Translations under genes and position numbers: made by a program
DNA from: Styela clava
Taxonomy: Eukaryota
DNA length: 64,000 nucleotides
Direction of reading: 5' to 3'
NCBI RefSeq assembly: GCF_964204865.1
Contig: NC_135260.1
Span: forward strand, 15,834,478 to 15,898,477
Shown: positions 1 to 64,000 of the stretch, piece after piece
Layout of the letters: each line of letters begins with the position of its first letter
Position numbering within the stretch: the first letter of the stretch is position 1
The notes under the pieces: generated by a model
The model's database searches: none
Seen by the model: only the letters and a program-made list of their open reading frames with translations
What the model was told of the DNA's origin: nothing

Positions 1-617
1 ATAAAAGTTCCTTCCGAAAATCTATCAGTCAATCCGATAAACACCTTTGTTTCTCCGATTCTCCTAAACGGTCAATATTTTGTTTTGAAAATGTGCAAAA
101 CTTCTGAATTATCTCAAATTACCAGAGTACCATATTCTAACTACTCAGAATGTCCTTGTTTATTAAGTGATAATTGGATTACTGAACTTCGTGAACAGCT
201 CCATGAAGAGATTGTTGTGTTGAAATTTGTCAACTACGCCTTGCATTTGAGTGTTAAAATATTTGGTTATCTTTAAACCTAAATCGGAGTTTACGAACCA
301 TGGTTCAAAATAGTATACCATCTCGCAATAAAAATAGAAAAACAAGCTTTTGTTCATGACCCAATATTACAGTCCATACAAATCATAAGTTTCACTGTCG
401 TGTCTGAGAATAGAACCGTTTTGGCTATAGAGATTTCTAAAAGTCTAAAATTCGCTGTTGGTATAATCGGTTTTCTTATTTCTTGAGTTTCGTGGTATTT
501 TACTTTTTTCTCAACTAACCTTATTAATAATCAATAATTGATTTTGTTCAACAGGAAATGAAAAAAGGAATACACGAAGGGAAAGCTAGCACCAAAATTG
601 TTTACTCACGATAAAAC

Positions 618-2013
618 AACCGGATCTCTTATTCCGTACATAGCAAGATGGCCTCCAAACTCACGGCATTCTTTCATTGTGTCGTCATAGTTAGCTCGTG
701 TTTTAGTTTTGAAATATTGATACCCATTTCCGCCATTCGTCCATCCTGGTCTTATGAGACCTACAAAAAAGCAACAATACTCATTACTATCAAATATTTA
801 TTCAATATAGACCAATATTATGGTAAACGACAGACTTTTGTTTGGAAATTCAGTTTTAGCGATGAATATTAGAATCGTGGATCAATCACCCTAAACAAGT
901 TACAAACCCATTAATCCATGCAAAAATAATTAGCGGTGTACTGGCAAAGCGTATTCTCCAGACGTTAAACGTTAAACGTCTTTCTTTCAATTGAGTTATT
1001 TATTATGAAATATATAAATTTGAAAAATTCAATTAAATATTTCAATTGAAATGAACAAAAACAGTGCTCTACAAACAATCAAATTTGTCTTTTCTAAAAC
1101 AAGAAAATCATATTCTCTCACACAGATCACAATCGTCGCCAGTTTTGTCAGCTGGACATTCACAAACAAAATTATCCGGTGTTTTATGACAAGTTCCAGC
1201 GCAGTTTGGACAATCTTGACAATTTAGAGCTCCGACAGCCACATCTGTTAAGTACAAATAGTATACACAATATGACTAATCAACACTTTTCAAGCGACAC
1301 TAATTCCCCTTTTTTTAATATGCGCTTGATTAGAGGCATTTCAGAATTCACTGAAAAGCACGATAGTATAATTATATTATGAGTGTATTTCAAAGTCCCA
1401 ATTTAACAATAATAAGATGACTTTAATTAAAGAAAAATGTTGGGGTTGTGTTGTGACCAAAAAATGATTGTCTCAAAAAGCTCACACTACGAATAACTGA
1501 TCGGAATAAAGAATTTCACATACAAAATGATTGACAAATTCCAACATTTGGTAGTTAATACAAACCAAATAGAGAATAACCCTCAGAAAAGAAATGAGAC
1601 AGAGCGTCTTAAAAGATGCTTCTCTGACCTTTGACACGAGAAAAAATCATTCTAAATGTTGCCAAATTTTGTCATTGCAAATGTGAGTCTAAGTAAAAGT
1701 TTGTGCGAAAGCTAAAAATTATGATCGCTATCTCATGTTGTTACAGGAGCAAACGAGGAAGTTTATGATGTGGAAACATGCCTACCCACAACAGGTGACG
1801 TACATCTACCAGTCCAAAGTATGCATAGTTAACTGATTGAACGTTCCACATCCAGGAATACATTTGACCACGTCCTTTTTTTTTCTTCTCACGTTGAGTC
1901 CTTTTTCATGCATTAATTTATAACACATATAATTGTTCGGAAAGAATCAAGTAAACTACAGACTTACCCAGAAATCCGCAAACAAAAATGAAGAGAAACG
2001 GCATGGGTGTCAT
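618..2013 (-). CDS. 5' portion of a secreted EGF/C-type-lectin-domain protein gene (paralog A of the gene at 6491-14545); the gene continues leftward out of the window
   Basis: Minus-strand exon 1 (1968-2013) is ATG + MTPMPFLFIFVCGFL, a signal peptide, with donor gtaagt in phase 1. Exon 2 (1122-1244) encodes VAVGALNCQDCPNCAGTCHKTPDNFVCECPADKTGDDCDLC with donor gtgaga. Exon 3 (618-760) encodes CLIRPGWTNGGNGYQYFKTKTRANYDDTMKECREFGGHLAMYGIRDP(V), the start of a CTLD. Exon lengths are 46/123/143 nt and phases are identical to exons 1-3 of gene B, and the protein segments align with it. A diverged candidate exon 4 lies around 395-490. Confidence 0.55.
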
Positions 2014-2703
2014 ACCGTGTGAAATTTGTTTCGTTGCCGCCAAGCTGGTGAATGCCAATAACAAACCAATACTCTGGTACAATTTAACTAAGAGTTAGGT
2101 CTCCTACAATGGAAAATGAGCTGATTTTCAATAATATTCGAATCAAATTACCCGGAAACTAAGTCATGTAAGATTTCAAGATATATCGTTCAAGTGTTGC
2201 ATCTGTTATATATGGTCCTTGCATAAATTGATTCAACAGTAAAATATTATATATTCAATAGCAATAGAACCAGTTGATGCCAGTATGTAAAATCATAGGA
2301 AACAAGTCTTACAATTATCCAATTCCGTTCTTTATCAGGACGAGCAGCATTTCCTTTTTGTGGAATTATTTCCTGCGATTATTGAATCACTCTTTCAGGT
2401 AACAAGGATGTGTCACATCAAACATAATAGCTACGCATAAAATCTTTCTCGAAATCTATGGTTACATATCATAGATTAAACAAAATATGTATTACTTGGA
2501 AGCTTTTTAACGCATCTCCTTCTGTGCTTAATTAATTTATATGGGTGCTCATTGTATGTATCCCCTATCTTTCTTTCTTCAATTAAACAAGCATATTAAC
2601 TAGTTATTTAACCTCAATTCATGTGATTTAATACGGGTATTGTCAATCTTCTTTTTACATCCGATTTTGTTTGGAATTGAAGAGGGGTGTTTCCTCTCCT
2701 GAC

Positions 2704-4439
2704 TAGGCTTGCACGTAATTGACAAAAATCAATTCCGTAATTACGGCCAAATCGATTACGTAATGACCCCGTAATTGCGATATTTTTTCACACATTTAAA
2801 CCTATCATAACAACCAATTGAATCCACTTCATTTTCGATTGGGACATCGAGTTTGGGTTTTCATATTCCTGGCAGTACTACACGCCGGTGACAGATGTTA
2901 AGACAAGAGTGAATTCAAATTAATTTTATTCTGGTTGTTATCTTTTGTGCTAGCTTTGATTTCCTTTATCACCTTCGCAAATTAACCGTCCCAATTTTAT
3001 GCGATCAATTTTATCATTACCGACACTGGTATACGGATATTTATGCAACGATAGTTGACTTTTTTAAAATGGTATTCAAAAAAATGTCGGGTTTCCAATT
3101 TATCAATGCCATGACGAGCGTATTCTCTCGTTTGATTATACTTGCTCTTGCCTCGCGACGAAGACTTGTTATTGCACCGTTTTCAACATTATTCGACTTT
3201 ACTACCTAGTCAGCATTTTATAATAATTATTGATGCCGACTTATTGACGTTATTCCGATTACCATGCTTCATTTTACATTAAATCCTGTCGCGGCCTAAA
3301 TGTTGTAACATTATTTGCAACAAATTTAGATCAAATATTAATTATTTGCGCATAATTTAAATACCGTACTTATATGATATGGCTTTTCCGAAAATACAAA
3401 TTTCTATCGCAAAAAAATGCATATTGTGACATTTATTTTGCACGCACGAAAAAATTAACTTATTTTTCTAACTCAAGTCGACGATCCTATCGGCCAAGAT
3501 TGACACAAATTTGGTCGAGTGTCTGTGGTTTTCAAGAATCAAAATAAGTTGCCGCAATTGGTAAAGACAGGTAATCATATTTGGCCGAAATATTGCGAGG
3601 CATTGTGGAAAATATATTGAGCAAGGACAAGTCCGGACTGATATAAAACGATAAAACCGGTAACAGAACATCAAGGTTTTGTAATTGAAAATGGTTCTCG
3701 CACAGAATAAACACACTGGCTCATACTTGATATTTGATAGTAGTTAAATTGAGAATATTGAACTGTTAAAAACAACGATCGTCGAAATTCTTAAATCTCG
3801 TTGCCTTGGTTTAATATAATCCAATGATCAGGACATTTTCAATTAAATACTGCATAAAGATAGTTATACATTAAACATTTAGGCTATAATTTAGCTTTTT
3901 TTTTAATTTCAATCATTGTGGTGGAGAAATCCCACTATTTAAATACGGTAACTATAAAAATAGAATAGGATTCTGGATTCGATTTAAGTATTCTAAAACA
4001 GTGCTTCCCAACCGCCGGTCCGCGGACCGTCAACGGTCCGCAAAGGATTTTTACCGGATCGCGGGAAATCCCGTCATATTGTTGTTTCTCTGCCATCTCA
4101 ATCGCTTTACCGATGCCGAAAAGACGAAGTTGCGTTGGTTCATTACGCAATTTCTCTTCCGTCGTCATATTGCTGTTTGATAAGCGCGACATTAATTATC
4201 ACGGTGACGTATTGGCAAGAGAGAGAAAAGTGAGAAAAACGGCTGCAAATACCGAAGCTTTAACTTCTTTTTAAACTTTCACTTTTTACAATCGACGGAA
4301 TTGACTGCTTTGAAGAGAGCTCGTTTCAATCGCGAAAGCGCTCGACCAATAATTACGACTTTACGTAATTCGTAACTTCCCTTCCGTAACTCGAAATAAT
4401 TCCGTAATTCCGTAAATCTGTAAATTACGTGCAAGCCTA
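2704..4439. mobile_element. Non-autonomous hAT-type element (about 1.7 kb) with a perfect 8-bp TSD
   Basis: TIR TAGGCTTGCACGTAATT at 2704-2720 and reverse-complemented at 4423-4439. An identical 8-bp direct duplication CTCCTGAC flanks it at 2696-2703 and 4440-4447. Subterminal ccgtaatt repeats. The interior (2960-3540) shares modules with the hAT-B element at 41280-42700. No long ORF. Confidence 0.75.
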
Positions 4440-5149
4440 CTCCTGACTGATTTGGGTGGCTAATAACACTCGATGCATGAAATAACCATATCGGCATAAT
4501 CTTTGTATTGTTAGTGAATAAGGTAGTAACCCTCGGCCATGACGTCCATGCTGTGAGCTGTACGCAAACAATAATTTTGCATACCCAGCAGCCTATTGTC
4601 TAAATTCCAACAAAGGTTTGTTAAATGGCAGAAGTGGCTTTCGAACCAAAAAAAAGAATAAAGCGGTTGATCAATTAATCTATCGATGGCGTTAAAATCT
4701 TGCGTTCTCTATTACAAACCTATAACGCTTTTATTTATTTTTTTTGCTGCTATTTTTATGTTTAAACGGGATGTAAATCTCTATTTCCGAGTCTAATCTT
4801 CCTACAAAATTTTTGACGCAAGAATGTATTTTCATCATTATTGATTGAAACTCGTTGCCGAAAGGTCGATAAATCTTATCATTTTAGTGATTGATGAAGA
4901 ATAAATTCATTACTGAGCATTTTTGTCATTGCTAAAATTTTTTTTTTTATATAATAAAAGGTTGGTTAGTTTGCCTTGCCATTCAAAGATCTCAGTCGCA
5001 AGCCCCCACATTGCCTAAGTTTAACCGTAAGCCTGAAAAAAATCCGTTTCAGGTGGAGGTAAGAGATACAGCATAAATGGTTTAATAATTATACTACAGT
5101 GCAGAAAAATTTACCGTTCTGAAGTAAAATTTGTGCACCCTTATTTAAC

Positions 5150-6035
5150 TAGTTACTTATCGATCTCGATCGGTAAGTATGTTGATCGGTATTTGTCTGT
5201 TTGTTACTTATCGATTTTAATCGACAAGTATGTTGATAGGTATTTGTCTGTTTGTTTGTCTGTCTGTCTGTTAGATGCACGCGATATCTAACGAAAGCGA
5301 GATTGAATCTGCTCCATATTTTGCATGTGCATTGATCATATGTTGGACCAGAAGCCCATTGATTTTGGATAAATTATGTCGTATAGTTAGCGAGTTATTA
5401 ATTAATTAGTGATGGGGCACAAGGTGTCACTATGGAGTAAGAGCGCTGTTTTGGGGGATCTCCTAACTTTCGATCGATAAGTCTTCGGTCTCTGACCGAT
5501 ATTCTCGTTTGTTACTTATAGATCTTGATCGGTAAGTATGTTGATAGGTATTTGTGTGTTTGTCTGCTAGTTACACGCGATATCTCACGAAAGCGAGGCT
5601 GAATCCGCTCCAAATTTTGCATGTGCATTCATCATATCTCGGATCAGAAGACTATTGATTTCGGATGAATTATGATGTATAATTAGCGAGTTATTAATTA
5701 ATTAGTGATGGTACACGCGGTGTCACTATTGAGTCAGAGCGAAAATATACGCCGCTAGATCGATAAGTCGGCGATCTCTGATCGCTATCTCGTTCGTATG
5801 TTACGCGATATCTCACGAAAGCGAGGTTGAATCGGTTCCAAATTTTGCATGTGCATTGATCATATCTCGGACCAGAAGCCTATTGCTTTTAGATGAATTA
5901 TGTCGTTTAATTAGTGAGTTATTAATTAATTAGTGATGGGGAACGCGGTGTTGCTTTTGAGTCAGAGCGAAGGAATCGAAACTGTAGATCGATAGGTCGG
6001 CGGTCTCCGATCGCTATCTAGTTTTATACTTGGGC
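5150..6035. repeat. Satellite-like tandem array, three copies of a 230-360 bp unit
   Basis: Unit starts recur at 5281, 5577 and 5806 (cgcgatatct(a/c)acgaaagcgagg.tgaatc.gctccaaattttgcatgtgcattgatcatatctcgg...ttaattaattagtgatgg..cacgcggtgtcactat.gagtcagagcg...gatcgataagtcggcg.tctc.gatcgctatct), about 85-90% identical, with variable internal deletions. Confidence 0.8.
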
Positions 6036-6490
6036 AATAGTTTTCTTTTCACAATATACCATTATATTTTTAATTTTTACAAAAAATTTCCTGTTGCTGT
6101 TTCCTGTCCACGATGTATGACGAATCATATTATATTTCTTCGAAATTTTTTACGTTCCAGTTAAAATGATTCATTATTTATAATTATTTTGATCTAAATA
6201 AGATTTCGAGTGCGTTGTAGAAAGAAGAAGGTGATCTTTAATTTATATCTTACGATCACCATCCTACATGTTTTTGTGACAAATTTGGCCAATAATTCGG
6301 AACGCTTTTATCGTAAGTTTTATTTATACCCCATACTTAATTGACAGAAGAATGAAATGGTGAATAAATATATAATTTTCAGCAGTGTTTTGTTAAAGTA
6401 TGTATATCCTGTCCGGCGTAAACTGCAATTAGGTTCAGCGTTACTCGTTATACAAGATCTTATATTTTTGCACTGAGGACGTTGATAATC

Positions 6491-9400
6491 ATGCAAGAAA
6501 AATTCGTCGTACTGCTGCTTTTTATTATTCTACGCGGTAAGTAACCAAGTAATAGTGAGTTAATCGCTTGCCAAATATCTGCAGAAGAAACGATTTTTTA
6601 AAATAGTTGAGTGTTTTATTATTTTTGTCCATATGCTTTTTACGTAGTAATGATGGCCCAGCTGCAATGTGGTGGAGCCTGTCCCGATTGTATTGGAACT
6701 TGCCATAATACTCCCAATGGAGAGATCTGCGAATGCGATGCCGACAAAACTGGAGATAACTGCGATTTGTGTAAGTAACCTTAATTAGAAAATTAAATTA
6801 AAAGTTTATCAGTAAACGCATTTTTATTTTTAATTTTGATGGATATCAGAAAAGCCCATGGTATTTCTAATAATATTGAAAAAGGAGTTTTTTTTTTATC
6901 TGTAAGTTGCTGAATAGTGTCCGAGCAGCAAAGAGAACTTAGTTAGAAATAGTCGGGTCGTATTTAATCCTTTAAATTACCTATTTTTTATAAAGTCAAT
7001 TTATCTTCAGTATTGGTGTAGTCTTACACTTGGTGCAATATATACTAGATTCTTCCGTAAAATCCGACACTGTCAAATCTGTACTATTCAAAAAGTTTTC
7101 CAATTTGCATAGAAACAAACACTCTTATACAACAAAGATACCAATAATACGTAGCATAATCTTCAAACTTTGATATACATTTGCATTGGAGGTTTAATAA
7201 GGACCGGTTGGTATGATGGCGGAAACGGATACCAGTATGCCAAGACAGACACTCGGTCGAATTATATTGGCACAGAGAAACAGTGCGAAAACTTTGGAGG
7301 TCATCTAGCGTTTCGTGGAATGCGGGATCCAAAAGTATATAAGTAAATATCATAAATGAATTTTTTTATTATTATTCGTGGTATAGCGTGACAGGTTTAT
7401 CCCCTAGGACTCAAGTGTGTGGTGCGACAGAGCTTCCTTAAAGTTGTGAACTGTCTGATAAAAACGAGTAGGCTAAATGCTTTTTCATGTTTATATATTA
7501 TGATCTTTAGTTAAAAACCTCCACTTCAGGCTAGATTAAAGATTGAATCTTGAAGAATATTTTTGAAATGAGTGTCTTGTCGCATCTAAAAGTAGAGTCC
7601 CACCCAAAATTTAAACTCCCAAAACCAAACTGGCTTTAGCGTGTTAGGACTATTTACTAAAAATGGTGGTAGACAGCAACGTATCAGGATGACTAAAGCC
7701 TGAAAGGTTCCTTACAAATCGTAGTTGTTGATACAACATAATTAATCATTTCAGTGAGATCATGAGAAGGTTTCCCAACTCATACATCGGTCTCAGAGCC
7801 AAAACAATTGATGGACTATTTGCATGGACTGATGGAGTAAGCTTTATCTATTATATATATTTACAAAAGCTGGTTTGACTTTTTTGCTGATTTGTATTTT
7901 CATTAAAAAAACGTCGGAGTAACTACTGGTATTACCACGAAATCTAATTAAACAAAAATCAGTATGATTGTATATACAAACCCAGAAAATCCGTCAAATT
8001 CTGTTTACGTCTGAGCACTACGAATTTGCCTGTTAATTGGTGGCATGACGACGGACGCTTGTTGCAATCGCCGATGTGGTGATTAAAAATCGGCAAACAA
8101 ACTGTGAATAGGCTTCAGTAGTAATAAATTTGAATTACTCTATGCTGGCCACACCTTGGTTTATTCTCAGATATCCCGATTTTTCTACATTCAAAGTAAT
8201 ATTACAGTATTTTGCAGGAAAGTTATGATCGCACTTTTACACCATGGATGGCGGGATATCCGCAGTCAATAAAAGATCATGATTGTGGTTTTATCCAATC
8301 TTCATCAGATGGAGTCCGGATACGAAATTATCCCTGTTCTATCATTGAGCATGGATTATGCGAAGTGCCGATTGGTTTGTTAACATTTGATATATTATAT
8401 ATATATATTTGTAATTCTAATAGCGTGTATGGTGGTATAATTTAGGAAACTACTAGCAAAGAAGATGTTGAGTATCAGTGTCCATTATCCCCTTACTTCT
8501 CTGTTCCACAGTAATTTTACGTCTCGGGCCTTTAATAACTACTGCCAGATGAATTAATAAAAGTTCAGCATCTTCATTTCTTTTGTTTCCAGGATTTCCA
8601 GCTCCAGTATTGAAATTTGATCCAAAAAATTTCTGTCAGTACTCCATCATTCCACATGCATTCCATGATGTTAGCGAACGACTTTGTGAAGAGCAAGGAG
8701 GACAATTAGCAACAAAAATAGTCAATGGCATCGATGGAAATCGTTTGAAGTAAAAAAAAAACTTATTTTCTTCTGCTTATTCTTAATGATAAACTTAAAA
8801 ACTAAATTTAAGATCCAATACAAAGCTTCAACAAAATGCTTTCAGTGTCTAATAATACAAGACGTTAAAAATTTCGAGAAATAAGATTTCGTTCTGTTCG
8901 AAACTTTTGCAAAAGCGTGTAATAAGTTTATCGCACTCCACAATTGTATCGATGTGGAATGCCATAACAAGCGTTTCTCGAACTTTTTTGCCCCGGAACA
9001 CCTACACTTTTTATCTCGCCTCGCGGAACACCAAGAAATTGGAAGGTAAAATTGATAAAAAAAAAAATGGATTTACTTTGTGCCTCAACCTGCACAACCG
9101 TCTTATCACGACATTTTTTGAGGCTTCCAGTTTTCAGCCAACAATTCGTTGAGAAGGATGGTTAACCAGAAAATTTAGCCTATGTTAAAATTAAAACGTT
9201 TCCTGTAAACTTGACAACTAAAAAATAAGGCCGACGGTTAACGATATCGAAACGTCATGATTTACCGACTGGCACGAGGCCTGTCAGCCTGTATGTCCAT
9301 CGCCAGTTGGGAGACAAACTTACGGCCCAGAGGCGCCGAAGTATGGACGAGATCGCCATGGCGATCAATTTAGTCGCAATTTCGTTCTCTGTCCCGCGGA

Positions 9401-12400
9401 ACACTCTAGAGAAGCTCGCGAAACAGCAGCGTTTCGCGGAACACAGTTTGAAATAAAAACAATAGTTGCCAAAAAGAAATAGATTTGACAGTTTATATAT
9501 TTGGGAAAAATAATCGATTTTTTACTATCATATTCGAGAATATCTTTGGTTCACTTACTTCAGCACGCAAATTATCAGTTCATATATATTTGTTCACCAG
9601 TACATTCTTACACTGAAGTTGTTATTTGATCAATGTTTGTATTTAGAAAAGTTATGACTTACTTTCATAATCTTGGTTATGGACTAGAATTGGGTGTTCA
9701 CGTCGGTTTCAGCAAAGATATATCAACATCGAAATTTCGATCTGACGGCGTGAGTATGAACTTTTAAAAAATTTCTCGACAGTAGGCTACTTCCATTTTT
9801 ATTTTCAACTACCGGAAATAGAGTCTCGTTAATACACTAATAAAAACAATCAAGATTAGTTTGGTAGTTCAGACATAGATGTTTCCATCTCGATTATTGA
9901 ATTGGTAGAAAGATATTCTTTGTTTTCTCAACCGTTACAGGGGAGAAATAGACAAAAGCTAAATTAACCAATAATATGTTGGGTATTTTGATGTTACCCG
10001 ATATCAGTTGTGTAATTTTTTTACAACACTCACAGTTGAATTTAACAACTTAGTTCTGCGTTTCGTAATCTTTTCTTTCCATTCTCCTTTTTTGGTTCTA
10101 TTTGCTCCAATCATTATATATCCATATTACTCCAAGCCAAACGTGACTGTATTGGTGAGCCACAAACTTATGAAATTGAATTTTAAGACGATTTTATCAG
10201 TTCCGAATTCTGCTGCTGAATGGAAACCTGGGAGTCCGAGTGAAAACACTCAAGAATTTCTGATTGCATTGATAACTCCAGATTGGTTTGATTACGCATG
10301 GATGGATGATAGCGATGGTTCTGAATTGTTACCTGGTTTGTGTGAATTTTGTGATGGCGCTGGTGAAACCTCAATAAATCGTACGTATTTATGATGAACT
10401 TATTTGTCATTGTATTATCTGATACTAATATTGGTCCTATTAATTATGCTGTTGAATAACCAACGACTATGTCATTTGGAAGTTCATTCTAGTGACTTTT
10501 CAGTCCTGCTTCCAGTACCAAATAAAGTAACTTCTCTGGTGGTCTATCGTGTTTATTCAAAAACCTAAACCACCATTTTTTCGCACAGAAAAATCATGTC
10601 GAAGTGGGAAGGTGTGCCCCGATCATAACATCTGTGTCGTAAATGAAGGAAGCTGTTTTGAAAAATGCATTTGTGCGGATGGGTATGCTTTGGTTCCGGG
10701 AAGTGAAGCAATCTGCGCTAGTGAGTGAGACAGTTATTGCTAGAATTAAATACTGGACACAAATTACTGATCTCCTGATTTAATTTATATTTCTGATGCA
10801 TCGCACTATAGAAAAATTTTGATTCAATAAATAAGATAAAGTTGTACATCCACTGATGCTGAAATATTTAAAACTTTATTCGAACAATTCAATAAAAACA
10901 GTTAGAAAATATTACAATGAAATATCCCTAATGATCGTCATTTACGTGTTCATATGCCGAATCGTATATTCAATTTACACTTCGCAGAAGACGTGTGCGC
11001 TGGACGTGATTGTGGTGATAACGCTGTGTGCTTTGTTGATAGCACTGGGTCTGTAGAATGCAAGTGCCAAAGAGGATATGTGCCCGTAGGAACAGATGCA
11101 GAGGGATGTACTGGTAAATATCTTGTATTCCAGAAATTTAGTTAAACATGCTCTGGAATTGTTTGAATGCTGCACTCCGTATAATAAATAACGGCTCTAT
11201 AAACATTACCGTTTTCGTAGCAAAATAAGGTGGGACAAGAAAATGGTGGGAAGTCTAATAAATGTGGAAATTGACTATATAAGTTCATAATAATTTTATA
11301 ATAGTTAAAGGCGTAAATGGTGGCATATTTCCCGATCAGCATCAAAAAGCTCATACTGTATGTATATCAACACATAAACTAGATAGCGATTGGAGACCGC
11401 CGACTTGTCGATCTTGCGGTTTCGATTCCTTCGACCTGACTCAATAGCAACACCGCGTGTCCCATCACCAATTAATTGGAGCAGATTCAACCTCGCTTTC
11501 GTGAGACATCGCGTAACATACGAAAGTGAAACAAACAAACAAACAAATACCTGTCAACATACTTACCGATCGAGATCGATAAGTCACAAACGCATATCAG
11601 CAGTCCGTTTTCAAACTAAATTTAAATTTCAACAATCACAGGTCCGTGTAATGGAATTACTTGTGGCACAGCAGCTAGTTGTGTGATTACCTATGAAAGT
11701 GGAGCTCCAACTGGAAGATGCGTTTGCAATGAAAACTACATACGGGATCTTAGAGTTGACGATGGATGTATACGTATGTCCCTTACAATACTGTATTTTG
11801 TGATTGGGAACTTAATATCACACATTTCAAATATGTCGAACGTGAAAATACAAAGGAATGACAGCAAATGTTTACCCTATGGTCCTCTATCTGCGTGTCC
11901 TGCCTGTACTATTGAGCGTATGTTAGCGGAGTATAACCCAAACCTGACTCATGATAGGTCAATAACCACACAATAGATTCTGATGCCAATGTAAAGTTGC
12001 ACAATCGAATGGTATGTAATGAAACCAAATTTCTAACTATTAAGAACGATATGACAAAAGACAAGTAACACTTTAGCGAGGGAAAATACGTCATCAACTC
12101 TTTTGCATAAAACGCTGCATGAAAATCCCATAAACGGAAATGAAATCAACCTTGTTTTAGGCAAATTACTCGCTACAATTCAGCTTTGACATGATTCTGA
12201 ACATTTCTTTTTTTTAGGTATTGGCTGGAAATGCTTAGGTTTGAGGTCATCAATTTCCCTATTATGAAAGTTATTTTTACATTAGCTCTATTCGTGAACG
12301 ATTCACTGGTAAACAGCCCTTTTTTATGTTTTTATCAATCCTCCCTTCAAACGAACCAGTTGAAAAATGAAATCCCCCTTTTGTATATATAACTCCAGCG

Positions 12401-14545
12401 AAGCGAAGTAAGTTTGTGGAGAGCTTTCTTAAGTTGCAAAATCAGCCACAAATGTTTGCATGAGCTTATACTGTTGGGTGCTCAGGATTACCCAATTGTG
12501 TGCAAAGCGATCAAATTAATCATGGCATTACCAGCAACAATCGATGAACGATCTTTTTCAAGTCGGGTCAAGTCATGGTTGCATTCGGCGGTGAAATCAG
12601 ACGACGTTTCAGATTTGAGTGTTCCGCATTACCATCGTGAATTTATCGTTATAATTTATCTCCTTACTTATCGTTAGATGTTAGTTTCTCCCCGCGACTG
12701 ACCTTGTTCGGTTTTGAAGGCGCGAGTGAGCGTCCCAATTTAAATACGTTCAACCAAATGCCTGGCGGACCCAAAAAAATTGAAAATCAAAACGATGCGA
12801 TAGACAGTTTATGAGCAATGATCGTTTTAACAACCCAACAATTATTGCGTATGTCACTAAAGTAGATCTGTAATATATATTACAAATACGGCGTTTCGTT
12901 CAGACACATCTCGTTCAGTTTGGAGGTATACCTGGGACCCAGAAAAACAACTTTCAGTGGTTCCACCGAGAGATGTGTTTCTGTAAACACATGTTTACAC
13001 CTACTATAAACAATATTTGTTAGCTACAGTAATTGGTTTCTCTGAATTATGTAAAATACCCCGTTTTCTCTGACAAAAGTTTCGTTCCAATTTGATTCCG
13101 AAACACTCTGTTCTTTGATTATCTCAACAGCTAACTGGACTTTAAGACACTTCTATGGATATTTATTGTGGTATTTGAACGATATAAACAAGATCACAGT
13201 CCCCAATTCTATTCTAACCGACAATAAATGGTGGCACTATACATTTACATCAGCGTTAGAATTATTAGATACAAACATTATATCGTGGCATCGCGTTAAT
13301 GTTCGCGTCCCGATTAAAATTTTCAAGTTCAAATGAGATCGGCTTTGTCGATAAGTTATTTGTATTCATTCGACGGTTAAAAAGATTTCCAGGTATTTTA
13401 TGTCAAACATTAATATGATATATACTATCACAAACAATACCTAAAAAAAATTTTGTTGAGTGTGCAAATGCGGGAAGAGGGAGACTGATATAAGCGGTCT
13501 GGAATAGTAAAAACAACAACTTTCAAAGCTTAAATATTAACTATTCTGAATCTCATCTTCAGTGGACGAATGCAGAAATGGTGGCACAGTTACATGTGGA
13601 GATAATGCATTATGCGCACTGACAGATCCCGCAACTATGATGCAAGGATGTGTGTGCGAAGAAGGATTTGGGTTCAGTTCTCCAGGCTCAAATGCTTGTA
13701 CGAGTAAGTACAAAACACTCTCAAGAACGCCCGTAATGATTCTTGTCTATATGCGCTTTTGGAATATGAGCGTCCGCACAATCTTTGCCACTAAGTTAAT
13801 GTATATAATATATAAAATCTAGAAACTGATTGTGATATCTTTTTAACCTCTGTTTGTTTGTATAAGTGCCGTTTACATATGTATATATGTATATATTGTG
13901 AAATAAATTATACATTCAGGTTGCCCTCAAACTTCCTACACATTTCCACTGAGATCTACAGCGGATTACGTCGTTGTCGATTACGATCCACCACAATTAT
14001 CACAAGTATCCTTGTGTATGGTGATATCGCCATCGACCACAGCAGGCGAAGGACTAAAAGGAGCTATTTTTAGTTATGCAACACCAGTTAACGCCAATTC
14101 TTTCACAATACATTTTGATACAACAACTAGACATACAATTTACTTCAATCATCCTTCAAGCACGCAGAGAAGCATTAATATCGAAGTGACCCAAGCAACT
14201 CATATATGCTTCCTCATTTCTAAGCCAGACCAATATTTAAAAATGTACAAGGATGGGTCTTTGTTTGCTACACGTACATACACCGACACCGACCCTCTTC
14301 CAGATCTAACAGGATCGTTAATAATAGGACAAGAACAGGACAGTGTCGGAAGTGGATTTTCAACCAATCAAGCATTTGAAGGCCAAGTAGAGAACCTTAT
14401 GTTATGGGAGCGGATATTAAGCACCACAGAAATCTTAGATATGGCAGGTGACAAATGCGTGTGCTCTGGAGACTTTGATCTTGCCCTAACATCTGACGTT
14501 GTAACAGTGAACGGAAATGTTGTTACTTCTTATCCTACTTGTTAA
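6491..14545 (+). CDS. Secreted multi-domain protein: signal peptide, Cys-rich EGF-like module, two C-type lectin-like domains, four EGF-like domains, C-terminal pentraxin domain (13 coding exons, about 720 aa)
   Basis: Exons (phases checked): 6491-6536 MQEKFVVLLLFIILR signal peptide; 6648-6770 MMAQLQCGGACPDCIGTCHNTPNGEICECDADKTGDNCDLC; 7192-7334, 7759-7836 and 8218-8374 form CTLD 1 (GWYDGGNGYQY..CENFGGHLA / YIGLRAKTIDGLFAWTDG / WMAGYPQSIKDHDCGF..CSIIEHGLCEV); 8593-8749, 9647-9749 and 10188-10389 form CTLD 2 (FCQYSIIPH..CEEQGGQLA / LELGVHVGFSKDISTSKFRSDG / EWKPGSPSENTQE..AWMDDSDGSELLPGLCEF); EGF-like exons 10589-10720, 10988-11113, 11642-11773 and 13563-13703, all phase 1-1, the last a DEC cbEGF-like; final exon 13920-14545 is a pentraxin domain (FSYATPVNANSFTIHF ... 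LIIGQEQDSVGSGFSTNQAFEGQVENLMLWERILSTTEI) with stop TAA at 14543. Every junction has a GT donor and AG acceptor with consistent phase. Confidence 0.8.
11381..11590 (-). repeat. Inverted, internally deleted copy of the 5150-6035 satellite unit inside intron 10 of gene B
   Basis: agatagcgattggagaccgccgacttgtcgatc ... cgcgtaacatacgaaagtgaaacaaacaaac ... cttaccgatcgagatcgataagt is the reverse complement of the unit at 5150-6035 (gatcgataggtcggcggtctccgatcgctatct; acttatcgatctcgatcggtaag), lacking about 100 bp of the middle. Confidence 0.7.
12414..12677 (+). pseudogene. Remnant of a hAT transposase C-terminal dimerization domain within an intron of gene B
   Basis: The ORF encodes ..ILLGAQDYPIVCKAIKLIMALPATIDERSFSSRVKSWLHSAV.., matching the hAT family dimerization motif (iPaTsa.sERsFS....l...R.rL). 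No upstream transposase body, so it is a fragment. Confidence 0.4.
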
Positions 14546-15844
14546 CTTGACAAAAATGTGCATTCAAATTTACATACGAAATAAACAGCAATAATTTAAT
14601 ATGACAACCTTTGGCCCGTGCCTATTGATATATTATTTTTTTCGAATTGAATTAGGAATCAGAGTGCTTTGATTCGAATATTTCCGAATCTGATGCTATT
14701 ACAATATTATATTATCGTTACTTTATTCAATAATCACATCAACGTTTCCCAGTCGGATAGTGATTCCCTCCAAGGTGGAATTATACTTTGTTTTTCCTGT
14801 AATACTACCAATATTATTTCGTTTAATATTCGTTTTATTGCTATAACACTTATATCTTCACAAATTGATATACAGTTATACACTCAAATTATTAATGCCA
14901 GTTAGATGTGCTTTAGCACCGTTTTTGCCATGGTTTTGAAAGAAGCAATGATTATAACAGAAACATTTGTAGAAACCTATGTTTTTGATAAGAAATAACG
15001 CAACGGTGCTGTCATTAAAATAATATTATATTGGTACCTCTACAAAGCGTATATATCAGGGGTATTAAAAATCTCTATCAGCGGTAATGCAGCAGCAGAA
15101 GTCTCACTGATATAGAAAAATAAAAGTAACCAAGTCTCTGTCGGCCTTATATTTTCCGGAATAGCGAATCTGTATGTACATGTTTGAAAGGTTTATTATT
15201 ATTTTTTTCTGCTTTGAAAGTAGCAAACCTTTCTTTTTAATTTTGGTCGGCACGCGGAAGAATTTTGTCGGTAAAATTAGCCGATTTTGGCACGCGAGCC
15301 GAAAAGGGTTGCCCGCCCCTGGTATATATGATAAAATATGCTTGGAACTTTTTAACATTTACGTTTTCTAAGTTGAGCAAAGCCATTGGTTCCTCTGAAA
15401 GTACGACCCATACGAAATATAACAAACCCATATAAAATATAACCGCCCTATAAGTGTTACAACCTGTGAACTCATGAAAATATCGACTGTTTGGGTGAAT
15501 TCCAATACAATAATATTTTGGGATTTTACGTGATTATCGGAGTCTTAATCGACTTCAGAAGAATTTTCACATTTATTCCGGAGAACGGAAAACCTAACTG
15601 GTAAAAAAATTTTGAATTCACTTTTGGTTTAGTGTAAAATATTTATCAGCGAAAATGGTATCAAATTACAGACCCAGTTGCCCTTACTGTACATTGATAG
15701 GTGCTTACCTATGGCGGGTAACCGATTCCATTATAACATCATAATATGATGTGTGGCTCTGTTTTATGTAAGTAATGTATCTTGCTTATACAATTAGCGC
15801 TTGAGCGTTTTCCTAACACTTGTCTCTGAGAACCGAGCTCAGAT

Positions 15845-16150
15845 GATCGATACGGCGATAACGACGCGGCTCATCATGCTAAGCCTTAGGAATACGCTCG
15901 CCACCGTACCTCTAATTACTCTGCGTGTGTTGGCAAGTTCGAATCCCATGCGGGGAGGATTACGTGCGAGAGGATTTTTGGACTCCTCTCCGCCGTAGGG
16001 TGGTTCACGCAACGCCTGTCGGTTACGGCTTCCTCCACCATCCATGCTTCCGAAAACAAATAACTAATCCCATACCCGACATTGAATGGTAACCGGACGA
16101 GAGGCCGTGGTTTGCCATATGGTTAAGCCTACTTATAGGCTTCCATCTCC
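15845..16150 (+). mobile_element. tRNA-derived SINE, copy 1
   Basis: tRNA-like head (ggctcatcatgctaagccttaggaatacgctcgccaccgtacctctaattactctgcgtgtgttggcaagttcgaatcccatgcgggg, with box-B-like GGTTCGAATCC) followed by a conserved body (ggtggttcacg.aa..ctg..ggttac.gcttcctccaccatc.a..tcc...aaaacaaataactaatcccatacccgacattgaatggtaaccg). The other four copies are listed below. Confidence 0.6.
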
Positions 16151-16530
16151 CCGGGATAAATGTGTATATCCTATCCTATCCACCTTTTACCTACCTATTT
16201 TCAAGCCAGTGATTTCAAATGATATATGAATGATTTCTTTCAGTAAACATTTCTTTTTAACATTCGCAAGAACCTGACAACTCCGAATATCAATGAAATA
16301 TGTAGATTTAGAAATATGAAAAATAAATTTGAACCTGCTGCGACAGCGAACAGTTTATTGACATGACAAAAAAAGGATTATGTACCATGATAATGGCACT
16401 TCGAAAATGTTTCAAGACTGGTTCAATGCCTCCCATGCAAAATGGTGGTTTAATCTTCATGGAATGCAACCAATTTTCAACAGAAATTTTAAAATTTCAT
16501 CAAAGGCCAAATTTTAGGTATTTTAAGATG

Positions 16531-19500
16531 TCACCAACGTCCTTCAACATTCCAATGTTCAATAAGTTTTTCTCGTATTTCTTTCTGCACTTCCGATACT
16601 TCATCATGTGATAAAGTTCTAGACACATGTCGATAAAAAAGTCTGTAACAGTGGCTTCGTCTTCCAGATCTGTGAACGAATGATAACATCGAAAAAAAGT
16701 TTCAGAATTTCATCATGTTAACAGAATTCAAATAATAATTGATTTGGATCATATTTCATAATTATATATAATATAATATCAATATTGAATGAATGAATCT
16801 AAAAATACCCACTTCGGATGAACAAAGTCATCATGTAAAACCACATTCTCTACAAGATCACCACCAATGGTTCGAACGATATCATAGAAATCCGATGGAT
16901 GGAATTGTTCAGGAATCCAGAATGAAATATCATTGAACAAAGCAGGATGCTTGCTTAGATATGGCTGAAAAAAAAATTTGATAAATATGTATGTCCTTTC
17001 ATGAATAATCTAGTAAAAAAATTTATGATTGTATTGGTGCTTATTAAAAAATTCACAAATAAGACAATTACTATTTCTCCCTTTAATTCTTATATAACAT
17101 TTTCATCCAATTTAATATGCATCAATAATCAATTGAACATCCATTTTAAGCGGTTCGGTCCAAGCAATTAATATTCTTAATATCAACAAATTTACCTTAA
17201 ATTTCAAGTCTTTTATACTTTCTTTGTTCCGAAACTGACTCAAAAACACTTCATTATTGCTCCAAAAATAACGAATATCAGAAATATCAAATAATTTCAT
17301 CGCAAGCCGTTCTAATCCTAGACCAAATGCCCATCCCATTTTTTCATTTGCCCCTGCTGTGAATAAATAATTAGAAATAACTCTGATGGTGATTAATTAA
17401 TGAAGATTAGATAATGAAGAAAAAATCACTTGACAAATGTCTAAAATATCATCAGTGCATTACACAAAGTGAGGCTTTCAATTCAAACAATTTTACCATT
17501 TTATGATTAAAATAATATTATACTCTATATAGAAGAATTTTAATTTATGAAACCAACGACTTGCCCCTTTTCATTATATATACATCATGTTAAATAAATA
17601 TGGCATGGCTTAATAATAGTCCAAAATATTCAGAAAAACTTGTGCTCAAAATCCATATTTACTAATCCACCATAACATATCCGCATGTATTATATAGGAA
17701 CATGTTTCTAACCTTTATTCAATATATCCTGTCTCAAAACACCGCATCCTAAAACTTCCATCCATTCTCCTTCATATTTGACTTCTAATTCAAAGGAAGG
17801 ATGAGTGAACGGGAAATATGCATCAACCCATCTCCTCTCAATATCTAAGATAAAGAAAAAAAACATGATAAGGTATAACCCCACAGTGATAAAAGAGAGT
17901 GTGGAGCTTCATTATACTGTATAATGCTTCAACTGGTAAACTTTTTACCTAATACCTATATAGCCTATTTATCAAGTTCAAGACTGAGAAAAAATTATTC
18001 AAACCAGTGACCAGGTGAATTACGAATTTCGTAATGCCAACAAAGCGTGAAGGAATCTTCTGTGGAAAATCAATAAATATATCATTCAATTTAGTTGTAG
18101 AACACATTCATACATAGAGTACATTCCATATAATTAATTGTTTTAATACACAATTCATCCGCAGGTTCGAATGCTGTGGAGGGGAAATTATGTGCGGGAG
18201 AATTGCTGGACTCCTCGTCGCCTTAGGATGGTTCATGTAAGCTCTGGTTAGTTAGGGCTTCCTCCACCATCAAGTCTACGCATTTAAAAACAAATAACTG
18301 GCTAACTAATCCCACACTCGACATGAACTGATAATTTGATGAAAAGGCTGTGGTTCGCCATATGATTAAGTCGTCTTTCCTCTCCGCCGAGATATATGTA
18401 AATCCTATCCCTATCCTATAGAGTTCTCATATTTATCCCAGAGAAGAGGAAAACGTTTAAGATGGTTTAATCATATTGCAGACAAAGGCCTCTTGTTTGG
18501 TTACCAATGCCAGAATAATTTGGGGATACTTAACTTTTCCATATGCACAGACTTTTAAGGTGGGGGAAGCTGTTATCGAAAAGAGGTTACCATCATGCAT
18601 ACCAAACCTGCGACGACAACGAGTCTATCAATTCTCTCGTACATAGTTGTCATCCACAGGTACTGAACTTTTGAAACAGGGTCGGTCCTAAGCGGTACAA
18701 TGGCAAGCATAATTTTAACACCAATGAATCAACCACCAAGGTTTAAAAATATGCGATTAGGAATTCAAAGAAAATTTTTAATCTTTGACAAAGTAATGAT
18801 TCTTTGTACCACATCCACAGGCTGAAAATTCAAACATATGTGGCAATAAATGAACTTAAAATGAATATGATGAAAGCAAACCTTTCCCAAACAAATTCTG
18901 CATGCAATCTTCCAATGTTTGTTTTAGTGCTAATTCAACAATCTTTGACGCCTCAAGTGTGTGACAATCTTGTTTATCAGCTGCTTCCACTCCATCTTCA
19001 AACAAAGATAAACCACTGGTATCACCTTCTGCATTCTCAAATACCTGTTAAATATTTTATTATTATTATTTTTTTATTAATGATCAAATATTAAATTTTG
19101 GAACGATATGAAATCGTACAAAATTACACCTAATAAGTTATTAACATGGATGTTTATTCAATGACATTTCATTCCTACGCCAAAATTGAGATGAGACTGA
19201 AGTTCAAATTAACGAACTATTATATATTATAGAATATATATGTTTTTACATAATTGAATCCTTTTGACTAGTATTGGGAAACAAACTACCAGTACATTAA
19301 AACTTGTGGTTTAATTCTAAAATAGTTTACCACTCAAGCATTGTCCGTGACCAATGCCAAAGGTATATAGGCCATGTTGGAGATTGGCAACCTCCCGGTC
19401 ATAATATGAACTCTCAATTCTTCAATCTAGCCAAATTATAAAATTATAAACACTCCAGAACAAATATCAAAATTTATAATGTTGAAAATTATATACCTAC

Positions 19501-20648
19501 ATCATGATATGAAAATAATCTAACTCCTTCTAATTGATGAAATGCAGGATAATGAGAAGTATCAATTTCATCTCTTCTGTAACAATCACCAACAACAAGA
19601 AAGGCATCAAGTCCAGATCGAATTAATTCAGCTTCATGAGCTGATGTGTGAGCACGCAACATGGTCGATGAATTTATATAATAGTTGTCAGACTTCCTTC
19701 GACTGATATGATCTGCAAATAAAAAAAAACAAAGAACACCTGTATCATTACTGGTGATAAGCTGTTTTTAGCACTGCATGTCCAGGTGGGTTGCTGCTGG
19801 GTAACTCATAGCAAATTGTGGGATAAAACAACGATAATCAGTGAAAGTTTATAGAAATATAAAAGTAATAGTTGTTTGAATAACTAATCTCTAAACAGTG
19901 AATATTTGGAAGTAATTGTTAAGGGGGAAAACCCTTTTCAGTCCCAACAAACAACAATTTGGTATGTACCAAAATCTGTAGTAATTCAGTAGTACGGTTG
20001 TTTAGATTCTTTTGCATCACTTACATAATAAATCAACCACTGCATACCTTTTGGTATAAGCATACTGTCGAAGTTTTGATAAGGCGATACCACAGGTGAT
20101 AAATTGTCATACACTGAAAATATTGGTCTCTGTCGTGATCTCACATATTTTTCATAAAAATGCTTGATGATGACCTGAAAAACAATGAAAAAAAATTCTA
20201 ATGCTGTTGTAGTACTATCACTGATATTTGCCGAACATAAAAACAAAACATGACAAAAACTTACCTCTTTTATTAAACAAATTGGATGATCCTTCTGAAG
20301 ATGTAAATTTCTATTGATCAGAGATAATATTTTAGGAGTAATATTTGTCCATGTGTCTTGTTTGTACATAACACCATTAATCCAATTATTATTGTTCAAC
20401 TCATTTGAGTTCTTCAGCTTATGATCTGTTGCATATGATTTTGTACAAGTCCAATTACATGACTCAAAGGTTACCAAAACTGAGTTATTTTTATTGATTG
20501 CGTAGTTAGAAACATTTCGATTTTTTATTTTATATCTCGAACTTCTTGTGTATGAATAGTTTGTGCTTCCAAATGAAGAAATGCATCTGCTACCCTGCCT
20601 TCTTATAGACGGTGTTAAATGAAACAGTTTATCAAAATATTTAGCCAT
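16531..20648 (-). CDS. FARS2: Phenylalanine--tRNA ligase, mitochondrial (class II aaRS), 8 coding exons, about 490 aa
   Basis: Minus-strand exons 20265-20648 (mitochondrial presequence to ..[17 protein letters not shown]), 20048-20174 ([38 protein letters not shown]), 19501-19712 ([71 protein letters not shown]), 18882-19044, 17713-17844 ([43 protein letters not shown]), 17196-17356 ([25 protein letters not shown]), 16813-16964 ([45 protein letters not shown]), 16531-16669 ([16 protein letters not shown].. stop TGA). All align colinearly with human FARS2, and splice phases are consistent. Confidence 0.85.
18150..18430 (+). mobile_element. tRNA-derived SINE, copy 2 (within a FARS2 intron)
   Basis: ggttcgaatgctgtggagggg...ggatggttcatgtaagctctggttagttagggcttcctccaccatcaagtctacg...aaaaacaaataactggctaactaatcccacactcgacatgaactgataatttgatg; same family as 15845-16150. 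Confidence 0.6.
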
Positions 20649-20779
20649 TTATCTGGAAAAATACTGCAACATATTAAAAATACACATAAATGGCCTATTG
20701 AACATTTTCTAGGTTTGGATGGAATATGAGATAAAATGAGAGAGTGGGCTATTTCAATAAAACTAGAAATGAGCAGAGT

Positions 20780-21135
20780 GGATTAGAGCAGTGGTGTGAA
20801 ACCTGCGCCCACAAGAAAAAGTTGTGCGACCGCGGAAATGTGCCAATTCTGAATGGTGTGCGGCCCACGAAATGAGTTTTTAATTTAGTTTAATCTGGTA
20901 TGTGCATAATTCCAATCTATTTGCGTTGTTAAGCTCATAACAGAGTCAAATTTATTATCTACGGATGTCCTAACAGCTAGCTTGTGCGAAGTGAACAACG
21001 CACGTCATAAGATCATTTCCAAAAATTTTTGTGCCTGCAACTGCTAGAAATCCTATGTAAAATAAAAGAGCGGCACGAGGTTTCACCCAGGTTATTTGTA
21101 TCTGGCTCTCCTGTATTAAAGGTTGTACACCCCCG
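20780..21135. mobile_element. MITE-like element, family with TIR CAGGGGTG.GC.ACCTTTAATACAGGAG; copy 1, between CCDC25 and FARS2
   Basis: Shares about 200 bp with 30630-30850 (gaaacgagtttttcatttagtttaatctg; ggtttcacccag; atttgcatctggc..ctcctgtattaaaggt..cacccc). Right end 21100-21130 is the reverse complement of caggggtgtacaacctttaatacaggag; the left end is degenerate. Confidence 0.5.
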
Positions 21136-21623
21136 AATTAAAGAATTGAGAAAAATTTCACCCTCTTCAATAGTATGTGCATAACAGCAATTTAAGTAAA
21201 CATACTAAAGAATATTTTTCCGTAAAATAAATAACAAAAATATAAGAAAACAATTGGTAAATATATAGACATGAAATTCTCTTATTGTCAATGGCAGTCC
21301 ATCAACCGCAAATATGTGCGGTATCCATTGAGAACAAGCTCACCTAAATCTAATAGGGAAAAAAATGGTTGAAAACTTCCAAAACAGCCAAAAATCAATT
21401 TTTGACCAGCAATAACTTTTTCCCAAAACCATCCATGAACAAACACATTTGTCAAAGTATTAGTGTGATAAGGGACGGGAAATACATGTAAGTACTTTGA
21501 AGCAATAATGTACCCATCCATCACTAATCTCAATTCTCAAATCACATAAGACTTGTTTGTACATAGTTTTTAAAAACTTTTGTGGAACAAATCAATATGT
21601 CGAAGACTTGATTGAGGCCATGG

Positions 21624-22739
21624 TTACATAAAATCATCAGAATCGTCATCATTATTTGCATTAGTTTTCATTTCTACATCATCAAATAAAGAATCATAAG
21701 AACGAAGAGCTTTTTCTTGTTTCATTTTCAATATTTCCTGTTTTTCTTTTTCTTGCTGTTCTTTCATTATTTTTTTTGCTTCATTTCTTTCTTGCCTGTC
21801 CCTATCTTCTTTTGCTTCTCTCAAATCCGGAAAATTTTCCACTTTAGTTTTGTTTAGTCTATTTACAACATCATTTATCCGTTTTTCAACTTTAATTAAC
21901 CGAACTTCTTTCGAATTGTGGAATCCAACTTGTCCAACCGCCATGTCACCAGTTTTTTTCAAATTTGACCAAAATGTATATACCATCTGAAAAAAGAAAC
22001 AATTACGTTTTAATTTTTTGAAATGCTATAGCCATAATTCTTTCGGACAAAAATGCAACACATTTAGGTATGACTAAATTTGAATCTATAATCATGACTG
22101 TTACTGCCAGTCTAAAATCAAATGGCATGCAAGAAATGACTCAATATATAGCTCAATATATTAATATTTTAATATTGCAGTTCATTTTTGTTGTTGTTAT
22201 TTAGGCATTTACCGCGGTACCATAAGGCATCCACTTTTTATTTGGCATTACGGTATTCAGTTATTTGAGCACAGAGGCAGTTAGCTTCTGTTTTAGACTA
22301 CCTCCGTATAATGTTAACCATTGGGCGTTCCAAAGAGTTTTGATTTGCTAGTTCGGATTTCATATTGCCTAGAACGAATCTGGAAGTTGACTGCAGATTA
22401 AGTCAATCACTCTACTCTTCTTACAGATTTGAAAAAGGTTTAACAGTGTTAAATATAAAAAAGCATCTGACCCACCTGAATATTGTTCAATTTATTCCCT
22501 TGAATACTATTAGCTTTAACAAGTTGAGCACAATCCTGAATGACCTCATATGGCACCGAATCTAGGTCTTCGCTCGGCTTCAAACGCAGATAAACGTGAG
22601 CAGATGACAATTTGTCAACGTGAAACCAGACGTCTTCCGGCCATCCATATTTAATAAGATCTTCGTTTTCATGTTTATCCAATCCCATATAAATTGTATA
22701 AGGTGTACCAGAAATATTACTGGTAAAATAGAACACCAT
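21624..22739 (-). CDS. CCDC25: Coiled-coil domain-containing protein 25 homolog, 2 coding exons, 208 aa
   Basis: Exon 1 (22476-22739) [67 protein letters not shown], donor CAG|gtgggt. Exon 2 (21624-21986, acceptor ttttttcag) [61 protein letters not shown]. The total of 208 aa is the same length as human CCDC25 and nearly colinear with it. Confidence 0.9.
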
Positions 22740-22971
22740 TTTGCACTGTGCAAGTTAACTACAGTATTGATTACAGCAAAGGTAGCGTGCAACATAGAAC
22801 AAGGAAGCGCAACCAACAGTCAGCATACAATCACCCTGACTGCTCAACACATGTACCGTAAGTCAAATTTCGTCTGCGATCAAGCGTATCAATACATCTC
22901 TTATGTATTAATGGATGTTTCCCGATAATCTATTTTTCTGTTTATTGCCCAACGTAACCAACAGTCATCAT

Positions 22972-25900
22972 TAGGGCTGGGAATTTCAAGGAAAACACTT
23001 CAACCGTTAACCGGGTAAAATTAACCGGTTTACCGCCGCGTAACGTTCGACCATGGTTATTCAGTTAACCATGGTTTGACGTAATAATTATAATTTCAGC
23101 TTGTTACGTCACAAAGGTTAGAAGCAATTTCGCGTGTTCTTATCCCGGTATCGCTCAAAATTGTTCACGAATCGAGATAGTTTCATGATTCCTCTGCTGC
23201 AAAAGATAGGCAGCGGAGTTCGGGCATGTGGAAATATTTTAGAAAACCTAATTCCGTTGTTAAACGTCATTTATGTGACAAATTTTTAGTGTTCGATGTG
23301 CAAATTCTACTTCGAGAAAAATATCATAAAGAAAAACGGCATCAACTGCACACTTGTTGTATGACATTGAATATCCGATTTTGAACTGAAATCGTGAACA
23401 ATATATTTCGAAATCGACCGAAAACTGATTCTGAATTTATCATTGTAAATTTTTATTATCAGCAACCTTGGTACTTCCATTATTTTTCACATTCATTGAT
23501 TCCTTACCCACACAGTTAGTAATATTTTTTTGAATTAAACGCCGCAAGAGATAAATTTGCGATGACGTAATCATATTTGACGATATTGTACGGTATGAAG
23601 ATGATTTGTACCTGCGATGTAAGTTAACGGTTAAAATAAATCATAACCGTCAGTGGCGGCGCGTGGTCATTTTGACAACCGGGGCAAGCTACTGCGGGAC
23701 CAAGTCACTCCCATCTACGGGGACAGGATGAGCGCTGTAAGTTCTCCCATCATTTTATGAGTATAAAAACCATTCCATCGGTAACAACCAATCGGCAAAA
23801 GCGACAATTTTTAACGATAAGAAAGTGTCTTTAAAACCGGTCCAAGTCAAGGGATTAATAAATATAGACATAGTTTATTTTGAAACCTCTTTCAAAGGGA
23901 AAGGCAATATTTACCCAGATGAATACAATGACATATTAACAGAAACTTCGGGAAAGCAGACAAAACCTAAAATAAGGTTTAAACGTTACTATGAAGAAAG
24001 GAAAGTTAATGCAAAGATAAGGACATGCGTCGCTCACTCATAGATATATATGCTGCTAGACTTCTACTGCTTGAACATATATGCAACACGCCGCGGTTTC
24101 TTGGAAGCAAAATGCTCAATAACGCGCTGATTAAAGTCATGCCTCCCAGAAATAACGTCTCTGTGAATGGATAAAACAGCCAAGGAATTTAATCTATCTT
24201 GCTTCATTGTGTTTCTGAGATACGTTTTAATACGCTTCAGCGTGCTGAATGTTCGCTCTGCGTCGGCGGAAGAAATAGGCGTCGTCAAAATGATGTCCAG
24301 AAATTTTGCAGACGCCGCAAAGGTAGTTACTAGAGTGTTATCTATGAGGAACCCATAGAGCGCGCAAGTTGATGTGATGTTCAAAAAAGTTTGATTGGTG
24401 TATATACATCGCAATTCATTTTCCAATTTACCCACGTTTATCATGGGGTAAAATTTGGAGACAGTAGCCAACAAATGGATGGGAAATTGACGTGCAAATT
24501 TTGAAAAATTTTTGGGGTTCATCAAAGAGAACGCGGCAAGGTGTTCAGTGCGCAGACGATCGCCTATTTGATTCACCAGAATGTCACAGCATTCCTTTGC
24601 AGACAAAATCAAACGCTGCGTTGTTTGCCCGCGGCGTAAAGAAGCACTCCATGTGTCGTCGTATTTTATTGTTTCCCGGATACGAGATACAGCATCGCAG
24701 AAGTCTGAAATACACGACTGCACAGACGCGCCACCCATTAGCCTTGACTGCAATGCGCCGTATAATACATCCACGTGATAGAATATTGTGGAGAAAAAAT
24801 GAAAACTCACCATCTTCTAGCAGACGCTTTAGACCTGCCGCCTCCCTCACAGAGCGTTCGTCCCAAACCGGAGAGCTCTGAATGCCATTGAAACACTCAA
24901 TGAGCTCAGACTTAATTTTGGACACGCCCTGCACCACGCCTGATTGGAAGTTCCAACGTGTTGGTGCACAAGTTGGGAGACGGCGGCTACATATCTGGCG
25001 AAGGAAGTCAGAGCGCTTCGGCGAAACGGAAAAAAATGAAGAAAACCCCGAAACATTTGCAAAAAATATACGGATGAGAGGGGTATCAAGACACATATTT
25101 TTTAATAACGAGGTTAAATTGGTGTGCATAACAATGTAAAAAATGCGCATGAGGAAAATCTTCTTTTATATAAACTTGAACACCATGTTTCGACCCACTC
25201 ATGACTGCCGCGCCGTCATAAGTTTGAGCTATCAATTTTGACTTCGCGTTGTAAGGCTGTAACACTTCTTTCAGTACAGCCGATATCCCGCAAGCCGTGC
25301 GATCAACGATTGGTACATAGCTGTGAAATCTCTCGGTAGGTTTACCATCTTTCACAAACCGAAAAATCACAGCCAGTTGGGAAACGCACGTGATGTCAGT
25401 TGTCTCGTCAGACTGAATCGAAAGGAACTGGCAATTCTCAATTTCCAGAGCCAAATGTTGTAAATAAATTTTATACATTGAGTCGAGCAAATCATTTTGG
25501 ATATCCTTAGATGTCCCTTTCGAAACAGTTGCGGCATCAAGATGATCTCCCAATACTGTATCTAGGGATGCGGTGTATTCCACCATATCCAAAAATACCC
25601 CTCTATTAGAAGAGCCAGCCCGTTCATCGTGCCCACGGAGGGACAGCTCGTGACAACCAATGAACTTCAAAACATCTATCAATCGACCGAGAACATGGCG
25701 GTTTTTCTCGACGTTTTGGTTGTGCCGACGAATAGAAACCGCGCTGCAATATTAACATTTCCGAATGTTCGGTATTTTACTGCATTGTCCAGATGCTCCA
25801 TAGAAGATTGATGATCCTTGGCACGCTCGGAAAGATGTTTAAGATCTCTAAAACCAAATTTACACCAACGTGAGTCACGGGCGGTAGCAAAAAGTAGGCA

Positions 25901-26717
25901 ATAAAAACAAAAAAGTGCATTTTGTCCTCGCTGTAACACAACCATTCGTGTTTTTTATACCAAGTTTCTGCGCAGAATGTACGCCGACGCTTTTCTCCGT
26001 CATGGGATTGTTCCAGTGAACAATTTTTTGGTTGATAAGGCCCAAGACGTTGTACCTCTAATTTTTGTTCCAGCGGCAACTGCGAAAACGGAGTGCGAAG
26101 TAGTGCATCAACCTTATTCATTATGAGGTCTAAGGCTAAGAAATGCGAAGCCGGAAAGAAGTGAGGAGCTCAAAAGGAATGTGGAAAATCGAAAGCAAAT
26201 GGACTAAAGGGGTCTAACTGATTCAAATAGTGAAACGAGCGACAAAAACGAAGGCGAGGAAACTATCAACTCTTCAAGCAACCAACGAACGAGAAGGAAT
26301 GCGTGAATATGTCAACACGTTGTTGTAAGAAACGTCGGCATTGTGTCGTCATAATTTCGGGGCTAGCCCCGACAGCCCGATCGACCCGGATGATTTAGTA
26401 AAAGAAACAGAAAATAAACGAGATAAACGCGGCGAGTGGAAGATAAAAGAGAGAATACGATATACAATGAGCAACCGGGGCAAAATCGGCGTCGCCCCGT
26501 CGACGTTCGGCGAAGGCTTTGCGAGCGAAAAATGAACCATGTCGGGGGAATATGGCTAGTGTAGACAGTCTGTGCAACCGATATTGAGGTATTTTTCGAA
26601 TATTTTTTATTATACCGAAAATAACCGGGGCATTGCCCCGGCCCCCGGTTGGCCCTATTGACGCGCTGCCACTGATAACCGTTAACCATCTGAAATCGGT
26701 AAACCATTCCCAGCCCT
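22972..26717 (-). mobile_element. hAT-superfamily DNA transposon carrying a degraded ZMYM1/Tip100-like transposase gene
   Basis: Terminal inverted repeats TAGGGCTGGGAAT at 22972-22984 and reverse-complemented at 26705-26717. Subterminal repeated motifs (ccgttaacc, ggtaaacc) and an internal inverted copy of the right subterminal region at 23625-23700. Flanking 8-mers gtcatcat and gtcagcca match at 5 of 8 positions, so the TSD is degraded. The transposase reading frames on the minus strand span 24064-26121. Confidence 0.8.
24064..26121 (-). pseudogene. hAT transposase (TTF/ZMYM1-type zinc finger + DUF4371 RNase-H-like domain + hAT C-terminal dimerization domain) interrupted by four frameshifts
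   Basis: Five overlapping minus-strand ORF pieces in frames 0/1/2/1/0: 25777-26121 (RRRTFCAETWYKKHEWLCYSEDKMHFF, zf-TTF), 25679-25945 (ALFCFYCLLF..GFRDLKHLSERAKDHQSSMEH), 25086-25682 (IGCHELSLRGHDE..DMVEYTASLD..SKDIQNDLL, DUF4371), 24584-25150 (..APTRWNFQSGVV..), 24064-24813 (..TPISSADAERTFSTLKRIKTYLRNTMKQDRLNSLAVLSIH, the Dimer_Tnp_hAT motif). The overlaps show frameshifts rather than introns. Confidence 0.75.
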
Positions 26718-26901
26718 AGTCAGCCAAAAACACAACATAGCGCCGTTATGGATCATATTTTCATTGCAAAAATTTTAACGTTGCTTATGGGATAGTTTTG
26801 GAGAGTTGGCGCTTACAAATTGGCTCACATGTTTAAAACTCATTTTTATTCAAAACAATAAACCACGTGGCGCTGATAGCTAATATTAAGGTAGTCTATC
26901 G

Positions 26902-27217
26902 CAGGGCTACTCAACTATTTTTATCGAAGGTCCGCAAACAAAACTTCAAAATTATTTGGGTCCGGTCTTTCCAGAACTGATATTTCGGCATCCTTAAACG
27001 AGCACTTCCTCGACCGACTAATGATTAGTAGCAAATTAAAATTGTTTATTACGGTGTTATAGTTCTTTTCGTATATATTCAAAACTATGAAAGTCATTTT
27101 ATAATAGAAAATTCAAAAAGTGGGGCTAATGATTCAAAATAAATAATTAGGTGCGGTCCAAATACAATACTCGAAAGGTCCGGATTCGGACCGCGGTCCG
27201 CCAGTTGAGTAGCCCTG
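26902..27217. mobile_element. hAT-type MITE (316 bp) with a perfect 8-bp TSD
   Basis: TIR CAGGGCTACTCAACT at 26902-26916 and reverse-complemented at 27203-27217. Flanking direct repeat GTCTATCG at 26894-26901 and 27218-27225. The interior has palindromic ggtccgc/gcggacc motifs. Confidence 0.75.
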
Positions 27218-27581
27218 GTCTATCGCATCGTTTGCGATATCAATTTTGGATTATTGTTGTAACTAAACTAAAGGTCCTCAGAATACATAATTGCAGTTAA
27301 GGTATTTGATTTAAAACTATGTTTTGGAAACACAACTAAAAACTGACGAATAAGACGCAAACCTACTAAAACGAGGCAATGTTTACAATCATGCTTGAAT
27401 ATCTGTCTGAGCGGAAAAGTGTCTCTGAGCGGCGGCTTATATTCCAATTACACGTCATTGTTAGCTTTTTGCTCATTTGTAATTGTAGGTAAATAAAAAG
27501 GACGTAAACAGGATCGGTCTCATCGGAAGAATTGACAAAAGGAATAGGTATAAAGGATGAAACATTGTCTATATGAAAGAA

Positions 27582-27800
27582 AATAGACATGGCGAGTTAG
27601 CCCTCTCTCGAACTCGCGATGTCGATCAACAAATATAAAAAAAATAGACATGGCAAGTTAGCCCTCTCGAACTCGTGATGTCGTTCAACAAATATAAACA
27701 AATAGTCATGGCGAGTTAGCCCTCTCTCTCTCTCTCGAACTCGCGATGTCGATCAACAAATAAAAAGAAAATAGACATGGCGAGCTAGCTCTCTCGGAAG
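27582..27800. repeat. Minisatellite, about 4 copies of a roughly 60-bp unit, about 500 bp upstream of the SLC37 gene
   Basis: Repeating aaatagacatggcgagttagccctctc(tc)ncgaactcgcgatgtcgatcaacaaataaa. An inverted partial unit (gctaactcgccatgg) follows at about 27885-27905. Confidence 0.7.
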
Positions 27801-28304
27801 AAAGCTCGCATCTAGGGTTAGTTCGGATACCACGATATGACAATGGCCCATGGCAGTAGGCTATATGGGGGTTCTTGGGGGGTGGAGGCTAACTCGCCAT
27901 GGACCACTCGCCATGCGACGGCGGTTAACGGGTATGCCTGCAACTGCACGAAGGCTCTTCCTGTAATGGGAGATGGAAAGGTGGCTGTTTCCACTTACAA
28001 CTTATAAACTAATCTATCACAAAAATTTGAGAAAGTGAGCATAAATCTGAAGCGTTAGAAGTCTTCAGTTTACTTTTTTCATGTGTCCTACAGAACATTC
28101 ATATCATTCTTCTTGGTTTATTCTTTTTTTTTTCAGTACTTTTTTATCCCTATTATTCTCACAGTCATAACTGGATCATAAAATTGTTTAGTTTACAGCA
28201 TTTGACTAATTACAGATTATAAATGTTAATAATGTATATATATTATAGAATTACCATGAAACAAAAATTCTGCTGACATTGACTGATTTAATAAATGTAT
28301 CAAA

Positions 28305-29876
28305 ATGTGGTCACATCATCAAATTGTGGCATTTGTTCTAACATATTGTGTGTATACAATATTTCATGCATCAAGAAAGGCTTACAGTGATTCTAAAGAT
28401 TCATTTTCAAAAGAATGGACTCCACTATCATGTAATTTATCATGGCCTTGCCCAAGGCCTGAAGAAATATGGGAGGACAGACAATTGTTCTCAAGCTATG
28501 CATCAGCAGAACCCTTTCTTGGGCTCTTGGATTCTTTATTTTTAGTCTCCTATGCTATTGGAATGTATTTTACAAGCTTTCTTGCTGACAGAGTGGAACT
28601 GCGAAAAGCATTGGCCATAGCAATGTTTTTATCTGGCATACTTTTATTTTGTTTTGGAGTTTTAACTCAAATGTTACACTTTTACAATAAAGGATTTTAC
28701 ATATCCATGTGGATTTTACAGGGAATTATACAATCAGTTGGTTGGCCAACTTGTGTCGCAGTTGTTGGCAATTGGTTTGGTAAATCTGGGAGAGGCCTTG
28801 TGTTTGGAATTTGGGCATCATGTGCATCGGTTGGTAATGTTATTGGAAATGTCATCACATCTTCAGTTATTAATTATGGTTATGAATATGCATTTCTTAC
28901 CATATCTGTTATGATGTTGGGTGGAGGACTGGTCGTGGTGTTCGGCCTTGTGAATACACCACTTGAAGTAGGTCTTCCTCCACCGGTTGAGACAGAATCT
29001 TTGGATAGAAGAACTCTAGATGATGAAGATTCCCAACCTCTTGAAGATGATTTCAATTCTGAAGACGACATGAATGTACCTACTAATGCAATTTTGGAGA
29101 CTGTAGATAAAGACAATGCACTTACAAATACCACATTGGAAAATGAAAACACTGAAATTGCAATGTTGTCTAATAGTCATCAAAAGGAATCTCAACCATT
29201 GTCTTTTCTAAATGCTCTATTCTTACCTGGAGTTATACCTTATTCTCTCAGCTTCGCGTGCTTGAAATTAGTCAACTATGCATTTCTTTTCTGGCTACCG
29301 TATTATTTAACCAATCATTTCCAGTGGGATGATTCACTTGCATCTAGTGTCTCCACATGGTATGATGTTGGAGGAATAGCTGGTGGAATTATTGCAGGTG
29401 TACTGTCAGATGTTTTCAAAACTCGAAGCTTAGTTTTATTTTTCATGCTTCTTGGTTCGCCTTTTGCATTGTGGGGATATAAATCATCGCCAAACGATGT
29501 TGTCATTAACAGTATATTGATGTCCATCGTTGGATTCTTAATCAATGGTGTATCAAATATTTTATCTTCTGCAATTGCTGTAGATATCGCAAAACGGGAA
29601 GCTGTTGGTGAACACTCTCTAGCAACTGTAACAGGGATTATAGATGGAACTGGAAGCCTTGGTGCAGCAATTGGTCAATACCTTGTAGCAGTTATACAAT
29701 CAAATTATGGTTGGAATTGGGTTTTCAATTTGTTTATTATTTCCAATGTAACAAGCTTGATATGCCTTTTTCCAATTTTTTATAATGATTTTGTGAAGCA
29801 TTCTGCTTGTGCCAATCGTTTATTTGAAAGGTTACTCTCATTTCGTTCAAGCTATCGAAGAATTGATGAAAACTAG
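28305..29876 (+). CDS. SLC37-family sugar-phosphate exchanger (MFS, glycerol-3-phosphate-transporter-like), single exon, 523 aa
   Basis: An uninterrupted 523-codon ORF aligns end to end with human SLC37A1/A2: LDSLFLVSYAIGMYFTSFLADR against DNAFLIAYAIGMFISGVFGER; GWPTCVAVVGNWFGKSGRGLVFGIWASCASVGNVIGN against GWPSVVTCVGNWFGKGKRGFIMGIWNSHTSVGNILGS; TVTGIIDGTGSLGAAIGQYLVA against TVTAIIDGTGSIGAALGPLLAG. About 12 hydrophobic TM segments. AATAAA lies 115 bp downstream. Confidence 0.9.
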   Translation: MWSHHQIVAFVLTYCVYTIFHASRKAYSDSKDSFSKEWTPLSCNLSWPCPRPEEIWEDRQLFSSYASAEPFLGLLDSLFLVSYAIGMYFTSFLADRVELRKALAIAMFLSGILLFCFGVLTQMLHFYNKGFYISMWILQGIIQSVGWPTCVAVVGNWFGKSGRGLVFGIWASCASVGNVIGNVITSSVINYGYEYAFLTISVMMLGGGLVVVFGLVNTPLEVGLPPPVETESLDRRTLDDEDSQPLEDDFNSEDDMNVPTNAILETVDKDNALTNTTLENENTEIAMLSNSHQKESQPLSFLNALFLPGVIPYSLSFACLKLVNYAFLFWLPYYLTNHFQWDDSLASSVSTWYDVGGIAGGIIAGVLSDVFKTRSLVLFFMLLGSPFALWGYKSSPNDVVINSILMSIVGFLINGVSNILSSAIAVDIAKREAVGEHSLATVTGIIDGTGSLGAAIGQYLVAVIQSNYGWNWVFNLFIISNVTSLICLFPIFYNDFVKHSACANRLFERLLSFRSSYRRIDEN

Positions 29877-29990
29877 TGTAGCTTGTATTGCTTTTGTATG
29901 TTATGTATTAAAAAGATCTTGGTTTTGTGTATAATATATACTGTATGTTTATGTAGTGATATTTGTGACTTATAATACTAATAATGTGTC

Positions 29991-29996
29991 AATAAA
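29991..29996 (+). terminator. Candidate polyadenylation signal AATAAA for the SLC37-family gene
   Basis: caataaaaatg about 115 nt after the stop codon at 29874-29876; motif only. Confidence 0.35.
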
Positions 29997-30500
29997 AATG
30001 TGATTTGATAACCTATAGCCTCTGCGCTCTACCGCATGTATAAGGATCTTGCCATATTTTGGATGTTTTTTTTCTGTATTGTGTTGTTACTGTGTATAAT
30101 GTATGCCTTTTCATGTTGGGGATTATGAGTTGAATATTATGGATTTAATTGCCAAATTAATAAATTGGTCATTTCTATATAGCAAGACTTTGTATCACGC
30201 TTTGATTAATGTTATGTATAAAATAGAGACTACTATATTTACTATTCACGGTATATAATAACCCTTTCCCAGAGTCGAATAATTTGTTTGTTTTCTTCAT
30301 TCGTTCAACTCTATTGTGAAACTGATGTTATGATTCCTATTTTGACTGATAGTATTTTTATTTTTCCTCATATTATTAAAGTGCAATTTTTATTTCTTGA
30401 ATTCATATTGGTACTCAACATTCATTTCAGTTCTTCAATATTTAAATATTGTATATATAATACTACGATTAATGATTTGTTATCATTGAACCGCTGTAAT

Positions 30501-33500
30501 ATGGCAACAGCAAAGTTGTCCTCTTTTCTAATATATAACCCTACTTATGGACCGAAAGAAGGCCAGGTTAGTATTACATGACATGTTTATTATGGTATTT
30601 ACAGTAATTAATATTTTTAAATATTGTAGTCTAGATTGGGTGTGTGCAACCTGTGGCCCGCAGGTCAAATGCGGCCCGCAAAGAAAAATTGTGTGGCCTG
30701 TGAAACGAGTTTTTCATTTAGTTTAATCTGTTTTTTGTGCCTTCAACTATTAGATAGCCTATGTTAAATAAAGGTGCAGTGTGCGGTTTCACCCAGTCAT
30801 TTGCATCTGGCCGGCCCTCCTGTATTAAAGGTCGCCCACCCCTGTTGTAGATGATTGCCACTCATGCACACCTTAATCCAAATCTGCTTTTCCGGGATTT
30901 GAAAGTTTAGGCATTTGATCATTCAGTAATAGTAAATCTCATCAGGCTATATGTGTATGTACAGGTTTAGTGAATAATTCTGTACCTGGCGGGAGATAGT
31001 AGCACTGTTGAATAAGACAAGCCTAGGCAATGAGCATATTATATCTTGGCAAATGTTCATATTTACCATCCAACTGAGTGATATCCTAGTCATGTGATTT
31101 TATTTGCACAACCAGGCAAACAAAACCAGAATCCATCCTCAGTCTGTTTGTTTATTATCATATTGTATAATGCTTGTGGCAGTGCCCTTTAAAACCGATT
31201 GAACATTAGATTTTGCTCAATGGTAAATATCACTGTGAAAATATTTTCCAATGTACCTGTAAGTGCAAACACCTCATGGACAAATGTGCGAGATACAAAT
31301 ATATATATAGCCTACAGTATATCTAGGTTACAAATTTATCATAAGTGAATTAAACTAAGTAGACTAATAATTGCTTCAAACACTAAACGTTGTTCTCATT
31401 TTAGGAACATTTGAAAGTTTTGTTCTACTATCCCGAATCAGAACATCCCGATGTAAAAATAAATAAAGTTGGATTATGTGAAGCGCTGATTCAATTTGCT
31501 AAAACTTATTCATCAAGCAAACCATGCGAAACTCTTCATACTCAAAAACACAAGCAAGTATTTTATGAAGCGGAGGAGAATTTTTGGTTTGTCATGGTAA
31601 TAATCTTATTTACATTGTTTCAACTATAAATATATATATTTATAAGTTGTTTTATTTGACACGAAATGCTTCTATGGGAGATGGGATCCAAGGCGGCAAT
31701 ATGCCACTTAAAATTTTGCTGTTTTATTTTAATTATTTGGAACACATTTTTTAATGCCATGGGAATGTTTCTGTCTCACTCCTCTGAAATGAATTGAACT
31801 ACAATCAATTATTACATTTCATTTCAGCAAACTTGGTTCTTAGTTATCGACACCAATGCATGACCTTCATGTTCATATATTTTAGAATTGTTCTTTTGTT
31901 TATACTTTACATGTAGGCGCTCCAGAAGTGTGTGTACCAATATGAAGGTAACTAATTTTGTTCGCCTATTTTATATCAAGTTGTGTAAAGGGACTGAAAC
32001 CTATGGGCAGGTGGTATATTCACTTGGCTCACACAGACAGTCCCTGAACTTGTAATAGAACTAAAATAAGGGAAATTAGAATAAAATTATGGCCTAACCT
32101 TAGTCGGGCTGGTACAGCTGGTACACCTAGCCTACTACAGAAGTACCAACATATATTCCACAAATCTATATATTATCTTTTTCATGTAGGCCTACTAAGA
32201 ACTTAACTGTCTATTTAAAGCCAATGTGAATCACTTACTACAAACATTTTTAACTGGATAAACAGAGTAAAATATTTGGTTTAGTTGTCTGAAATGAAAA
32301 ACATTATTTTATGATTCATAATAGTATTTCCCAAAACTAAATAACATGGAGGCACCCCATGTAATAAGCTTAACTTCCAAGCACATTATTGCTTTTTTGA
32401 AAATGTTAAGAAGGATTGGAAATTTGTTTGTTCATGTCATTATATATTCAAGCAGGGCCATTTAAATGAGATTTTTCAAGTTGCCATTGAATCTTAGGGA
32501 GAAGGTGGCCATTTTACAAGACCCAAAATGTGAACTGGTAAAGTAAGTGGAAGGCTTTGTTACTGAATTTGTGCTTTTCTATGGTAAAATTCATATTTAT
32601 TTTTCGGTACTCCCGTAGTGTGTGTACCAGGTTAGGGTTAGGTCATAATTTTAAACTGATTTTGCTCATTTTAGTTCTATTACAAGTTCGGGGACTGTCT
32701 GTGTTAGCCAAGTGAATATACCCCCTAGTCCATAGATTTCAGATCCATAATACAAGTTGATGTAAAGTAGGCGAACAAAATTACTTATCTCCATATTGGT
32801 ACACACACTTCTGGAGCGTCCATTTATCACTGCCCGTTTTACAATTAACACTTATTTTGTAGACAGTATCAAACCCATGGAAAGAAACAATGCGAGATGG
32901 AAAACCAGTTAGAGAATATTTTGAGGAAAATATTAGGAGTGTTGTTTTGAAATCTGTACTGGAGCAAGCTTATTTTATGTTCAAGGTACATTTCTTTGAT
33001 ACAGCAGTATATATGGTATAGCACAGTATAAGCATATCAAACAAATGAAAAACAAAAATTATGTAAAATATTTAATCAAGCATGATTCATGCTTCACTAT
33101 ATCACTTACTCTATATAATTTACATGAAGACACAAATAATTGATTCCAATGGTAACATTTTTAATCAGCAGGATATAATATGATGCAAAATATTAGGCAG
33201 TGTCTATTAGGGCCACAGGAGAGTACATTCTCTCATTGTAACTAGTTATCCTTGATTATCATCTTTTTAGGCTGAATATAAAGTTTTGTCTGTTCTATGT
33301 CTTTTGTTATTTTATTTGCCATTTGAAGAAGTATTTACTGTTATACTTTACTGGTGTTTTTCAGCTTTTTATGGGAACCATAGAAAATATTGTCGCCAAT
33401 GAGGACATTGAACATTTGAAAAAAAAACTTCAAGATTTTTATTTAAAGGTAAGTAAATAAGTGAGTATGGTTGTCTCGAGCATGTGTAAACATCATGTTT

Positions 33501-36500
33501 CTACATGAACATGATGTCATCACATTTGCTACTTTTCCATAGTATTCATATTCAAGACAATATTAATGTAAATTATTTGTGTTTCAGTATCTTCCAGACA
33601 TCAATATTCATCACTGTGATATACTCAATGTTCATAATGGTGAGTACTTATATAAATCTTTCTTACCTACTGTTCATGACTTAGATTTATTCTTATGTGT
33701 GAGGCTTATATTGTCTTGTATACACAAAACTTGAACTTTGGAATTAGGAACCTGTTATACTGCGATTTAAAGAGGACATTGACATTTTAGGTTCATAAAT
33801 GTCACTTACACTTCTCATGAATTGAGTTGATGTTATCTCGTAAAAAAAATTTTGGACTGTGAAGATGCAAGTTTTGTTAACATTTACAATCTATTTCTTC
33901 GCATAAAACAACATTTGCACCCTTAATAATAGACCTTAATAATTAGTGTGTGAGTAAAGTTGAATGGTACATAAACTAGTTATCTTAATTTTCAGGAATT
34001 GATTATTTTCCATTGCAAAAATCAACATATTTGAAGATTCAATCTTTTATCAATTCAATAAAATCTAATTTTCCTTCCATTCAACATGTGATGGCACTCT
34101 ATGCAGATAAACTGATTTGGTGAGTACAGAAAAAGTTGTATTTATATGATGAATAGTACAGTAGGATTGTAAAAAGGCAAACATGAGTTATTAAAACAGT
34201 TGTGCACTCGAAATGAGAGTCTTACTGTTTCTAGAAGTTTGTATCACAAAAAGGCCCCTGTTTAATGAAACAACCAGAAGCAAATCCTTATCAAATTAAT
34301 GCTTGGATTGCTAGTGAATATACCAATAGGTTTCAGTCCCTTTAAAAAACTTGATGTAAAATAGGCGATCAAAATTAGTTAACTCTATATTGGCAGACAT
34401 ACGTCTGGAGCGCCCAAATTTCAATACAACAACGCTCTTAATATCTTTTCAATCTTTATTTAAAGCACCATGAGATGTTTCTTTTTTCAAGTATAATTTT
34501 GTAAAAAATATTCTTTTTCATTTTAAGGAGTGATTTACAGAAGACTGATTCCAGATATTTATATTCATATCTTGTTAACAAACTCCTACCCACGTCATCA
34601 GAATTTGAAAATAGTGTTATAAGTAATTATTTAACAAGAGATGGAAGTTATGGAAGGTGAGAAATGAAGTTAATAAATCATGAAGAACCCAGAATTTTTT
34701 TTATACTCCTACAATAATGAAGAAAATTTACATCTGTTTGTGTATATTTGTACCTGAAAGTTTCAGTAATTCGAGATGCTTTGCACAAAATGTTCTCTCT
34801 CAAACAGGGGTGGGCAAGGTTTTGGACCAGGGGCCAAATATTTTGCCCACCTGGATTGGCGGGCCATGCGAGTGTGACGTAAAAAGTTACATTTTATAAA
34901 CAATATTTACAGTATTACAAAAACAAATGCGGAAAACAATATGTGCCTTGTGCCAAAACTAAATTTGATCGCAAACATCAAAAATTGGTTTTAGTTTGGT
35001 TGTGGGAGCATCAGGGGGGCCCAACGGGCCAGATTTGGCCCACAGGATTCAGTTTGCCCATGTCAGCACTAGACATGTTTCAAATGATCTGTGTTTTGTA
35101 GGTCACTCTGTAGATGATTAAATTTGCATTTTTTCGTAAAATTATCTTAGTTGAAAATTGTCATATTTTATGTTATTTAATTCTAAGCTGTGAAGTTTCA
35201 CGATTTGTTTATACTGACACACCCTAGAACCAAGTGATTGAACCATATGCTTCGTTGCATTGGTGAATTTTTTGAATCTGTCAAAATTGTATTTCAGATA
35301 CCGGTATGTGAACAATAAAAGAAATACGTTTCTTTCCAAACTAATATCAATTTTGTTCAGGTTTCTTGCTGGTGTTCGTTATTATGAACATTCAACAGAT
35401 AGACATACCACTACTGTTTATATCACTTCTACTTCCATGAAAGGGGAAAAATTATTCATGGTTACTTATCAGGTAGTATTGAATTTATTTATTATCAAAA
35501 ATCTTTAATATTCACTGCCAAGAAATATTTATATAAATAAAGCTAGGCTAACATTGTCTTTGTTTATTATTTACGACTTACGCCATTTGGATTTATTACT
35601 TCACAGTGTTTAATGGATTTTGCTGAGGTCATCTTTTTTCTGGTCATCAAATTTTGAGACATTTTTGTTTTTAGGTTCTTAATATCAGCATGACACTGTT
35701 ATTTGAAGGTATGTATACCTATTTATAATTATTATTCAATGATTATGTTCTTACAGTGGTTTTTGTTTGGAAAAATTATCCCACCATTTTTATACTTCCA
35801 GGTGAAACTCCACCATCTGTTGATACATTCAGAAAACTAGATTCTTTCATGGGAAAAGCATTGATTGATCTTTCTACTGAAATGGAAGTAGTCCCTATGA
35901 AAAATTCTTATGACAGGTACGCAGAAACTTTGAAATTGTGATAATATTCCTCTTCTTAGTCTTCAAACAAAACACTTAGGTTCATACTATTTTAAAATCT
36001 TAAAGCTTCTATTTCACCCTGGATTAAATAGGTGGGTAGCATGGGGTTTGAACTTGAGAACAGTGGTTCTCAAACGGAGGGCGCCCCACAAAGGTAGGGG
36101 CGTGGATACTTTTTGATGGGCCGTGAAGCTAATTAAAAATATTTGTTAGATTTGATCTTGCCTGCCTTATTTTGGATATTTATATATTTTTTATTATATA
36201 CACATATTTTTAACCTGTTTTTTGAATAAAACATACTTTCACCTTACTATCTGTTATTTGTAGGTTATTGTAAGCTACTGTATTTATTTTTGAGGTGGGG
36301 CGCGAGACTTGACAAATTCTAAAAAGGGGACGCGGCTTAAAAAGTTTGAGTACCACTGATCTAAAATCATCAACTCAGGGTCGAGAGAAATTTAATAAAG
36401 ACTTTTTTGTCTGTTGAAAATGATCCTTCCTGAACTTCTGATTGGAAATATTGACTTGAATTATCACCAATAAAAGTATGAAATTTCGAATCCCGCTTCG

Positions 36501-38433
36501 ATCATATGAAGAACACCAATTGGGGCAAAAGTCATTTACATGAATGTTTCCTTTTTTCCAGCAATGACACGGCATATAAATACATCTACTTCAATCAAGA
36601 AAGCTTATTAGTTAAATCTTCATGTCATTATCGAGATAACAATGGGTTTATTAAATGTTCAATGTCTAAGGATGTTATGCGGGTTGTTTTGACCATGTGT
36701 CAGGAATTTCTCAGGTGAGAATTTGAAATGACGCAATACCACAATTATATTTAGTTGATTTGATGGCATATTGTTATTTATGATATCATAGCTTGTGTTA
36801 GTGTAAAATGGGGGCTACGCTATAATTGAAAGTGTACCAAAGATGCAGCTAACGCCACAAGGCATTTGACAAGTTTAAAAATTGTTCAATTAAATCCAAT
36901 ATTCCTCTTACGATTGTTGCAGGGCAGTACAAAATATTTGCTTTCCTCATGGCCCACTTCCAGCTATACCGGTAAATAAGCTGATATGAACGAGAATAAA
37001 ATGATATAGTGCAGGGGTGGGCACACCACGGCTCGCCAGAATTTTTGTGCGGCTCTTCTCGCTAACATAAATTATTATCCAAATTTTAACTAAGAGAAAA
37101 ACTTTACTAAACTCTTTTAATTTATTGAAAGTCGTAAAGATGTTTTCGTCAATGATTAGGATAAATTATGTTTTAGTATGAAAATCGCTGTAGCGTTGAA
37201 TTTAAGTCAGTCAAGTCAGAAAATCTTTCGTCACAATGGTCAATGTTTATTGATGCGTCGGCGATATTGCAGCTTGATTGCGGTTAGTCAGTCTAAGTTA
37301 CTGTGCGATATGTCCTCAATTAAAAAACGAAAGTACGAAGATGAAAACAGAGTTGTCAAGTCAGAATGGGAAGAACGTACGAATTTACCAGTCAGGAGAA
37401 TAAACCTTTGTGTCTAGTCTGCCATAAGCTACTAAGTCAGAATAAAGTCAGCAATTTAAACGGCACCATGAAACGAATCATGAAAACTTCTTTCGAAACT
37501 ACTCTCATAAATCAGCTATAAGGAAACACAAATTAAATGAGCTCAAATTGTGCATATATTTGAGTATAGCTGCCTTGTTTATCTATTTATTGTTATTAGA
37601 CTCTTGTGTGAATTTCTTTTCTGTTCATGGTATTTTGATAATATTAATAAATTCACAAATTTTGCAGCTCTTTTAAAGTTCTGACTTGCAGCATGCGGCT
37701 CTTATACTAAAAAATTGTGCCCACCCCTGATATAGTGAGTCTTGATTGAATCAAAAACAATTGAGAAAATAATGTACAATACATGATTTCAACAAAAATG
37801 AATGATATCTATACATAAACATATATGCAACTAAACTAGTCTTCTTGCTGTGACTGCTGTATTAGCTATTGACCATATGATAAAACAATGAATTCCAGGG
37901 GTCTTTCTGTCATAGCCCAAGGTATATGTGACACTTCTCTCCTTTTGTCACTTAGTAACAGCATGTAACTGCTTTCTGATGACAGGGTTATTGTTGTTTA
38001 TTTTCTCAATTTTAGTAAGACTTCAGAAGTTGAAGTAATCACTAAAGCAAGCATGGATTACTGGATTGTTGGAAAAAAGACAGAACAACATGAGTGTTAT
38101 ATCGTTGTTAACCGTAAGGATGCTAACTTGATTGATGTGAATGGTATGTAGATTATATTCATTCATACATCGGATTTGGGTTTATACGATACAATACACC
38201 CAAAAGTCCCATAATTCTGCCCAGCAATAATAATATAATGATGCCCTGAGAGAGATTTCTTTTAAATTTTTCAACTCTGTGAAAATGAGAAATCTGAATT
38301 GAAACATAATATAGATGGAGGAATTCTTATTCATGCATATATTGGTGTGCTAAAGCAGCTCTTATTTGTTTTCTTAGATGATGTCCGGAAGATCTGTGCC
38401 AACAACATCACAAACATATCATTAGCAGAATAA
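30501..38433 (+). CDS. CCZ1: Vacuolar fusion protein CCZ1 homolog (MON1-CCZ1 Rab7 GEF subunit), 13 coding exons
   Basis: Exons 30501-30566 (MATAKLSSFLIYNPTYGPKEGQ), 31405-31596 (EHLKVLFYYPESEHPDVKINKVGLCEALIQFAKTYSSSKPCETLHTQKHKQVFYEAEENFWFVM, against human KILFYHPNE..VGLCEAIVQFTRTFSPSKPAKSLHTQKNRQFFNEPEENFWMVM), 32863-32985, 33365-33448, 33588-33639, 33996-34119 (FPLQKSTYLKIQSFINS..ALYADKLIW), 34528-34656, 35361-35472, 35675-35708, 35802-35916, 36562-36714 (KYIYFNQ..), 38016-38143 (SMDYWIVGKKTEQHECYIVVNRKDANLIDVN), 38378-38433 (DVRKICANNITNISLAE, stop TAA). All junctions are GT-AG with matching phases. Confidence 0.85.
30630..30850. mobile_element. MITE-like element, same family as 20780-21135, inside CCZ1 intron 1
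   Basis: Right end ctcctgtattaaaggtcgcccacccctg is the reverse complement of CAGGGGTGGGCGACCTTTAATACAGGAG; the internal sequence gaaacgagtttttcatttagtttaatctg is shared with 20780-21135. Confidence 0.5.
31905..32150 (+). mobile_element. MITE copy (TIR about CCAGAAGTGTGTGTACC), first member of an inverted pair in CCZ1 intron 2
   Basis: ggcgctccagaagtgtgtgtaccaatatg...ggcaggtggtatattcacttggctcacacagacagtccctgaacttgtaatagaactaaaat...; its near-exact reverse complement lies at 32600-32830, and a third fragment at 34340-34420. Confidence 0.55.
32600..32830 (-). mobile_element. MITE copy, inverted partner of 31905-32150
   Basis: ttcggtactcccgtagtgtgtgtacc ... ccatattggtacacacacttctggagcgtcca is the reverse complement of the 31905 copy at about 88% identity; the two are separated by about 450 bp. 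Confidence 0.55.
36061..36358. mobile_element. MITE (298 bp) with TIR CAGTGGTTCTCAAAC, in CCZ1 intron 10
   Basis: cagtggttctcaaac at 36061-36075 and gtttgagtaccactg at 36344-36358. The same TIR occurs as a solo end at 54839-54853, and a variant CAGTGGTTCTTAAAC occurs at 40241 with a matching inverted end at 45817-45831. Confidence 0.6.
37012..37729. mobile_element. hAT-type non-autonomous element (718 bp) with a perfect 8-bp TSD, in CCZ1 intron 11
   Basis: TIR CAGGGGTGGGCAC at 37012-37024 and reverse-complemented at 37717-37729. Flanking direct repeat ATATAGTG at 37004-37011 and 37730-37737. Confidence 0.75.
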
Positions 38434-39776
38434 ATTATATTTCTATCAACTAAAGATACTGTGCAATAAATAAATTTTATAACAGAGTATTGTTTCATTG
38501 GTGAGATCGAGTCGTTTTCCACCACTCACTACTGTTCTCAAAATCCTTCATTAGGAACGGACTGCCGTTTCCCTTTCCTGGCAGGTATAATTAGAGCTTT
38601 ACAAGGCTTACACTTAATTTACGAATTCATCGGAAAATTGAGAACCAAACGCACTCACTTTAGAAAACCGCTCTCCCTGCCACACTATCAGTCCTGTACT
38701 TCTCTAACGAAAAGGAAATTTGTATTTATGCTGTATTGTGTATTTTCAAATGGAGCGTGTCAGATACACTTCAGTGCTTTTATTGCGATTTTAATTAGTT
38801 CTTGCTTGCAATCGAAACACTGTATCCAATCAGAAATAAACAAATTAAAAAAAGCCTGTTGAACTTCTCAATAGCCAGGTTGGAGGCAACAGTTATTCCA
38901 TTGTTTATTGTATGCAAATTACTTAGAAAAGCTTCTATTACTTCATTTTAGAATATGTTCAAATGTATTCGATTGGCCATCCGCCGTAAATAATATCAGA
39001 GCATGTACCAAAAATAATTTTCAAACAGTTAAGACCAGGCATATGGGAGAGTTTGCATTCGTTGCAAGCGGTGCCTCAACATAATAATAGCCATGAATAA
39101 ATGTAATGCCTAACACAGAAAAACAAGCAGGTCAGTTTCCAAGTTACACCAGCGCGTAATCATCAATTTCTCATATTTGAGGCATCTCCCACATTGGATG
39201 GAAATAATGATTTGGGATTTTAGATATGTATCATACCCCCAAAGCAGCCCATGATTTGTACCAATCGTAAGATAACCAGAGAAACTGTGTTGCTAAGAAC
39301 TATGACAAACCAATGATACCTAGTGAGTTCTTTTATATACACTGACCCAATGTCTGTACTCAAAAGCTTTAACTACAATAAGCAAAGATCATTAGATTTT
39401 AGTTGAAGTTTGATTCTTTTCCAGAGCATCATGATTGATGATCAAGTCCATTTGCATGTACGAGAGAAGGGAATTGGTGTAATAAAAAAACATCTCTGTG
39501 CACAAAACCAACTTATGAAATACTTTTAAGTCAGCGTTTCCCAACAGGGAAGAAATTTTATTTTGTACTTCGGTGTTATTGCAATAACTTATAACTAACT
39601 AGCTATTGATCCGTTAACGATTGAGCAATAAACAAAGACTTTATGAATAGTGAGTGGAAAATGTATTGTTTTAAAATTAGGCAAAGCCATTGTTTTCATT
39701 AAACACTGCTTCCTTCCACATGACCTTGAATACTTCATCCACAGCTGATAAAAAAAAACATTCTGTTGGGCGGTAT

Positions 39777-39857
39777 TTAATGTAGCCTTGTTAGTTCTTC
39801 AATAACTTTGATAATATCATCTGCCGTTGCATCTTTCATTATTCCACCTTCTTTTAT
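39777..39857 (-). CDS. DDB1: DNA damage-binding protein 1, terminal coding exon (last 26 codons + stop)
   Basis: Acceptor tttttcag, then IKEGGIMKDATADDIIKVIEELTRLH and stop TAA; aligns to the human DDB1 C-terminus ..[26 protein letters not shown]. Joins in phase 0 to the donor CAA|gtatga at 46854. Confidence 0.8.
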   Translation of the reverse strand: MKEGGIMKDATADDIIKVIEELTRLH

Positions 39858-42210
39858 CTGAAAAATCGAACAGATTTCAAATTATGATAAAATAGACAAT
39901 TTAAATAATATCTAACCCATAACAAAAAATAAGTAACGGAATAGCATAAATTTTGAACATTTCGTCAACATATTATAAATTTGGATCTTTTGGGTTTTAT
40001 GCTCCGGATTCATTGTGAACTTTGGCATCGTTTTTAATAACAGTGATTATTTGGGTCATAAACAGACCTGGGCTCTACAAAAATTGGGTCGATAGCCAGT
40101 AAAGAAAAATTTTCAACTGACTAAGTTCCGGGGTGAAATACAGCTTATTACACCATTGCATATTTCAATCCACATTTAGATATTATACATTCAAACGTCA
40201 AATAAAAATTCCCAATAAATTATCTCCTACGTCAGTGGTTCTTAAACTGGGTTCGATCGAACCCCTGGGGTTCGGTGGAGCTGTTCCAGGGGTTCGACGA
40301 AGGTGCTCTGAAACAGTTGCATATTATGAGACTTTTTTATCACCCTGCATACTAATTATGCAAAAATAACTATAGTTCATGATGACTAATTACTAATGAC
40401 TTGAACAATTGAATGGAACAATTAATTGGTGTTACCAGTGTTCACTATTAGCGCACTTTTTTGCGAAAATTGCGAAGCACTTTCGCAACTTTTTTTAGGG
40501 ACTGCGAAATAGCACTTTTTTCCGATTTTGAGGAGAAATAGCACTTTTTTCCGATTTTGAATGGAATAAAAATTCAAAGTTAACAAATATTTTCGAGTAT
40601 TAAAGTGACAAATAAGTAACATACTAGTACTTTTGTAACTAAATTTTGCATATCATAACGATATTTACCGGAATTCTAACCTATGAGATGCAGACATAGG
40701 AGATAAAGCTTTTGCATTAACTGCAAAATTCTTGTTTATAATATGATTATTATACAAGCACACCGAATCCGCTTCTCCCGCAAAAACGCTCCGCGTCTTT
40801 GAAACCAGATGTTGGAATACTACACAGTGCGTTTCTTTGAACGAGAGTGGTCATGTGACTATCAATGAGATCGTTGAATTCAAAATGACTATAAAAGTGT
40901 TAGTAAAGTGTTATAGTCACTTTGGATGTATTGTGACCAAGGTGCACGATTTTCAAAACCTTTAGCAGCATGTCACAGATTTGCAAAATCACCAAATTCA
41001 CAAAATACCATTGAGTGCCATTTTATTGTAATCACAATGTTGAAAGCATGTGGCATTTTGCGATATTTACACAACTCTTTCTCGTTGATATGCGAGTATG
41101 GGTGGGCAAAATTCAATATTTTATTGAATTGAATATTTTCAACGAGTACCGAATAACAAATATTTTTGGAACGTCCGTGGAAACATTAAAAAATCGGCAA
41201 CAAAGCCTTTTTACTGATTAATTCCGTTGTAATCGCTAATTGTTCTTGTCACCGATCGTTTTGGCGGCGATATCCAGGTTTTGTTAATCTATATTCCCGC
41301 CCTCTCTTTTTTACAAATATGAATTCTTGCGGGTCGGCGGACATCGAAGTTTTATATTTCGGGTTTACCCGTTTGTTCACATCGGCAACAGCTGTTGAAG
41401 ACATTGAGGACTCAAATTAACATTTGCGTTGGCTTTAATATTACCTATCAAGATTTGTAAATTTAGGGTCCCAATTTTATGCGAATGGTAATATTATTGT
41501 CGATACCATAATGCTGATATTTATTAAGACGATAATTAACTTTCTCATGTTTTTCTATGGTGATAAACTTCACAAATCTGAAATTGTGCCAATCCTGAAT
41601 GTTGATTTAAAATAGAGATTGAATAATTCGGCAATAAAGGCATTTCTGCGTGGTCATAAGACGAGATGACGTTAATGAACAGCACTTCTTTTACAGGATA
41701 TTTTACGTAAGCGACTTAATGCTAAAAAGATTGGACTCGAGTGCTTTTTTTCGAGTGCTCGAGTGCCTAATGGAGGTACGCTAATTGTAACTAATTTCCT
41801 CAAGTTTCAACATGTTTTCAGCAAAACAATATCCCGGCGATAATTATAGCTAAAATGTTACCGAGCAATTCACAATTTTATTTATGGAATTTGAAAATTC
41901 ACCAGTTTCTTGACGATATTGATAATGTCACGCCCTAATTATTAGTGCAAAAAATACTCCCCTTCTTCCGCGGCGGTTTGACGGGTTCTTTGTTCCAATC
42001 TTCAGAAATTTCTGACACGGGGGGATATAGAATACTGAATCCGGAGGGTTCAATCCCTGTCGACTTACTGGTGATTTTCCGTTTCGGAATGCGTGGAACA
42101 TTCTCTATTTTAAATTAAATGACGTTTCGCGGGCTAGAGTTCTACCCGAAAATGATGTGTACCAGACGTTAGTTAGACGATAGATAAAACATTAGATAAA
42201 TATATTTCAT

Positions 42211-42612
42211 GACGCCCCGTTTTCGAAAATACAAAATTATATCGCAAAAAATGCGTTTCGATACATTTGGAATGAACATTATTTACGGTTTTTTCAGATC
42301 ATATTTTACTCTTCATGACACCCGGTATCCGAAAATACAGTTGTATTGCGAAAAATGTGTTTTGTTACATTTAAAATAAAACATTTTTGCGATTAATTTA
42401 GATCATATTTTACTTTTCAGGACACCCGTTTTCGAAAATACAAGGTTATATCGCAAAATGTGTTTTGTTACATTTAAAACAAAACATTTTTGCGATTAAT
42501 TTAGATCAAATTTTACCTTTCACGGCAATCCGTTTCCGAAAATACAAAGTTATATCACAAAATGCGTTTTGTTACATTTATTTTGCATTCCCGATAAAAT
42601 ACATATTTTCCC
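42211..42612. repeat. Tandem array (about 3.8 copies of a roughly 104-bp unit) inside the hAT-B element
   Basis: Repeating gacacccgttttcgaaaatacaa.gttatatcgcaaaatgtgttttgttacatttaaaacaaaacatttttgcgattaatttagatcatattttacttttcag. A single related unit occurs at 3360-3470 in hAT-A. Confidence 0.6.
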
Positions 42613-44439
42613 TAATTAAAGTCGTCGATGAATCTGTTCCTGTCGGTCAAGCTTGACATACGTTTGGACGAGTGTGGGGCGGTTTTTTGGTCGACGATAA
42701 ATTAAAAAGTTGCCACACGTTATTTGTATAACGATAATAACTGAAAAATTAGATTTTATAATGGAAGTGAATTTGTCTTAAGATGGTATTTTACGATTCT
42801 TGCCCACAGAAAATAAACCCGCTGACAGGCTTGGTTATAATTGATATTCGTTTAATTTATTTTACACTATATTAATAAACGCGCCACACCAAGTGCGGCC
42901 ATATAAATTGCAGTCGCATCGGTATGGACTGTATGTTTTTGGCGCTCTCACATTAATTATAATTTTCAACAAAACAATACCCCGGCGGTCATTGAAGCTG
43001 AATTCGTTACCGAGTAATTCACGATTTTATTTACGGAATTTGCAATTTCAAGATCTCACTTGACGATTTTGATGGTGTCATGCCCTAATTATTACTGCTT
43101 CAATGCCTCAAAATACAACAAATGTAATCATTTTCGACGATAACAGGCGCAACAATTCGTAAACGAGCCGTTATAACGAAATTCGCGATTGATTTTACCT
43201 CTCTCTTGTTTACAATTTTAACATCCCGCCGGCCATGTATGGTCGAATAAAATGTTCACATATTCGAAACATGACTTGGCCAAAGGATGGAAGTGATCAC
43301 TAAAGAGCTAATAGAAAGTACATACGCGAGGGTATGATATTAATATCGAGAATATTTGTGAGCATATCACAGGACGGAAATATTTTGCACCCGGCTGTTT
43401 GTTGGCAGAACAACGATACGCTAAAGTTAATTGATCGAATACAGGGAAGTATTTATTTATCATCTCACTTGCGAACATCGAAGTTTGGGCGGAATTGTAC
43501 GATCATGTTGTCTTTCTTAAGTAATAACTTTTTCAATAAATGTTCATTTTACTTTTGGGTCTTTATTATATGTCCGGGTTTTCGTTAATTTTAAATTCGA
43601 AATTGTCCGAAATACTCCAACAGGTGTATAAGTACAATAATAATAGTACTTACCAAAGTACTTACCAGGGAAGTTTAATACACACGATGTGTTAATGGCG
43701 TCGTAACTGCCGTTTTTAATTTGATTGTTTTACATTCTGCTTAAAAAACAACGTCGTTTTGCAGTCATCTAATGTAAATCTCGCGACCAAATCTTTTTTG
43801 TTTTGTATGGCATCGTCTTGGCGACGAATTTATTGCCGACTGAATTTTAATTGTGTTTTAGGATAAGTTATTTTCTGTTTGTTGGTTTCTAAACTTTACA
43901 AACGTGGGTAGCAATTACTATTAATGTGAGATTTGTGCATATGAACGATTGAATATCGCGACTGGCTGTCCGATATCTGAGAATGCGTATATCAGCGTTC
44001 ATGTGGTCGAATAAAAATTATTTATCAAATGGATTTCGAGACACTCTCAAAATTATTTGGGATCCACTATCATATCATTCGTTTATTTTTTATATTCAGG
44101 TTTTTTTCAAGAATCACCCTCGTTATATTTCGTGTACCTTCGCAAAAGAAAACTCTTTGGTGTCATCGTTCCTATTAGTGTAATTGAAATATATGGAAAC
44201 CTCGCAAGTGGCGTTGTGATGCGAATATTTGATACTAGGTCAGCAGCATTACAAAGAGTGCTATTTATGAATGCTGAAAGTACATGGCATTACTAAACAT
44301 TTTGTCAATATATGATGTTTTCTGCCTGATTTAAACTAACTCCACGCAAACCAAGGCATGTCGACATTTAAAAATTACTTGTCTTTGGGTAAGCTCTGAA
44401 ATAGTATAATATAAATGTAAATGAGAAATTAGGTCACGC

Positions 44440-44630
44440 TAGCTCACGAAACGGGAGGATTTTCAAAGTGATCTTGTGTAATATTTCGGAGAAAAAAGTT
44501 TGAAAGGAAAGTAGGTCAACCTATCTCCTAAAACAGGGGAGTATCTTGCGTAATATTTCGGAGGGAAGGTAGGTTAACCTATCTTTTAAAACAGCGGGTG
44601 GCGACTTTCAAAGTGGTTCAAAATCACAAA
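44440..44630. repeat. Degenerate tandem repeat of about 60 bp inside hAT-B
   Basis: gtaggtcaacctatctcctaaaacaggggagtatcttgcgtaatatttcggagggaag followed by gtaggttaacctatcttttaaaacagcgggtgg...; then an inverted TTAGGTTTAGGG/CCTAACCCTAA pair and a G11 run at 44735-44745. Confidence 0.4.
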
Positions 44631-45952
44631 TTAATAATTATCAGATTAGGTTTAGGGATAAATCGAAAAGTTGAATTTCCAGCGCACCTAACCCTAATTA
44701 GTTGATTGCTATTTATATTTATTATATTTGGGGGGGGGGGATTATTTTGCACGGGATTTGTACAAATGATCCACCCTGTAACTAATATGGTTTCCAGCCT
44801 ACGTCGTTGTCTGTTAGATGGAAGGAGTAACAAATGTGAAAGCCTTTGCTGTTCACACGAGTAAGCAACTGACACCGTGATACATTGCATGAAAATTTTG
44901 TTCGCGGCAGGTGTTAGCAGATGTCCTTTTGTTGCCGATGAATTCGCTTGTTTTAATTAAACATGAATTCGCTTAAAGGGAACTCGGTTAACGGAAAGGC
45001 TTCTCTTTAATTCATAATATTAACCGGAGGAGCGCTTTTTCGATTATCTATGCCGTTTTAAATGGGTTATATGAAAGGCTAGAGCACCTAACTTGTTAAA
45101 ATCGGCAAAAGCACTTTCGCACTTTTTTTTTCCGACTGCGAAGCACTTTCGCACTCATAATTCGCTTAGAGTTAACACTGGGTGTTACCCTTATTCATAT
45201 TCTACCGTACTAATAAAATTCAACTCAATTTTACGGATAAATCGAAGATAGGCAGTAATTGTACATGAATGAATGCAAAATCATATCGTGTTTGAATTTC
45301 ACTAGGTGATAAATTTGCGACAAGGAATAGTTTATCGCAGAGCTTTACCCGAAATTATTATGATCCATTCAGGACAACCTCGATATGGCGCCGAATTAAT
45401 CCTATGTCTATTTCTGTAAAATAAAACAATTGGCAAACGATTTTATTCGCATTTCAGCGCAGTTTAAAGTTTGAGAACAAATTGCTTGAACTACCAACGT
45501 TTATGGGGTATATTATCATCTTTCGGATTTTCAAAGTTATTTTTTATCAGTTTTCGCCTGTTCACCCGCATAACTTATACAACAAAAACCATCTGCTCAT
45601 TCTGCCGCCAACGCCATTGTGACAAAACAATGGTTATCCCCACATGGTTATTGATATCTAAGGTTTCATCACAATGTTCATATTCTATAACCTTGCAAGA
45701 ATTAGCTTCCGCTTTATGACGTTACGGTTTGGCTTCTAATTTCAACCGTTCAGTACAATATGGGGTTCGGCGGGAGCTTGCAGAATAGCGCAGGGGTTCG
45801 GCAGGCTCACAAAGATTAAGAACCACTGTCCTACGTACATTGAAAAGAAAAAATACGGCAAACAAAAATTCACGTAAGTCGGCCAGCAAACAACAGAAGT
45901 TCCAAAAAATGGGAACTGCAAACTTCCAATATTTGATTCAATTACATGTCTA

Positions 45953-46643
45953 TGGTGGCCCATCGTTGTCACGTGTAAAATTTAAAAAAAAAATGAAAAA
46001 ATAAAATGAAAAAGCGAAAATAAAAAAATAGTTGTGAAAAAACATGAAAATAATTGAAAAAAAAAAAAAAAAAAAAAAAATAAATTAAAAAAAAAAATTG
46101 ACAAATAAAACAAACAAAAAAATTAAAAAAAAAATTAAAATTAAAAAAAAAAATTAAAAAAAAAAAAAATTTGAAAAAAAAATTGGATAAAAAGAAAATA
46201 AAAAGGTTGACAACGATGGTCCGCCTCGTGGCCCATCGTTGTCACGCGTTTTTATTTTTAGAAAATTTGATGCTGCTTGGGACCAACGTTGTCAGACTTA
46301 ATCCTACACACTTAATCCTACACGCACAAATGTGTTTCCTGGGTTTCCTGGGTTTTCCAAGCAAAAGCAAAGTTTCTAAAAATAAAAACGCGTGACAACG
46401 ATGGGCCACGAGGCGGACCATCGTTGTCAACCTTTTTATTTTCTTTTTATTCAATTTTTTTTTTTTTCATTTTTTTTTTTTTTTTTTTTTTTTATTTATT
46501 TATTTTTTTTTAATTTTTATTTTTTTTTTTCATTTTTTTTTTAATTATTTTTATGTTTTTTTACAAAAAATTTTTTATTATCGGTTTTTATTTTATTTTT
46601 TATTTTTATTTTCAATTTTACGCGTGACAACGATGGGCCACCA
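45953..46643. repeat. About 690-bp foldback palindrome with A-rich and T-rich arms, inside the last DDB1 intron
   Basis: 22-mer cores GGTGGCCCATCGTTGTCACGYG at 45953-45975 and 46211-46250, mirrored as CGCGTGACAACGATGGGCCACC at 46381-46430 and 46621-46643. A-rich arm 45976-46210, T-rich arm 46431-46620, about 130 bp unique centre at 46251-46380. The mirror-image ORFs 46171-46395(+) and 46242-46454(-) are an artefact of the symmetry. Confidence 0.8.
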
Positions 46644-46853
46644 TACATGTCCAACATTCTAAAACCAAGCAGAATGCTTGGCAACCCCCATATCAATTTG
46701 GTAAGTCATGACTATATAAAATTCAATTGTGTAGTTAGAGAAAAGGTACATTAGACTCGAAGCCATTTGAAAAATTTCACAGTAAATACAAACAGCTGTG
46801 GAAAAAAAAATCCCTTTAATGGAACCTGTCATATAAAAAAGTATAAATCATAC

Positions 46854-49800
46854 TTGTATGCCTTGGGCGACAGAGTCCATCTTTTCCCTAGGCAGATCCA
46901 AGAAATTTTCTATAAGGTCCCCATCTATAAAGCCTTTGTGATCACTTGTAACTCTGTCATTGGTAAATGATCGCCAAAAACTGTGATCAATCTTCCCCAC
47001 TCCTTTGATTAATTTTTCCAATTTTTTTTGGACTTCACCCAGTAAATGGAATATTTCTGTGTTAAAGGTAGTAATGACGCCTATACTTCCATGTACAGTT
47101 CCAAACAATATACTGCCTTGCGTGGGAGTTGAAGTCTCGCCGAGATGTTGCATTACCAGTGTTCCATGTTGAAATACATTTACCATATCCCCAAGATGAA
47201 ATGAGCCGGTTCCAATTAGTTTTGATGTATCATCATCGTTAGCAGTTGAACTATCTTTTTGACAAACAAAAAGATTGAAGCTGTTGTCAGCACCTATGAA
47301 GTTATCATCATCAATGATTTCAACTGCAGTCATCCAGTTTGGCTTATAATCTTTTGCTATTTCATCTAAATTACCTTCGATGGCTTTGTATGAAAGAACG
47401 CTCAGTGATCGCATAAGGTCGCCTACAAGTACAAAGTCTCCTTTTGTTTTTAAAAATAGAGCAATGATGTTACCTTGATGACTGCAATCAACAGTCAGAT
47501 CTTTTTCCTCGGTCCATTGATACACAATGACTGAACCATTAATACTTGCAATAATTTTTTCATTGAAATTTGATAATGTATAAACGGCTCCTCGTACCTC
47601 TTTCTCAGAAATTTGAGATAATTTTCCATCAAATACTTGAAATACAAGAATTCGGCCCTGCTTAGGTTCTGGCTCTTCTGGATATACGAAAGCAGTACCA
47701 ACAACAAAATAAGATTCTGCTCCAATATTGCAAGATATTATGCTGCAAGGCCACTCAAATGGAGCAAACTGATGCGCATGGTGAACCTCGAATGTATGTT
47801 GATCAATAATCAACAGGTTACCAATCTCTGTATCATCTCCGTACATGTTGGCGTCCATGCTTGGCTGACGATATTTTGTGCTTGTATCTTTTGTGATACT
47901 GTTGGCCTGCAAGCTTGCACATAATCGTGTTGTTGGTTTTGAAGCTTCCAATCCTATAGTATCATAGCGAAGAGTGGTCACACCGAAACACTGGCTCTTT
48001 TCCTGGTATGCTATTCTCCTTGGAGATTCATACAATGGCACAGTGCGAATATGCAGTTTCTGGATTTCATCAATTTTTCCAATTAGTAAGACATTATCAT
48101 TAGCCAGTGCTAAACTGTCAGGATATCCTTCAGAATCTAGAGCACACATGTAATTAACTTCACGTAAATTAACATTAGAAAACACAAGCTTGTGATTGGA
48201 ACTGTAGATTACCGTTGGCCTGTCGGAACATGAAAATACATTGAGTGACCCGCCAGAAAGAAAAGTGTGAAGCTCTGTAGGCTGGGTACCAAGAGGGACT
48301 TTCTTTCGTTCGCCCAAACCACACAAATCCTCATTAATCGTGAAGTAAAACAACATGCCATCTCCGAGAGTGACAAGAAGATAGTCAATTCCTTCAAATT
48401 TAACCATCAAAACAGATCTAGGGATAATTTCACCACCTAACATTTGTGAATGTTTTTCTTCTAATCCAGGCATAGCAAGAAGATGAACACTGTTATCATT
48501 CCACAAACCAACTGCACATAATTGAGCTTTTGCTGTTTCATCTGTTGGATTCAACACCAGAGGATTGACATTTAAGCAAGCGACTTCTTCTGGCATCACC
48601 CTCTCGGAGCGCAGAATCAATTCGCTTGATCCCACTTCTAAATGATAAAGTTGACTCCCAACTGCAACGACAATCTGTGAATAATTACATGTTGCATTGC
48701 TAATATTTCCCCTTGGTGGGGACCACTCTGCAACCAACTTTTTCATCTTCCTTGAAATCAATCTAATTCCTTCTTCAGTTATTTGTACAACTTGATCATT
48801 CAAGACATTCGAGCATAAAAATGTCTGTTGTTCATCGTCAAAACCACCAAATTCAGATTCCTCTATTTCTTCACCACTGAGACGCAAAATTCTAGAATGG
48901 CCGACAAAAGACAAAATCAGTGTGTCAAACTTAGATGAATCAGAGAACAGTCGAAGCGGCCATAGTCCTTTTATACCAGGCAAGTCAATGCTTGCATGCT
49001 CCTGGATTCCAATACCATTACGAATGATTCTCAGTGATCCTTCTTTAAATGCCCCAGAACAAGTAACTAGTTGCCCCTGACCTTGTCTCTCCAGATCTAC
49101 AACACACATGTCGACAATAGGGCCCAAATTTGTATAAGTATCGAGTATTGAAATATAAGAGGATGATGAATCTCCTTCTCCACTTGTTGGAGTCGTTTCA
49201 AGACGAATTAGCTGAGAATCTCCAAGCCTTGATCCAATATAAACCACACCATTGTCAAGATAAGAAAGGCATTCGGGTATGTTCACTTCACCCATCAATT
49301 CGATATGCAAATCTTTGACGGAAACATTTTCGTCTATTTTCTCTTCAGTCTCAACATGGAGCATAAAAAGTCTTCCAGCCATATCACCAAGAAGATAACG
49401 ACAGTTGTCCACACGAGCAAAGCAAGATACAATATTTTGCTTGATCATTGGAGGTGCAATTAATTTAGCCATTCCATCGCCGCTATGATACATTATAGAT
49501 TCCTGCCCCACAACCAGAGCTCCATTTAACGGGGCAGGAACAGGGATAATAATAGAAGCTTCTGTGTCTACATTTTCTTGTTGCCATGACCCAAGTTTCA
49601 CTTCCTTGTCTCGTATATTGATTTCATAGGTTTTAATATGCCGCCCATGTGTATTGTGGTATATGATAGCCACGGTTGGAACATTGTATCCATGAAGAAA
49701 TTGGGCATCAATCACACTCAATTCATCCATTCTAACATTGAAAGGGCGCAGTTCTTTGCTGGTTGGATCATAAGGCAAAATTTTAAAGACACCTTCATAC

Positions 49801-50204
49801 AATCGAAGACCAATTATTTTGCATGTCGGATCTATAAATCCAAGTATACCAGTTTCAGGTGGCCGACCTACAGGATCAGTTACCAATCCACTTGCTTTTG
49901 TTTTGACTTGACAGCCTTGTTCACCGGCGCAATATTCCAAAATCGACGCATTATATCGTTCAGTTAGTACAAACAATAGATCTTTTGGTTCACCTGGAGG
50001 TCTAAACAACTTCAACACAGCAATTCTTCCATAAATATTCATTTCTGTAATTGGACGAAGTCCTTCACTGGTGACTGTATATATTTCCAAACGTGTGCTT
50101 TTAGCAATAAGTAAATTCATGTCATCAGGACTTGTGAAGTTACCAGTTATACAAAAGTGAACTGCACTCGGCTTGTGAGCTGTGACGACATAGTTGAACG
50201 ACAT
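46854..50204 (-). CDS. DDB1: DNA damage-binding protein 1 (CUL4 adaptor; three WD40 beta-propellers), main exon coding residues 1-1117
   Basis: A continuous 1118-codon minus-strand ORF. N-terminus [42 protein letters not shown] against human [42 protein letters not shown]. Colinear over the whole length (..[29 protein letters not shown]). The ORF's own last codon and stop are intronic: a donor gtatga follows CAA at 46854-46856. Confidence 0.95.
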
Positions 50205-50366
50205 GGCTATTTAGTTTTTTAGTTTAGTACAGTTACTGTATGGAGAAAAACAATAAATACTTCCTATTACATTATCACAGTGCAAAATTTTATCAGATAG
50301 ATTGTCAAATAGATGAAAAATAAAGTTAAATTGAAATTTTCTTCTCCAATCATAATACGTTTGCTA

Positions 50367-51314
50367 GAGCTCGACCGATATCACTTTTTGAAGCCGATAC
50401 CATTACCAATATTGATATATCGGTCAACTAGTGGCCGATAACCGATTTTAATATAAATCATATTGCGAGCCACAAAATGGGATTTTATGATGTAACTCAT
50501 ACCATGAGTCTGTACATTCATTTTGATATTTATCATCATTGCAGAGAGACTTTTATTTAACTAACTCCAGTTAATACAAATGTTATTCTGTAAATTGTCC
50601 TACGACTTCAATATCAGTCCAGCCTTTTCCAGAAAAAGAATGGTTAATCTGACGTTTTTAAATATAACTGTGGGCATATGTTAATAAGGGTATTGGAAAA
50701 TTATAAATTGATATATATCAAAGTGAATCATGATAATGATAAAATCCTTCGATATTATTGTGATAACGTATGTGCAGTTACATGTGAAATATTTAATAAC
50801 TACGTTTCCAGTTACTCTCAATACCTTATTTAGTAAATTACAATGGAATAAGGTTTTTTGTGTAATTCTCAGCAAAATGATAAACAACCATCAATTATAG
50901 ATAAAACTGTTATCCCAGAAATTCAAACTTGAATTTGTAATAAAATAAGCATGGGTGTCAAAGAGTTATTTTTTAATAACAAACACATAATTTTAAATCT
51001 TAACTTTACTGAGTCAAAACATAGGTCAAATCATTTATTATATCATTTATTTCGCCACCAACAATTCGCTTCAGCAATCTTTGGTGATGGATAATTGATA
51101 CGTCGCCATACAGCCATAATAACACAACGAAGCGTGCCGTGAATACGCGTTTCCCATAATAATAAGTATTATCCCTCGTAAGCACAAATCTTAGAAATAA
51201 GCACGATATGGTAACCCAGACTTGCCCAAGTATTGCCGATATATATCGGCGGTTTATTACTGATATGATATATCGGCAAACACGGAATAACGGGCCGATA
51301 TATCGGTCGAGCTC
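50367..51314. mobile_element. Tc1/mariner-type (Stowaway-like) MITE, about 950 bp, with TA target duplications, 160 bp upstream of the DDB1 start codon
   Basis: TIR GAGCTCGACCGATAT at 50367-50381 and reverse-complemented at 51300-51314, flanked by TA at 50365-50366 and 51315-51316. Many subterminal ccgatat/atatcgg repeats. Confidence 0.65.
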
Positions 51315-52539
51315 TAATGTCTGCTGTATTTTACAATATTTGGCAGTAGAACCTTATTTCACCCGGGCCTGATATATATACTTTATATTAATATATCTAC
51401 TAAATCTCTAGATTTGAATATAGAAGTGACAATAGACGATGTGACGACAATCCAATAATGTGTTTTTGTCTTGTCAACATGCAACTATAAGCTACTGTAA
51501 TCTTGCCTTTATTCGTCTCAGAAACGAAAGTATTGTATCAGCAAGTAATGCACTCCGCTTCGCTATTAGTTTGATCTTTTCTGAAGCATGGATACTTCTG
51601 CTTTAGTTCTTGGGTGTAAAAACGTTCTTGGGTAAAAAAGGTTTTTACTGAGTCCACTGACGTAACTTTCTGCCAAAATCGAAACTTCACCGAATTGCTA
51701 AATACAAATGAAATGACGTAAAAATAATTGCAGAATAACACAATTTTTCGCGATGAACGACTATGCAAAACAGGTATGCATTTATCCTAGGGCAGTGCTT
51801 CTTATCTCTTTTGCGGGTCTGCCGAACCTCTCCGCTGTTGTGCAAGCTCCTGTCGAAGCCCATTCAACGGTTGAAACCAGGATCGCAATCAGAACTTCAA
51901 AGAACGGTAGCTAATTTTCTGCAAGGTTCGCGTCCAAAACCTCCAACTGCATCCGGAGCGTTGTTTTTCACAGATTTTTGCAGAAATCGACATAGCCTAC
52001 ATTATGAACTAGTGCCATTTTAATACGAGTTTTAATGAAACGTACTGAATTCAAGACTGCAAGATGTAACGGTCATTGACATGACCAGTAAAACATAGGG
52101 TGGCTTACCCACTTTGCGGCCAAGACCTATTTGCGACCATCAACTTCAACGATTAATTTAATGCCGAAAAAATTAACGAACAGAGATGATATTTCTCGCG
52201 CGTTATCGTCCACTTATCCCTCGTAGCTCTGCGAAATTACACTAAAATGCGGCCACAAACAAAAAAGTTACGACCGAAAACCCGACCGAAGAAAATAAAC
52301 GGACCATTTTTCCATGTCGCCAAATACCCATTGTCCCTTTGAAAAAGCTTATATAAGAGATGAAAAGATGAAACTTGGCAGGTGGGTAGAGTTCTGTTTC
52401 TTTTAACCATCTTTAAAGTTTCGCATTTCTACATTTAAAGGAGGGGGAGTAGGGGGACGCATTTCCAATACGTCGATAATAGCATTGTCGACCAATTTGC
52501 GACCACCGTGTTTTTGTTTGTTTGATTGCTGTAATGCGG

Positions 52540-52795
52540 TGCTTTGTTTGTTGCATCGACAGGACTTGATGGTGGACTGGTGGAGGAAGCCGTAAACAAC
52601 CAGCGGTTACGTGAAACACCCTACAGCCCTACGGCGGCGAGGAGTCCAGCAATCCTCTCACACATGATCATCCCCGAATGGGATTCTAACCTCCGATCCC
52701 ACGAAGGGTAATCAGAGATGCAGTGGCGAGCGTATTCCTAACGCTTAGCACTGATGCGCCACACCGCCATACACTTCTCTAGCATGTGATATCTA
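52540..52795 (-). mobile_element. tRNA-derived SINE, copy 3 (reverse orientation)
   Basis: ggtggaggaagccgtaaacaaccagcggttacgtgaaacaccctac...gaatgggattctaacctccgatcccacgaagggtaatcagagatgcagtggcgagcgtattcctaacgcttagcactgatg is the reverse complement of the SINE body plus tRNA-like head. Confidence 0.6.
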
Positions 52796-53654
52796 CAAAA
52801 TCCCACATTCAGACATTACGGTAACAGATTAATGCAAAATGGATTTTTCTGTTTGCAGTATTACTAATTACGTGGCAGTGTGTCGCATGGCAGCATGTAG
52901 TTACAGTTTCCTCCACAATCTGACAATCAAGTCCATGCATGTGAAAACTGCGGCGTCTTTTGCCATTGTTTTATGGCGCTATTAATTAATCAGTATTAAC
53001 GGTATATTCACAGAGTCATGTACCAGATTTTAGTTTATCATGCGGAATTACCGTATATCTATTTAAACCTGAATCCTAACCTCAAATCCATCAAAACTGT
53101 ATTCAGAGGAAAAATGTTCCAACGGTACCCAATACTTGCACGGATCACGTGACTTTGTTTACGCCGCCACTTTGGACGGCAAAAAAAAAACGTCCAGACT
53201 CCAGCATTTCGTTGGTGGTGGGTGATGAAGTGCCGTTACTGATTTCTTAAATTTTGTTAAGGTATCAATGCTCTAAGTCTCCCGTTGCATGCATGTGTAT
53301 ATTTTCTAAAATTCCAAAAAGCTTCGCGGCACACCTGATAATCTCTTGCGGCACACAGTTTGAGAAACACTGCTACTGTATAATAGCAGTGTTACCTTTC
53401 CCCGAGCATCGACTTCCTTCTTTAATTCGTGACATTGGCCAATCAGCAAAATGCAAAATATTACGTAACATTGCTCCCTTTTCGCATTTAACATTATCTC
53501 GTTTTCGCGCTTTAGTTTTTTGTTGTCTTATGGTTTGGAAATCCCGCCATGGTTTTGCGGCAGCTGTAGACTCCACAAAGTACTCGAAACTGCACTTGTC
53601 TCGTCCAGTACCGGTACTGGTACCATTTCATGTCGGTTGAGGGATTAGTTAGTT

Positions 53655-53935
53655 ATTTGTTTTCGGAAGCTTGGACTTGATGGTGGAGGAAGCCGTAACT
53701 GACCAGCGGTTACGTGAACCATCCCACTCGCACATAACTATCGACGCATGGAATTCAAACCTGCGAACCCACGCAGAGTAATCAGAGGTGCGGTGGCGAG
53801 CGTATTTCTAACGCTCAGCACGATGGGATTTGAACATGCGAACCCACGCAGAGTAATCAGAGGTGCGGTGGCGAGCGTATTCCTAACGCTTAGCACGATG
53901 AGCCACGCCGCCGCGCTTCTTCTTTGACCAACTGA
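53655..53935 (-). mobile_element. tRNA-derived SINE, copy 4 (reverse orientation, tRNA-like head tandemly duplicated), left arm of an inverted SINE pair
   Basis: ggtggaggaagccgtaactgaccagcggttacgtgaacc... then two successive head units (gaacccacgcagagtaatcagaggtgcggtggcgagcgtat.tctaacgct.agcacgatg). Confidence 0.6.
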
Positions 53936-54039
53936 AACTCTTGATTTATCAGGTGTCTTGTATTTGAGTATTCTATCAAGCTTGTCAGCATAACACATGA
54001 TCATGATATCTTGCAAACGTTTTGGCCCACGCAGTCTCC

Positions 54040-54295
54040 AGTGCAGATTGGCTAATCGTGCTAAGCGTGAGGACCTCTGATTACTCTGCGTAGGTTCGTA
54101 GGTTCGATTTCCATGCAAGGATGGTTATGTGCAAGAGGATTGCTGAACTTCCCGCCGTCGTAGGGTGGTTCACGTAACCGCTGATCGGTTACTGCTTCCT
54201 CTACCATCAAATCCATGCTTCCGAAAACAAATATCTAATCCCATACCCGACATGGAATGGTAACCGAAAGAGATCCTAATCCTACATTTACGTCG
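54040..54295 (+). mobile_element. tRNA-derived SINE, copy 5 (forward), right arm of the inverted SINE pair
   Basis: gctaatcgtgctaagcgtgaggacctctgattactctgcgtaggttcg...ggtggttcacgtaaccgctgatcggttactgcttcctctaccatcaaatccatgcttccgaaaacaaatatctaatcccatacccgacatggaatggtaaccg. Separated from copy 4 by about 105 bp. Confidence 0.6.
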
Positions 54296-55539
54296 AGGCT
54301 GAACAGTCGTTTTTGAATATTTTGTTAATGAAAGTTAACTATTTCATTATTACAATTAACAAAAGTCTGAAAGTGGAGGCGAATTTCAAAATTCCAATGA
54401 AAACTAAGTTTATTTTAAATTTCTGTTGTTCTTCCCTTATTATATAATTGTGTTTAACTACGTGAATGTTTAATATTGAGGTGTTCCGTTATATTGCTAT
54501 ATTTGCTGCTTCATATCAACTGCAAGGTGTCGTTGACTACTATGAAAGGACTCTCCGAATCTTTCGCGAGTCTCCGGGTTTATGCTTTCGCGAATCCTCG
54601 CCAAATGCAACAAGCCGAGATACATTTTTTGTAATTTGTTACATACATTTTATTTATTTCATACGATATTGTATATTGGTTTTGCACGGCGAAAATAAAA
54701 TCTGAATCATATAGTGCAATCTGTATAAAGCCTAGTTAAAAGATCCTAAGAAACAGCTTATAACTTACTATTATTTATTTTAAATTATTACTATTTAAAC
54801 TTATAACCTATTAATATGACAATTTCTTCTATCTACCCCAGTGGTTCTCAAACTTTTTTAGTCCCAGAGCCGCATTTCAAACCTCAAAGTTATGAATAGC
54901 CGCACACAAACAACGCAGGGTAAAATTGCAACAAACCTTAAGCGCATATTTAAAATACCAAGTCATCGTAACAACAACACACGTAACAACTAAGGCTGGG
55001 CAAAATATTTGTATTATCAAATATTTGAATGACATTTTACTATGTTTTCGAATATCCGGTACCACGTGACCGGCGCCGCTCTGCTTGGACACCGAATTCG
55101 CGCGTCTCCAACTCAATCGTGAATTGTGCGAGCTTTGTCAACAGCGCTCGCTATCAGAAAAAAGACAAATTTAAAAAGTCGTTTTATTGCGTTATGGTGT
55201 TATATGTTTATCTTTGCACCTAACGTAACGTTTCAATTCCATATTTTGCAAAAAACGTAACGACCGTTATATAAATTTAGAAACGTCAAACCAAATTAGG
55301 TATTTAAAATAAATTTCCCAGATTTTAAACACCTCATGCTTGGTGACATGTCATTAGCCATTTCTTGCATTATCGAACATAAAGTTGATTAAAATCAAAT
55401 GTTAAAATGATTTTAGGTCGTTAGAAAACTCTAGTTATATAAATAGCATGGATTTAAAAATGACCAAAAGTTTTTCCAAATATCGGTATGAGTTACTTGT
55501 ATGAAATACATTCATTACGTTGTACTACATCCTACTCCC

Positions 55540-56000
55540 TTTAAAGCATTTTGTATTAGCTCTTTAGTGATCCCTTCCGTCCTTAGCCAAGTAATGTTTC
55601 GAATATATAAACATTTTACTCGACCATGCATGGCCGTTAAGCCAAGAGTTAGAACGTAATATCAATCGAGAATTTCGTTGTAACAATGCACACTGATTCG
55701 TTCATGACTTGTTGCGTCTATTATCGTTGAAAATGATTACAATTGTTAAATTTTGAAGCATTTGGGCAGTAATAATTAAGCATCAAGGCATGACATAATC
55801 AAAATCATTAGGTGAAGTGCTGAATTTGCAAATTCCGTAAAGAATATTGAGCGTTACTCAGTAAGTATTTTAGATATAATAACCATCGGGGTGTTGTTTT
55901 GTTGAAAAAAAATGTTAAAACTTGAAGGAATTAGGTATAGTTAGCGTCTGACCCTCTATTAGGCACAAAAGCCTAGGAATGCCTTTATTGCCAATTTATT
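55540..56000 (-). mobile_element. Fragment (inverted) of the internal module of the hAT-B family, no termini
   Basis: The reverse complement of 55540-55900 aligns to hAT-B 42990-43320 (gttaccgagtaattcacgattttatttacggaatttgcaa...ggtgtcatgccctaattattactgc...ggccatgtatggtcga.taaaatgtt.a.atattcgaaacat.acttggc.aag..ggaag.gatcactaaagagctaata.aaa). 55860-56000 aligns to hAT-B 41620-41860. No TIR was found nearby. Confidence 0.5.
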
Positions 56001-59000
56001 TAATCGCTATTTTAAAACAACATTCAGGATTCACACAATCGTAAGTTCGCTAGGTTTATCTATCTAATGCTAAAATAACACGAACACCATAGAAAAGCAT
56101 GAGAAACTCAATTATCATTTTAATAAATATCTGCATTTCGGTTACCGTTCACTTTAAACAGGCACGGTTAATTTACAACCGATGATAAGAAAGATCAAAT
56201 CCAAGGCAGAGGATAAAACTCAGAATAAAATTAATTTGGTTTTGACATCAGCCCTTAATGTCTTCAACAGCTGTCGCTGATGTGAAAGCAAGGGTATACT
56301 AGAAAATGAAAACTTCGATATCCGGCGGCCCCCTTATTCTTGCAAAAAACGAGAAAGAGCAGGAATATAGAATACCAACTTTAGGATATCGCCGCCGAAA
56401 CGATCGCGGTGACAAAGACAATCAGCGATTATGATGAAATTAACCCTCAACAAGAAAAACAAAACGCTTTATTGCCGACTTTATATTAATTTCCAAATTG
56501 AGTATCACCCCCCGACGTTCTGGATCCCTGCTATATATAAAAAAAATATATATATATATATATTTATCATTCGACTGTTCGGTATTTGGTAAAAATATTC
56601 AAATTATTCGATCCGTAAAAAGAGACGATTTTGCCCACCCTAGACTAATAGCCATTTATTTTGGCTTTGATTTCTAATAAGTTTGTCAAAGCGGGTCGTA
56701 ATCGTGGAGGATGCAATGTGCAGTAGCTGCTTGAGATTATCGCCAAATATTTCGGGACTATTTTTGATTACTGGAACAAAATTAAAATGCTCTAGAAATT
56801 AATAAAATCATTGAGTTATTTGATTTATACATAATATTCAGAAATGCGACAAAAACTGAAAACCCCCGAAAGCAAGCCAATAATGATTACAGTCATGGTT
56901 AAAATCTTTCCAAGTGAAAAGTGTCGGAGTGGCCGCGAAAATGCTTACAGTTGCGTCACTATTGCATCTTGTATAGATTAGTCAACGCTACGCAAATAAG
57001 CACGGCGGAATCCATTCGACTAACTAATACACTTAACACTTCCACATTTTAATTTCAAGTCAATGATTAGTTTTCAATTAAAATTTTTCTTTGAAAAAGA
57101 ATTCATTTTCAAGGCATTAACAAGAGCCGCAGGAAAGGTTTGTAGAATCACTGATCTAGACTGTCCTTCAGCAACTTGACACTGTAACTACTGGACGGAC
57201 TCCCGCAATGCCAGCAAAATGTCATACCAGAGTGTTAACTTGAATCGTAAAATGAAGATCAGAATTATTATATCACGCATAGATAGGGTTACCATATTTT
57301 TGTCGATTTTCAAATCGAGACGCCTCGAAAGACAACGACCCATTAGCTGTGATTTTGTAACTGACGTTGACGATTGTAATTGACGTTAACCGTTACCGGT
57401 ACAAATAATTCGAATTTAGACTAATCAGTATTAGTTTTACATGTGATACGTCTGCCCTCAATGGGAATCAGAGGGAAACGAACGCATTCACCTTCAGTAA
57501 GAAGGCTAGCGTTCTTGTTACAACAGTAACAAGAACATGTTTGTGTATTATGCTGGAAAAGCGGGACTTTTGGCTGACTTATCGGTACGGCGGGACAAAA
57601 CGCTGAAAAGCGGGACGTATGGTAAGCCTACGCATAGACATTGTCATGTATTGCCATGATGTATTATTTTACGTTTTATTTTATAAAAATACAATAAAAA
57701 AAAAGATCAGAATTTCAAAATCACGTTATATAATCTAGTTCGAATATTGGCAATTTTTTAAAAATAAATAAAAATGTATAAAACTTCTCCCATAGAAGTG
57801 AATTCACGAATTAAGGTAGCAATGCATAATTTATGGTTAAATATCGGGCCGCGTGGGAACCAGAAATAAGAAAAGCAATATTCTTCTAGTCATATTTTCA
57901 ATATCAACTTATTGTTACAATAAGTTTTCAATTTTTATAAAATTTCCAATATTCGAAGTTCGAAAAGGCTCAGCAGGTTTCGCTCAAGAGACGTGAGATT
58001 TTATTATTTTATAATCAAGAGGGCAAACTGAAGTTTTTTACGAGACTCGAACCAAAGCCTTTTGAATTTGGGGTATTCTGACAGCTAATATATATGTCTT
58101 TGTTTGTCAAAATAACATACATATGTAAAGAGAAAGGAAGAAAATAGAAAGCAAACTCCTCCCCAAAAACGACAAAATTTTTCCCTGTAGCATTGCCAGA
58201 TTTATAGTAGTATGACCGACCGCTCCTGCCTGTATAGCGCCTTGCCCTGAGCCCCTTATAATAAAGGGCAAAATATCAACAGCTTTATGATGATTGGAGA
58301 CCCAGACTACACGGAATGGGTTATGCTGTTCTATGCATGCACTGTATGCTTTAGGGAAAAGGCTTTAATTTTAATCTCATTCGTTTCAAATAATTTATTC
58401 AACATATTTATGACTGTTCAGAACAAAATATTTAGATTGATTTAAAATTATTTATATATATAATATTTGATATTATTATACATTTTTAATTTTGGGAATA
58501 ATTTAAATTTAGGAATTTCTTTAAATTAGTTCCAATTTCTCTGTTGAATATGACCAAATTTGAACAGATTGCAAAATTCACAGGTGATTGATTCATAGTG
58601 TTTTTACTGAATTTTATTGTTTTCATGACGGTGATTAAAATCAGTATAAAATCGGGATGATTTGAGACAAAAAATAGCCTAGTATGCGTCATTTCACTTG
58701 TAAGTAAAGTAAACATGTTACATCCATCAATAGGCAGGCACAGAGATATTCTAACCTAGATTTGTAAAGTTTGCTGTCATTTCTAATAATGCAACGATAT
58801 CATTTGAAGATATTGGTATGTATTTAATCCACTACCACGACCTTTGCAACCTGATCTCGGGCCGGCTTATTTTTTTCAAGCGTCCTATTCTTCGTTCATC
58901 AGTTTTCTAGTATCGAGTATAAATATTCAATAATCACAGGCTTCCTATCAGACATAATGTTTGATTGTTCAATATTTTCACCGTTCAATGTACACAGGGC

Positions 59001-62000
59001 TGTCTATTGACCCCACCATACTTCTCTTCTACCTTCAACCGCCTTTGTTAATATCGAAAAGTGCGCACAAGTCGCTTTCTCTTTGATACTTTTGAGTGTT
59101 CAATTTAATTTTGGAGCCAACACTCGGGCTATGAGGGTTCACTCTTGATTCTTACATGGGGACAATTATATGAACGGAGCCGATAAAATTTCAGATTGCT
59201 TAGAAAGTGCTGAATATTTTCAGAAAGACCTACGTGCAAACTGGCATTACGTTCTACATTCCAGCCCAGCGTGAATAGTTCACGCATCTCACCGCACGTA
59301 AAAGTAATTCCACAAAACTGTCGCGGGATATTACACTATTTGTTGAAGGGCTCCATGAAAAACGAAATTTTTTATGCACGCTACAAATTCATGAGCTCGA
59401 TTCCATTGAAGCAACACGATTCATAGATACACTGCATGCATGCACAATAAATTAGCACTTCCAAAAACTGTATATTGCTACGACAGTATTGCGACAAGCT
59501 TAGACAGATCAGTTGATCTTCAAAACATTCCTTCAAATCATATATTGCCAGAGAAGTCAACCCGGTCATACTATTAAATTGCTAATCTTGAAAGAAGAAG
59601 CATTGTTTTTGTAATTTTCATCAAAAGATTTCGCTAAGTAAACTCGAAAAAGGGCCCGGCATGAAATAATCGGATGTTCTCAACAGACGAAAAAAATGGT
59701 AATGACTAGGAGCATAACCTTCATTTTCATTCATAAAGAAGGTTGCACATAAGATTAACTGTTCATAATTTGTTCATTATCAAGACGTCAAGAATAAAAC
59801 AATATTTAGAACAGAGATAGGAAAATGCATTAGAAACAGTACGTAGTTAAAAGTGCGGGACCGCAGTGTTAACATGATGAACGACGAACGAATTCTCTCC
59901 CTCCTTGTCGTGGAAGGTGATTATGATAAAATGTCAACCCTTATAACGCCCGCGCGTATTTTTGAAACAAAGTTTCACAATCAAGTACCCCCGATTTTGA
60001 TACAAAATTCGGAAGTCATTTGTATATTTCCGTCTTAAAGTCTTTATAAATTTATATGAAAAATACTCTTCAAGAGGTCACTCGAAATGTAGCGAAATAA
60101 GGTATTTATGAGTATATGCGGGATTATCAGTCAAATGAAAAAACAAATTAAATACTAGAAGGAAATTAACCAGGTAATCTTCTTATCCAGACGCGATAAC
60201 CCTTCACACCGCATCGAACGTCACAAAATAAATTGGACCGCGCGGTCATGTGACTCACGTACGCATGACAAGACAAGAATGCGACCATTACATCACCCGC
60301 AAAAGTCACGTAGCTTGTTGAAGTGACAAAGAATTACAATTTACCTAAATACAGAATGGTACACTGAAATGATATATAAAAGGCCGATCACGAAATGACT
60401 GCTGGCAAACTAGTCAAGATTGATACGGCCAAATCAACCACTTTGAAGGATCTGCGTCAGGTGTCGGGAAACCAAAAAGGGGGACCTATATTATCATTTT
60501 TATATTCATTCCGCAAGGCGGTACTTGGTAACGAGCAGACGAGGGCATTGATGAATAACTGGAAAGGGTGGTCCATTCCGATTCATCACGACGGCGGAAT
60601 TCACTGCATTACAACGTCCAATGGTAAACTGACATTGCTCATATTTACTGTCATATCCATGATACCAATGTCATATACTTCGGGAACAATTTAAAACTAT
60701 TCAAATTTTTATTTCTCGAAGCCGCTTTGTAAACAATTTGACGCTTGACGTAATTTTCGGTTAATCATCATCGCAGTTGTGTGAAAAAGTATCAAGTTCC
60801 TGTCATGATTGATGATAAGTATCATAAGATATCTGTTGTTGGTGATCATATCGTCCTTCGGTAATCGTCTTCAACATATTGCCAATCTGTAAATTTATTA
60901 ATGGTAAATATATAATTTGTTCATAAGATAACACAAATCAAGATACAGTATTAAAAATACATGTTTCCGGTGGGAAATAGTTGAAAAAATAACGCAAAGG
61001 AACCCACGTAAAAGAGCTCTCAGCCAAATTACACAACGAATCGTAACTGACGTAAGTTAAAACAACGATTGCCCTCTTTTGAATAACGCTCAGAAAACAT
61101 TGCCAGAGAGCAAAGTACTGAATAAATGGACTCTCACACTTGGCGGCTTCGTTGTCTTTCACAGTTTATACCAAGTACTCAAACTGTCGTTAAAAGCTAG
61201 AAGTCAGATGCAGTAAGCATACAAACAAGCGCGGATTAAAATGACAAATAGGCATACCGACGCGGCGCGTTTTGGTTCGAATCAGCATAAACTGCCTGAA
61301 AATGTTTTAAAGCTTTATCAAATGTATGTTGTTGTTTTGTTTCAATCGATACACTCATAATATGAGGTTTTATAAAGAACACTTCGCCAGATGCGATTTT
61401 ACAATCGATAGAAAAACAACATTCCCCTAAGCGACAGTCTCCTAGCTTAGCGACAGTACCGAGATCGATAGGTAACGGGTGACATTTCTCACGTACGCAT
61501 ACTCATTTAACTTTCTCTTCAAACCAACTAATGAGGATAAATTTTATTCAAATACTTTAATTCTCCTTAATAAACCTAATTTAGGCATTCAATTTCATTT
61601 TACGTAATGGCTTTTTTTTTTGCTTTTATTTTTTTTTCAGAATCCAGTCCATATCATATACCCAAGTTAAAAAACTGATCTCAAACTAGGCAGGCAGATT
61701 TTATCTGCTTTTCATACTTGGTAAAGAGTAGATTATTGGGATGGGAACCAAGATTTGTCAGTAACTCCGCAATAAATAAGATAATGTTAACATACCATCA
61801 CTTTTCTTATTTGGACCTTCAATAATTTACTAGAGGAAAAGCAAAGCGTGATAAACAACAACACACCAGCGGAACTCTGAAGAATTCCTGACCAACAAAA
61901 CCAATAACTTCGGAGTAAAGTACTAAGAGAATCTTTGAAAATATCAGTAATTAACCACAACCTTTCAAAAATAACAAGAATCGTATTCTTAGATTCTTGC

Positions 62001-62285
62001 TTGCTTAAATTACTAGCTATATATCAATAATTTTTTTTTATCTTTTGTAAAAACTGAATGCTTATGACCCTAAGAACTATTCAATTGATTAAATACTCAT
62101 ATTTTGTTTCCAAGATTAAAGGGTAGAGTTAGGAAAATTTATTTATTCAACAGTATTTAATAATTTTATAATCTTTTAAACAGCAAATATTTGGGACAAG
62201 AATTAATAACCTGGTCAAAAAAATAAACAAATATCAGTTTGATAGACTTTTAAACTGGTTTCATTCTAGAACAAGCTTTTACAAA

Positions 62286-63496
<1,211 letters not shown>

Positions 63497-64000
63497 TCAT
63501 AGAACTGGTTTTAGTAAACAAAATGTCCAGTAAGATTTAACTGATTTCTTGAAATGGGATAAAAATATCCTATAAATTCAATTTAAATGTCTATGTTTAC
63601 AATGAAATAGATCTCCTTGAAGCAAAGTCATGACTTACCAAAATATTTTCTGCAAAATGAACTAATTAGAATCAAAGCTCATGAATATAATTTAAGTCTA
63701 TGTGGGCACAGATCCCTGATTCGAAACAATATAAAAAGTTTATCTGTAGGCCCAAGCAGAACATTAGAATAAGAGTCTGCCTGAAGATTCATACAATTCA
63801 AATCCCAGCCATTCAAGTTAGCAAAAGTATGACTACAAAAACTTTGGCCTTTACAAATCAGTGGTGTAAAAACACACAATTCTAATATCAGTAACAAATA
63901 CCAACTTTGAAACTTCACAATCATATTTCCATATTTAAATTGTTACAAAATGAATCATAATGACCTGGCTTTGTCTATCGCAGGGATGAGATACAGGGAA

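What the first reader, a model, noticed from the sequence alone, without database searches (positions are those of the whole stretch)
618..14545. Head-to-head paralog pair of secreted genes with an unusual CTLD-CTLD-EGF4-pentraxin architecture
Gene B (6491-14545) reconstructs to signal peptide + Cys-rich module + two complete C-type lectin-like domains (each split over 3 exons) + four EGF-like modules (all phase 1-1, the last a DEC calcium-binding type) + a C-terminal pentraxin domain (LIIGQEQDSVGSGFSTNQAFEGQVENLMLWERILS). A second gene on the opposite strand (1968 down to 618 and beyond) has exons 1-3 of identical lengths (46/123/143 nt) and phases, with recognisably similar sequence. This is an inverted duplication that includes the 5' ends, with starts about 4.5 kb apart. 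Pentraxin combined with CTLD and EGF recalls SVEP1/polydom-like and neuronal-pentraxin-like pattern-recognition proteins, but this exact domain order is not one I recognise. The pentraxin exon lacks the canonical HxCxS/TWxS signature (it has THICFLIS), so it is a divergent member.
Basis: partly seen in the sequence, partly recalled or inferred. Interest (0 to 1): 0.7.

Follow-up and report, generated by a model that had tools for sequence, protein, structure and literature searches.

The report
Sea-squirt lectin–EGF–pentraxin gene pair
Two diverged sister genes of the sea squirt Styela clava sit head to head and each encodes a secreted protein built from two C-type-lectin-like domains, a string of EGF modules and a pentraxin domain; this is a real but unstudied lineage-specific mix of ordinary domains, and the public annotation truncates one of the genes.

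Summary
The window is Styela clava (tunicate) DNA. Gene B (6491-14545, +) assembles into 13 GT-AG exons and one 722-aa ORF: signal peptide, 8-Cys EGF-like module, CTLD1, CTLD2, four EGF modules, C-terminal pentraxin. Gene A (2013 down to 1, -) is RefSeq LOC120346894, 904 aa. It has the same layout with eight EGFs, is 45% identical to B end to end, and runs off the window start.

Corrections:
- Exon 3 is 151 nt in both genes, not 143.
- Pfam finds Pentaxin firmly (70 bits). It finds Lectin_C only for CTLD1, and only when that domain is scanned alone.
- CTLD2 needed profile and structure evidence.
- A calcium-binding type for the last EGF is not supported.

RefSeq's only recovered model for gene B is a 230-aa "jeltraxin-like" fragment that starts inside EGF4.

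Further copies with this layout lie on another S. clava chromosome-scale contig. No other species in a 1.84-billion-protein library has this N-terminal module joined to a pentraxin. Amphioxus has a different CTLD/pentraxin mosaic.

The protein is most likely a secreted, calcium-dependent, multivalent recognition or matrix protein; this function is inferred, not shown. It is a new variant of known kinds and of modest interest.

The parts
6491..6536 (+). Gene B exon 1: start codon and most of the signal peptide (MQEKFVVLLLFIILR)
   Evidence: This is the only strongly hydrophobic 19-residue window in the protein.
6648..6770 (+). Gene B exon 2 (123 nt, phase 1-1): end of the signal peptide plus an 8-Cys EGF-like module (CGGACPDCIGTCHNTPNGEICECDADKTGDNCDLC)
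   Evidence: No Pfam hit, so the EGF-like reading rests on cysteine spacing only. It is 51% identical to gene A exon 2.
7192..8374 (+). Gene B exons 3-5 (7192-7342, 7755-7836, 8218-8374): CTLD1, residues about 57-187
   Evidence: Lectin_C 25.3 bits when scanned alone. PDB profile hits to mincle and DEC-205 at 1e-13 to 1e-15. Four canonical cysteines are present.
8593..10380 (+). Gene B exons 6-8 (8593-8749, 9647-9749, 10188-10380): divergent CTLD2, residues about 187-338. The C2 and C3 cysteines are both replaced (F and G).
   Evidence: hhalign against CTLD1 gives 95.7%, E 1e-8. TC14 lectin 1BYF at E 1.6e-4. Same exon phases as CTLD1. Fold model of the paralog.
10589..13703 (+). Gene B exons 9-12 (10589-10720, 10988-11113, 11642-11773, 13563-13703): four EGF-like modules, one per exon, all phase 1-1
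   Evidence: Four CxC motifs. Weak EGF_3, Pvs28 and MSP1 EGF hits. No further EGF relics in intron 11.
13920..14545 (+). Gene B exon 13: pentraxin domain plus a short Cys-containing tail; stop at 14543-14545
   Evidence: Pentaxin 70 bits. NP1 at 1e-16, plus PTX3, CRP and SAP. Identical to RefSeq 'jeltraxin-like'.
14580..14585 (+). AATAAA, a likely polyadenylation signal 35 nt after the stop codon
   Evidence: Found by sequence only; not tested.
1968..2013 (-). Gene A (LOC120346894) exon 1, 46 nt: start codon and signal peptide
   Evidence: identical to P0001.
1122..1244 (-). Gene A exon 2, 123 nt: Cys-rich EGF-like module
610..760 (-). Gene A exon 3, 151 nt: first third of CTLD1
   Evidence: 100% identical to P0001 residues 58-107.
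1..63 (-). Gene A exon 4, cut by the window start (RIGETKVFIGLTDRFSEGTF...)
2014..6490 (.). Shared 4.5-kb divergent intergenic region. It holds a 1.74-kb element bounded by 24-nt inverted repeats (2701-4442) and three tandem repeat copies of about 230-300 nt (5148-6024).
   Evidence: No ORF of 90 aa or more and no Rfam family.

Best explanation
Identity of the genes. These are two old, inverted-duplicate paralogs in the tunicate Styela clava. Each encodes a secreted, soluble mosaic protein: signal peptide, 8-Cys EGF-like cap, CTLD1, CTLD2, a stalk of EGF modules (4 in gene B, 8 in gene A) and a C-terminal pentraxin domain. Gene B is one gene of 13 exons. The RefSeq 'jeltraxin-like' entry is its truncated 3' end.

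Proposed mechanism (inferred, not shown). The protein is a multivalent extracellular recognition molecule.
- The pentraxin domain keeps its intradomain cysteine pair and most calcium ligands. In CRP numbering N61, E138, D140 and Q150 are kept, D60 is Ala and E147 is Ser. Neuronal pentraxin 1 also has Ala at the D60 position. The domain therefore probably binds ligand through bound calcium.
- CTLD1 lacks the EPN/QPD and WND sugar motifs, so it is probably a non-canonical binding or packing domain.
- CTLD2 resembles the styelid galactose lectin TC14. Acidic residues occupy three of TC14's four calcium-ligand positions, so it may retain a calcium or sugar site.
- The EGF stalk sets the distance between the two recognition ends and differs between paralogs.

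The most likely setting is humoral or mucosal defence, or tunic or matrix organisation.
For: Shown here:
- Complete ORF with canonical splice sites.
- Gene A exons in the window are identical to RefSeq XP_039272614.1.
- A and B are 45% identical over their full length.
- Pentaxin at 70 bits, with NP1, PTX3, CRP and SAP matches.
- CTLD1 evidence. CTLD2 evidence.
- AlphaFold model of the CTLD pair at pLDDT 86.5, matching Endo180, DEC-205 and mannose receptor tandem CTLDs and mincle.
- The only hydrophobic segment is N-terminal, so there is no transmembrane helix.
- P0176 equals residues 493-722 of the gene B model. It begins at an internal Met-Met between the third and fourth cysteines of EGF4 and has no signal peptide.
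- Precedent for split models: the paralog LOC120339454 was first annotated as 197-aa and 644-aa pieces and later merged to 901 aa.
- Paralogs P0002 and P0152 have the same layout in single RefSeq models.
- Only exons 2 and 3 keep nucleotide similarity (67-68%) and introns keep none, so the duplication is old.

Inferred: calcium-ligand conservation from the CRP alignment, and the TC14 ligand positions from PMC3293724 mapped onto the alignment.
Against: - No transcript evidence joins exons 1-11 to exons 12-13 of gene B. The only public model recovered covers the last two exons.
- No exact match to either full-length splice model was found in the 15-billion-protein collection.
- Pfam misses CTLD2 entirely, and misses CTLD1 on the full-length protein.
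- The PROSITE pentraxin signature is not met.
- No binding, expression or localisation data exist (one search found no paper naming these loci).
- The canonical sugar-binding motifs are absent from CTLD1.
- The calcium ligand corresponding to TC14 Glu106 (Glu86 in the mature protein) is Ser in CTLD2.
Confidence: 0.6

Rival explanations
1. Gene B is not one gene. Only the short pentraxin product (RefSeq 'jeltraxin-like', 230 aa) is expressed from an internal start. The upstream CTLD and EGF exons are then a separate gene or a decaying remnant.
For: RefSeq holds a 230-aa model limited to part of exon 12 plus exon 13. No full-length gene B protein was found by exact look-up. Intron 11 is long, at 1.79 kb.
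Against: The 230-aa model starts between the third and fourth cysteines of an EGF module. That leaves an incomplete EGF and gives no signal peptide for an extracellular domain. All 11 upstream exons are intact, in phase and have canonical splice sites. Exon 11 ends and exon 12 starts in phase 1. Three paralogs carry the whole layout in single models. A paralog was split in the same way in an earlier annotation and later merged.
Confidence: 0.12
2. The proteins are structural or adhesive extracellular-matrix components of the tunic, basement membrane or endostyle mucus, functionally nearer to SVEP1/polydom or fibulin-like proteins than to immune recognition molecules.
For: They carry long EGF arrays of the EGF_3/matrilin-like type. 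CTLD1 lacks sugar-binding motifs. RefSeq names one paralog 'SVEP1-like'. A gene called SVEP1 is enriched in the anterior S. clava endostyle (PMC9953650), but its identity with this family was not checked.
Against: There are no vWA, Sushi, HYR or other matrix-assembly domains. The pentraxin calcium site is largely kept, which is typical of ligand-binding pentraxins. Nothing here tells matrix binding apart from microbial binding.
Confidence: 0.3
3. The proteins are signalling or organiser factors. They would act like the styelid TC14-3 lectin, a calcium-dependent cytostatic factor, or like neuronal pentraxins that cluster receptors.
For: The closest solved relative of CTLD2 is TC14, and TC14-3 acts as a cytostatic signal (PMC3293724). 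The closest solved pentraxins are neuronal pentraxins 1 and 2.
Against: Similarity to these relatives is remote (TC14 E 1.6e-4; the NP1 alignment shows roughly 30% identity by eye). There is no coiled-coil N-terminus as in neuronal pentraxins. There are no expression data.
Confidence: 0.08

Closest known systems
Styela clava paralogs XP_039263183.1 ('SVEP1-like', 888 aa), LOC120339454 (901 aa) and LOC120339170 (669 aa)
   Same: Same overall layout: Cys-rich cap, CTLD1, CTLD2, EGF array, pentraxin. They are 41% identical to gene B, and the linker motifs (GGNGYQY, GLCE.P.., CKSGKVC, EGSCFE) are conserved.
   Different: They have eight EGF modules against four in gene B. They lie on a different chromosome-scale contig (23.5 Mb against 22.07 Mb). 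All are uncharacterised predictions.
Short and long pentraxins (CRP, SAP, PTX3, neuronal pentraxins 1 and 2, Limulus SAP-like)
   Same: Same C-terminal domain family (Pfam 70 bits; PDB E 1e-16 to 3e-8). The cysteine pair, the GQEQD calcium loop and Q150 are conserved.
   Different: The signature HxCx[ST]Wx[ST] is absent (HICFLISK). The N-terminal part is CTLDs and EGFs rather than nothing (CRP, SAP) or a coiled coil (PTX3, neuronal pentraxins).
SVEP1/polydom
   Same: A secreted mosaic protein that combines EGF modules with one pentraxin domain.
   Different: SVEP1 is defined by vWFA, Sushi/CCP, HYR and an ephrin-receptor-like motif, with a central pentraxin (PMC12549020). None of these was found here, and this pentraxin is C-terminal.
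Polyandrocarpa misakiensis lectin TC14 (PDB 1BYF), a styelid C-type lectin
   Same: It is the best solved match to CTLD2. CTLD2 shares an xPS...DD motif pattern in place of QPD...WND.
   Different: TC14 is a single-domain 14-kDa dimeric lectin. CTLD2 has Ser where TC14 has its key calcium ligand Glu106, and in gene B CTLD2 has lost the C2-C3 disulfide.
Mannose-receptor family tandem CTLDs (MRC1, Endo180, DEC-205, PLA2R)
   Same: The predicted CTLD pair superposes on their consecutive CTLDs (E about 1e-14, about 280 aligned columns).
   Different: Those are type I membrane receptors with CysR and FNII domains and 8-10 CTLDs. These proteins have no transmembrane segment, only two CTLDs, and add EGFs and a pentraxin.
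Branchiostoma lanceolatum 'MRC1' CAH1255098.1 (CTLD, pentraxin, four CTLDs, MAM)
   Same: Another invertebrate-chordate mosaic that joins CTLDs to a pentraxin.
   Different: Different domain order, no EGF stalk and an added MAM domain. It is probably an independent domain shuffle.

Membership tests
Pentraxin family (PF00354) | Match to the family HMM above the curated cutoff | tested here: met
   70 bits against a cutoff of 25, residues 521-689. Gene A scores 69.3 bits.
Pentraxin family (PF00354) | PROSITE signature H-x-C-x-[ST]-W-x-[ST] | tested here: not met
   Gene B has HICFLISK aligned to CRP HICTSWES. Gene A has HFCWVLST.
Pentraxin family (PF00354) | Conserved intradomain cysteine pair (CRP Cys36 and Cys97) | tested here: met
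   Both cysteines align: SLCMVIS with TVCLHF, and HIC with HIC. They are invariant in A, B and P0002.
Pentraxin family (PF00354) | Calcium-ligand residues (CRP D60, N61, E138, D140, E147, Q150) | tested here: inconclusive
   N61, E138, D140 and Q150 are kept in gene B. D60 is Ala, as in neuronal pentraxin 1, and E147 is Ser.
Pentraxin family (PF00354) | Cyclic pentameric or oligomeric assembly | not testable with these tools
   Needs biochemistry or multimer modelling.
C-type lectin-like domain superfamily (PF00059), CTLD1 | HMM match, four canonical cysteines and a WIGL-like motif | tested here: met
   25.3 bits against a cutoff of 22.6 when scanned alone, although absent from the full-length scan. 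PDB profile hits at 1e-13 to 1e-15. YIGL motif present and C88, C157, C174, C182 present. Model matches mincle at TM 0.83 (modelled on gene A).
C-type lectin-like domain superfamily (PF00059), CTLD2 | HMM match or CTLD fold | tested here: met
   No Pfam hit. hhalign to CTLD1 gives 95.7%, E 1e-8. TC14 at E 1.6e-4. The model of gene A's pair aligns over about 280 columns to tandem CTLDs, with CTLD2 pLDDT of 70-91. Gene B keeps only C1 and C4.
Calcium-dependent carbohydrate-recognition CTLDs (true C-type lectins) | EPN or QPD motif together with WND | tested here: not met
   CTLD1 has YPQ (B) or QPS (A), and RNY or YDN. CTLD2 has SPS with MDD or IDD, which is TC14-like but lacks the Glu.
SVEP1/polydom | vWFA, Sushi/CCP, HYR, EGF and a central pentraxin | tested here: not met
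   No vWA, Sushi or HYR in Pfam scans of A, B, P0002 or P0152. Family definition taken from PMC12549020.
Calcium-binding EGF (EGF_CA) for the fourth EGF | D/N-x-D/N-E/Q-C start together with a C3-x-D/N-x4-Y/F-x-C4 consensus, or a Pfam EGF_CA match | tested here: not met
   EGF_CA gives only E 0.044 (14.5 bits against a cutoff of 27), and that match is on EGF2. EGF4 starts LDEC, but the stretch between C3 and C4 is ALTDPATMMQG.
Selectins and group XIV CTLD proteins (thrombomodulin, CD93) | CTLD followed by EGF and a transmembrane anchor | tested here: not met
   No hydrophobic segment apart from the signal peptide. The C-terminus is a pentraxin.

The most novel reading that the evidence does not exclude
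This is a styelid-specific family of humoral chimeric lectins. It places two unrelated calcium-dependent recognition folds, a TC14-type CTLD and a pentraxin, at opposite ends of an EGF stalk whose length varies between paralogs. Such a molecule could bridge microbial or matrix glycans to pentraxin partners such as C1q-like proteins. That would be a tunicate-invented opsonin class with no vertebrate counterpart.
Probability: 0.2. Interest if true: 0.5.

Novelty: new variant of a known kind. Interest (0 to 1): 0.3.

Why it matters
- Tunicates are the sister group of vertebrates, and they rebuilt much of their extracellular recognition toolkit by domain shuffling.
- This family adds a CTLD-CTLD-EGF(n)-pentraxin layout for which I found no published description. 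In the libraries searched it occurs only in Styela clava.
- Practically, the finding corrects a public gene model. The 230-aa 'jeltraxin-like' entry is the tail of a 722-aa protein.
- It also shows that RefSeq names for the family (SVEP1-like, Notch-like, lectin-like, jeltraxin-like) are misleading. That matters for anyone reading S. clava transcriptomes.
- It does not overturn anything known about pentraxins or C-type lectins.

Tried and rejected
- Word-indexed homolog search. It returned only P0001 for the full gene B. For a fragment of P0001 it returned neither P0001 itself nor P0002. I therefore did not treat absence in that tool as evidence. The exhaustive HMMER scan was used instead.
- Contig look-ups for P0001, P0161 and P0176 found nothing on record. 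Neighbouring RefSeq gene calls therefore could not be read.
- Single-sequence AlphaFold of the CTLD pair failed (pLDDT 33) and was discarded.
- An alignment of gene B exon fragments was scattered by MAFFT and was discarded.
- SVEP1, selectin or thrombomodulin, and neuronal-pentraxin membership were considered and rejected on domain content.
- I looked for hidden or decayed EGF exons in intron 11 of gene B, to explain 4 EGFs against 8. None was found.
- No Rfam family and no sizeable ORF lie in the intergenic region.
- Literature searches for the locus names found nothing.


Full report
**What the window is.** The sequence is AT-rich (about 35% GC) and intron-bearing. The minus-strand exons at 2013-1968, 1244-1122, 760-610 and 63-1 translate exactly to the first ~127 residues of RefSeq XP_039272614.1, 'uncharacterized protein LOC120346894 [Styela clava]', 904 aa. 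The window is therefore Styela clava (leathery sea squirt) genomic DNA. The collection places this protein on a 22.07-Mb contig.

**Gene B.** I rebuilt the plus-strand gene by hand and checked it by script.
- Thirteen exons, every intron GT-AG, give one 2169-nt ORF of 722 aa ending at TAA 14543-14545.
Each CTLD occupies three exons with phases 1-2, 2-0 and 0-1. Each EGF occupies one phase 1-1 exon.
- One correction concerns exon 3. It is 151 nt (7192-7342), not 143. The equivalent exon of gene A is also 151 nt (760-610), and that is fixed by the RefSeq protein sequence ...DPVVLS|RIGE.
- AATAAA lies 35 nt after the stop.

**Domain tests.**
- *Pentraxin.* It is firm. Pfam gives 70 bits against a cutoff of 25. 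The best solved relatives are neuronal pentraxin 1 (1e-16) and 2, Limulus SAP-like pentraxin, PTX3, CRP and SAP.
- *CTLD1.* On the whole protein Pfam reported no Lectin_C at E<=1. Scanned alone, CTLD1 passes (25.3 bits against 22.6). A two-sequence profile of CTLD1 hits mincle and DEC-205 at 1e-13 to 1e-15.
- *CTLD2 by sequence.* It never hits Pfam. It matches the CTLD1 profile by hhalign (95.7%, E 1e-8). A three-paralog profile hits one solved protein significantly, the styelid C-type lectin TC14 (1BYF, E 1.6e-4). Adding the equivalent domains of two other tunicate proteins gives many CTLD hits.
- *CTLD2 by structure.* Single-sequence AlphaFold was useless (pLDDT 33). With a 41-sequence alignment, the CTLD pair of gene A modelled at mean pLDDT 86.5, with CTLD2 blocks at 70-91. 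Foldseek aligned about 280 columns to the consecutive CTLDs of Endo180, DEC-205, mannose receptor and PLA2R (E about 1e-14). It aligned single CTLDs such as mincle at target-normalised TM 0.83 and rmsd 2.1-2.3 Å. The model is of gene A, which is 45-49% identical to gene B in this region.
- *EGF modules.* They are clear from the cysteine pattern, with four CxC motifs in B and eight in A and P0002. Pfam scores them mostly below cutoffs. A calcium-binding type for EGF4 is not supported.
- *N-terminal module.* The 8-Cys module has no Pfam match. Its spacing is EGF-like, which is my inference.

**Secretion.** The only hydrophobic 19-residue windows in A and B are at the N-terminus, so there is no membrane anchor. 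No signal-peptide predictor was available. Calling this segment a signal peptide is an inference from MQEK-FVVLLLFIIL-RVMMA.

**Paralogy.**
- A and B align end to end at 45% identity, with the cysteines and linker motifs conserved. A has four extra EGFs.
- At the nucleotide level only exons 2 and 3 are alignable (67-68%). Nothing in introns or upstream aligns. The inverted duplication is therefore old.
- The ATGs are 4478 nt apart. The spacer contains a 1.74-kb element bounded by 24-nt inverted repeats and three tandem repeat units. The original spacing was probably shorter, which is an inference.

**Public annotation of gene B.** A profile of the pentraxin domains retrieved 'jeltraxin-like [Styela clava]', 230 aa, on the same 22.07-Mb contig. 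It equals residues 493-722 of my model exactly.
- It confirms the exon 12-13 junction.
- It starts at an internal Met-Met between the third and fourth cysteines of EGF4 and has no signal peptide.
- Neither of two full-length splice variants is in the 15-billion-protein collection.
- There is a precedent for split models. The paralog LOC120339454 was first released as a 197-aa 'lectin-like' piece and a 644-aa 'Notch-like' piece, and was later merged to 901 aa.

I conclude that the 230-aa entry is a truncated model. No transcript data were available to prove this.

**Distribution.** I ran an exhaustive phmmer of gene A's N-terminal 314 residues against 1.84 billion representatives.
- Only two proteins scored below 1e-30, both from S. 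clava: gene A itself and XP_039263183.1.
- The next hits (1e-27 and weaker) are multi-CTLD proteins from Ciona, sea urchin, molluscs and others.
- The same CTLD-pair module, with the motif GW.DGGNGYQY and the linker GLCE.PIG.P, occurs in an S. clava astacin-EGF protein and at the N-terminus of a Phallusia peroxidase.
- Among the best 150 hits, only an amphioxus protein (CTLD, pentraxin, four CTLDs, MAM) also carries a pentraxin, and it has a different order.
- Ciona, Clavelina and Phallusia proteins are present among the hits, so their lack of this layout is meaningful. Other styelids are probably not represented, so 'Styela-specific' is provisional.

**Function (inferred).**
- *Pentraxin.* The alignment to CRP shows the cysteine pair, N61, the GQEQD loop (E138, D140) and Q150 conserved. 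D60 is Ala and E147 is Ser. Neuronal pentraxin 1 also has Ala at the D60 position. The PROSITE signature is not met (HICFLISK).
- *CTLD1.* It lacks EPN/QPD and WND.
- *CTLD2.* It aligns to TC14, whose calcium ligands are Glu106, Asn109, Asp127 and Asp128 (PMC3293724). CTLD2 has Ser, Glu or Asp, Asp and Asp at those positions. In gene B the C2 and C3 cysteines of CTLD2 are both replaced. That is the pattern expected when a disulfide is lost as a pair.

I therefore propose a secreted, calcium-dependent, two-ended recognition or matrix protein with a variable EGF spacer. An immune role and a matrix role cannot be told apart with these data.

**Comparison with known families.** It is a genuine pentraxin-domain and CTLD-domain protein. 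It is not SVEP1/polydom, because it has no vWA, Sushi or HYR. It is also not a neuronal or long pentraxin, a selectin, a group XIV CTLD protein or a mannose-receptor family member. I found no paper describing this layout or these loci.

**Verdict.** This is a real, correctly read gene pair. It is a lineage-specific mosaic of common extracellular domains. It is uncharacterised, and one copy is under-annotated. It is useful for tunicate immunology and matrix catalogues and for fixing a gene model, but it would not surprise a specialist.

Noticed in passing
window 13563-14545 (gene B exons 12-13): RefSeq 'jeltraxin-like [Styela clava]' (230 aa) equals residues 493-722 of the 722-aa gene B model. 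It starts at an internal Met-Met inside an EGF module and has no signal peptide, so it looks like a 5'-truncated gene model.
   Followed up: yes
gene B and gene A proteins (window 6491-14545; P0001): Neither mature protein has a single N-x-S/T glycosylation sequon. Shuffling gives an expectation of 4.9 and 6.8 sequons (P = 0.003 and 0.0004). The paralogs P0002 and P0152 have 3 and 1. Sequon avoidance in a secreted protein is unexplained.
   Followed up: partly
window 10188-10380 (gene B exon 8): CTLD2 of gene B has lost both the C2 and C3 cysteines (to F and G). Gene A and P0002 keep them. This is a paired loss of one disulfide.
   Followed up: partly
window 10340-10352 and 10589-10720: An extra cysteine follows CTLD2 (GLCEFC), and there is a seventh cysteine in EGF1 (EGSCFE). 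Both are conserved in all paralogs. This suggests an inter-domain disulfide between CTLD2 and EGF1.
   Followed up: no
window 2701-4442: A 1.74-kb segment bounded by 24-nt terminal inverted repeats (92% complementary) lies in the intergenic spacer. It has no long ORF and is probably a non-autonomous DNA transposon.
   Followed up: partly
window 5148-6024 and 11376-11592: Three tandem copies of a repeat of about 230-300 nt lie upstream of gene B. An inverted copy, about 90% identical, lies inside intron 10 of gene B. It is likely a SINE- or MITE-like interspersed repeat.
   Followed up: partly
window 46848-50204 (-): An uninterrupted 1118-aa ORF carries the RSE1/DDB1/CPSF1 beta-propellers and the CPSF_A region. 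It is a DDB1-like gene with no introns across this stretch.
   Followed up: partly
window 28305-29876 (+): A 523-aa intronless ORF of the major facilitator superfamily (MFS_1, E 9e-52). By eye it looks like a sugar-phosphate exchanger.
   Followed up: partly
window 24064-25682 (-): Broken ORFs with a hAT dimerisation domain and DUF4371 lie in the GC-richer 24-28 kb stretch. This is a decayed hAT-type transposase.
   Followed up: partly
P0177 (S. clava LOC120340922, not in the window): A 337-aa protein with a signal peptide, a short collagen repeat, a coiled coil and a pentraxin domain. It is a collagen-tailed long pentraxin on another S. clava contig.
   Followed up: partly
P0004 (S. clava LOC120331708) and P0012 (Phallusia mammillata 'myeloperoxidase'): The same tandem CTLD-pair module is reused in an astacin-EGF protein and at the N-terminus of an animal haem peroxidase. 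The pair appears to move between genes as a unit in tunicates.
   Followed up: partly
P0001 compared with P0161 (gene A protein, RefSeq versions .1 and .2): The two RefSeq versions of LOC120346894 differ by at least 10 substitutions from residue 251 onward. This implies different haplotypes or assemblies. The part of the gene in the window cannot show which version it matches.
   Followed up: no

Follow-up and report, generated by a model that had tools for sequence, protein, structure and literature searches.

Probable en-bloc loss of 25 consecutive introns from DDB1 in the ascidian Styela clava, with the last intron spared

In the ascidian Styela clava, the DNA-repair gene DDB1 retains just the last of its 26 ancestral introns, the other 25 having been lost. 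This structure is probably the outcome of an ancient cDNA-mediated loss of introns 1–25 en bloc, in which the last intron was spared and later grew by the acquisition of transposable elements (TEs). Such a loss would have involved a cDNA intermediate, a single event and conversion of the gene in situ rather than retroposition. The features upon which this proposal is based, all located within one window (the whole stretch of DNA analysed, 64,000 nucleotides in length), are listed in Table 1.

Table 1. Features of the DDB1 locus in the 64-kb window of S. clava and domains of the DDB1 product.
Feature	Position	Strand	Remarks
DDB1 coding exon 1	46854..50204	-	1117 codons; equals Ciona/Clavelina exons 1–26; 25 ancestral intron positions inside
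5' splice site GTATGA	46848..46853	-	also an in-frame Val-stop directly after Gln1117
Sole retained intron	39858..46853	-	6996 nt, phase 0, U2-type
Terminal coding exon	39777..39857	-	26 codons IKEGGIMKDATADDIIKVIEELTRLH + TAA; acceptor ttcgatttttcag
Non-autonomous hAT-like element (putative)	40233-45828 (with TSDs 40225..45836)	.	5596 bp, TIR + TSD; nested repeats inside
Dispersed repeat, two pieces (41178-41647 + 42963-43317)	41178..43317	.	blastn 66–75% identity, E = 1e-44, 2e-67
Tandem array, 104-bp unit, 3.5 copies	42216..42580	.	TRF score 450, 82% matches; inside the hAT-like element
Foldback (inverted-repeat) element	45977..46620	.	A-rich arm + T-rich arm around a unique core
PF10433	residues 15-349 of DDB1 product		Pfam
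PF23726	residues 395-711 of DDB1 product		Pfam
PF03178	residues 797-1103 of DDB1 product		Pfam

Translation of the long exon gave a stop-free reading frame from the initiator Met to Gln1117, which confirms the claim of an earlier note on this DNA that an uninterrupted exon ends here at a GTATGA donor. Residues 1–1116 of its protein are colinear with residues 1–1112 of human DDB1 (1524 bits), and the alignments with SF3B3 and CPSF1 were much weaker. Three beta-propeller domains of the RSE1/DDB1/CPSF1 type were found in order in the product, with Pfam scores far over the gathering cut-offs. The spliced product of 1143 aa, also claimed in that note, is identical (100%) to the RefSeq protein XP_039272966.2 (DDB1-like, Styela clava), and the two-exon gene model is already annotated in RefSeq. 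A protein search yielded a single cluster of S. clava DDB1 among the matches listed. Assembly into the CUL4-RBX1-DCAF ubiquitin ligase is a biochemical property of the DDB1 family. Judged by its sequence, this locus represents the functional DDB1 of the species, and apparently its only one.

The placement of the DDB1 C-terminus some 7 kb away, behind a tttttcag acceptor and in phase 0, was likewise borne out. When the window was searched with four orthologous DDB1 C-termini as queries, the short terminal exon was the unique match (E = 2e-11 to 2e-6; next best E > 0.2), and the phase is 0 at both exon edges, with 6996 nt of intron between them. The 26 residues that it encodes can be aligned with all orthologs compared, each of which ends with this helix; the final seven (EELTRLH) are unchanged across five species, and the length of 81 nt is also found in Ciona, Clavelina and a relative of Styela represented by contig L006. 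Compared with another relative (L001), the exon shows 10 synonymous and three nonsynonymous codon changes, a pattern which indicates that it is under purifying selection.

The use of the splice junction is based upon the RefSeq model and upon cDNA contigs of other species. The sequences of the relatives are Logan contigs (SRR32906204/208/212, SRR10746996/97), and in three of them (L001, L002, and L005, whose proteins match that of Styela at 91, 77, and 73% of aa, respectively) both exons are joined exactly, so that the 39857/46854 junction, which the earlier note proposed to check, has its counterpart in these relatives. Contigs L001 and L005 start with a Nextera adapter 16–17 nt before the ATG, an indication that they are cDNA. 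Read-through of the GTATGA in unspliced RNA would produce a protein short of its last 26 residues, and one could suppose that the mRNA ends soon past this Val-stop to encode a protein of 1118 aa, the distal exon being a relic or part of another transcript. An in-frame stop does lie directly past the donor, an ATTAAA is found about 45 nt downstream, and a 7-kb intron filled with repeats makes for a demanding splice. However, the RefSeq model includes the distal exon, its frame, phase, length, and stop are kept in five species as expected under purifying selection, the junction is present in cDNA of three relatives and all orthologs end in this C-terminal helix; an unused exon is therefore very improbable.

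The ancestral state of the gene was derived from four outgroups, viz. Ciona, Clavelina, Branchiostoma (amphioxus), and Hippocampus (fish), where DDB1 has 27, 27, 26, and 27 coding exons, respectively; 15 intron positions are common to all four of them and 31 to at least two. The expectation that DDB1 genes elsewhere have many introns thus holds, with 26–27 coding exons in the orthologs. In Styela, none of the 25 successive positions that precede the last intron is occupied. At 24 of these 25 Ciona intron sites the proteins of Styela and L006 align without a gap, and the one exception falls within a variable loop that carries an insertion in Ciona. The Styela protein is about 60–65% identical to the canonical DDB1 proteins of chordates (human, mouse, fish, amphioxus, and Ciona) and shares with them the same three propellers, the C-terminal helix and the last intron, but the 26–27 coding exons of these genes are reduced to two and their AT-AC minor intron is absent. 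The latter, a conserved U12-type intron of phase 2 in the penultimate position, was the one intron that splice mapping limited to GT/GC-AG sites had missed in Ciona, amphioxus, and fish. Canonical chordate DDB1 is a minor-intron-containing gene (PMC6239176; PMC12956336), and many minor introns have been lost in tunicates (PMC10639083). The minor spliceosome is no longer needed for DDB1 of Styela, and the gene illustrates concretely how a conserved U12 intron can vanish, namely by being swept out with its U2-type neighbours instead of being converted, which bears on the paucity of minor introns in tunicates.

The time of this loss is indicated by the deepest-branching of the relatives (L006/L009, 71% identity), in which an exon of 1122 codons, a 73-nt GT-AG intron and an exon of 26 codons make up the gene. 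The L006 contig is genomic, because the adjoining VMA21 gene carries an unspliced intron of 72 nt; on this ground, and because intergenic DNA is present, the idea that L006 is a partly spliced RNA was rejected. Its donor is located at the same codon (CAG/GTAATA). In a neighbor-joining (NJ) tree, L006 was placed as the sister of the remaining four members in 100/100 bootstraps, and the stem branch of the clade was long; from this tree, the clade that holds Styela and its four relatives is probably Stolidobranchia. As L006 has the same two-exon structure, the intron loss is old: it occurred before the divergence of the Styela clade and is common to its two deepest branches. The earlier note had counted a single-exon structure in relatives against a cDNA origin. 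The same structure as in Styela was indeed found in L006, and the loss is neither specific for Styela nor recent; it is nevertheless derived at the level of the clade, since Ciona and Clavelina keep 27 exons, and the cDNA mechanism is still the best explanation, moved back in time.

The wholesale and precise removal of introns (25 consecutive, 24 of 25 sites ungapped) is a signature of recombination with a spliced cDNA, and by its contiguity and precision it supports the proposal of the earlier note that near-complete loss came about in this manner. Alternatively, 25 separate losses could have accumulated over a long time, each by a genomic deletion or by cDNA repair of a single intron, and the last intron would have remained by chance or through selection. 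Although the long stem branch of the clade and the high intron turnover known in tunicates (PMC4122922; PMC10639083) would allow for this, the 25 introns had all gone by the time of the deepest split in the clade, 24 of the 25 junctions are exact, unlike those left by most genomic deletions, and Ciona and Clavelina kept all 26 introns through a comparable time. No member of the clade has an intermediate structure with part of the introns, and we regard separate losses as quite improbable; nor was an intermediate seen that would favour one event over several.

About 26 coding introns, with the U12-type AT-AC intron next to the last, were present in the ancestor of chordates and in the tunicate lineage toward Ciona and Clavelina. 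Under the cDNA-mediated mechanism, introns 1–25 would then have been erased precisely in the stem of the Styela clade, most likely by a single event or a very small number of them, in which the gene underwent homologous recombination or gene conversion with a reverse-transcribed spliced mRNA, and the last intron would have survived where the conversion tract, or the cDNA itself, stopped upstream of it. The present gene should give a pre-mRNA of at least 10.4 kb with one U2-type splicing event that joins coding exons of 3351 and 81 nt. Loss via cDNA presupposes that the gene is expressed in the germline and that reverse transcriptase is available; DDB1 is broadly expressed in other animals. That the template was a partially processed transcript, as suggested earlier, is somewhat disfavoured. 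U12-type introns splice slowly, and the intron expected to be removed last (U12, penultimate) is among those lost, whereas the last intron, which was retained, is of the U2 type. The lone survivor is the 3'-terminal intron, and this pattern also counts against the classical poly(A)-primed model, which predicts a 3' bias with the 3'-most intron lost first. However, in a study of adjacent-intron loss via spliced mRNA the 3'-terminal intron was usually spared, and internal crossover, self-primed reverse transcription (RT) and recombination with a wild-type allele were put forward to explain this (PMC2395259). The frequent escape of 3'-terminal introns from cDNA-mediated loss is a standing problem, for which the Styela gene is a data point.

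Another origin that has to be considered is that of a semi-processed retrogene, i.e., a cDNA retaining the last intron that inserted elsewhere and gained a promoter, with the 27-exon parent being lost afterward. A gene of this kind is rodent preproinsulin I (Ins1), where one of two parental introns persists; like DDB1 of Styela, it has lost most ancestral introns and kept one at the ancestral position, but its parent Ins2 persists and hallmarks of retroposition are present, whereas no parent copy of the Styela gene was found among the matches listed. A single S. clava DDB1 among these matches is what would be expected once the parent was lost. The neighbours of the gene are also unlike those in Ciona and Clavelina: in both of these, an ankyrin-repeat gene lies upstream of DDB1, and it is absent from the Styela window and from L006; in addition, the neighbouring SLC37A3-like gene has one coding exon in Styela vs. 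12 in Ciona, and its intronless state fits an active history of retroposition. No match to neighbour genes from Ciona, Clavelina or L006 was found in the 64-kb window by tblastn or tblastx, and microsynteny provides no support for in-situ conversion. However, microsynteny is generally scrambled in tunicates, and because Styela and L006 also share no neighbours, synteny is uninformative for conversion vs. retroposition. A remnant of poly(A) or a flanking target duplication is not to be expected, as the event is too old. A retrogene calls for three steps (intron retention in the template, promoter capture and loss of the parent) vs. one for in-situ conversion, and the intron expected to persist in a partly processed RNA, the slow U12 one, is gone. 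We therefore consider a retrogene unlikely, though it deserves some weight.

In terms of conversion by cDNA, the closest known cases are from Cryptococcus, where loss of adjacent introns by the RT model has given rise to "extraordinarily large exons" (PMC2395259; for a test of the RT model, see PMC3652778). The exact removal of neighbouring introns, the single very large exon and the sparing of the 3'-terminal intron, reported for most of the adjacent-loss events there, are alike in both. The Styela case differs in its scale, as the gene concerned is an essential single-copy one of a metazoan and lost 25 consecutive introns over 3.35 kb of coding sequence, in that the losses include a U12-type intron, and in being ancient and fixed in a clade rather than polymorphic or recent. 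DDB1 of Styela genuinely exemplifies a kind of intron loss that is already known. Its value lies in being a clean and unusually large erasure, with 25 introns lost and one kept in an essential single-copy animal gene, that can be dated to the stem branch of one tunicate clade, with outgroups to fix the ancestral state. Otherwise it changes little: the RefSeq model exists, the class of mechanism is textbook knowledge, and TE-driven growth of single introns has already been described for S. clava. It is conceivable, if on balance doubtful, that DDB1 reflects an episode which affected the whole genome in the stolidobranch stem lineage, in which spliced cDNAs overwrote long parts of many genes (the SLC37A3-like gene also), erased U12 introns en bloc and systematically spared 3'-terminal introns. 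If so, genome-wide overwriting by cDNA could explain part of the loss of minor introns in tunicates, and systematic sparing of the 3' end would suggest that the cDNA was internally primed or 3'-truncated, or that selection keeps at least one splicing event in each gene.

The alignment column and phase of the retained intron are those of the last intron in Ciona, Clavelina, Hippocampus, and L006, and in Branchiostoma the last intron is offset by five columns owing to an indel; these positions show that the Styela intron is the ortholog of the final intron in DDB1 of other chordates. Its counterparts are much shorter (73 nt in L006, 286 in Clavelina, 493 in Ciona, 476 in Branchiostoma and 1276 in Hippocampus). 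A search with Rfam at gathering thresholds found no structured RNA in the intron or the window, and a structured RNA was rejected as the cause of retention on this basis and because the orthologous L006 intron has just 73 nt. Introners have been reported in S. clava (PMC12130899) and the intron consists mostly of transposon sequence, which might suggest that the gene became fully intronless and regained an intron at the ancestral site by coincidence. Such a regain is scarcely credible, as position and phase are identical to those in Ciona, Clavelina, and fish, the L006 intron is plain and devoid of TEs, and the hAT-like element described below, which has its own target-site duplication (TSD) inside the intron, must have entered a pre-existing one. 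Following cDNA-mediated loss, the intron would have grown later in the Styela lineage from about 0.1–0.7 kb to 7 kb, by way of this 5.6-kb element and a foldback. S. clava genes tend toward one large TE-expanded intron (PMC7540406).

The earlier note had described this intron as hosting a 4.7-kb hAT element, a foldback palindrome and MITEs. A hAT-like element, a foldback and other repeats are present, and the element is a genuine one bounded by terminal inverted repeats (TIRs) and a TSD, but its size is 5596 bp and it has no transposase. The repeat pairs about 4.7 kb apart (I6, D7, D8) were rejected, as they lack a TSD and clean termini; the pair bounded by a TSD is 5.6 kb apart. Its TIRs are perfect and 13 bp long (CAGTGGTTCTTAA), and this sequence occurs without mismatch exactly twice in the 64 kb, at both ends of the element and in inverted orientation. 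The duplication (TCCTACGT; 40225-40232 and 45829-45836) is identical at 8/8 positions and lies inside the intron, at distances of 368 nt to the acceptor and 1017 nt to the donor. No Pfam domain, and hence no DDE or hAT dimerisation domain of a transposase, was detected in six frames with stops masked, nor did the element give a tblastn match to the hAT ORFs of the window (24064-25682), where its only hAT transposase remnant (24.0–25.7 kb) lies outside DDB1. Because no transposase was found in it, the element is at best a non-autonomous member of the hAT group. It resembles non-autonomous hAT elements and MITEs in its 8-bp duplication, short TIR starting with CAG and lack of a transposase, but at 5.6 kb it is unusually long, and it probably grew through nested insertions. 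The two pieces of the dispersed repeat within it are parted by about 1.3 kb of other repeats, and a contiguous copy is located at 55550-56495 in opposite orientation. The foldback, about 230 nt downstream of the donor along transcription, has arms of 206 nt (46075-46280 and 46357-46562) that are 82% complementary. Lastly, the right end of the hAT-like element recurs at 51793-51928, and a 298-bp element with the same TIR is present at 36061-36358.

The DDB1 gene of Styela contains two coding exons, whose boundaries are in phase 0 on both sides and which are separated by an interval of 6996 nt; the long exon is followed by GTATGA, a consensus-like donor that also reads as a Val-stop in frame. 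The long exon could be aligned end-to-end with residues 1–1112 of human DDB1 (1524 bits), whereas the paralogs SF3B3 and CPSF1 gave far lower scores against it, and the three RSE1/DDB1/CPSF1 propeller domains are present in the spliced protein. Apart from the small exon, nothing in the 64 kb window matched a DDB1 C-terminus significantly. The conceptual splice product is identical in 1143 of 1143 residues to the RefSeq entry XP_039272966.2 ('DNA damage-binding protein 1-like [Styela clava]'), which falls into the cluster (90% identity) that contains the top match, and the two-coding-exon model, exactly as described in the earlier note, is already present in RefSeq. The coordinates and phases proposed there are all correct, as is the product length of 1143 aa. 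The finding is thus real and its description accurate, and it provides a new and tidy case of a known type of event, of modest importance, in a gene whose model had been annotated before. The nearest named relatives by DDB1 protein are tunicates, viz. Ciona (63%), Phallusia (63%) and Clavelina (61%). The acceptor-like site ahead of the start codon may serve in trans-splicing or in the removal of a 5'-UTR intron; in L006, a contig from a relative with a closer ortholog, the sequence ttttttttag is present ~29 nt ahead of the DDB1 ATG.

Features of the Styela clava window (window-relative coordinates)
Feature	Position	Strand	Description
Pentaxin/laminin-G-like domain ORF	14012-14545	plus	177 aa; Pfam E = 5e-18
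Decayed hAT transposase gene	24064-25682	minus	three overlapping frame-shifted ORFs; DUF4371 and hAT C-terminal dimerisation domain
Sugar phosphate exchanger 3-like (MFS transporter)	28305-29876	plus	complete 523-aa single-exon ORF
MITE-like element	36061-36358		298 bp; TIRs CAGTGGTTCTCAAAC / GTTTGAGTACCACTG
DDB1 terminal coding exon	39857..39780	minus	encodes IKEGGIMKDATADDIIKVIEELTRLH, then TAA; directly after ttcgatttttcag
hAT-like element in DDB1 intron	40233-45828		5596 bp, non-autonomous
Tandem array	inside hAT-like element		104-bp unit
Dispersed repeat	inside hAT-like element		two pieces; contiguous copy at 55550-56495
Foldback	45977-46620		206-nt arms, 82% complementary
DDB1 long coding exon	50204..46854	minus	1117 codons, uninterrupted reading frame
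Acceptor-like site	50236-50260	minus	tattgtttttctccatacag; 31 nt upstream of DDB1 start codon
Copy of right end of hAT-like element	51793-51928		
GC-richer block	52000-54200	both	GC 0.435; ORFs; internal duplication (..SVRNTLATAPLITLRGFA.. x2)

The ancestral structure of this gene was examined by placing four annotated DDB1 proteins on their own genomic loci via exact spliced matching. The numbers of coding exons thus identified were 27 for Ciona intestinalis (L003), Clavelina lepadiformis (L004) and Hippocampus comes (L008) and 26 for Branchiostoma floridae (L007), and when the proteins were aligned together, all four species were found to share 15 intron positions and at least two of them 31. 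The last coding exon, which is 81 nt long in Ciona and Clavelina and 84 nt in amphioxus and the fish, is preceded in all four species by a phase 0 intron. As the Styela intron is identical in alignment column and phase to the last intron of Ciona, Clavelina and Hippocampus (that of amphioxus lies 5 columns away, owing to an indel), the surviving intron is the ancestral last intron, and hence Styela lacks the 25 introns that precede it in an unbroken series. The Styela sequence is gap-free in the alignment at 24 of the 25 Ciona intron sites, and the remaining site falls within a variable loop where Ciona bears an insertion. That the present Styela intron was regained is excluded by its ancestral position and phase, and also by L006, which carries a plain 73-nt intron at this place. 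The penultimate intron is of the U12-type (AT-AC, ATATCCTT donor, phase 2) in Ciona (intron 25), Branchiostoma (intron 24) and Hippocampus (intron 25); neither Styela nor L006 has this intron, which is conserved across fish, amphioxus and Ciona. Its presence in these lineages agrees with mammalian DDB1 being a known minor-intron gene (PMC6239176; PMC12956336). In the deposited Clavelina model (L004, about 9893-10367, donor at 9969) 27 residues (..YDFLSSVESQLAKIIKSVGNIDHES) are missing, which the genomic DNA does encode, followed by the ATATCCTT donor; a GT-AG intron was apparently forced on the model where an AT-AC intron belongs.

Closer orthologs were found in Logan contigs from four relatives. 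Three of these contigs (L001, L002, and L005; 91, 77, and 73% amino acid identity to Styela, respectively) contain a full ORF of 1141–1143 aa in which the two Styela exons are joined exactly. L001 and L005 open with a Nextera adapter, 16–17 nt ahead of the ATG, and L001 closes with one as well; as these look like transcript ends rather than genomic coverage, the three contigs are taken as cDNA evidence for the exon junction in three related species. In L006 and L009 (71% identity), the called ORF meets CAG/GTAATA (slash marking the exon end) and so ends right past the conserved ..DLQ; 73 nt further on, after ctctcatag, are 26 codons (MKENGMERDLTAEDLIKIVEELTRLH) and a stop. The L006 contig extends into a VMA21 gene retaining an unspliced 72-nt GT-AG intron, which indicates that it is colinear with genomic DNA. 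This VMA21 gene (4266-4634 of L006) is on the strand of DDB1 and begins ~420 nt past its stop codon, a very compact arrangement, unlike the Styela locus, and the two genes possibly form an operon.

In a NJ tree, L006 branched as the sister of ((Styela, L001), (L002, L005)), with 100/100 bootstraps at every relevant node, and the Styela-L006 clade was sister to Ciona, Clavelina, and Phallusia. Both of the deepest branches of this clade have the giant exon with the last intron, and the sister group lacks this structure, which therefore dates from the clade's stem. The clade is probably the Stolidobranchia (the taxon name being inferred), and the structure has been stable since its origin. Thus, the view that the loss is a feature of Styela clava itself was not borne out; it is ancient, as L006 has the same structure. 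The small exon differs between Styela and L001 by 10 synonymous and 3 nonsynonymous codon changes, and all five species share the same seven residues at its end (EELTRLH).

Serial independent losses of the 25 introns are unlikely, as every one of the 25 was complete by the time the clade first split, and Ciona and Clavelina have not lost a single one. The precise loss of many neighboring introns in a row is the recognized signature of recombination with spliced cDNA (PMC3652778; PMC2395259), and the best explanation for Styela DDB1 is that its introns would have been erased in this manner on the clade stem. The classical, poly(A)-primed version of this process predicts that the 3'-terminal intron is also lost, but Styela kept it. 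However, sparing of this intron is the rule rather than the exception in the best-studied data set, for which the proposed explanations are that the crossover fell upstream of the last intron, that reverse transcription was self-primed or primed internally, or that the loss allele later recombined with a wild-type allele (PMC2395259). The earlier note had likewise proposed a rebuilding by cDNA, made from a partially processed transcript; the cDNA part is the best reading, whereas the latter detail is unproven. A transcript still containing the last intron is a possible source. Nevertheless, the U12-type penultimate intron should be the slowest to be spliced and would then be the one expected to remain, and it was lost. 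Retroposition of DDB1 followed by loss of the parent gene is a further alternative, to which we prefer conversion in situ on grounds of parsimony. An ankyrin-repeat gene adjoins DDB1 upstream on the same strand in Ciona (L003, 1557-2687) and Clavelina (L004, 1-2523); no counterpart was found in L006 or in the 14 kb that precede DDB1 in the Styela window, and no DDB1 neighbors common to these two were found.

The sugar phosphate exchanger 3-like ORF, which is 99% identical to a S. clava entry of that name (UniRef/nr), has a Ciona counterpart (L010) with 12 coding exons, and it is the second intron-loss gene of the window, here with all coding introns removed. DDB1 is therefore not the only gene of the S. 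clava genome to have undergone wholesale intron loss, which makes the DDB1 loss less surprising and a lineage-wide episode of intron loss, a possibility at present, more plausible.

The surviving intron was described in the earlier note as filled with transposons, including a 4.7-kb hAT element; the hAT-like element and the foldback are real, but the former is 5596 bp long. Its terminal inverted repeats, CAGTGGTTCTTAA at 40233 and its exact inverse at 45816-45828, have no other perfect copy in the window, and the same octamer, TCCTACGT, flanks both; the whole is a bona fide cut-and-paste element. The intron gave no Pfam matches in any frame, and no similarity was found to the hAT transposase remnants of the window, which lie in a GC-richer block at 24–28 kb (GC 0.42–0.43) and show no sequence relationship to the hAT-like element of the intron. 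The MITE-like element has nearly the same terminus, and further near-matches to the inverted repeat occur at 51793, 53360, and 54839. If the hAT-like element were taken out together with its target duplication, the intron would come to 1392 nt, and if the foldback were taken out as well, to ~750 nt, which falls within the range of other species (73–1276 nt). The S. clava genome contains 46.7% repeats and shows a tendency to one large intron per gene (PMC7540406), which the DDB1 intron matches.

The ORFs of the GC-richer block at 52000-54200 gave no Pfam matches, and this block is probably a further repeat family. The pentaxin/laminin-G-like ORF probably represents a single exon of a larger gene.

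What the first reader, a model, noticed from the sequence alone, without database searches (positions are those of the whole stretch)
45953..46643. Large perfect-core foldback palindrome with homopolymer-rich arms just 3' of the main DDB1 exon
Four copies of a 22-bp GC-rich core (GGCCCATCGTTGTCACGCG) are arranged as outer and inner inverted pairs. They enclose an approximately 230-bp A-rich arm and an approximately 190-bp T-rich arm around a roughly 130-bp unique centre. This is the structure of Foldback-type elements or secondary-structure-prone fragile sites. It lies about 200 bp from the 3' end of the 3.35-kb DDB1 exon, inside the intron that must be spliced out. Such a hairpin could affect transcription elongation or splicing, or mark the breakpoint of the rearrangement that separated the last exon.
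Basis: seen in the sequence. Interest (0 to 1): 0.55.

Follow-up and report, generated by a model that had tools for sequence, protein, structure and literature searches.

The report
Foldback-type transposon in DDB1 intron
The palindrome is real, but it is an ordinary non-coding "foldback" DNA transposon copy sitting harmlessly in the last, ancestral intron of the sea squirt (Styela clava) DDB1 gene, and it does not mark a rearrangement.

Summary
Window 45951-46645 is a 695-bp inverted repeat. It has two ~330-nt arms and a 76-nt asymmetric loop. The motif CCATCGTTGTCA occurs seven times, all inside the element. Single-strand fold z-scores are about -30.

The window is Styela clava: the exon is 1117/1117 identical to XP_039272966.

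The element is flanked by a perfect 6-bp direct repeat, CATGTC. A second copy lies at an unrelated locus in an ENA metagenome contig (L013). It has the same order of cores, and its homology stops exactly at ...GGGCCACCATA. That copy is a longer palindrome, so the window copy looks like a central-deletion derivative.

I conclude it is a non-autonomous foldback-like (long-TIR) DNA transposon. The repeated 17-21-nt core is most likely the transposase-binding site. The superfamily is unassigned.

The host intron (39858-46850, GT..AG, phase 0) sits at the same position as in Ciona and Clavelina. The 26-aa last exon (39780-39857) completes the annotated 1143-aa protein. The "rearrangement breakpoint" idea is therefore not supported, and nothing indicates that splicing is disturbed.

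Verdict: a new member of a known kind, of low interest.

The parts
45945..45950 (.). Left copy of the putative 6-bp target-site duplication, CATGTC
   Evidence: Read directly from the sequence. It is identical to 46646-46651 and lies immediately outside the point where homology with the second copy (L013) ends.
45951..46645 (.). Whole foldback-like non-autonomous element (695 bp), TATGGTGGCCC...GGGCCACCATA
   Evidence: Inverted-repeat alignment. Fold z about -30. The ends are defined by L013, whose homology reaches window 45951 and 46645/6.
45955..45975 (+). Left terminal core, GTGGCCCATCGTTGTCACGTG (17-mer at 45957-45973)
   Evidence: It has one C>T difference (CpG to TpG) from the other three copies.
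45976..46202 (+). A-rich arm segment (75% A) made of degenerate tandem units of about 13 nt (AAAAAAAAAATGA/TTA)
   Evidence: Composition. TRF reports periods of 13, 22, 29-30 and 55-56 at 64-83% matches.
46203..46249 (.). Left inner local palindrome: variant core (-) at 46206-46222, a CTC spacer, and core (+) at 46230-46246
   Evidence: The local DNA hairpin folds at -17.9 kcal/mol, z = -6.9.
46250..46280 (+). Innermost part of the left arm, still complementary to 46357-46387
   Evidence: (I1).
46281..46356 (+). Asymmetric loop. It is a single copy of segment 'P', which is present in both arms of the longer L013 copy. It holds a degenerate core (CCAACGTTGTCA, 46283-46294) and two small tandem duplications (46296-46323 and 46334-46355).
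   Evidence: L013 carries the unduplicated versions of both duplications.
46357..46387 (-). Innermost part of the right arm
46388..46434 (.). Right inner local palindrome: core (-) at 46391-46407, a GAG spacer, and variant core (+) at 46415-46431
   Evidence: The hairpin folds at -16.3 kcal/mol, z = -5.0.
46435..46619 (-). T-rich arm segment (78% T), the complement of the A-rich arm but 42 bp shorter
46621..46641 (-). Right terminal core (17-mer at 46623-46639)
46646..46651 (.). Right copy of the putative target-site duplication, CATGTC
46851..50204 (-). Host gene: the large DDB1 coding exon (codons 1-1117). The GT donor is at 46850-46849.
   Evidence: It is 1117/1117 identical to Styela clava XP_039272966.
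39858..46850 (-). Host intron (6993 nt, GT..AG, phase 0) that contains the element
   Evidence: The intron position is conserved in Ciona and Clavelina.
39780..39857 (-). Last DDB1 coding exon (26 codons, IKEGGIMKDATADDIIKVIEELTRLH). The stop codon is at 39777-39779.
   Evidence: tblastn and the sequence itself.

Best explanation
Window 45951-46645 is one copy of a non-autonomous, foldback-like (long terminal inverted repeat) cut-and-paste DNA transposon family of Styela clava. It inserted into the last intron of DDB1 and duplicated the 6-bp target CATGTC.

Each arm carries the same 17-21-nt GC-rich core three times:
- once at the very tip;
- twice about 250 bp inward, as a head-to-head pair.
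Between them lies an A/T-rich stretch prone to replication slippage.

Inferred, not shown: the cores are binding sites for a transposase supplied in trans. The tip cores would define the cleavage sites. The inner paired cores would act as accessory sites that give specificity and help the two ends synapse, as described for Galileo and for IR/DR-type elements.

The window copy is a shortened derivative of a longer palindromic form. A central deletion removed one copy of segment P and an extra ~445-nt arm segment, leaving the 76-nt asymmetric loop.

The element is transcribed only as part of the DDB1 intron. There it would fold into a ~300-bp A:U-rich hairpin and be removed by splicing. It is most likely neutral for the gene.
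For: Shown:
1. The inverted-repeat anatomy and motif enrichment are far beyond chance.
2. There is no ORF longer than 76 aa and no Rfam family match.
3. The arms are built of degenerate tandem units and differ in length: 227 and 185 bp in the window, and about 220 bp in L013.
4. A perfect CATGTC direct repeat abuts both ends. The chance of this at a fixed register is about 4e-4, my own arithmetic from the local base composition.
5. An independent copy sits in a different flanking context, contig L013 from ENA assembly ERZ26858995.
   - I found it by searching translated core peptides.
   - It has the same order and orientation of four cores.
   - Its inner cores and terminus are identical to the window's in the alignment.
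   - Its homology ends exactly at ...CCACCATA.
6. L013 positions 1-430 are an imperfect inverted copy of positions 460-895 (410 matches, 16 mismatches, 4 indels). This includes 12 nt of segment P. Family members are therefore size-heterogeneous palindromes, and the window's loop is one surviving copy of P.
7. Context: 46.7% of the S. clava genome is repeats and 23.8% is DNA transposons. Genes tend to have one large intron.
8. The binding-site role of repeated motifs in long TIRs has precedent in Galileo (PMC3688188). Foldback structure is a recurrent, polyphyletic TE form (PMC4079207).
Against: - Only two copies could be examined, and only one has both ends, so the TSD rests on a single insertion.
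- No autonomous partner or transposase was found, so the binding-site role of the core is inferred from arrangement only.
- The species of origin of L013 is unknown. It is a metagenome contig with 33.7% GC.
- A TA dinucleotide also flanks TGGTGG...CCACCA at all three available ends. A TA-target (Tc1/mariner-like) reading therefore cannot be excluded from the boundaries alone.
- The scans of JGI metagenome, viral and prokaryotic genome contigs gave no relatives. The representative-protein search gave no further copy.
Confidence: 0.85

Rival explanations
1. It is a mobile element of a TA-targeting Tc1/mariner-type family with an IR/DR-like architecture. The true ends would be TGGTGG...CCACCA, the TSD would be TA, and the outer and inner cores would be direct repeats within each arm.
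For: All three available termini are followed by TA. The outer and inner cores of each arm are in direct orientation and 273 bp (left arm) and 232 bp (right arm) apart (families D6 and D8). From general knowledge, this resembles the IR/DR organisation of Sleeping Beauty-type elements.
Against: The empty site would have to be ...CATGTC-TA-CATGTC.... That is a pre-existing 6-bp direct repeat at exactly the right register, with a chance of about 1/2500-1/4000. The termini do not start with the CAGT typical of Tc1-like elements (recalled from memory). Each arm also carries an extra inverted core that IR/DR elements lack.
Confidence: 0.08
2. It is a locally generated palindrome, made by inverted duplication or template switching during replication or repair. 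It would be a potential fragile site but was never mobile.
For: It has palindromic structure with a small asymmetric loop, and the inner parts of the arms are near-perfect.
Against: A second copy with the same terminus lies in an unrelated flank. A perfect direct repeat flanks the window copy.
Confidence: 0.03
3. It is an assembly or sequencing artefact, such as a fold-back chimeric read.
For: None directly. Palindromes and long homopolymers are error-prone. Homopolymer lengths in the arms may be inaccurate.
Against: The arms differ by 24 substitutions and several indels, and they enclose a unique loop. The same architecture appears in an independently assembled contig.
Confidence: 0.02
4. It is a co-opted element. 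The intronic ~300-bp dsRNA hairpin would be a substrate for ADAR or Dicer. Alternatively, the A-rich arm, which carries 14 AAUAAA/AUUAAA hexamers on the gene strand, would promote intronic polyadenylation and so regulate DDB1.
For: The RNA fold is strong. Of the intron's 36 poly(A)-signal hexamers, 14 lie in the element, beginning 240 nt from the 5' splice site.
Against: I obtained no conservation, expression or small-RNA evidence. The annotated protein uses the distal last exon. AT-rich low-complexity sequence gives such hexamers trivially.
Confidence: 0.03

Closest known systems
Drosophila Foldback (FB) elements and FB-like families such as Tetris (D. virilis), Tm1 (Meloidogyne), TFB1 (Chironomus), sea-urchin TU and Arabidopsis FARE
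   Same: Nearly the whole element is two long inverted arms. The arms are internally repetitive and variable in length. The middle domain is short and non-coding. Copies are structurally heterogeneous, and most or all are non-autonomous (PMC4079207; window data).
   Different: FB and Tetris make 8-10-bp TSDs and are attributed to the Mutator superfamily. Here the best reading is a 6-bp TSD. The arms are A/T-rich slippage tracts bracketed by discrete GC-rich cores, rather than arrays of 10-220-bp repeats. I found no sequence similarity and no transposase.
Galileo (P superfamily, Drosophila)
   Same: It has foldback-like long TIRs carrying several copies of a short transposase (THAP) binding site. 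These are proposed to give binding specificity and a multimeric synaptic complex (PMC3688188). That is the mechanism I infer for the repeated core.
   Different: Galileo has autonomous copies with a P-type transposase and, from memory, 7-bp TSDs. Neither was seen here. Membership of the P superfamily was not tested.
IR/DR-type Tc1-like elements (e.g. Sleeping Beauty) and their MITEs
   Same: The inverted repeats are about 200-300 bp long, with an outer and an inner binding site in direct orientation in each arm. TA is present next to TGGTGG/CCACCA.
   Different: A 6-bp direct repeat flanks TATGG...CCATA. Each arm has an additional inverted core. There is no CAGT-type terminus and no similarity to a known Tc1 TIR. 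The comparison is from memory only.
Generic long-TIR MITEs of Styela clava
   Same: The same window holds another non-coding long-TIR element (31906-32818, arms of about 190 bp). DNA transposons make up 23.8% of this genome.
   Different: The sequence is unrelated, and that element has no A/T-rich arms and no repeated core.

Membership tests
Foldback-like (structural class) non-autonomous DNA transposon | Long inverted arms make up most of the element, with a short middle domain | tested here: met
   The arms are about 330 nt each and the loop is 76 nt, in a 695-bp element.
Foldback-like (structural class) non-autonomous DNA transposon | Arms are internally repetitive and variable in length between arms and copies | tested here: met
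   TRF finds degenerate units of about 13, 22, 30 and 55 nt. The A/T-rich segments are 227, 185 and about 220 bp in the three arms seen.
Foldback-like (structural class) non-autonomous DNA transposon | No coding capacity | tested here: met
   The longest ORF overlapping the element is 76 aa and is low-complexity. The translated ORFs found no protein family, only another copy of the element.
Foldback-like (structural class) non-autonomous DNA transposon | Target-site duplication at the ends | tested here: met
   CATGTC lies at 45945-45950 and at 46646-46651. This is a single insertion only.
Foldback-like (structural class) non-autonomous DNA transposon | Dispersed copies sharing termini, with structural heterogeneity | tested here: met
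   The second copy, L013:891-1258, has an unrelated flank and belongs to a longer palindrome. Genome-wide copy number could not be obtained.
Mutator/Foldback superfamily (Drosophila FB, Tetris, Tm1) | 8-10-bp TSD | tested here: not met
   The best reading is 6 bp and perfect. A 10-bp reading (TACATGTCTA/TACATGTCCA) needs one mismatch. It also puts the boundary 2 nt inside the point where the copies stop being alike.
Mutator/Foldback superfamily (Drosophila FB, Tetris, Tm1) | MULE-type transposase in autonomous copies | not testable with these tools
   No autonomous copy was available, and the S. clava genome could not be searched by DNA.
Tc1/mariner (IR/DR type) | TA target-site duplication | tested here: inconclusive
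   TA abuts TGGTGG/CCACCA at all three termini. The 6-bp CATGTC repeat would then be a coincidence of about 4e-4.
hAT-derived MITE | 8-bp TSD, and termini shared with a hAT transposase-bearing element | tested here: not met
   An 8-bp reading matches only 7/8 and is offset from the shared boundary. The hAT pseudogene in the window (24064-25682) has no copy of the core or terminus nearby.
Known RNA families (hairpin RNAs, miRNA precursors) | Match to an Rfam covariance model | tested here: not met
   The only hit was a chance match at E = 0.76, outside the element.

The most novel reading that the evidence does not exclude
The family would be a previously undescribed tunicate foldback lineage with 6-bp target duplications. 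It would be mobilised by a transposase class not so far linked to foldback elements, such as a 6-bp-TSD superfamily rather than Mutator or P. Its head-to-head core pairs would be the recognition module. In addition, its ~300-bp intronic dsRNA hairpin in DDB1 could be processed or edited.
Probability: 0.1. Interest if true: 0.45.

Novelty: new member of a known kind. Interest (0 to 1): 0.18.

Why it matters
It matters little for gene function. The finding resolves an odd-looking palindrome as a routine transposon insertion and removes the suggestion of a rearranged DDB1 gene.

It has modest value for transposon annotation in Styela clava:
- it gives exact termini (TATGGTGGCCCATCGTTGTCACG...);
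- it gives a candidate binding motif;
- it gives a likely 6-bp TSD;
- it provides an example of central deletion shortening a long palindromic element.

Such elements also contribute to the intron expansion reported for this genome. As long inverted repeats, they are potential sites of assembly error or instability.

Tried and rejected
1. Other copies in the 64-kb window: none. Only A/T low-complexity matches turned up.
2. A paralogous empty site in the window: none. The neighbouring ~145-bp dispersed repeat (45689-45833, matching 51788-51928) ends 118 bp before the element.
3. JGI metagenome scan with the inner-palindrome pattern: 8 hits. The three contexts I read were unrelated hairpins in non-A/T-rich sequence, consistent with bacterial contigs.
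4. Viral scan: 0 hits.
5. Prokaryotic genome scan: one chance hit in an alphaproteobacterial MAG.
6. Exact look-ups of window ORFs all returned nothing on record. These were the DDB1 exon, the 523-aa ORF at 28305-29873 and two ORFs inside the element. P0121 was also not on record.
7. The hAT ORF search, meant to fetch more S. clava DNA, returned only short ENA/Logan contigs, one 40-Mb fish contig and no Styela genomic loci.
8. The representative-protein search with P0139 found no further copies.
9. Literature searches found no prior description. I searched for the core sequence, for foldback with ascidian or Ciona, and for Cimi-1.
10. The Rfam scan was negative.
11. The bacterial promoter/terminator scan is irrelevant for a eukaryote.
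12. I noticed a resemblance of the terminus to part of the Drosophila P-element TIR (GGTGGTCCCGTCG). This is from memory only and was not pursued as evidence.

Full report
**Observation.** The region was read directly and analysed for repeats.
- The motif GGCCCATCGTTGTCACG occurs exactly four times: 45957+, 46230+, 46391- and 46623-. Two 3-mismatch variants (GGACCATCGTTGTCAAC) lie at 46206- and 46415+. That is 6 matches against 0.05 expected in shuffles.
- The 12-mer CCATCGTTGTCA occurs seven times with up to one mismatch, all within the element, against 0.24 expected. The seventh is a degenerate copy at 46283.
- A global alignment of the left half with the reverse complement of the right half shows the two halves are homologous along their whole length. 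It gives 294 matches, 24 mismatches, and gaps mostly in A/T runs.
- By segment, identity is 24/25 at the tips and 91/96 in the inner block. The A/T-rich part has 153 matches, 15 mismatches and 41 gap columns.
- The unique loop is 46281-46356, 76 nt rather than 130.
- As single-stranded DNA the region folds at -246.8 kcal/mol (z = -30). As gene-sense RNA it folds at -312.5 kcal/mol (z = -28.5).
The quoted core is 19 letters, not 22. The leftmost copy ends CACGTG.

**Host and gene context.**
- The 1118-codon ORF at 46848-50204 (-) is DDB1. A protein search placed it among tunicates: Ciona 64%, Phallusia 63%, and a best hit of 91%.
- The 90% cluster of that best hit contains Styela clava XP_039272966. 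This is 1117/1117 identical to the exon. The window is therefore S. clava.
- The ORF's last codon and stop (GTA TGA) are really the splice donor (CAA|GTATGA).
- The last 26 codons lie at 39780-39857, behind a canonical acceptor (tttttcag|ATA). Together the two exons give the annotated 1143 aa.
- I fetched the DDB1 loci of Ciona (L011) and Clavelina (L012). Their last intron lies at exactly the homologous, phase-0 position...GLM|VKEHG and ...NLT|IKEDG against ...GIQ|IKEGG here. It is only about 490 and 280 nt long in those species.
- The 6993-nt intron is thus ancestral and expanded, not the scar of a rearrangement.
- It contains other dispersed and tandem repeats. [quoted passage not shown]

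**What the palindrome is.**
- Both ends of the inverted repeat are flanked by the same hexamer...TTA[CATGTC]TATGGTGGCCC...GGGCCACCATA[CATGTC]CAAC.
- Because ACATGT is itself palindromic and TA/T overlaps occur, 8-bp (7/8) and 10-bp (9/10) readings were also possible. A second copy was needed to fix the boundary.
- DNA-pattern scans of the available collections gave only unrelated hits. The S. clava genome cannot be searched by DNA with these tools.
- I therefore translated the conserved core block in its open frames and used the concatenated peptides as a protein query.
- This found one ORF, P0139, on a 5.9-kb contig of ENA metagenome assembly ERZ26858995 (L013, 33.7% GC).
- L013:891-1258 is a second copy of one half of the element. 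In order it carries a degenerate core, a core, a variant core, a T-rich arm of about 220 bp, and a terminal core.
- The alignment shows its inner cores and its terminus identical to the window's right arm. BLAST aligns it to window 46347-45951 and to window 46357-46646.
- Homology stops right after ...GGGCCACCATA. The L013 flank (CTGTTGCACC...) is unrelated to either window flank.
- This has three consequences:
  - It fixes the element at 45951-46645.
  - It makes CATGTC the flanking duplication.
  - It shows that the sequence occurs at more than one locus.
- It also argues strongly against an in-situ palindrome and against an assembly artefact.

**Family structure.**
- L013 positions 1-430 are an imperfect inverted copy of positions 460-895, with 410 matches, 16 mismatches and four indels of 4-14 nt. 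The contig begins 12 nt into the inverted copy of the segment that forms the window's loop.
- The L013 member is therefore a longer palindrome, with arms of at least about 810 nt including an extra ~445-nt segment. It is cut by the contig end.
- In it, the 'loop' segment P of the window copy is part of both arms.
- The window copy retains one P, with two small tandem duplications that L013 lacks. Its right arm resumes at CCAAGCA.
- The simplest account is a central deletion of a longer symmetric ancestor.
- Together these features match foldback-type transposons as described in the literature, where the structure is held to have arisen in several superfamilies (PMC4079207). The features are:
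  - size-heterogeneous, internally repetitive, non-coding palindromic copies (no ORF above 76 aa);
  - arms built of degenerate units of about 13 nt;
  - arm lengths that differ between arms and copies.

**Mechanism (inferred).**
- Each arm carries a tip core, and about 250 bp inward a head-to-head pair of cores separated by 3 nt. Each pair forms a local hairpin (z = -5 to -7).
- Repeated short motifs in long TIRs were shown to be transposase (THAP) binding sites in Galileo. There they are proposed to give specificity and higher-order synapsis (PMC3688188).
- I infer the same role for the core here, with the transposase supplied in trans.
- The superfamily cannot be assigned.
  - A 6-bp TSD does not fit Mutator/FB (8-10 bp).
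  - It also does not fit hAT (8 bp), PIF or piggyBac (TSD sizes from general knowledge).
  - TA next to TGGTGG/CCACCA at all three termini leaves a Tc1/mariner IR/DR-like reading open. That reading requires a coincidental 6-bp repeat in the target, with a chance of about 4e-4.

**Effect on DDB1.**
- The element lies 205 nt downstream of the 5' splice site and far from the branch and acceptor region.
- On the gene strand its first arm is A-rich. It holds 14 of the intron's 36 AAUAAA/AUUAAA hexamers, which is trivial for such composition.
- No Rfam family matches.
- The annotated protein uses the distal last exon. A related tunicate transcript (P0001, 91% identical, species not identified) encodes the same C-terminus.
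- I found nothing to suggest a functional role. Fragility, editing, small RNAs and premature polyadenylation were not testable here.

**Verdict.** The 'foldback element' interpretation is right. The 'rearrangement breakpoint' and 'affects splicing' suggestions are unsupported. This is a new, apparently undescribed member of a well-known kind of element in a transposon-rich genome, and its interest is low.

Noticed in passing
window 39780-50204 (-); L011, L012: S. clava DDB1 has only two coding exons (3351 nt and 78 nt). Ciona has about 27 and Clavelina at least 23 (tblastn HSP counts). All coding introns except the 3'-most appear to have been lost. This is the opposite of the 3'-biased loss expected from simple reverse-transcriptase-mediated intron loss. 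It suggests replacement by a retrocopy of a partly spliced transcript.
   Followed up: partly
window 24064-25682 (-): There is a frameshifted hAT-family transposase pseudogene, as three overlapping ORFs with a hAT C-terminal dimerisation domain, in a GC-richer block at 24-28 kb. Its closest relatives are short ENA/Logan contigs at 52-85% identity. It has no copy of the foldback core nearby.
   Followed up: partly
window 31906-32818, and 34323-34424: There is a second, unrelated non-coding long-TIR element. Its arms are about 190 bp at 84-88% complementarity, with tips reading GGCGCTCCAGAAGTGTGTGTACC.... A third partial arm copy lies 1.5 kb downstream. The TSD is not clear.
   Followed up: partly
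window 45689-45833 and 51788-51928 (-): A dispersed repeat of about 145 bp (74% identity) has one copy 118 bp upstream of the foldback in the DDB1 intron and another upstream of the DDB1 gene. ARAGORN found no tRNA-like structure.
   Followed up: partly
window 41178-43317 and 55550-56495 (-); 42205-42680: The same intron holds two pieces (41178-41647 and 42963-43317) of a repeat also present at 55550-56495. It also holds a tandem array of about 106-bp period at 42205-42680. These account for part of the intron's expansion.
   Followed up: no
L013 (ENA ERZ26858995, ctg75086_3x_l), 1-895: A metagenome assembly contig carries Styela-like transposon DNA. Its first 895 bp form an imperfect palindrome centred near position 440, with a small hairpin at 400-465. 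The species of origin is unknown.
   Followed up: partly
window 28305-29876 (+): There is an intronless 523-aa ORF that looks like a multi-pass membrane transporter. An exact look-up found no record with this product.
   Followed up: no
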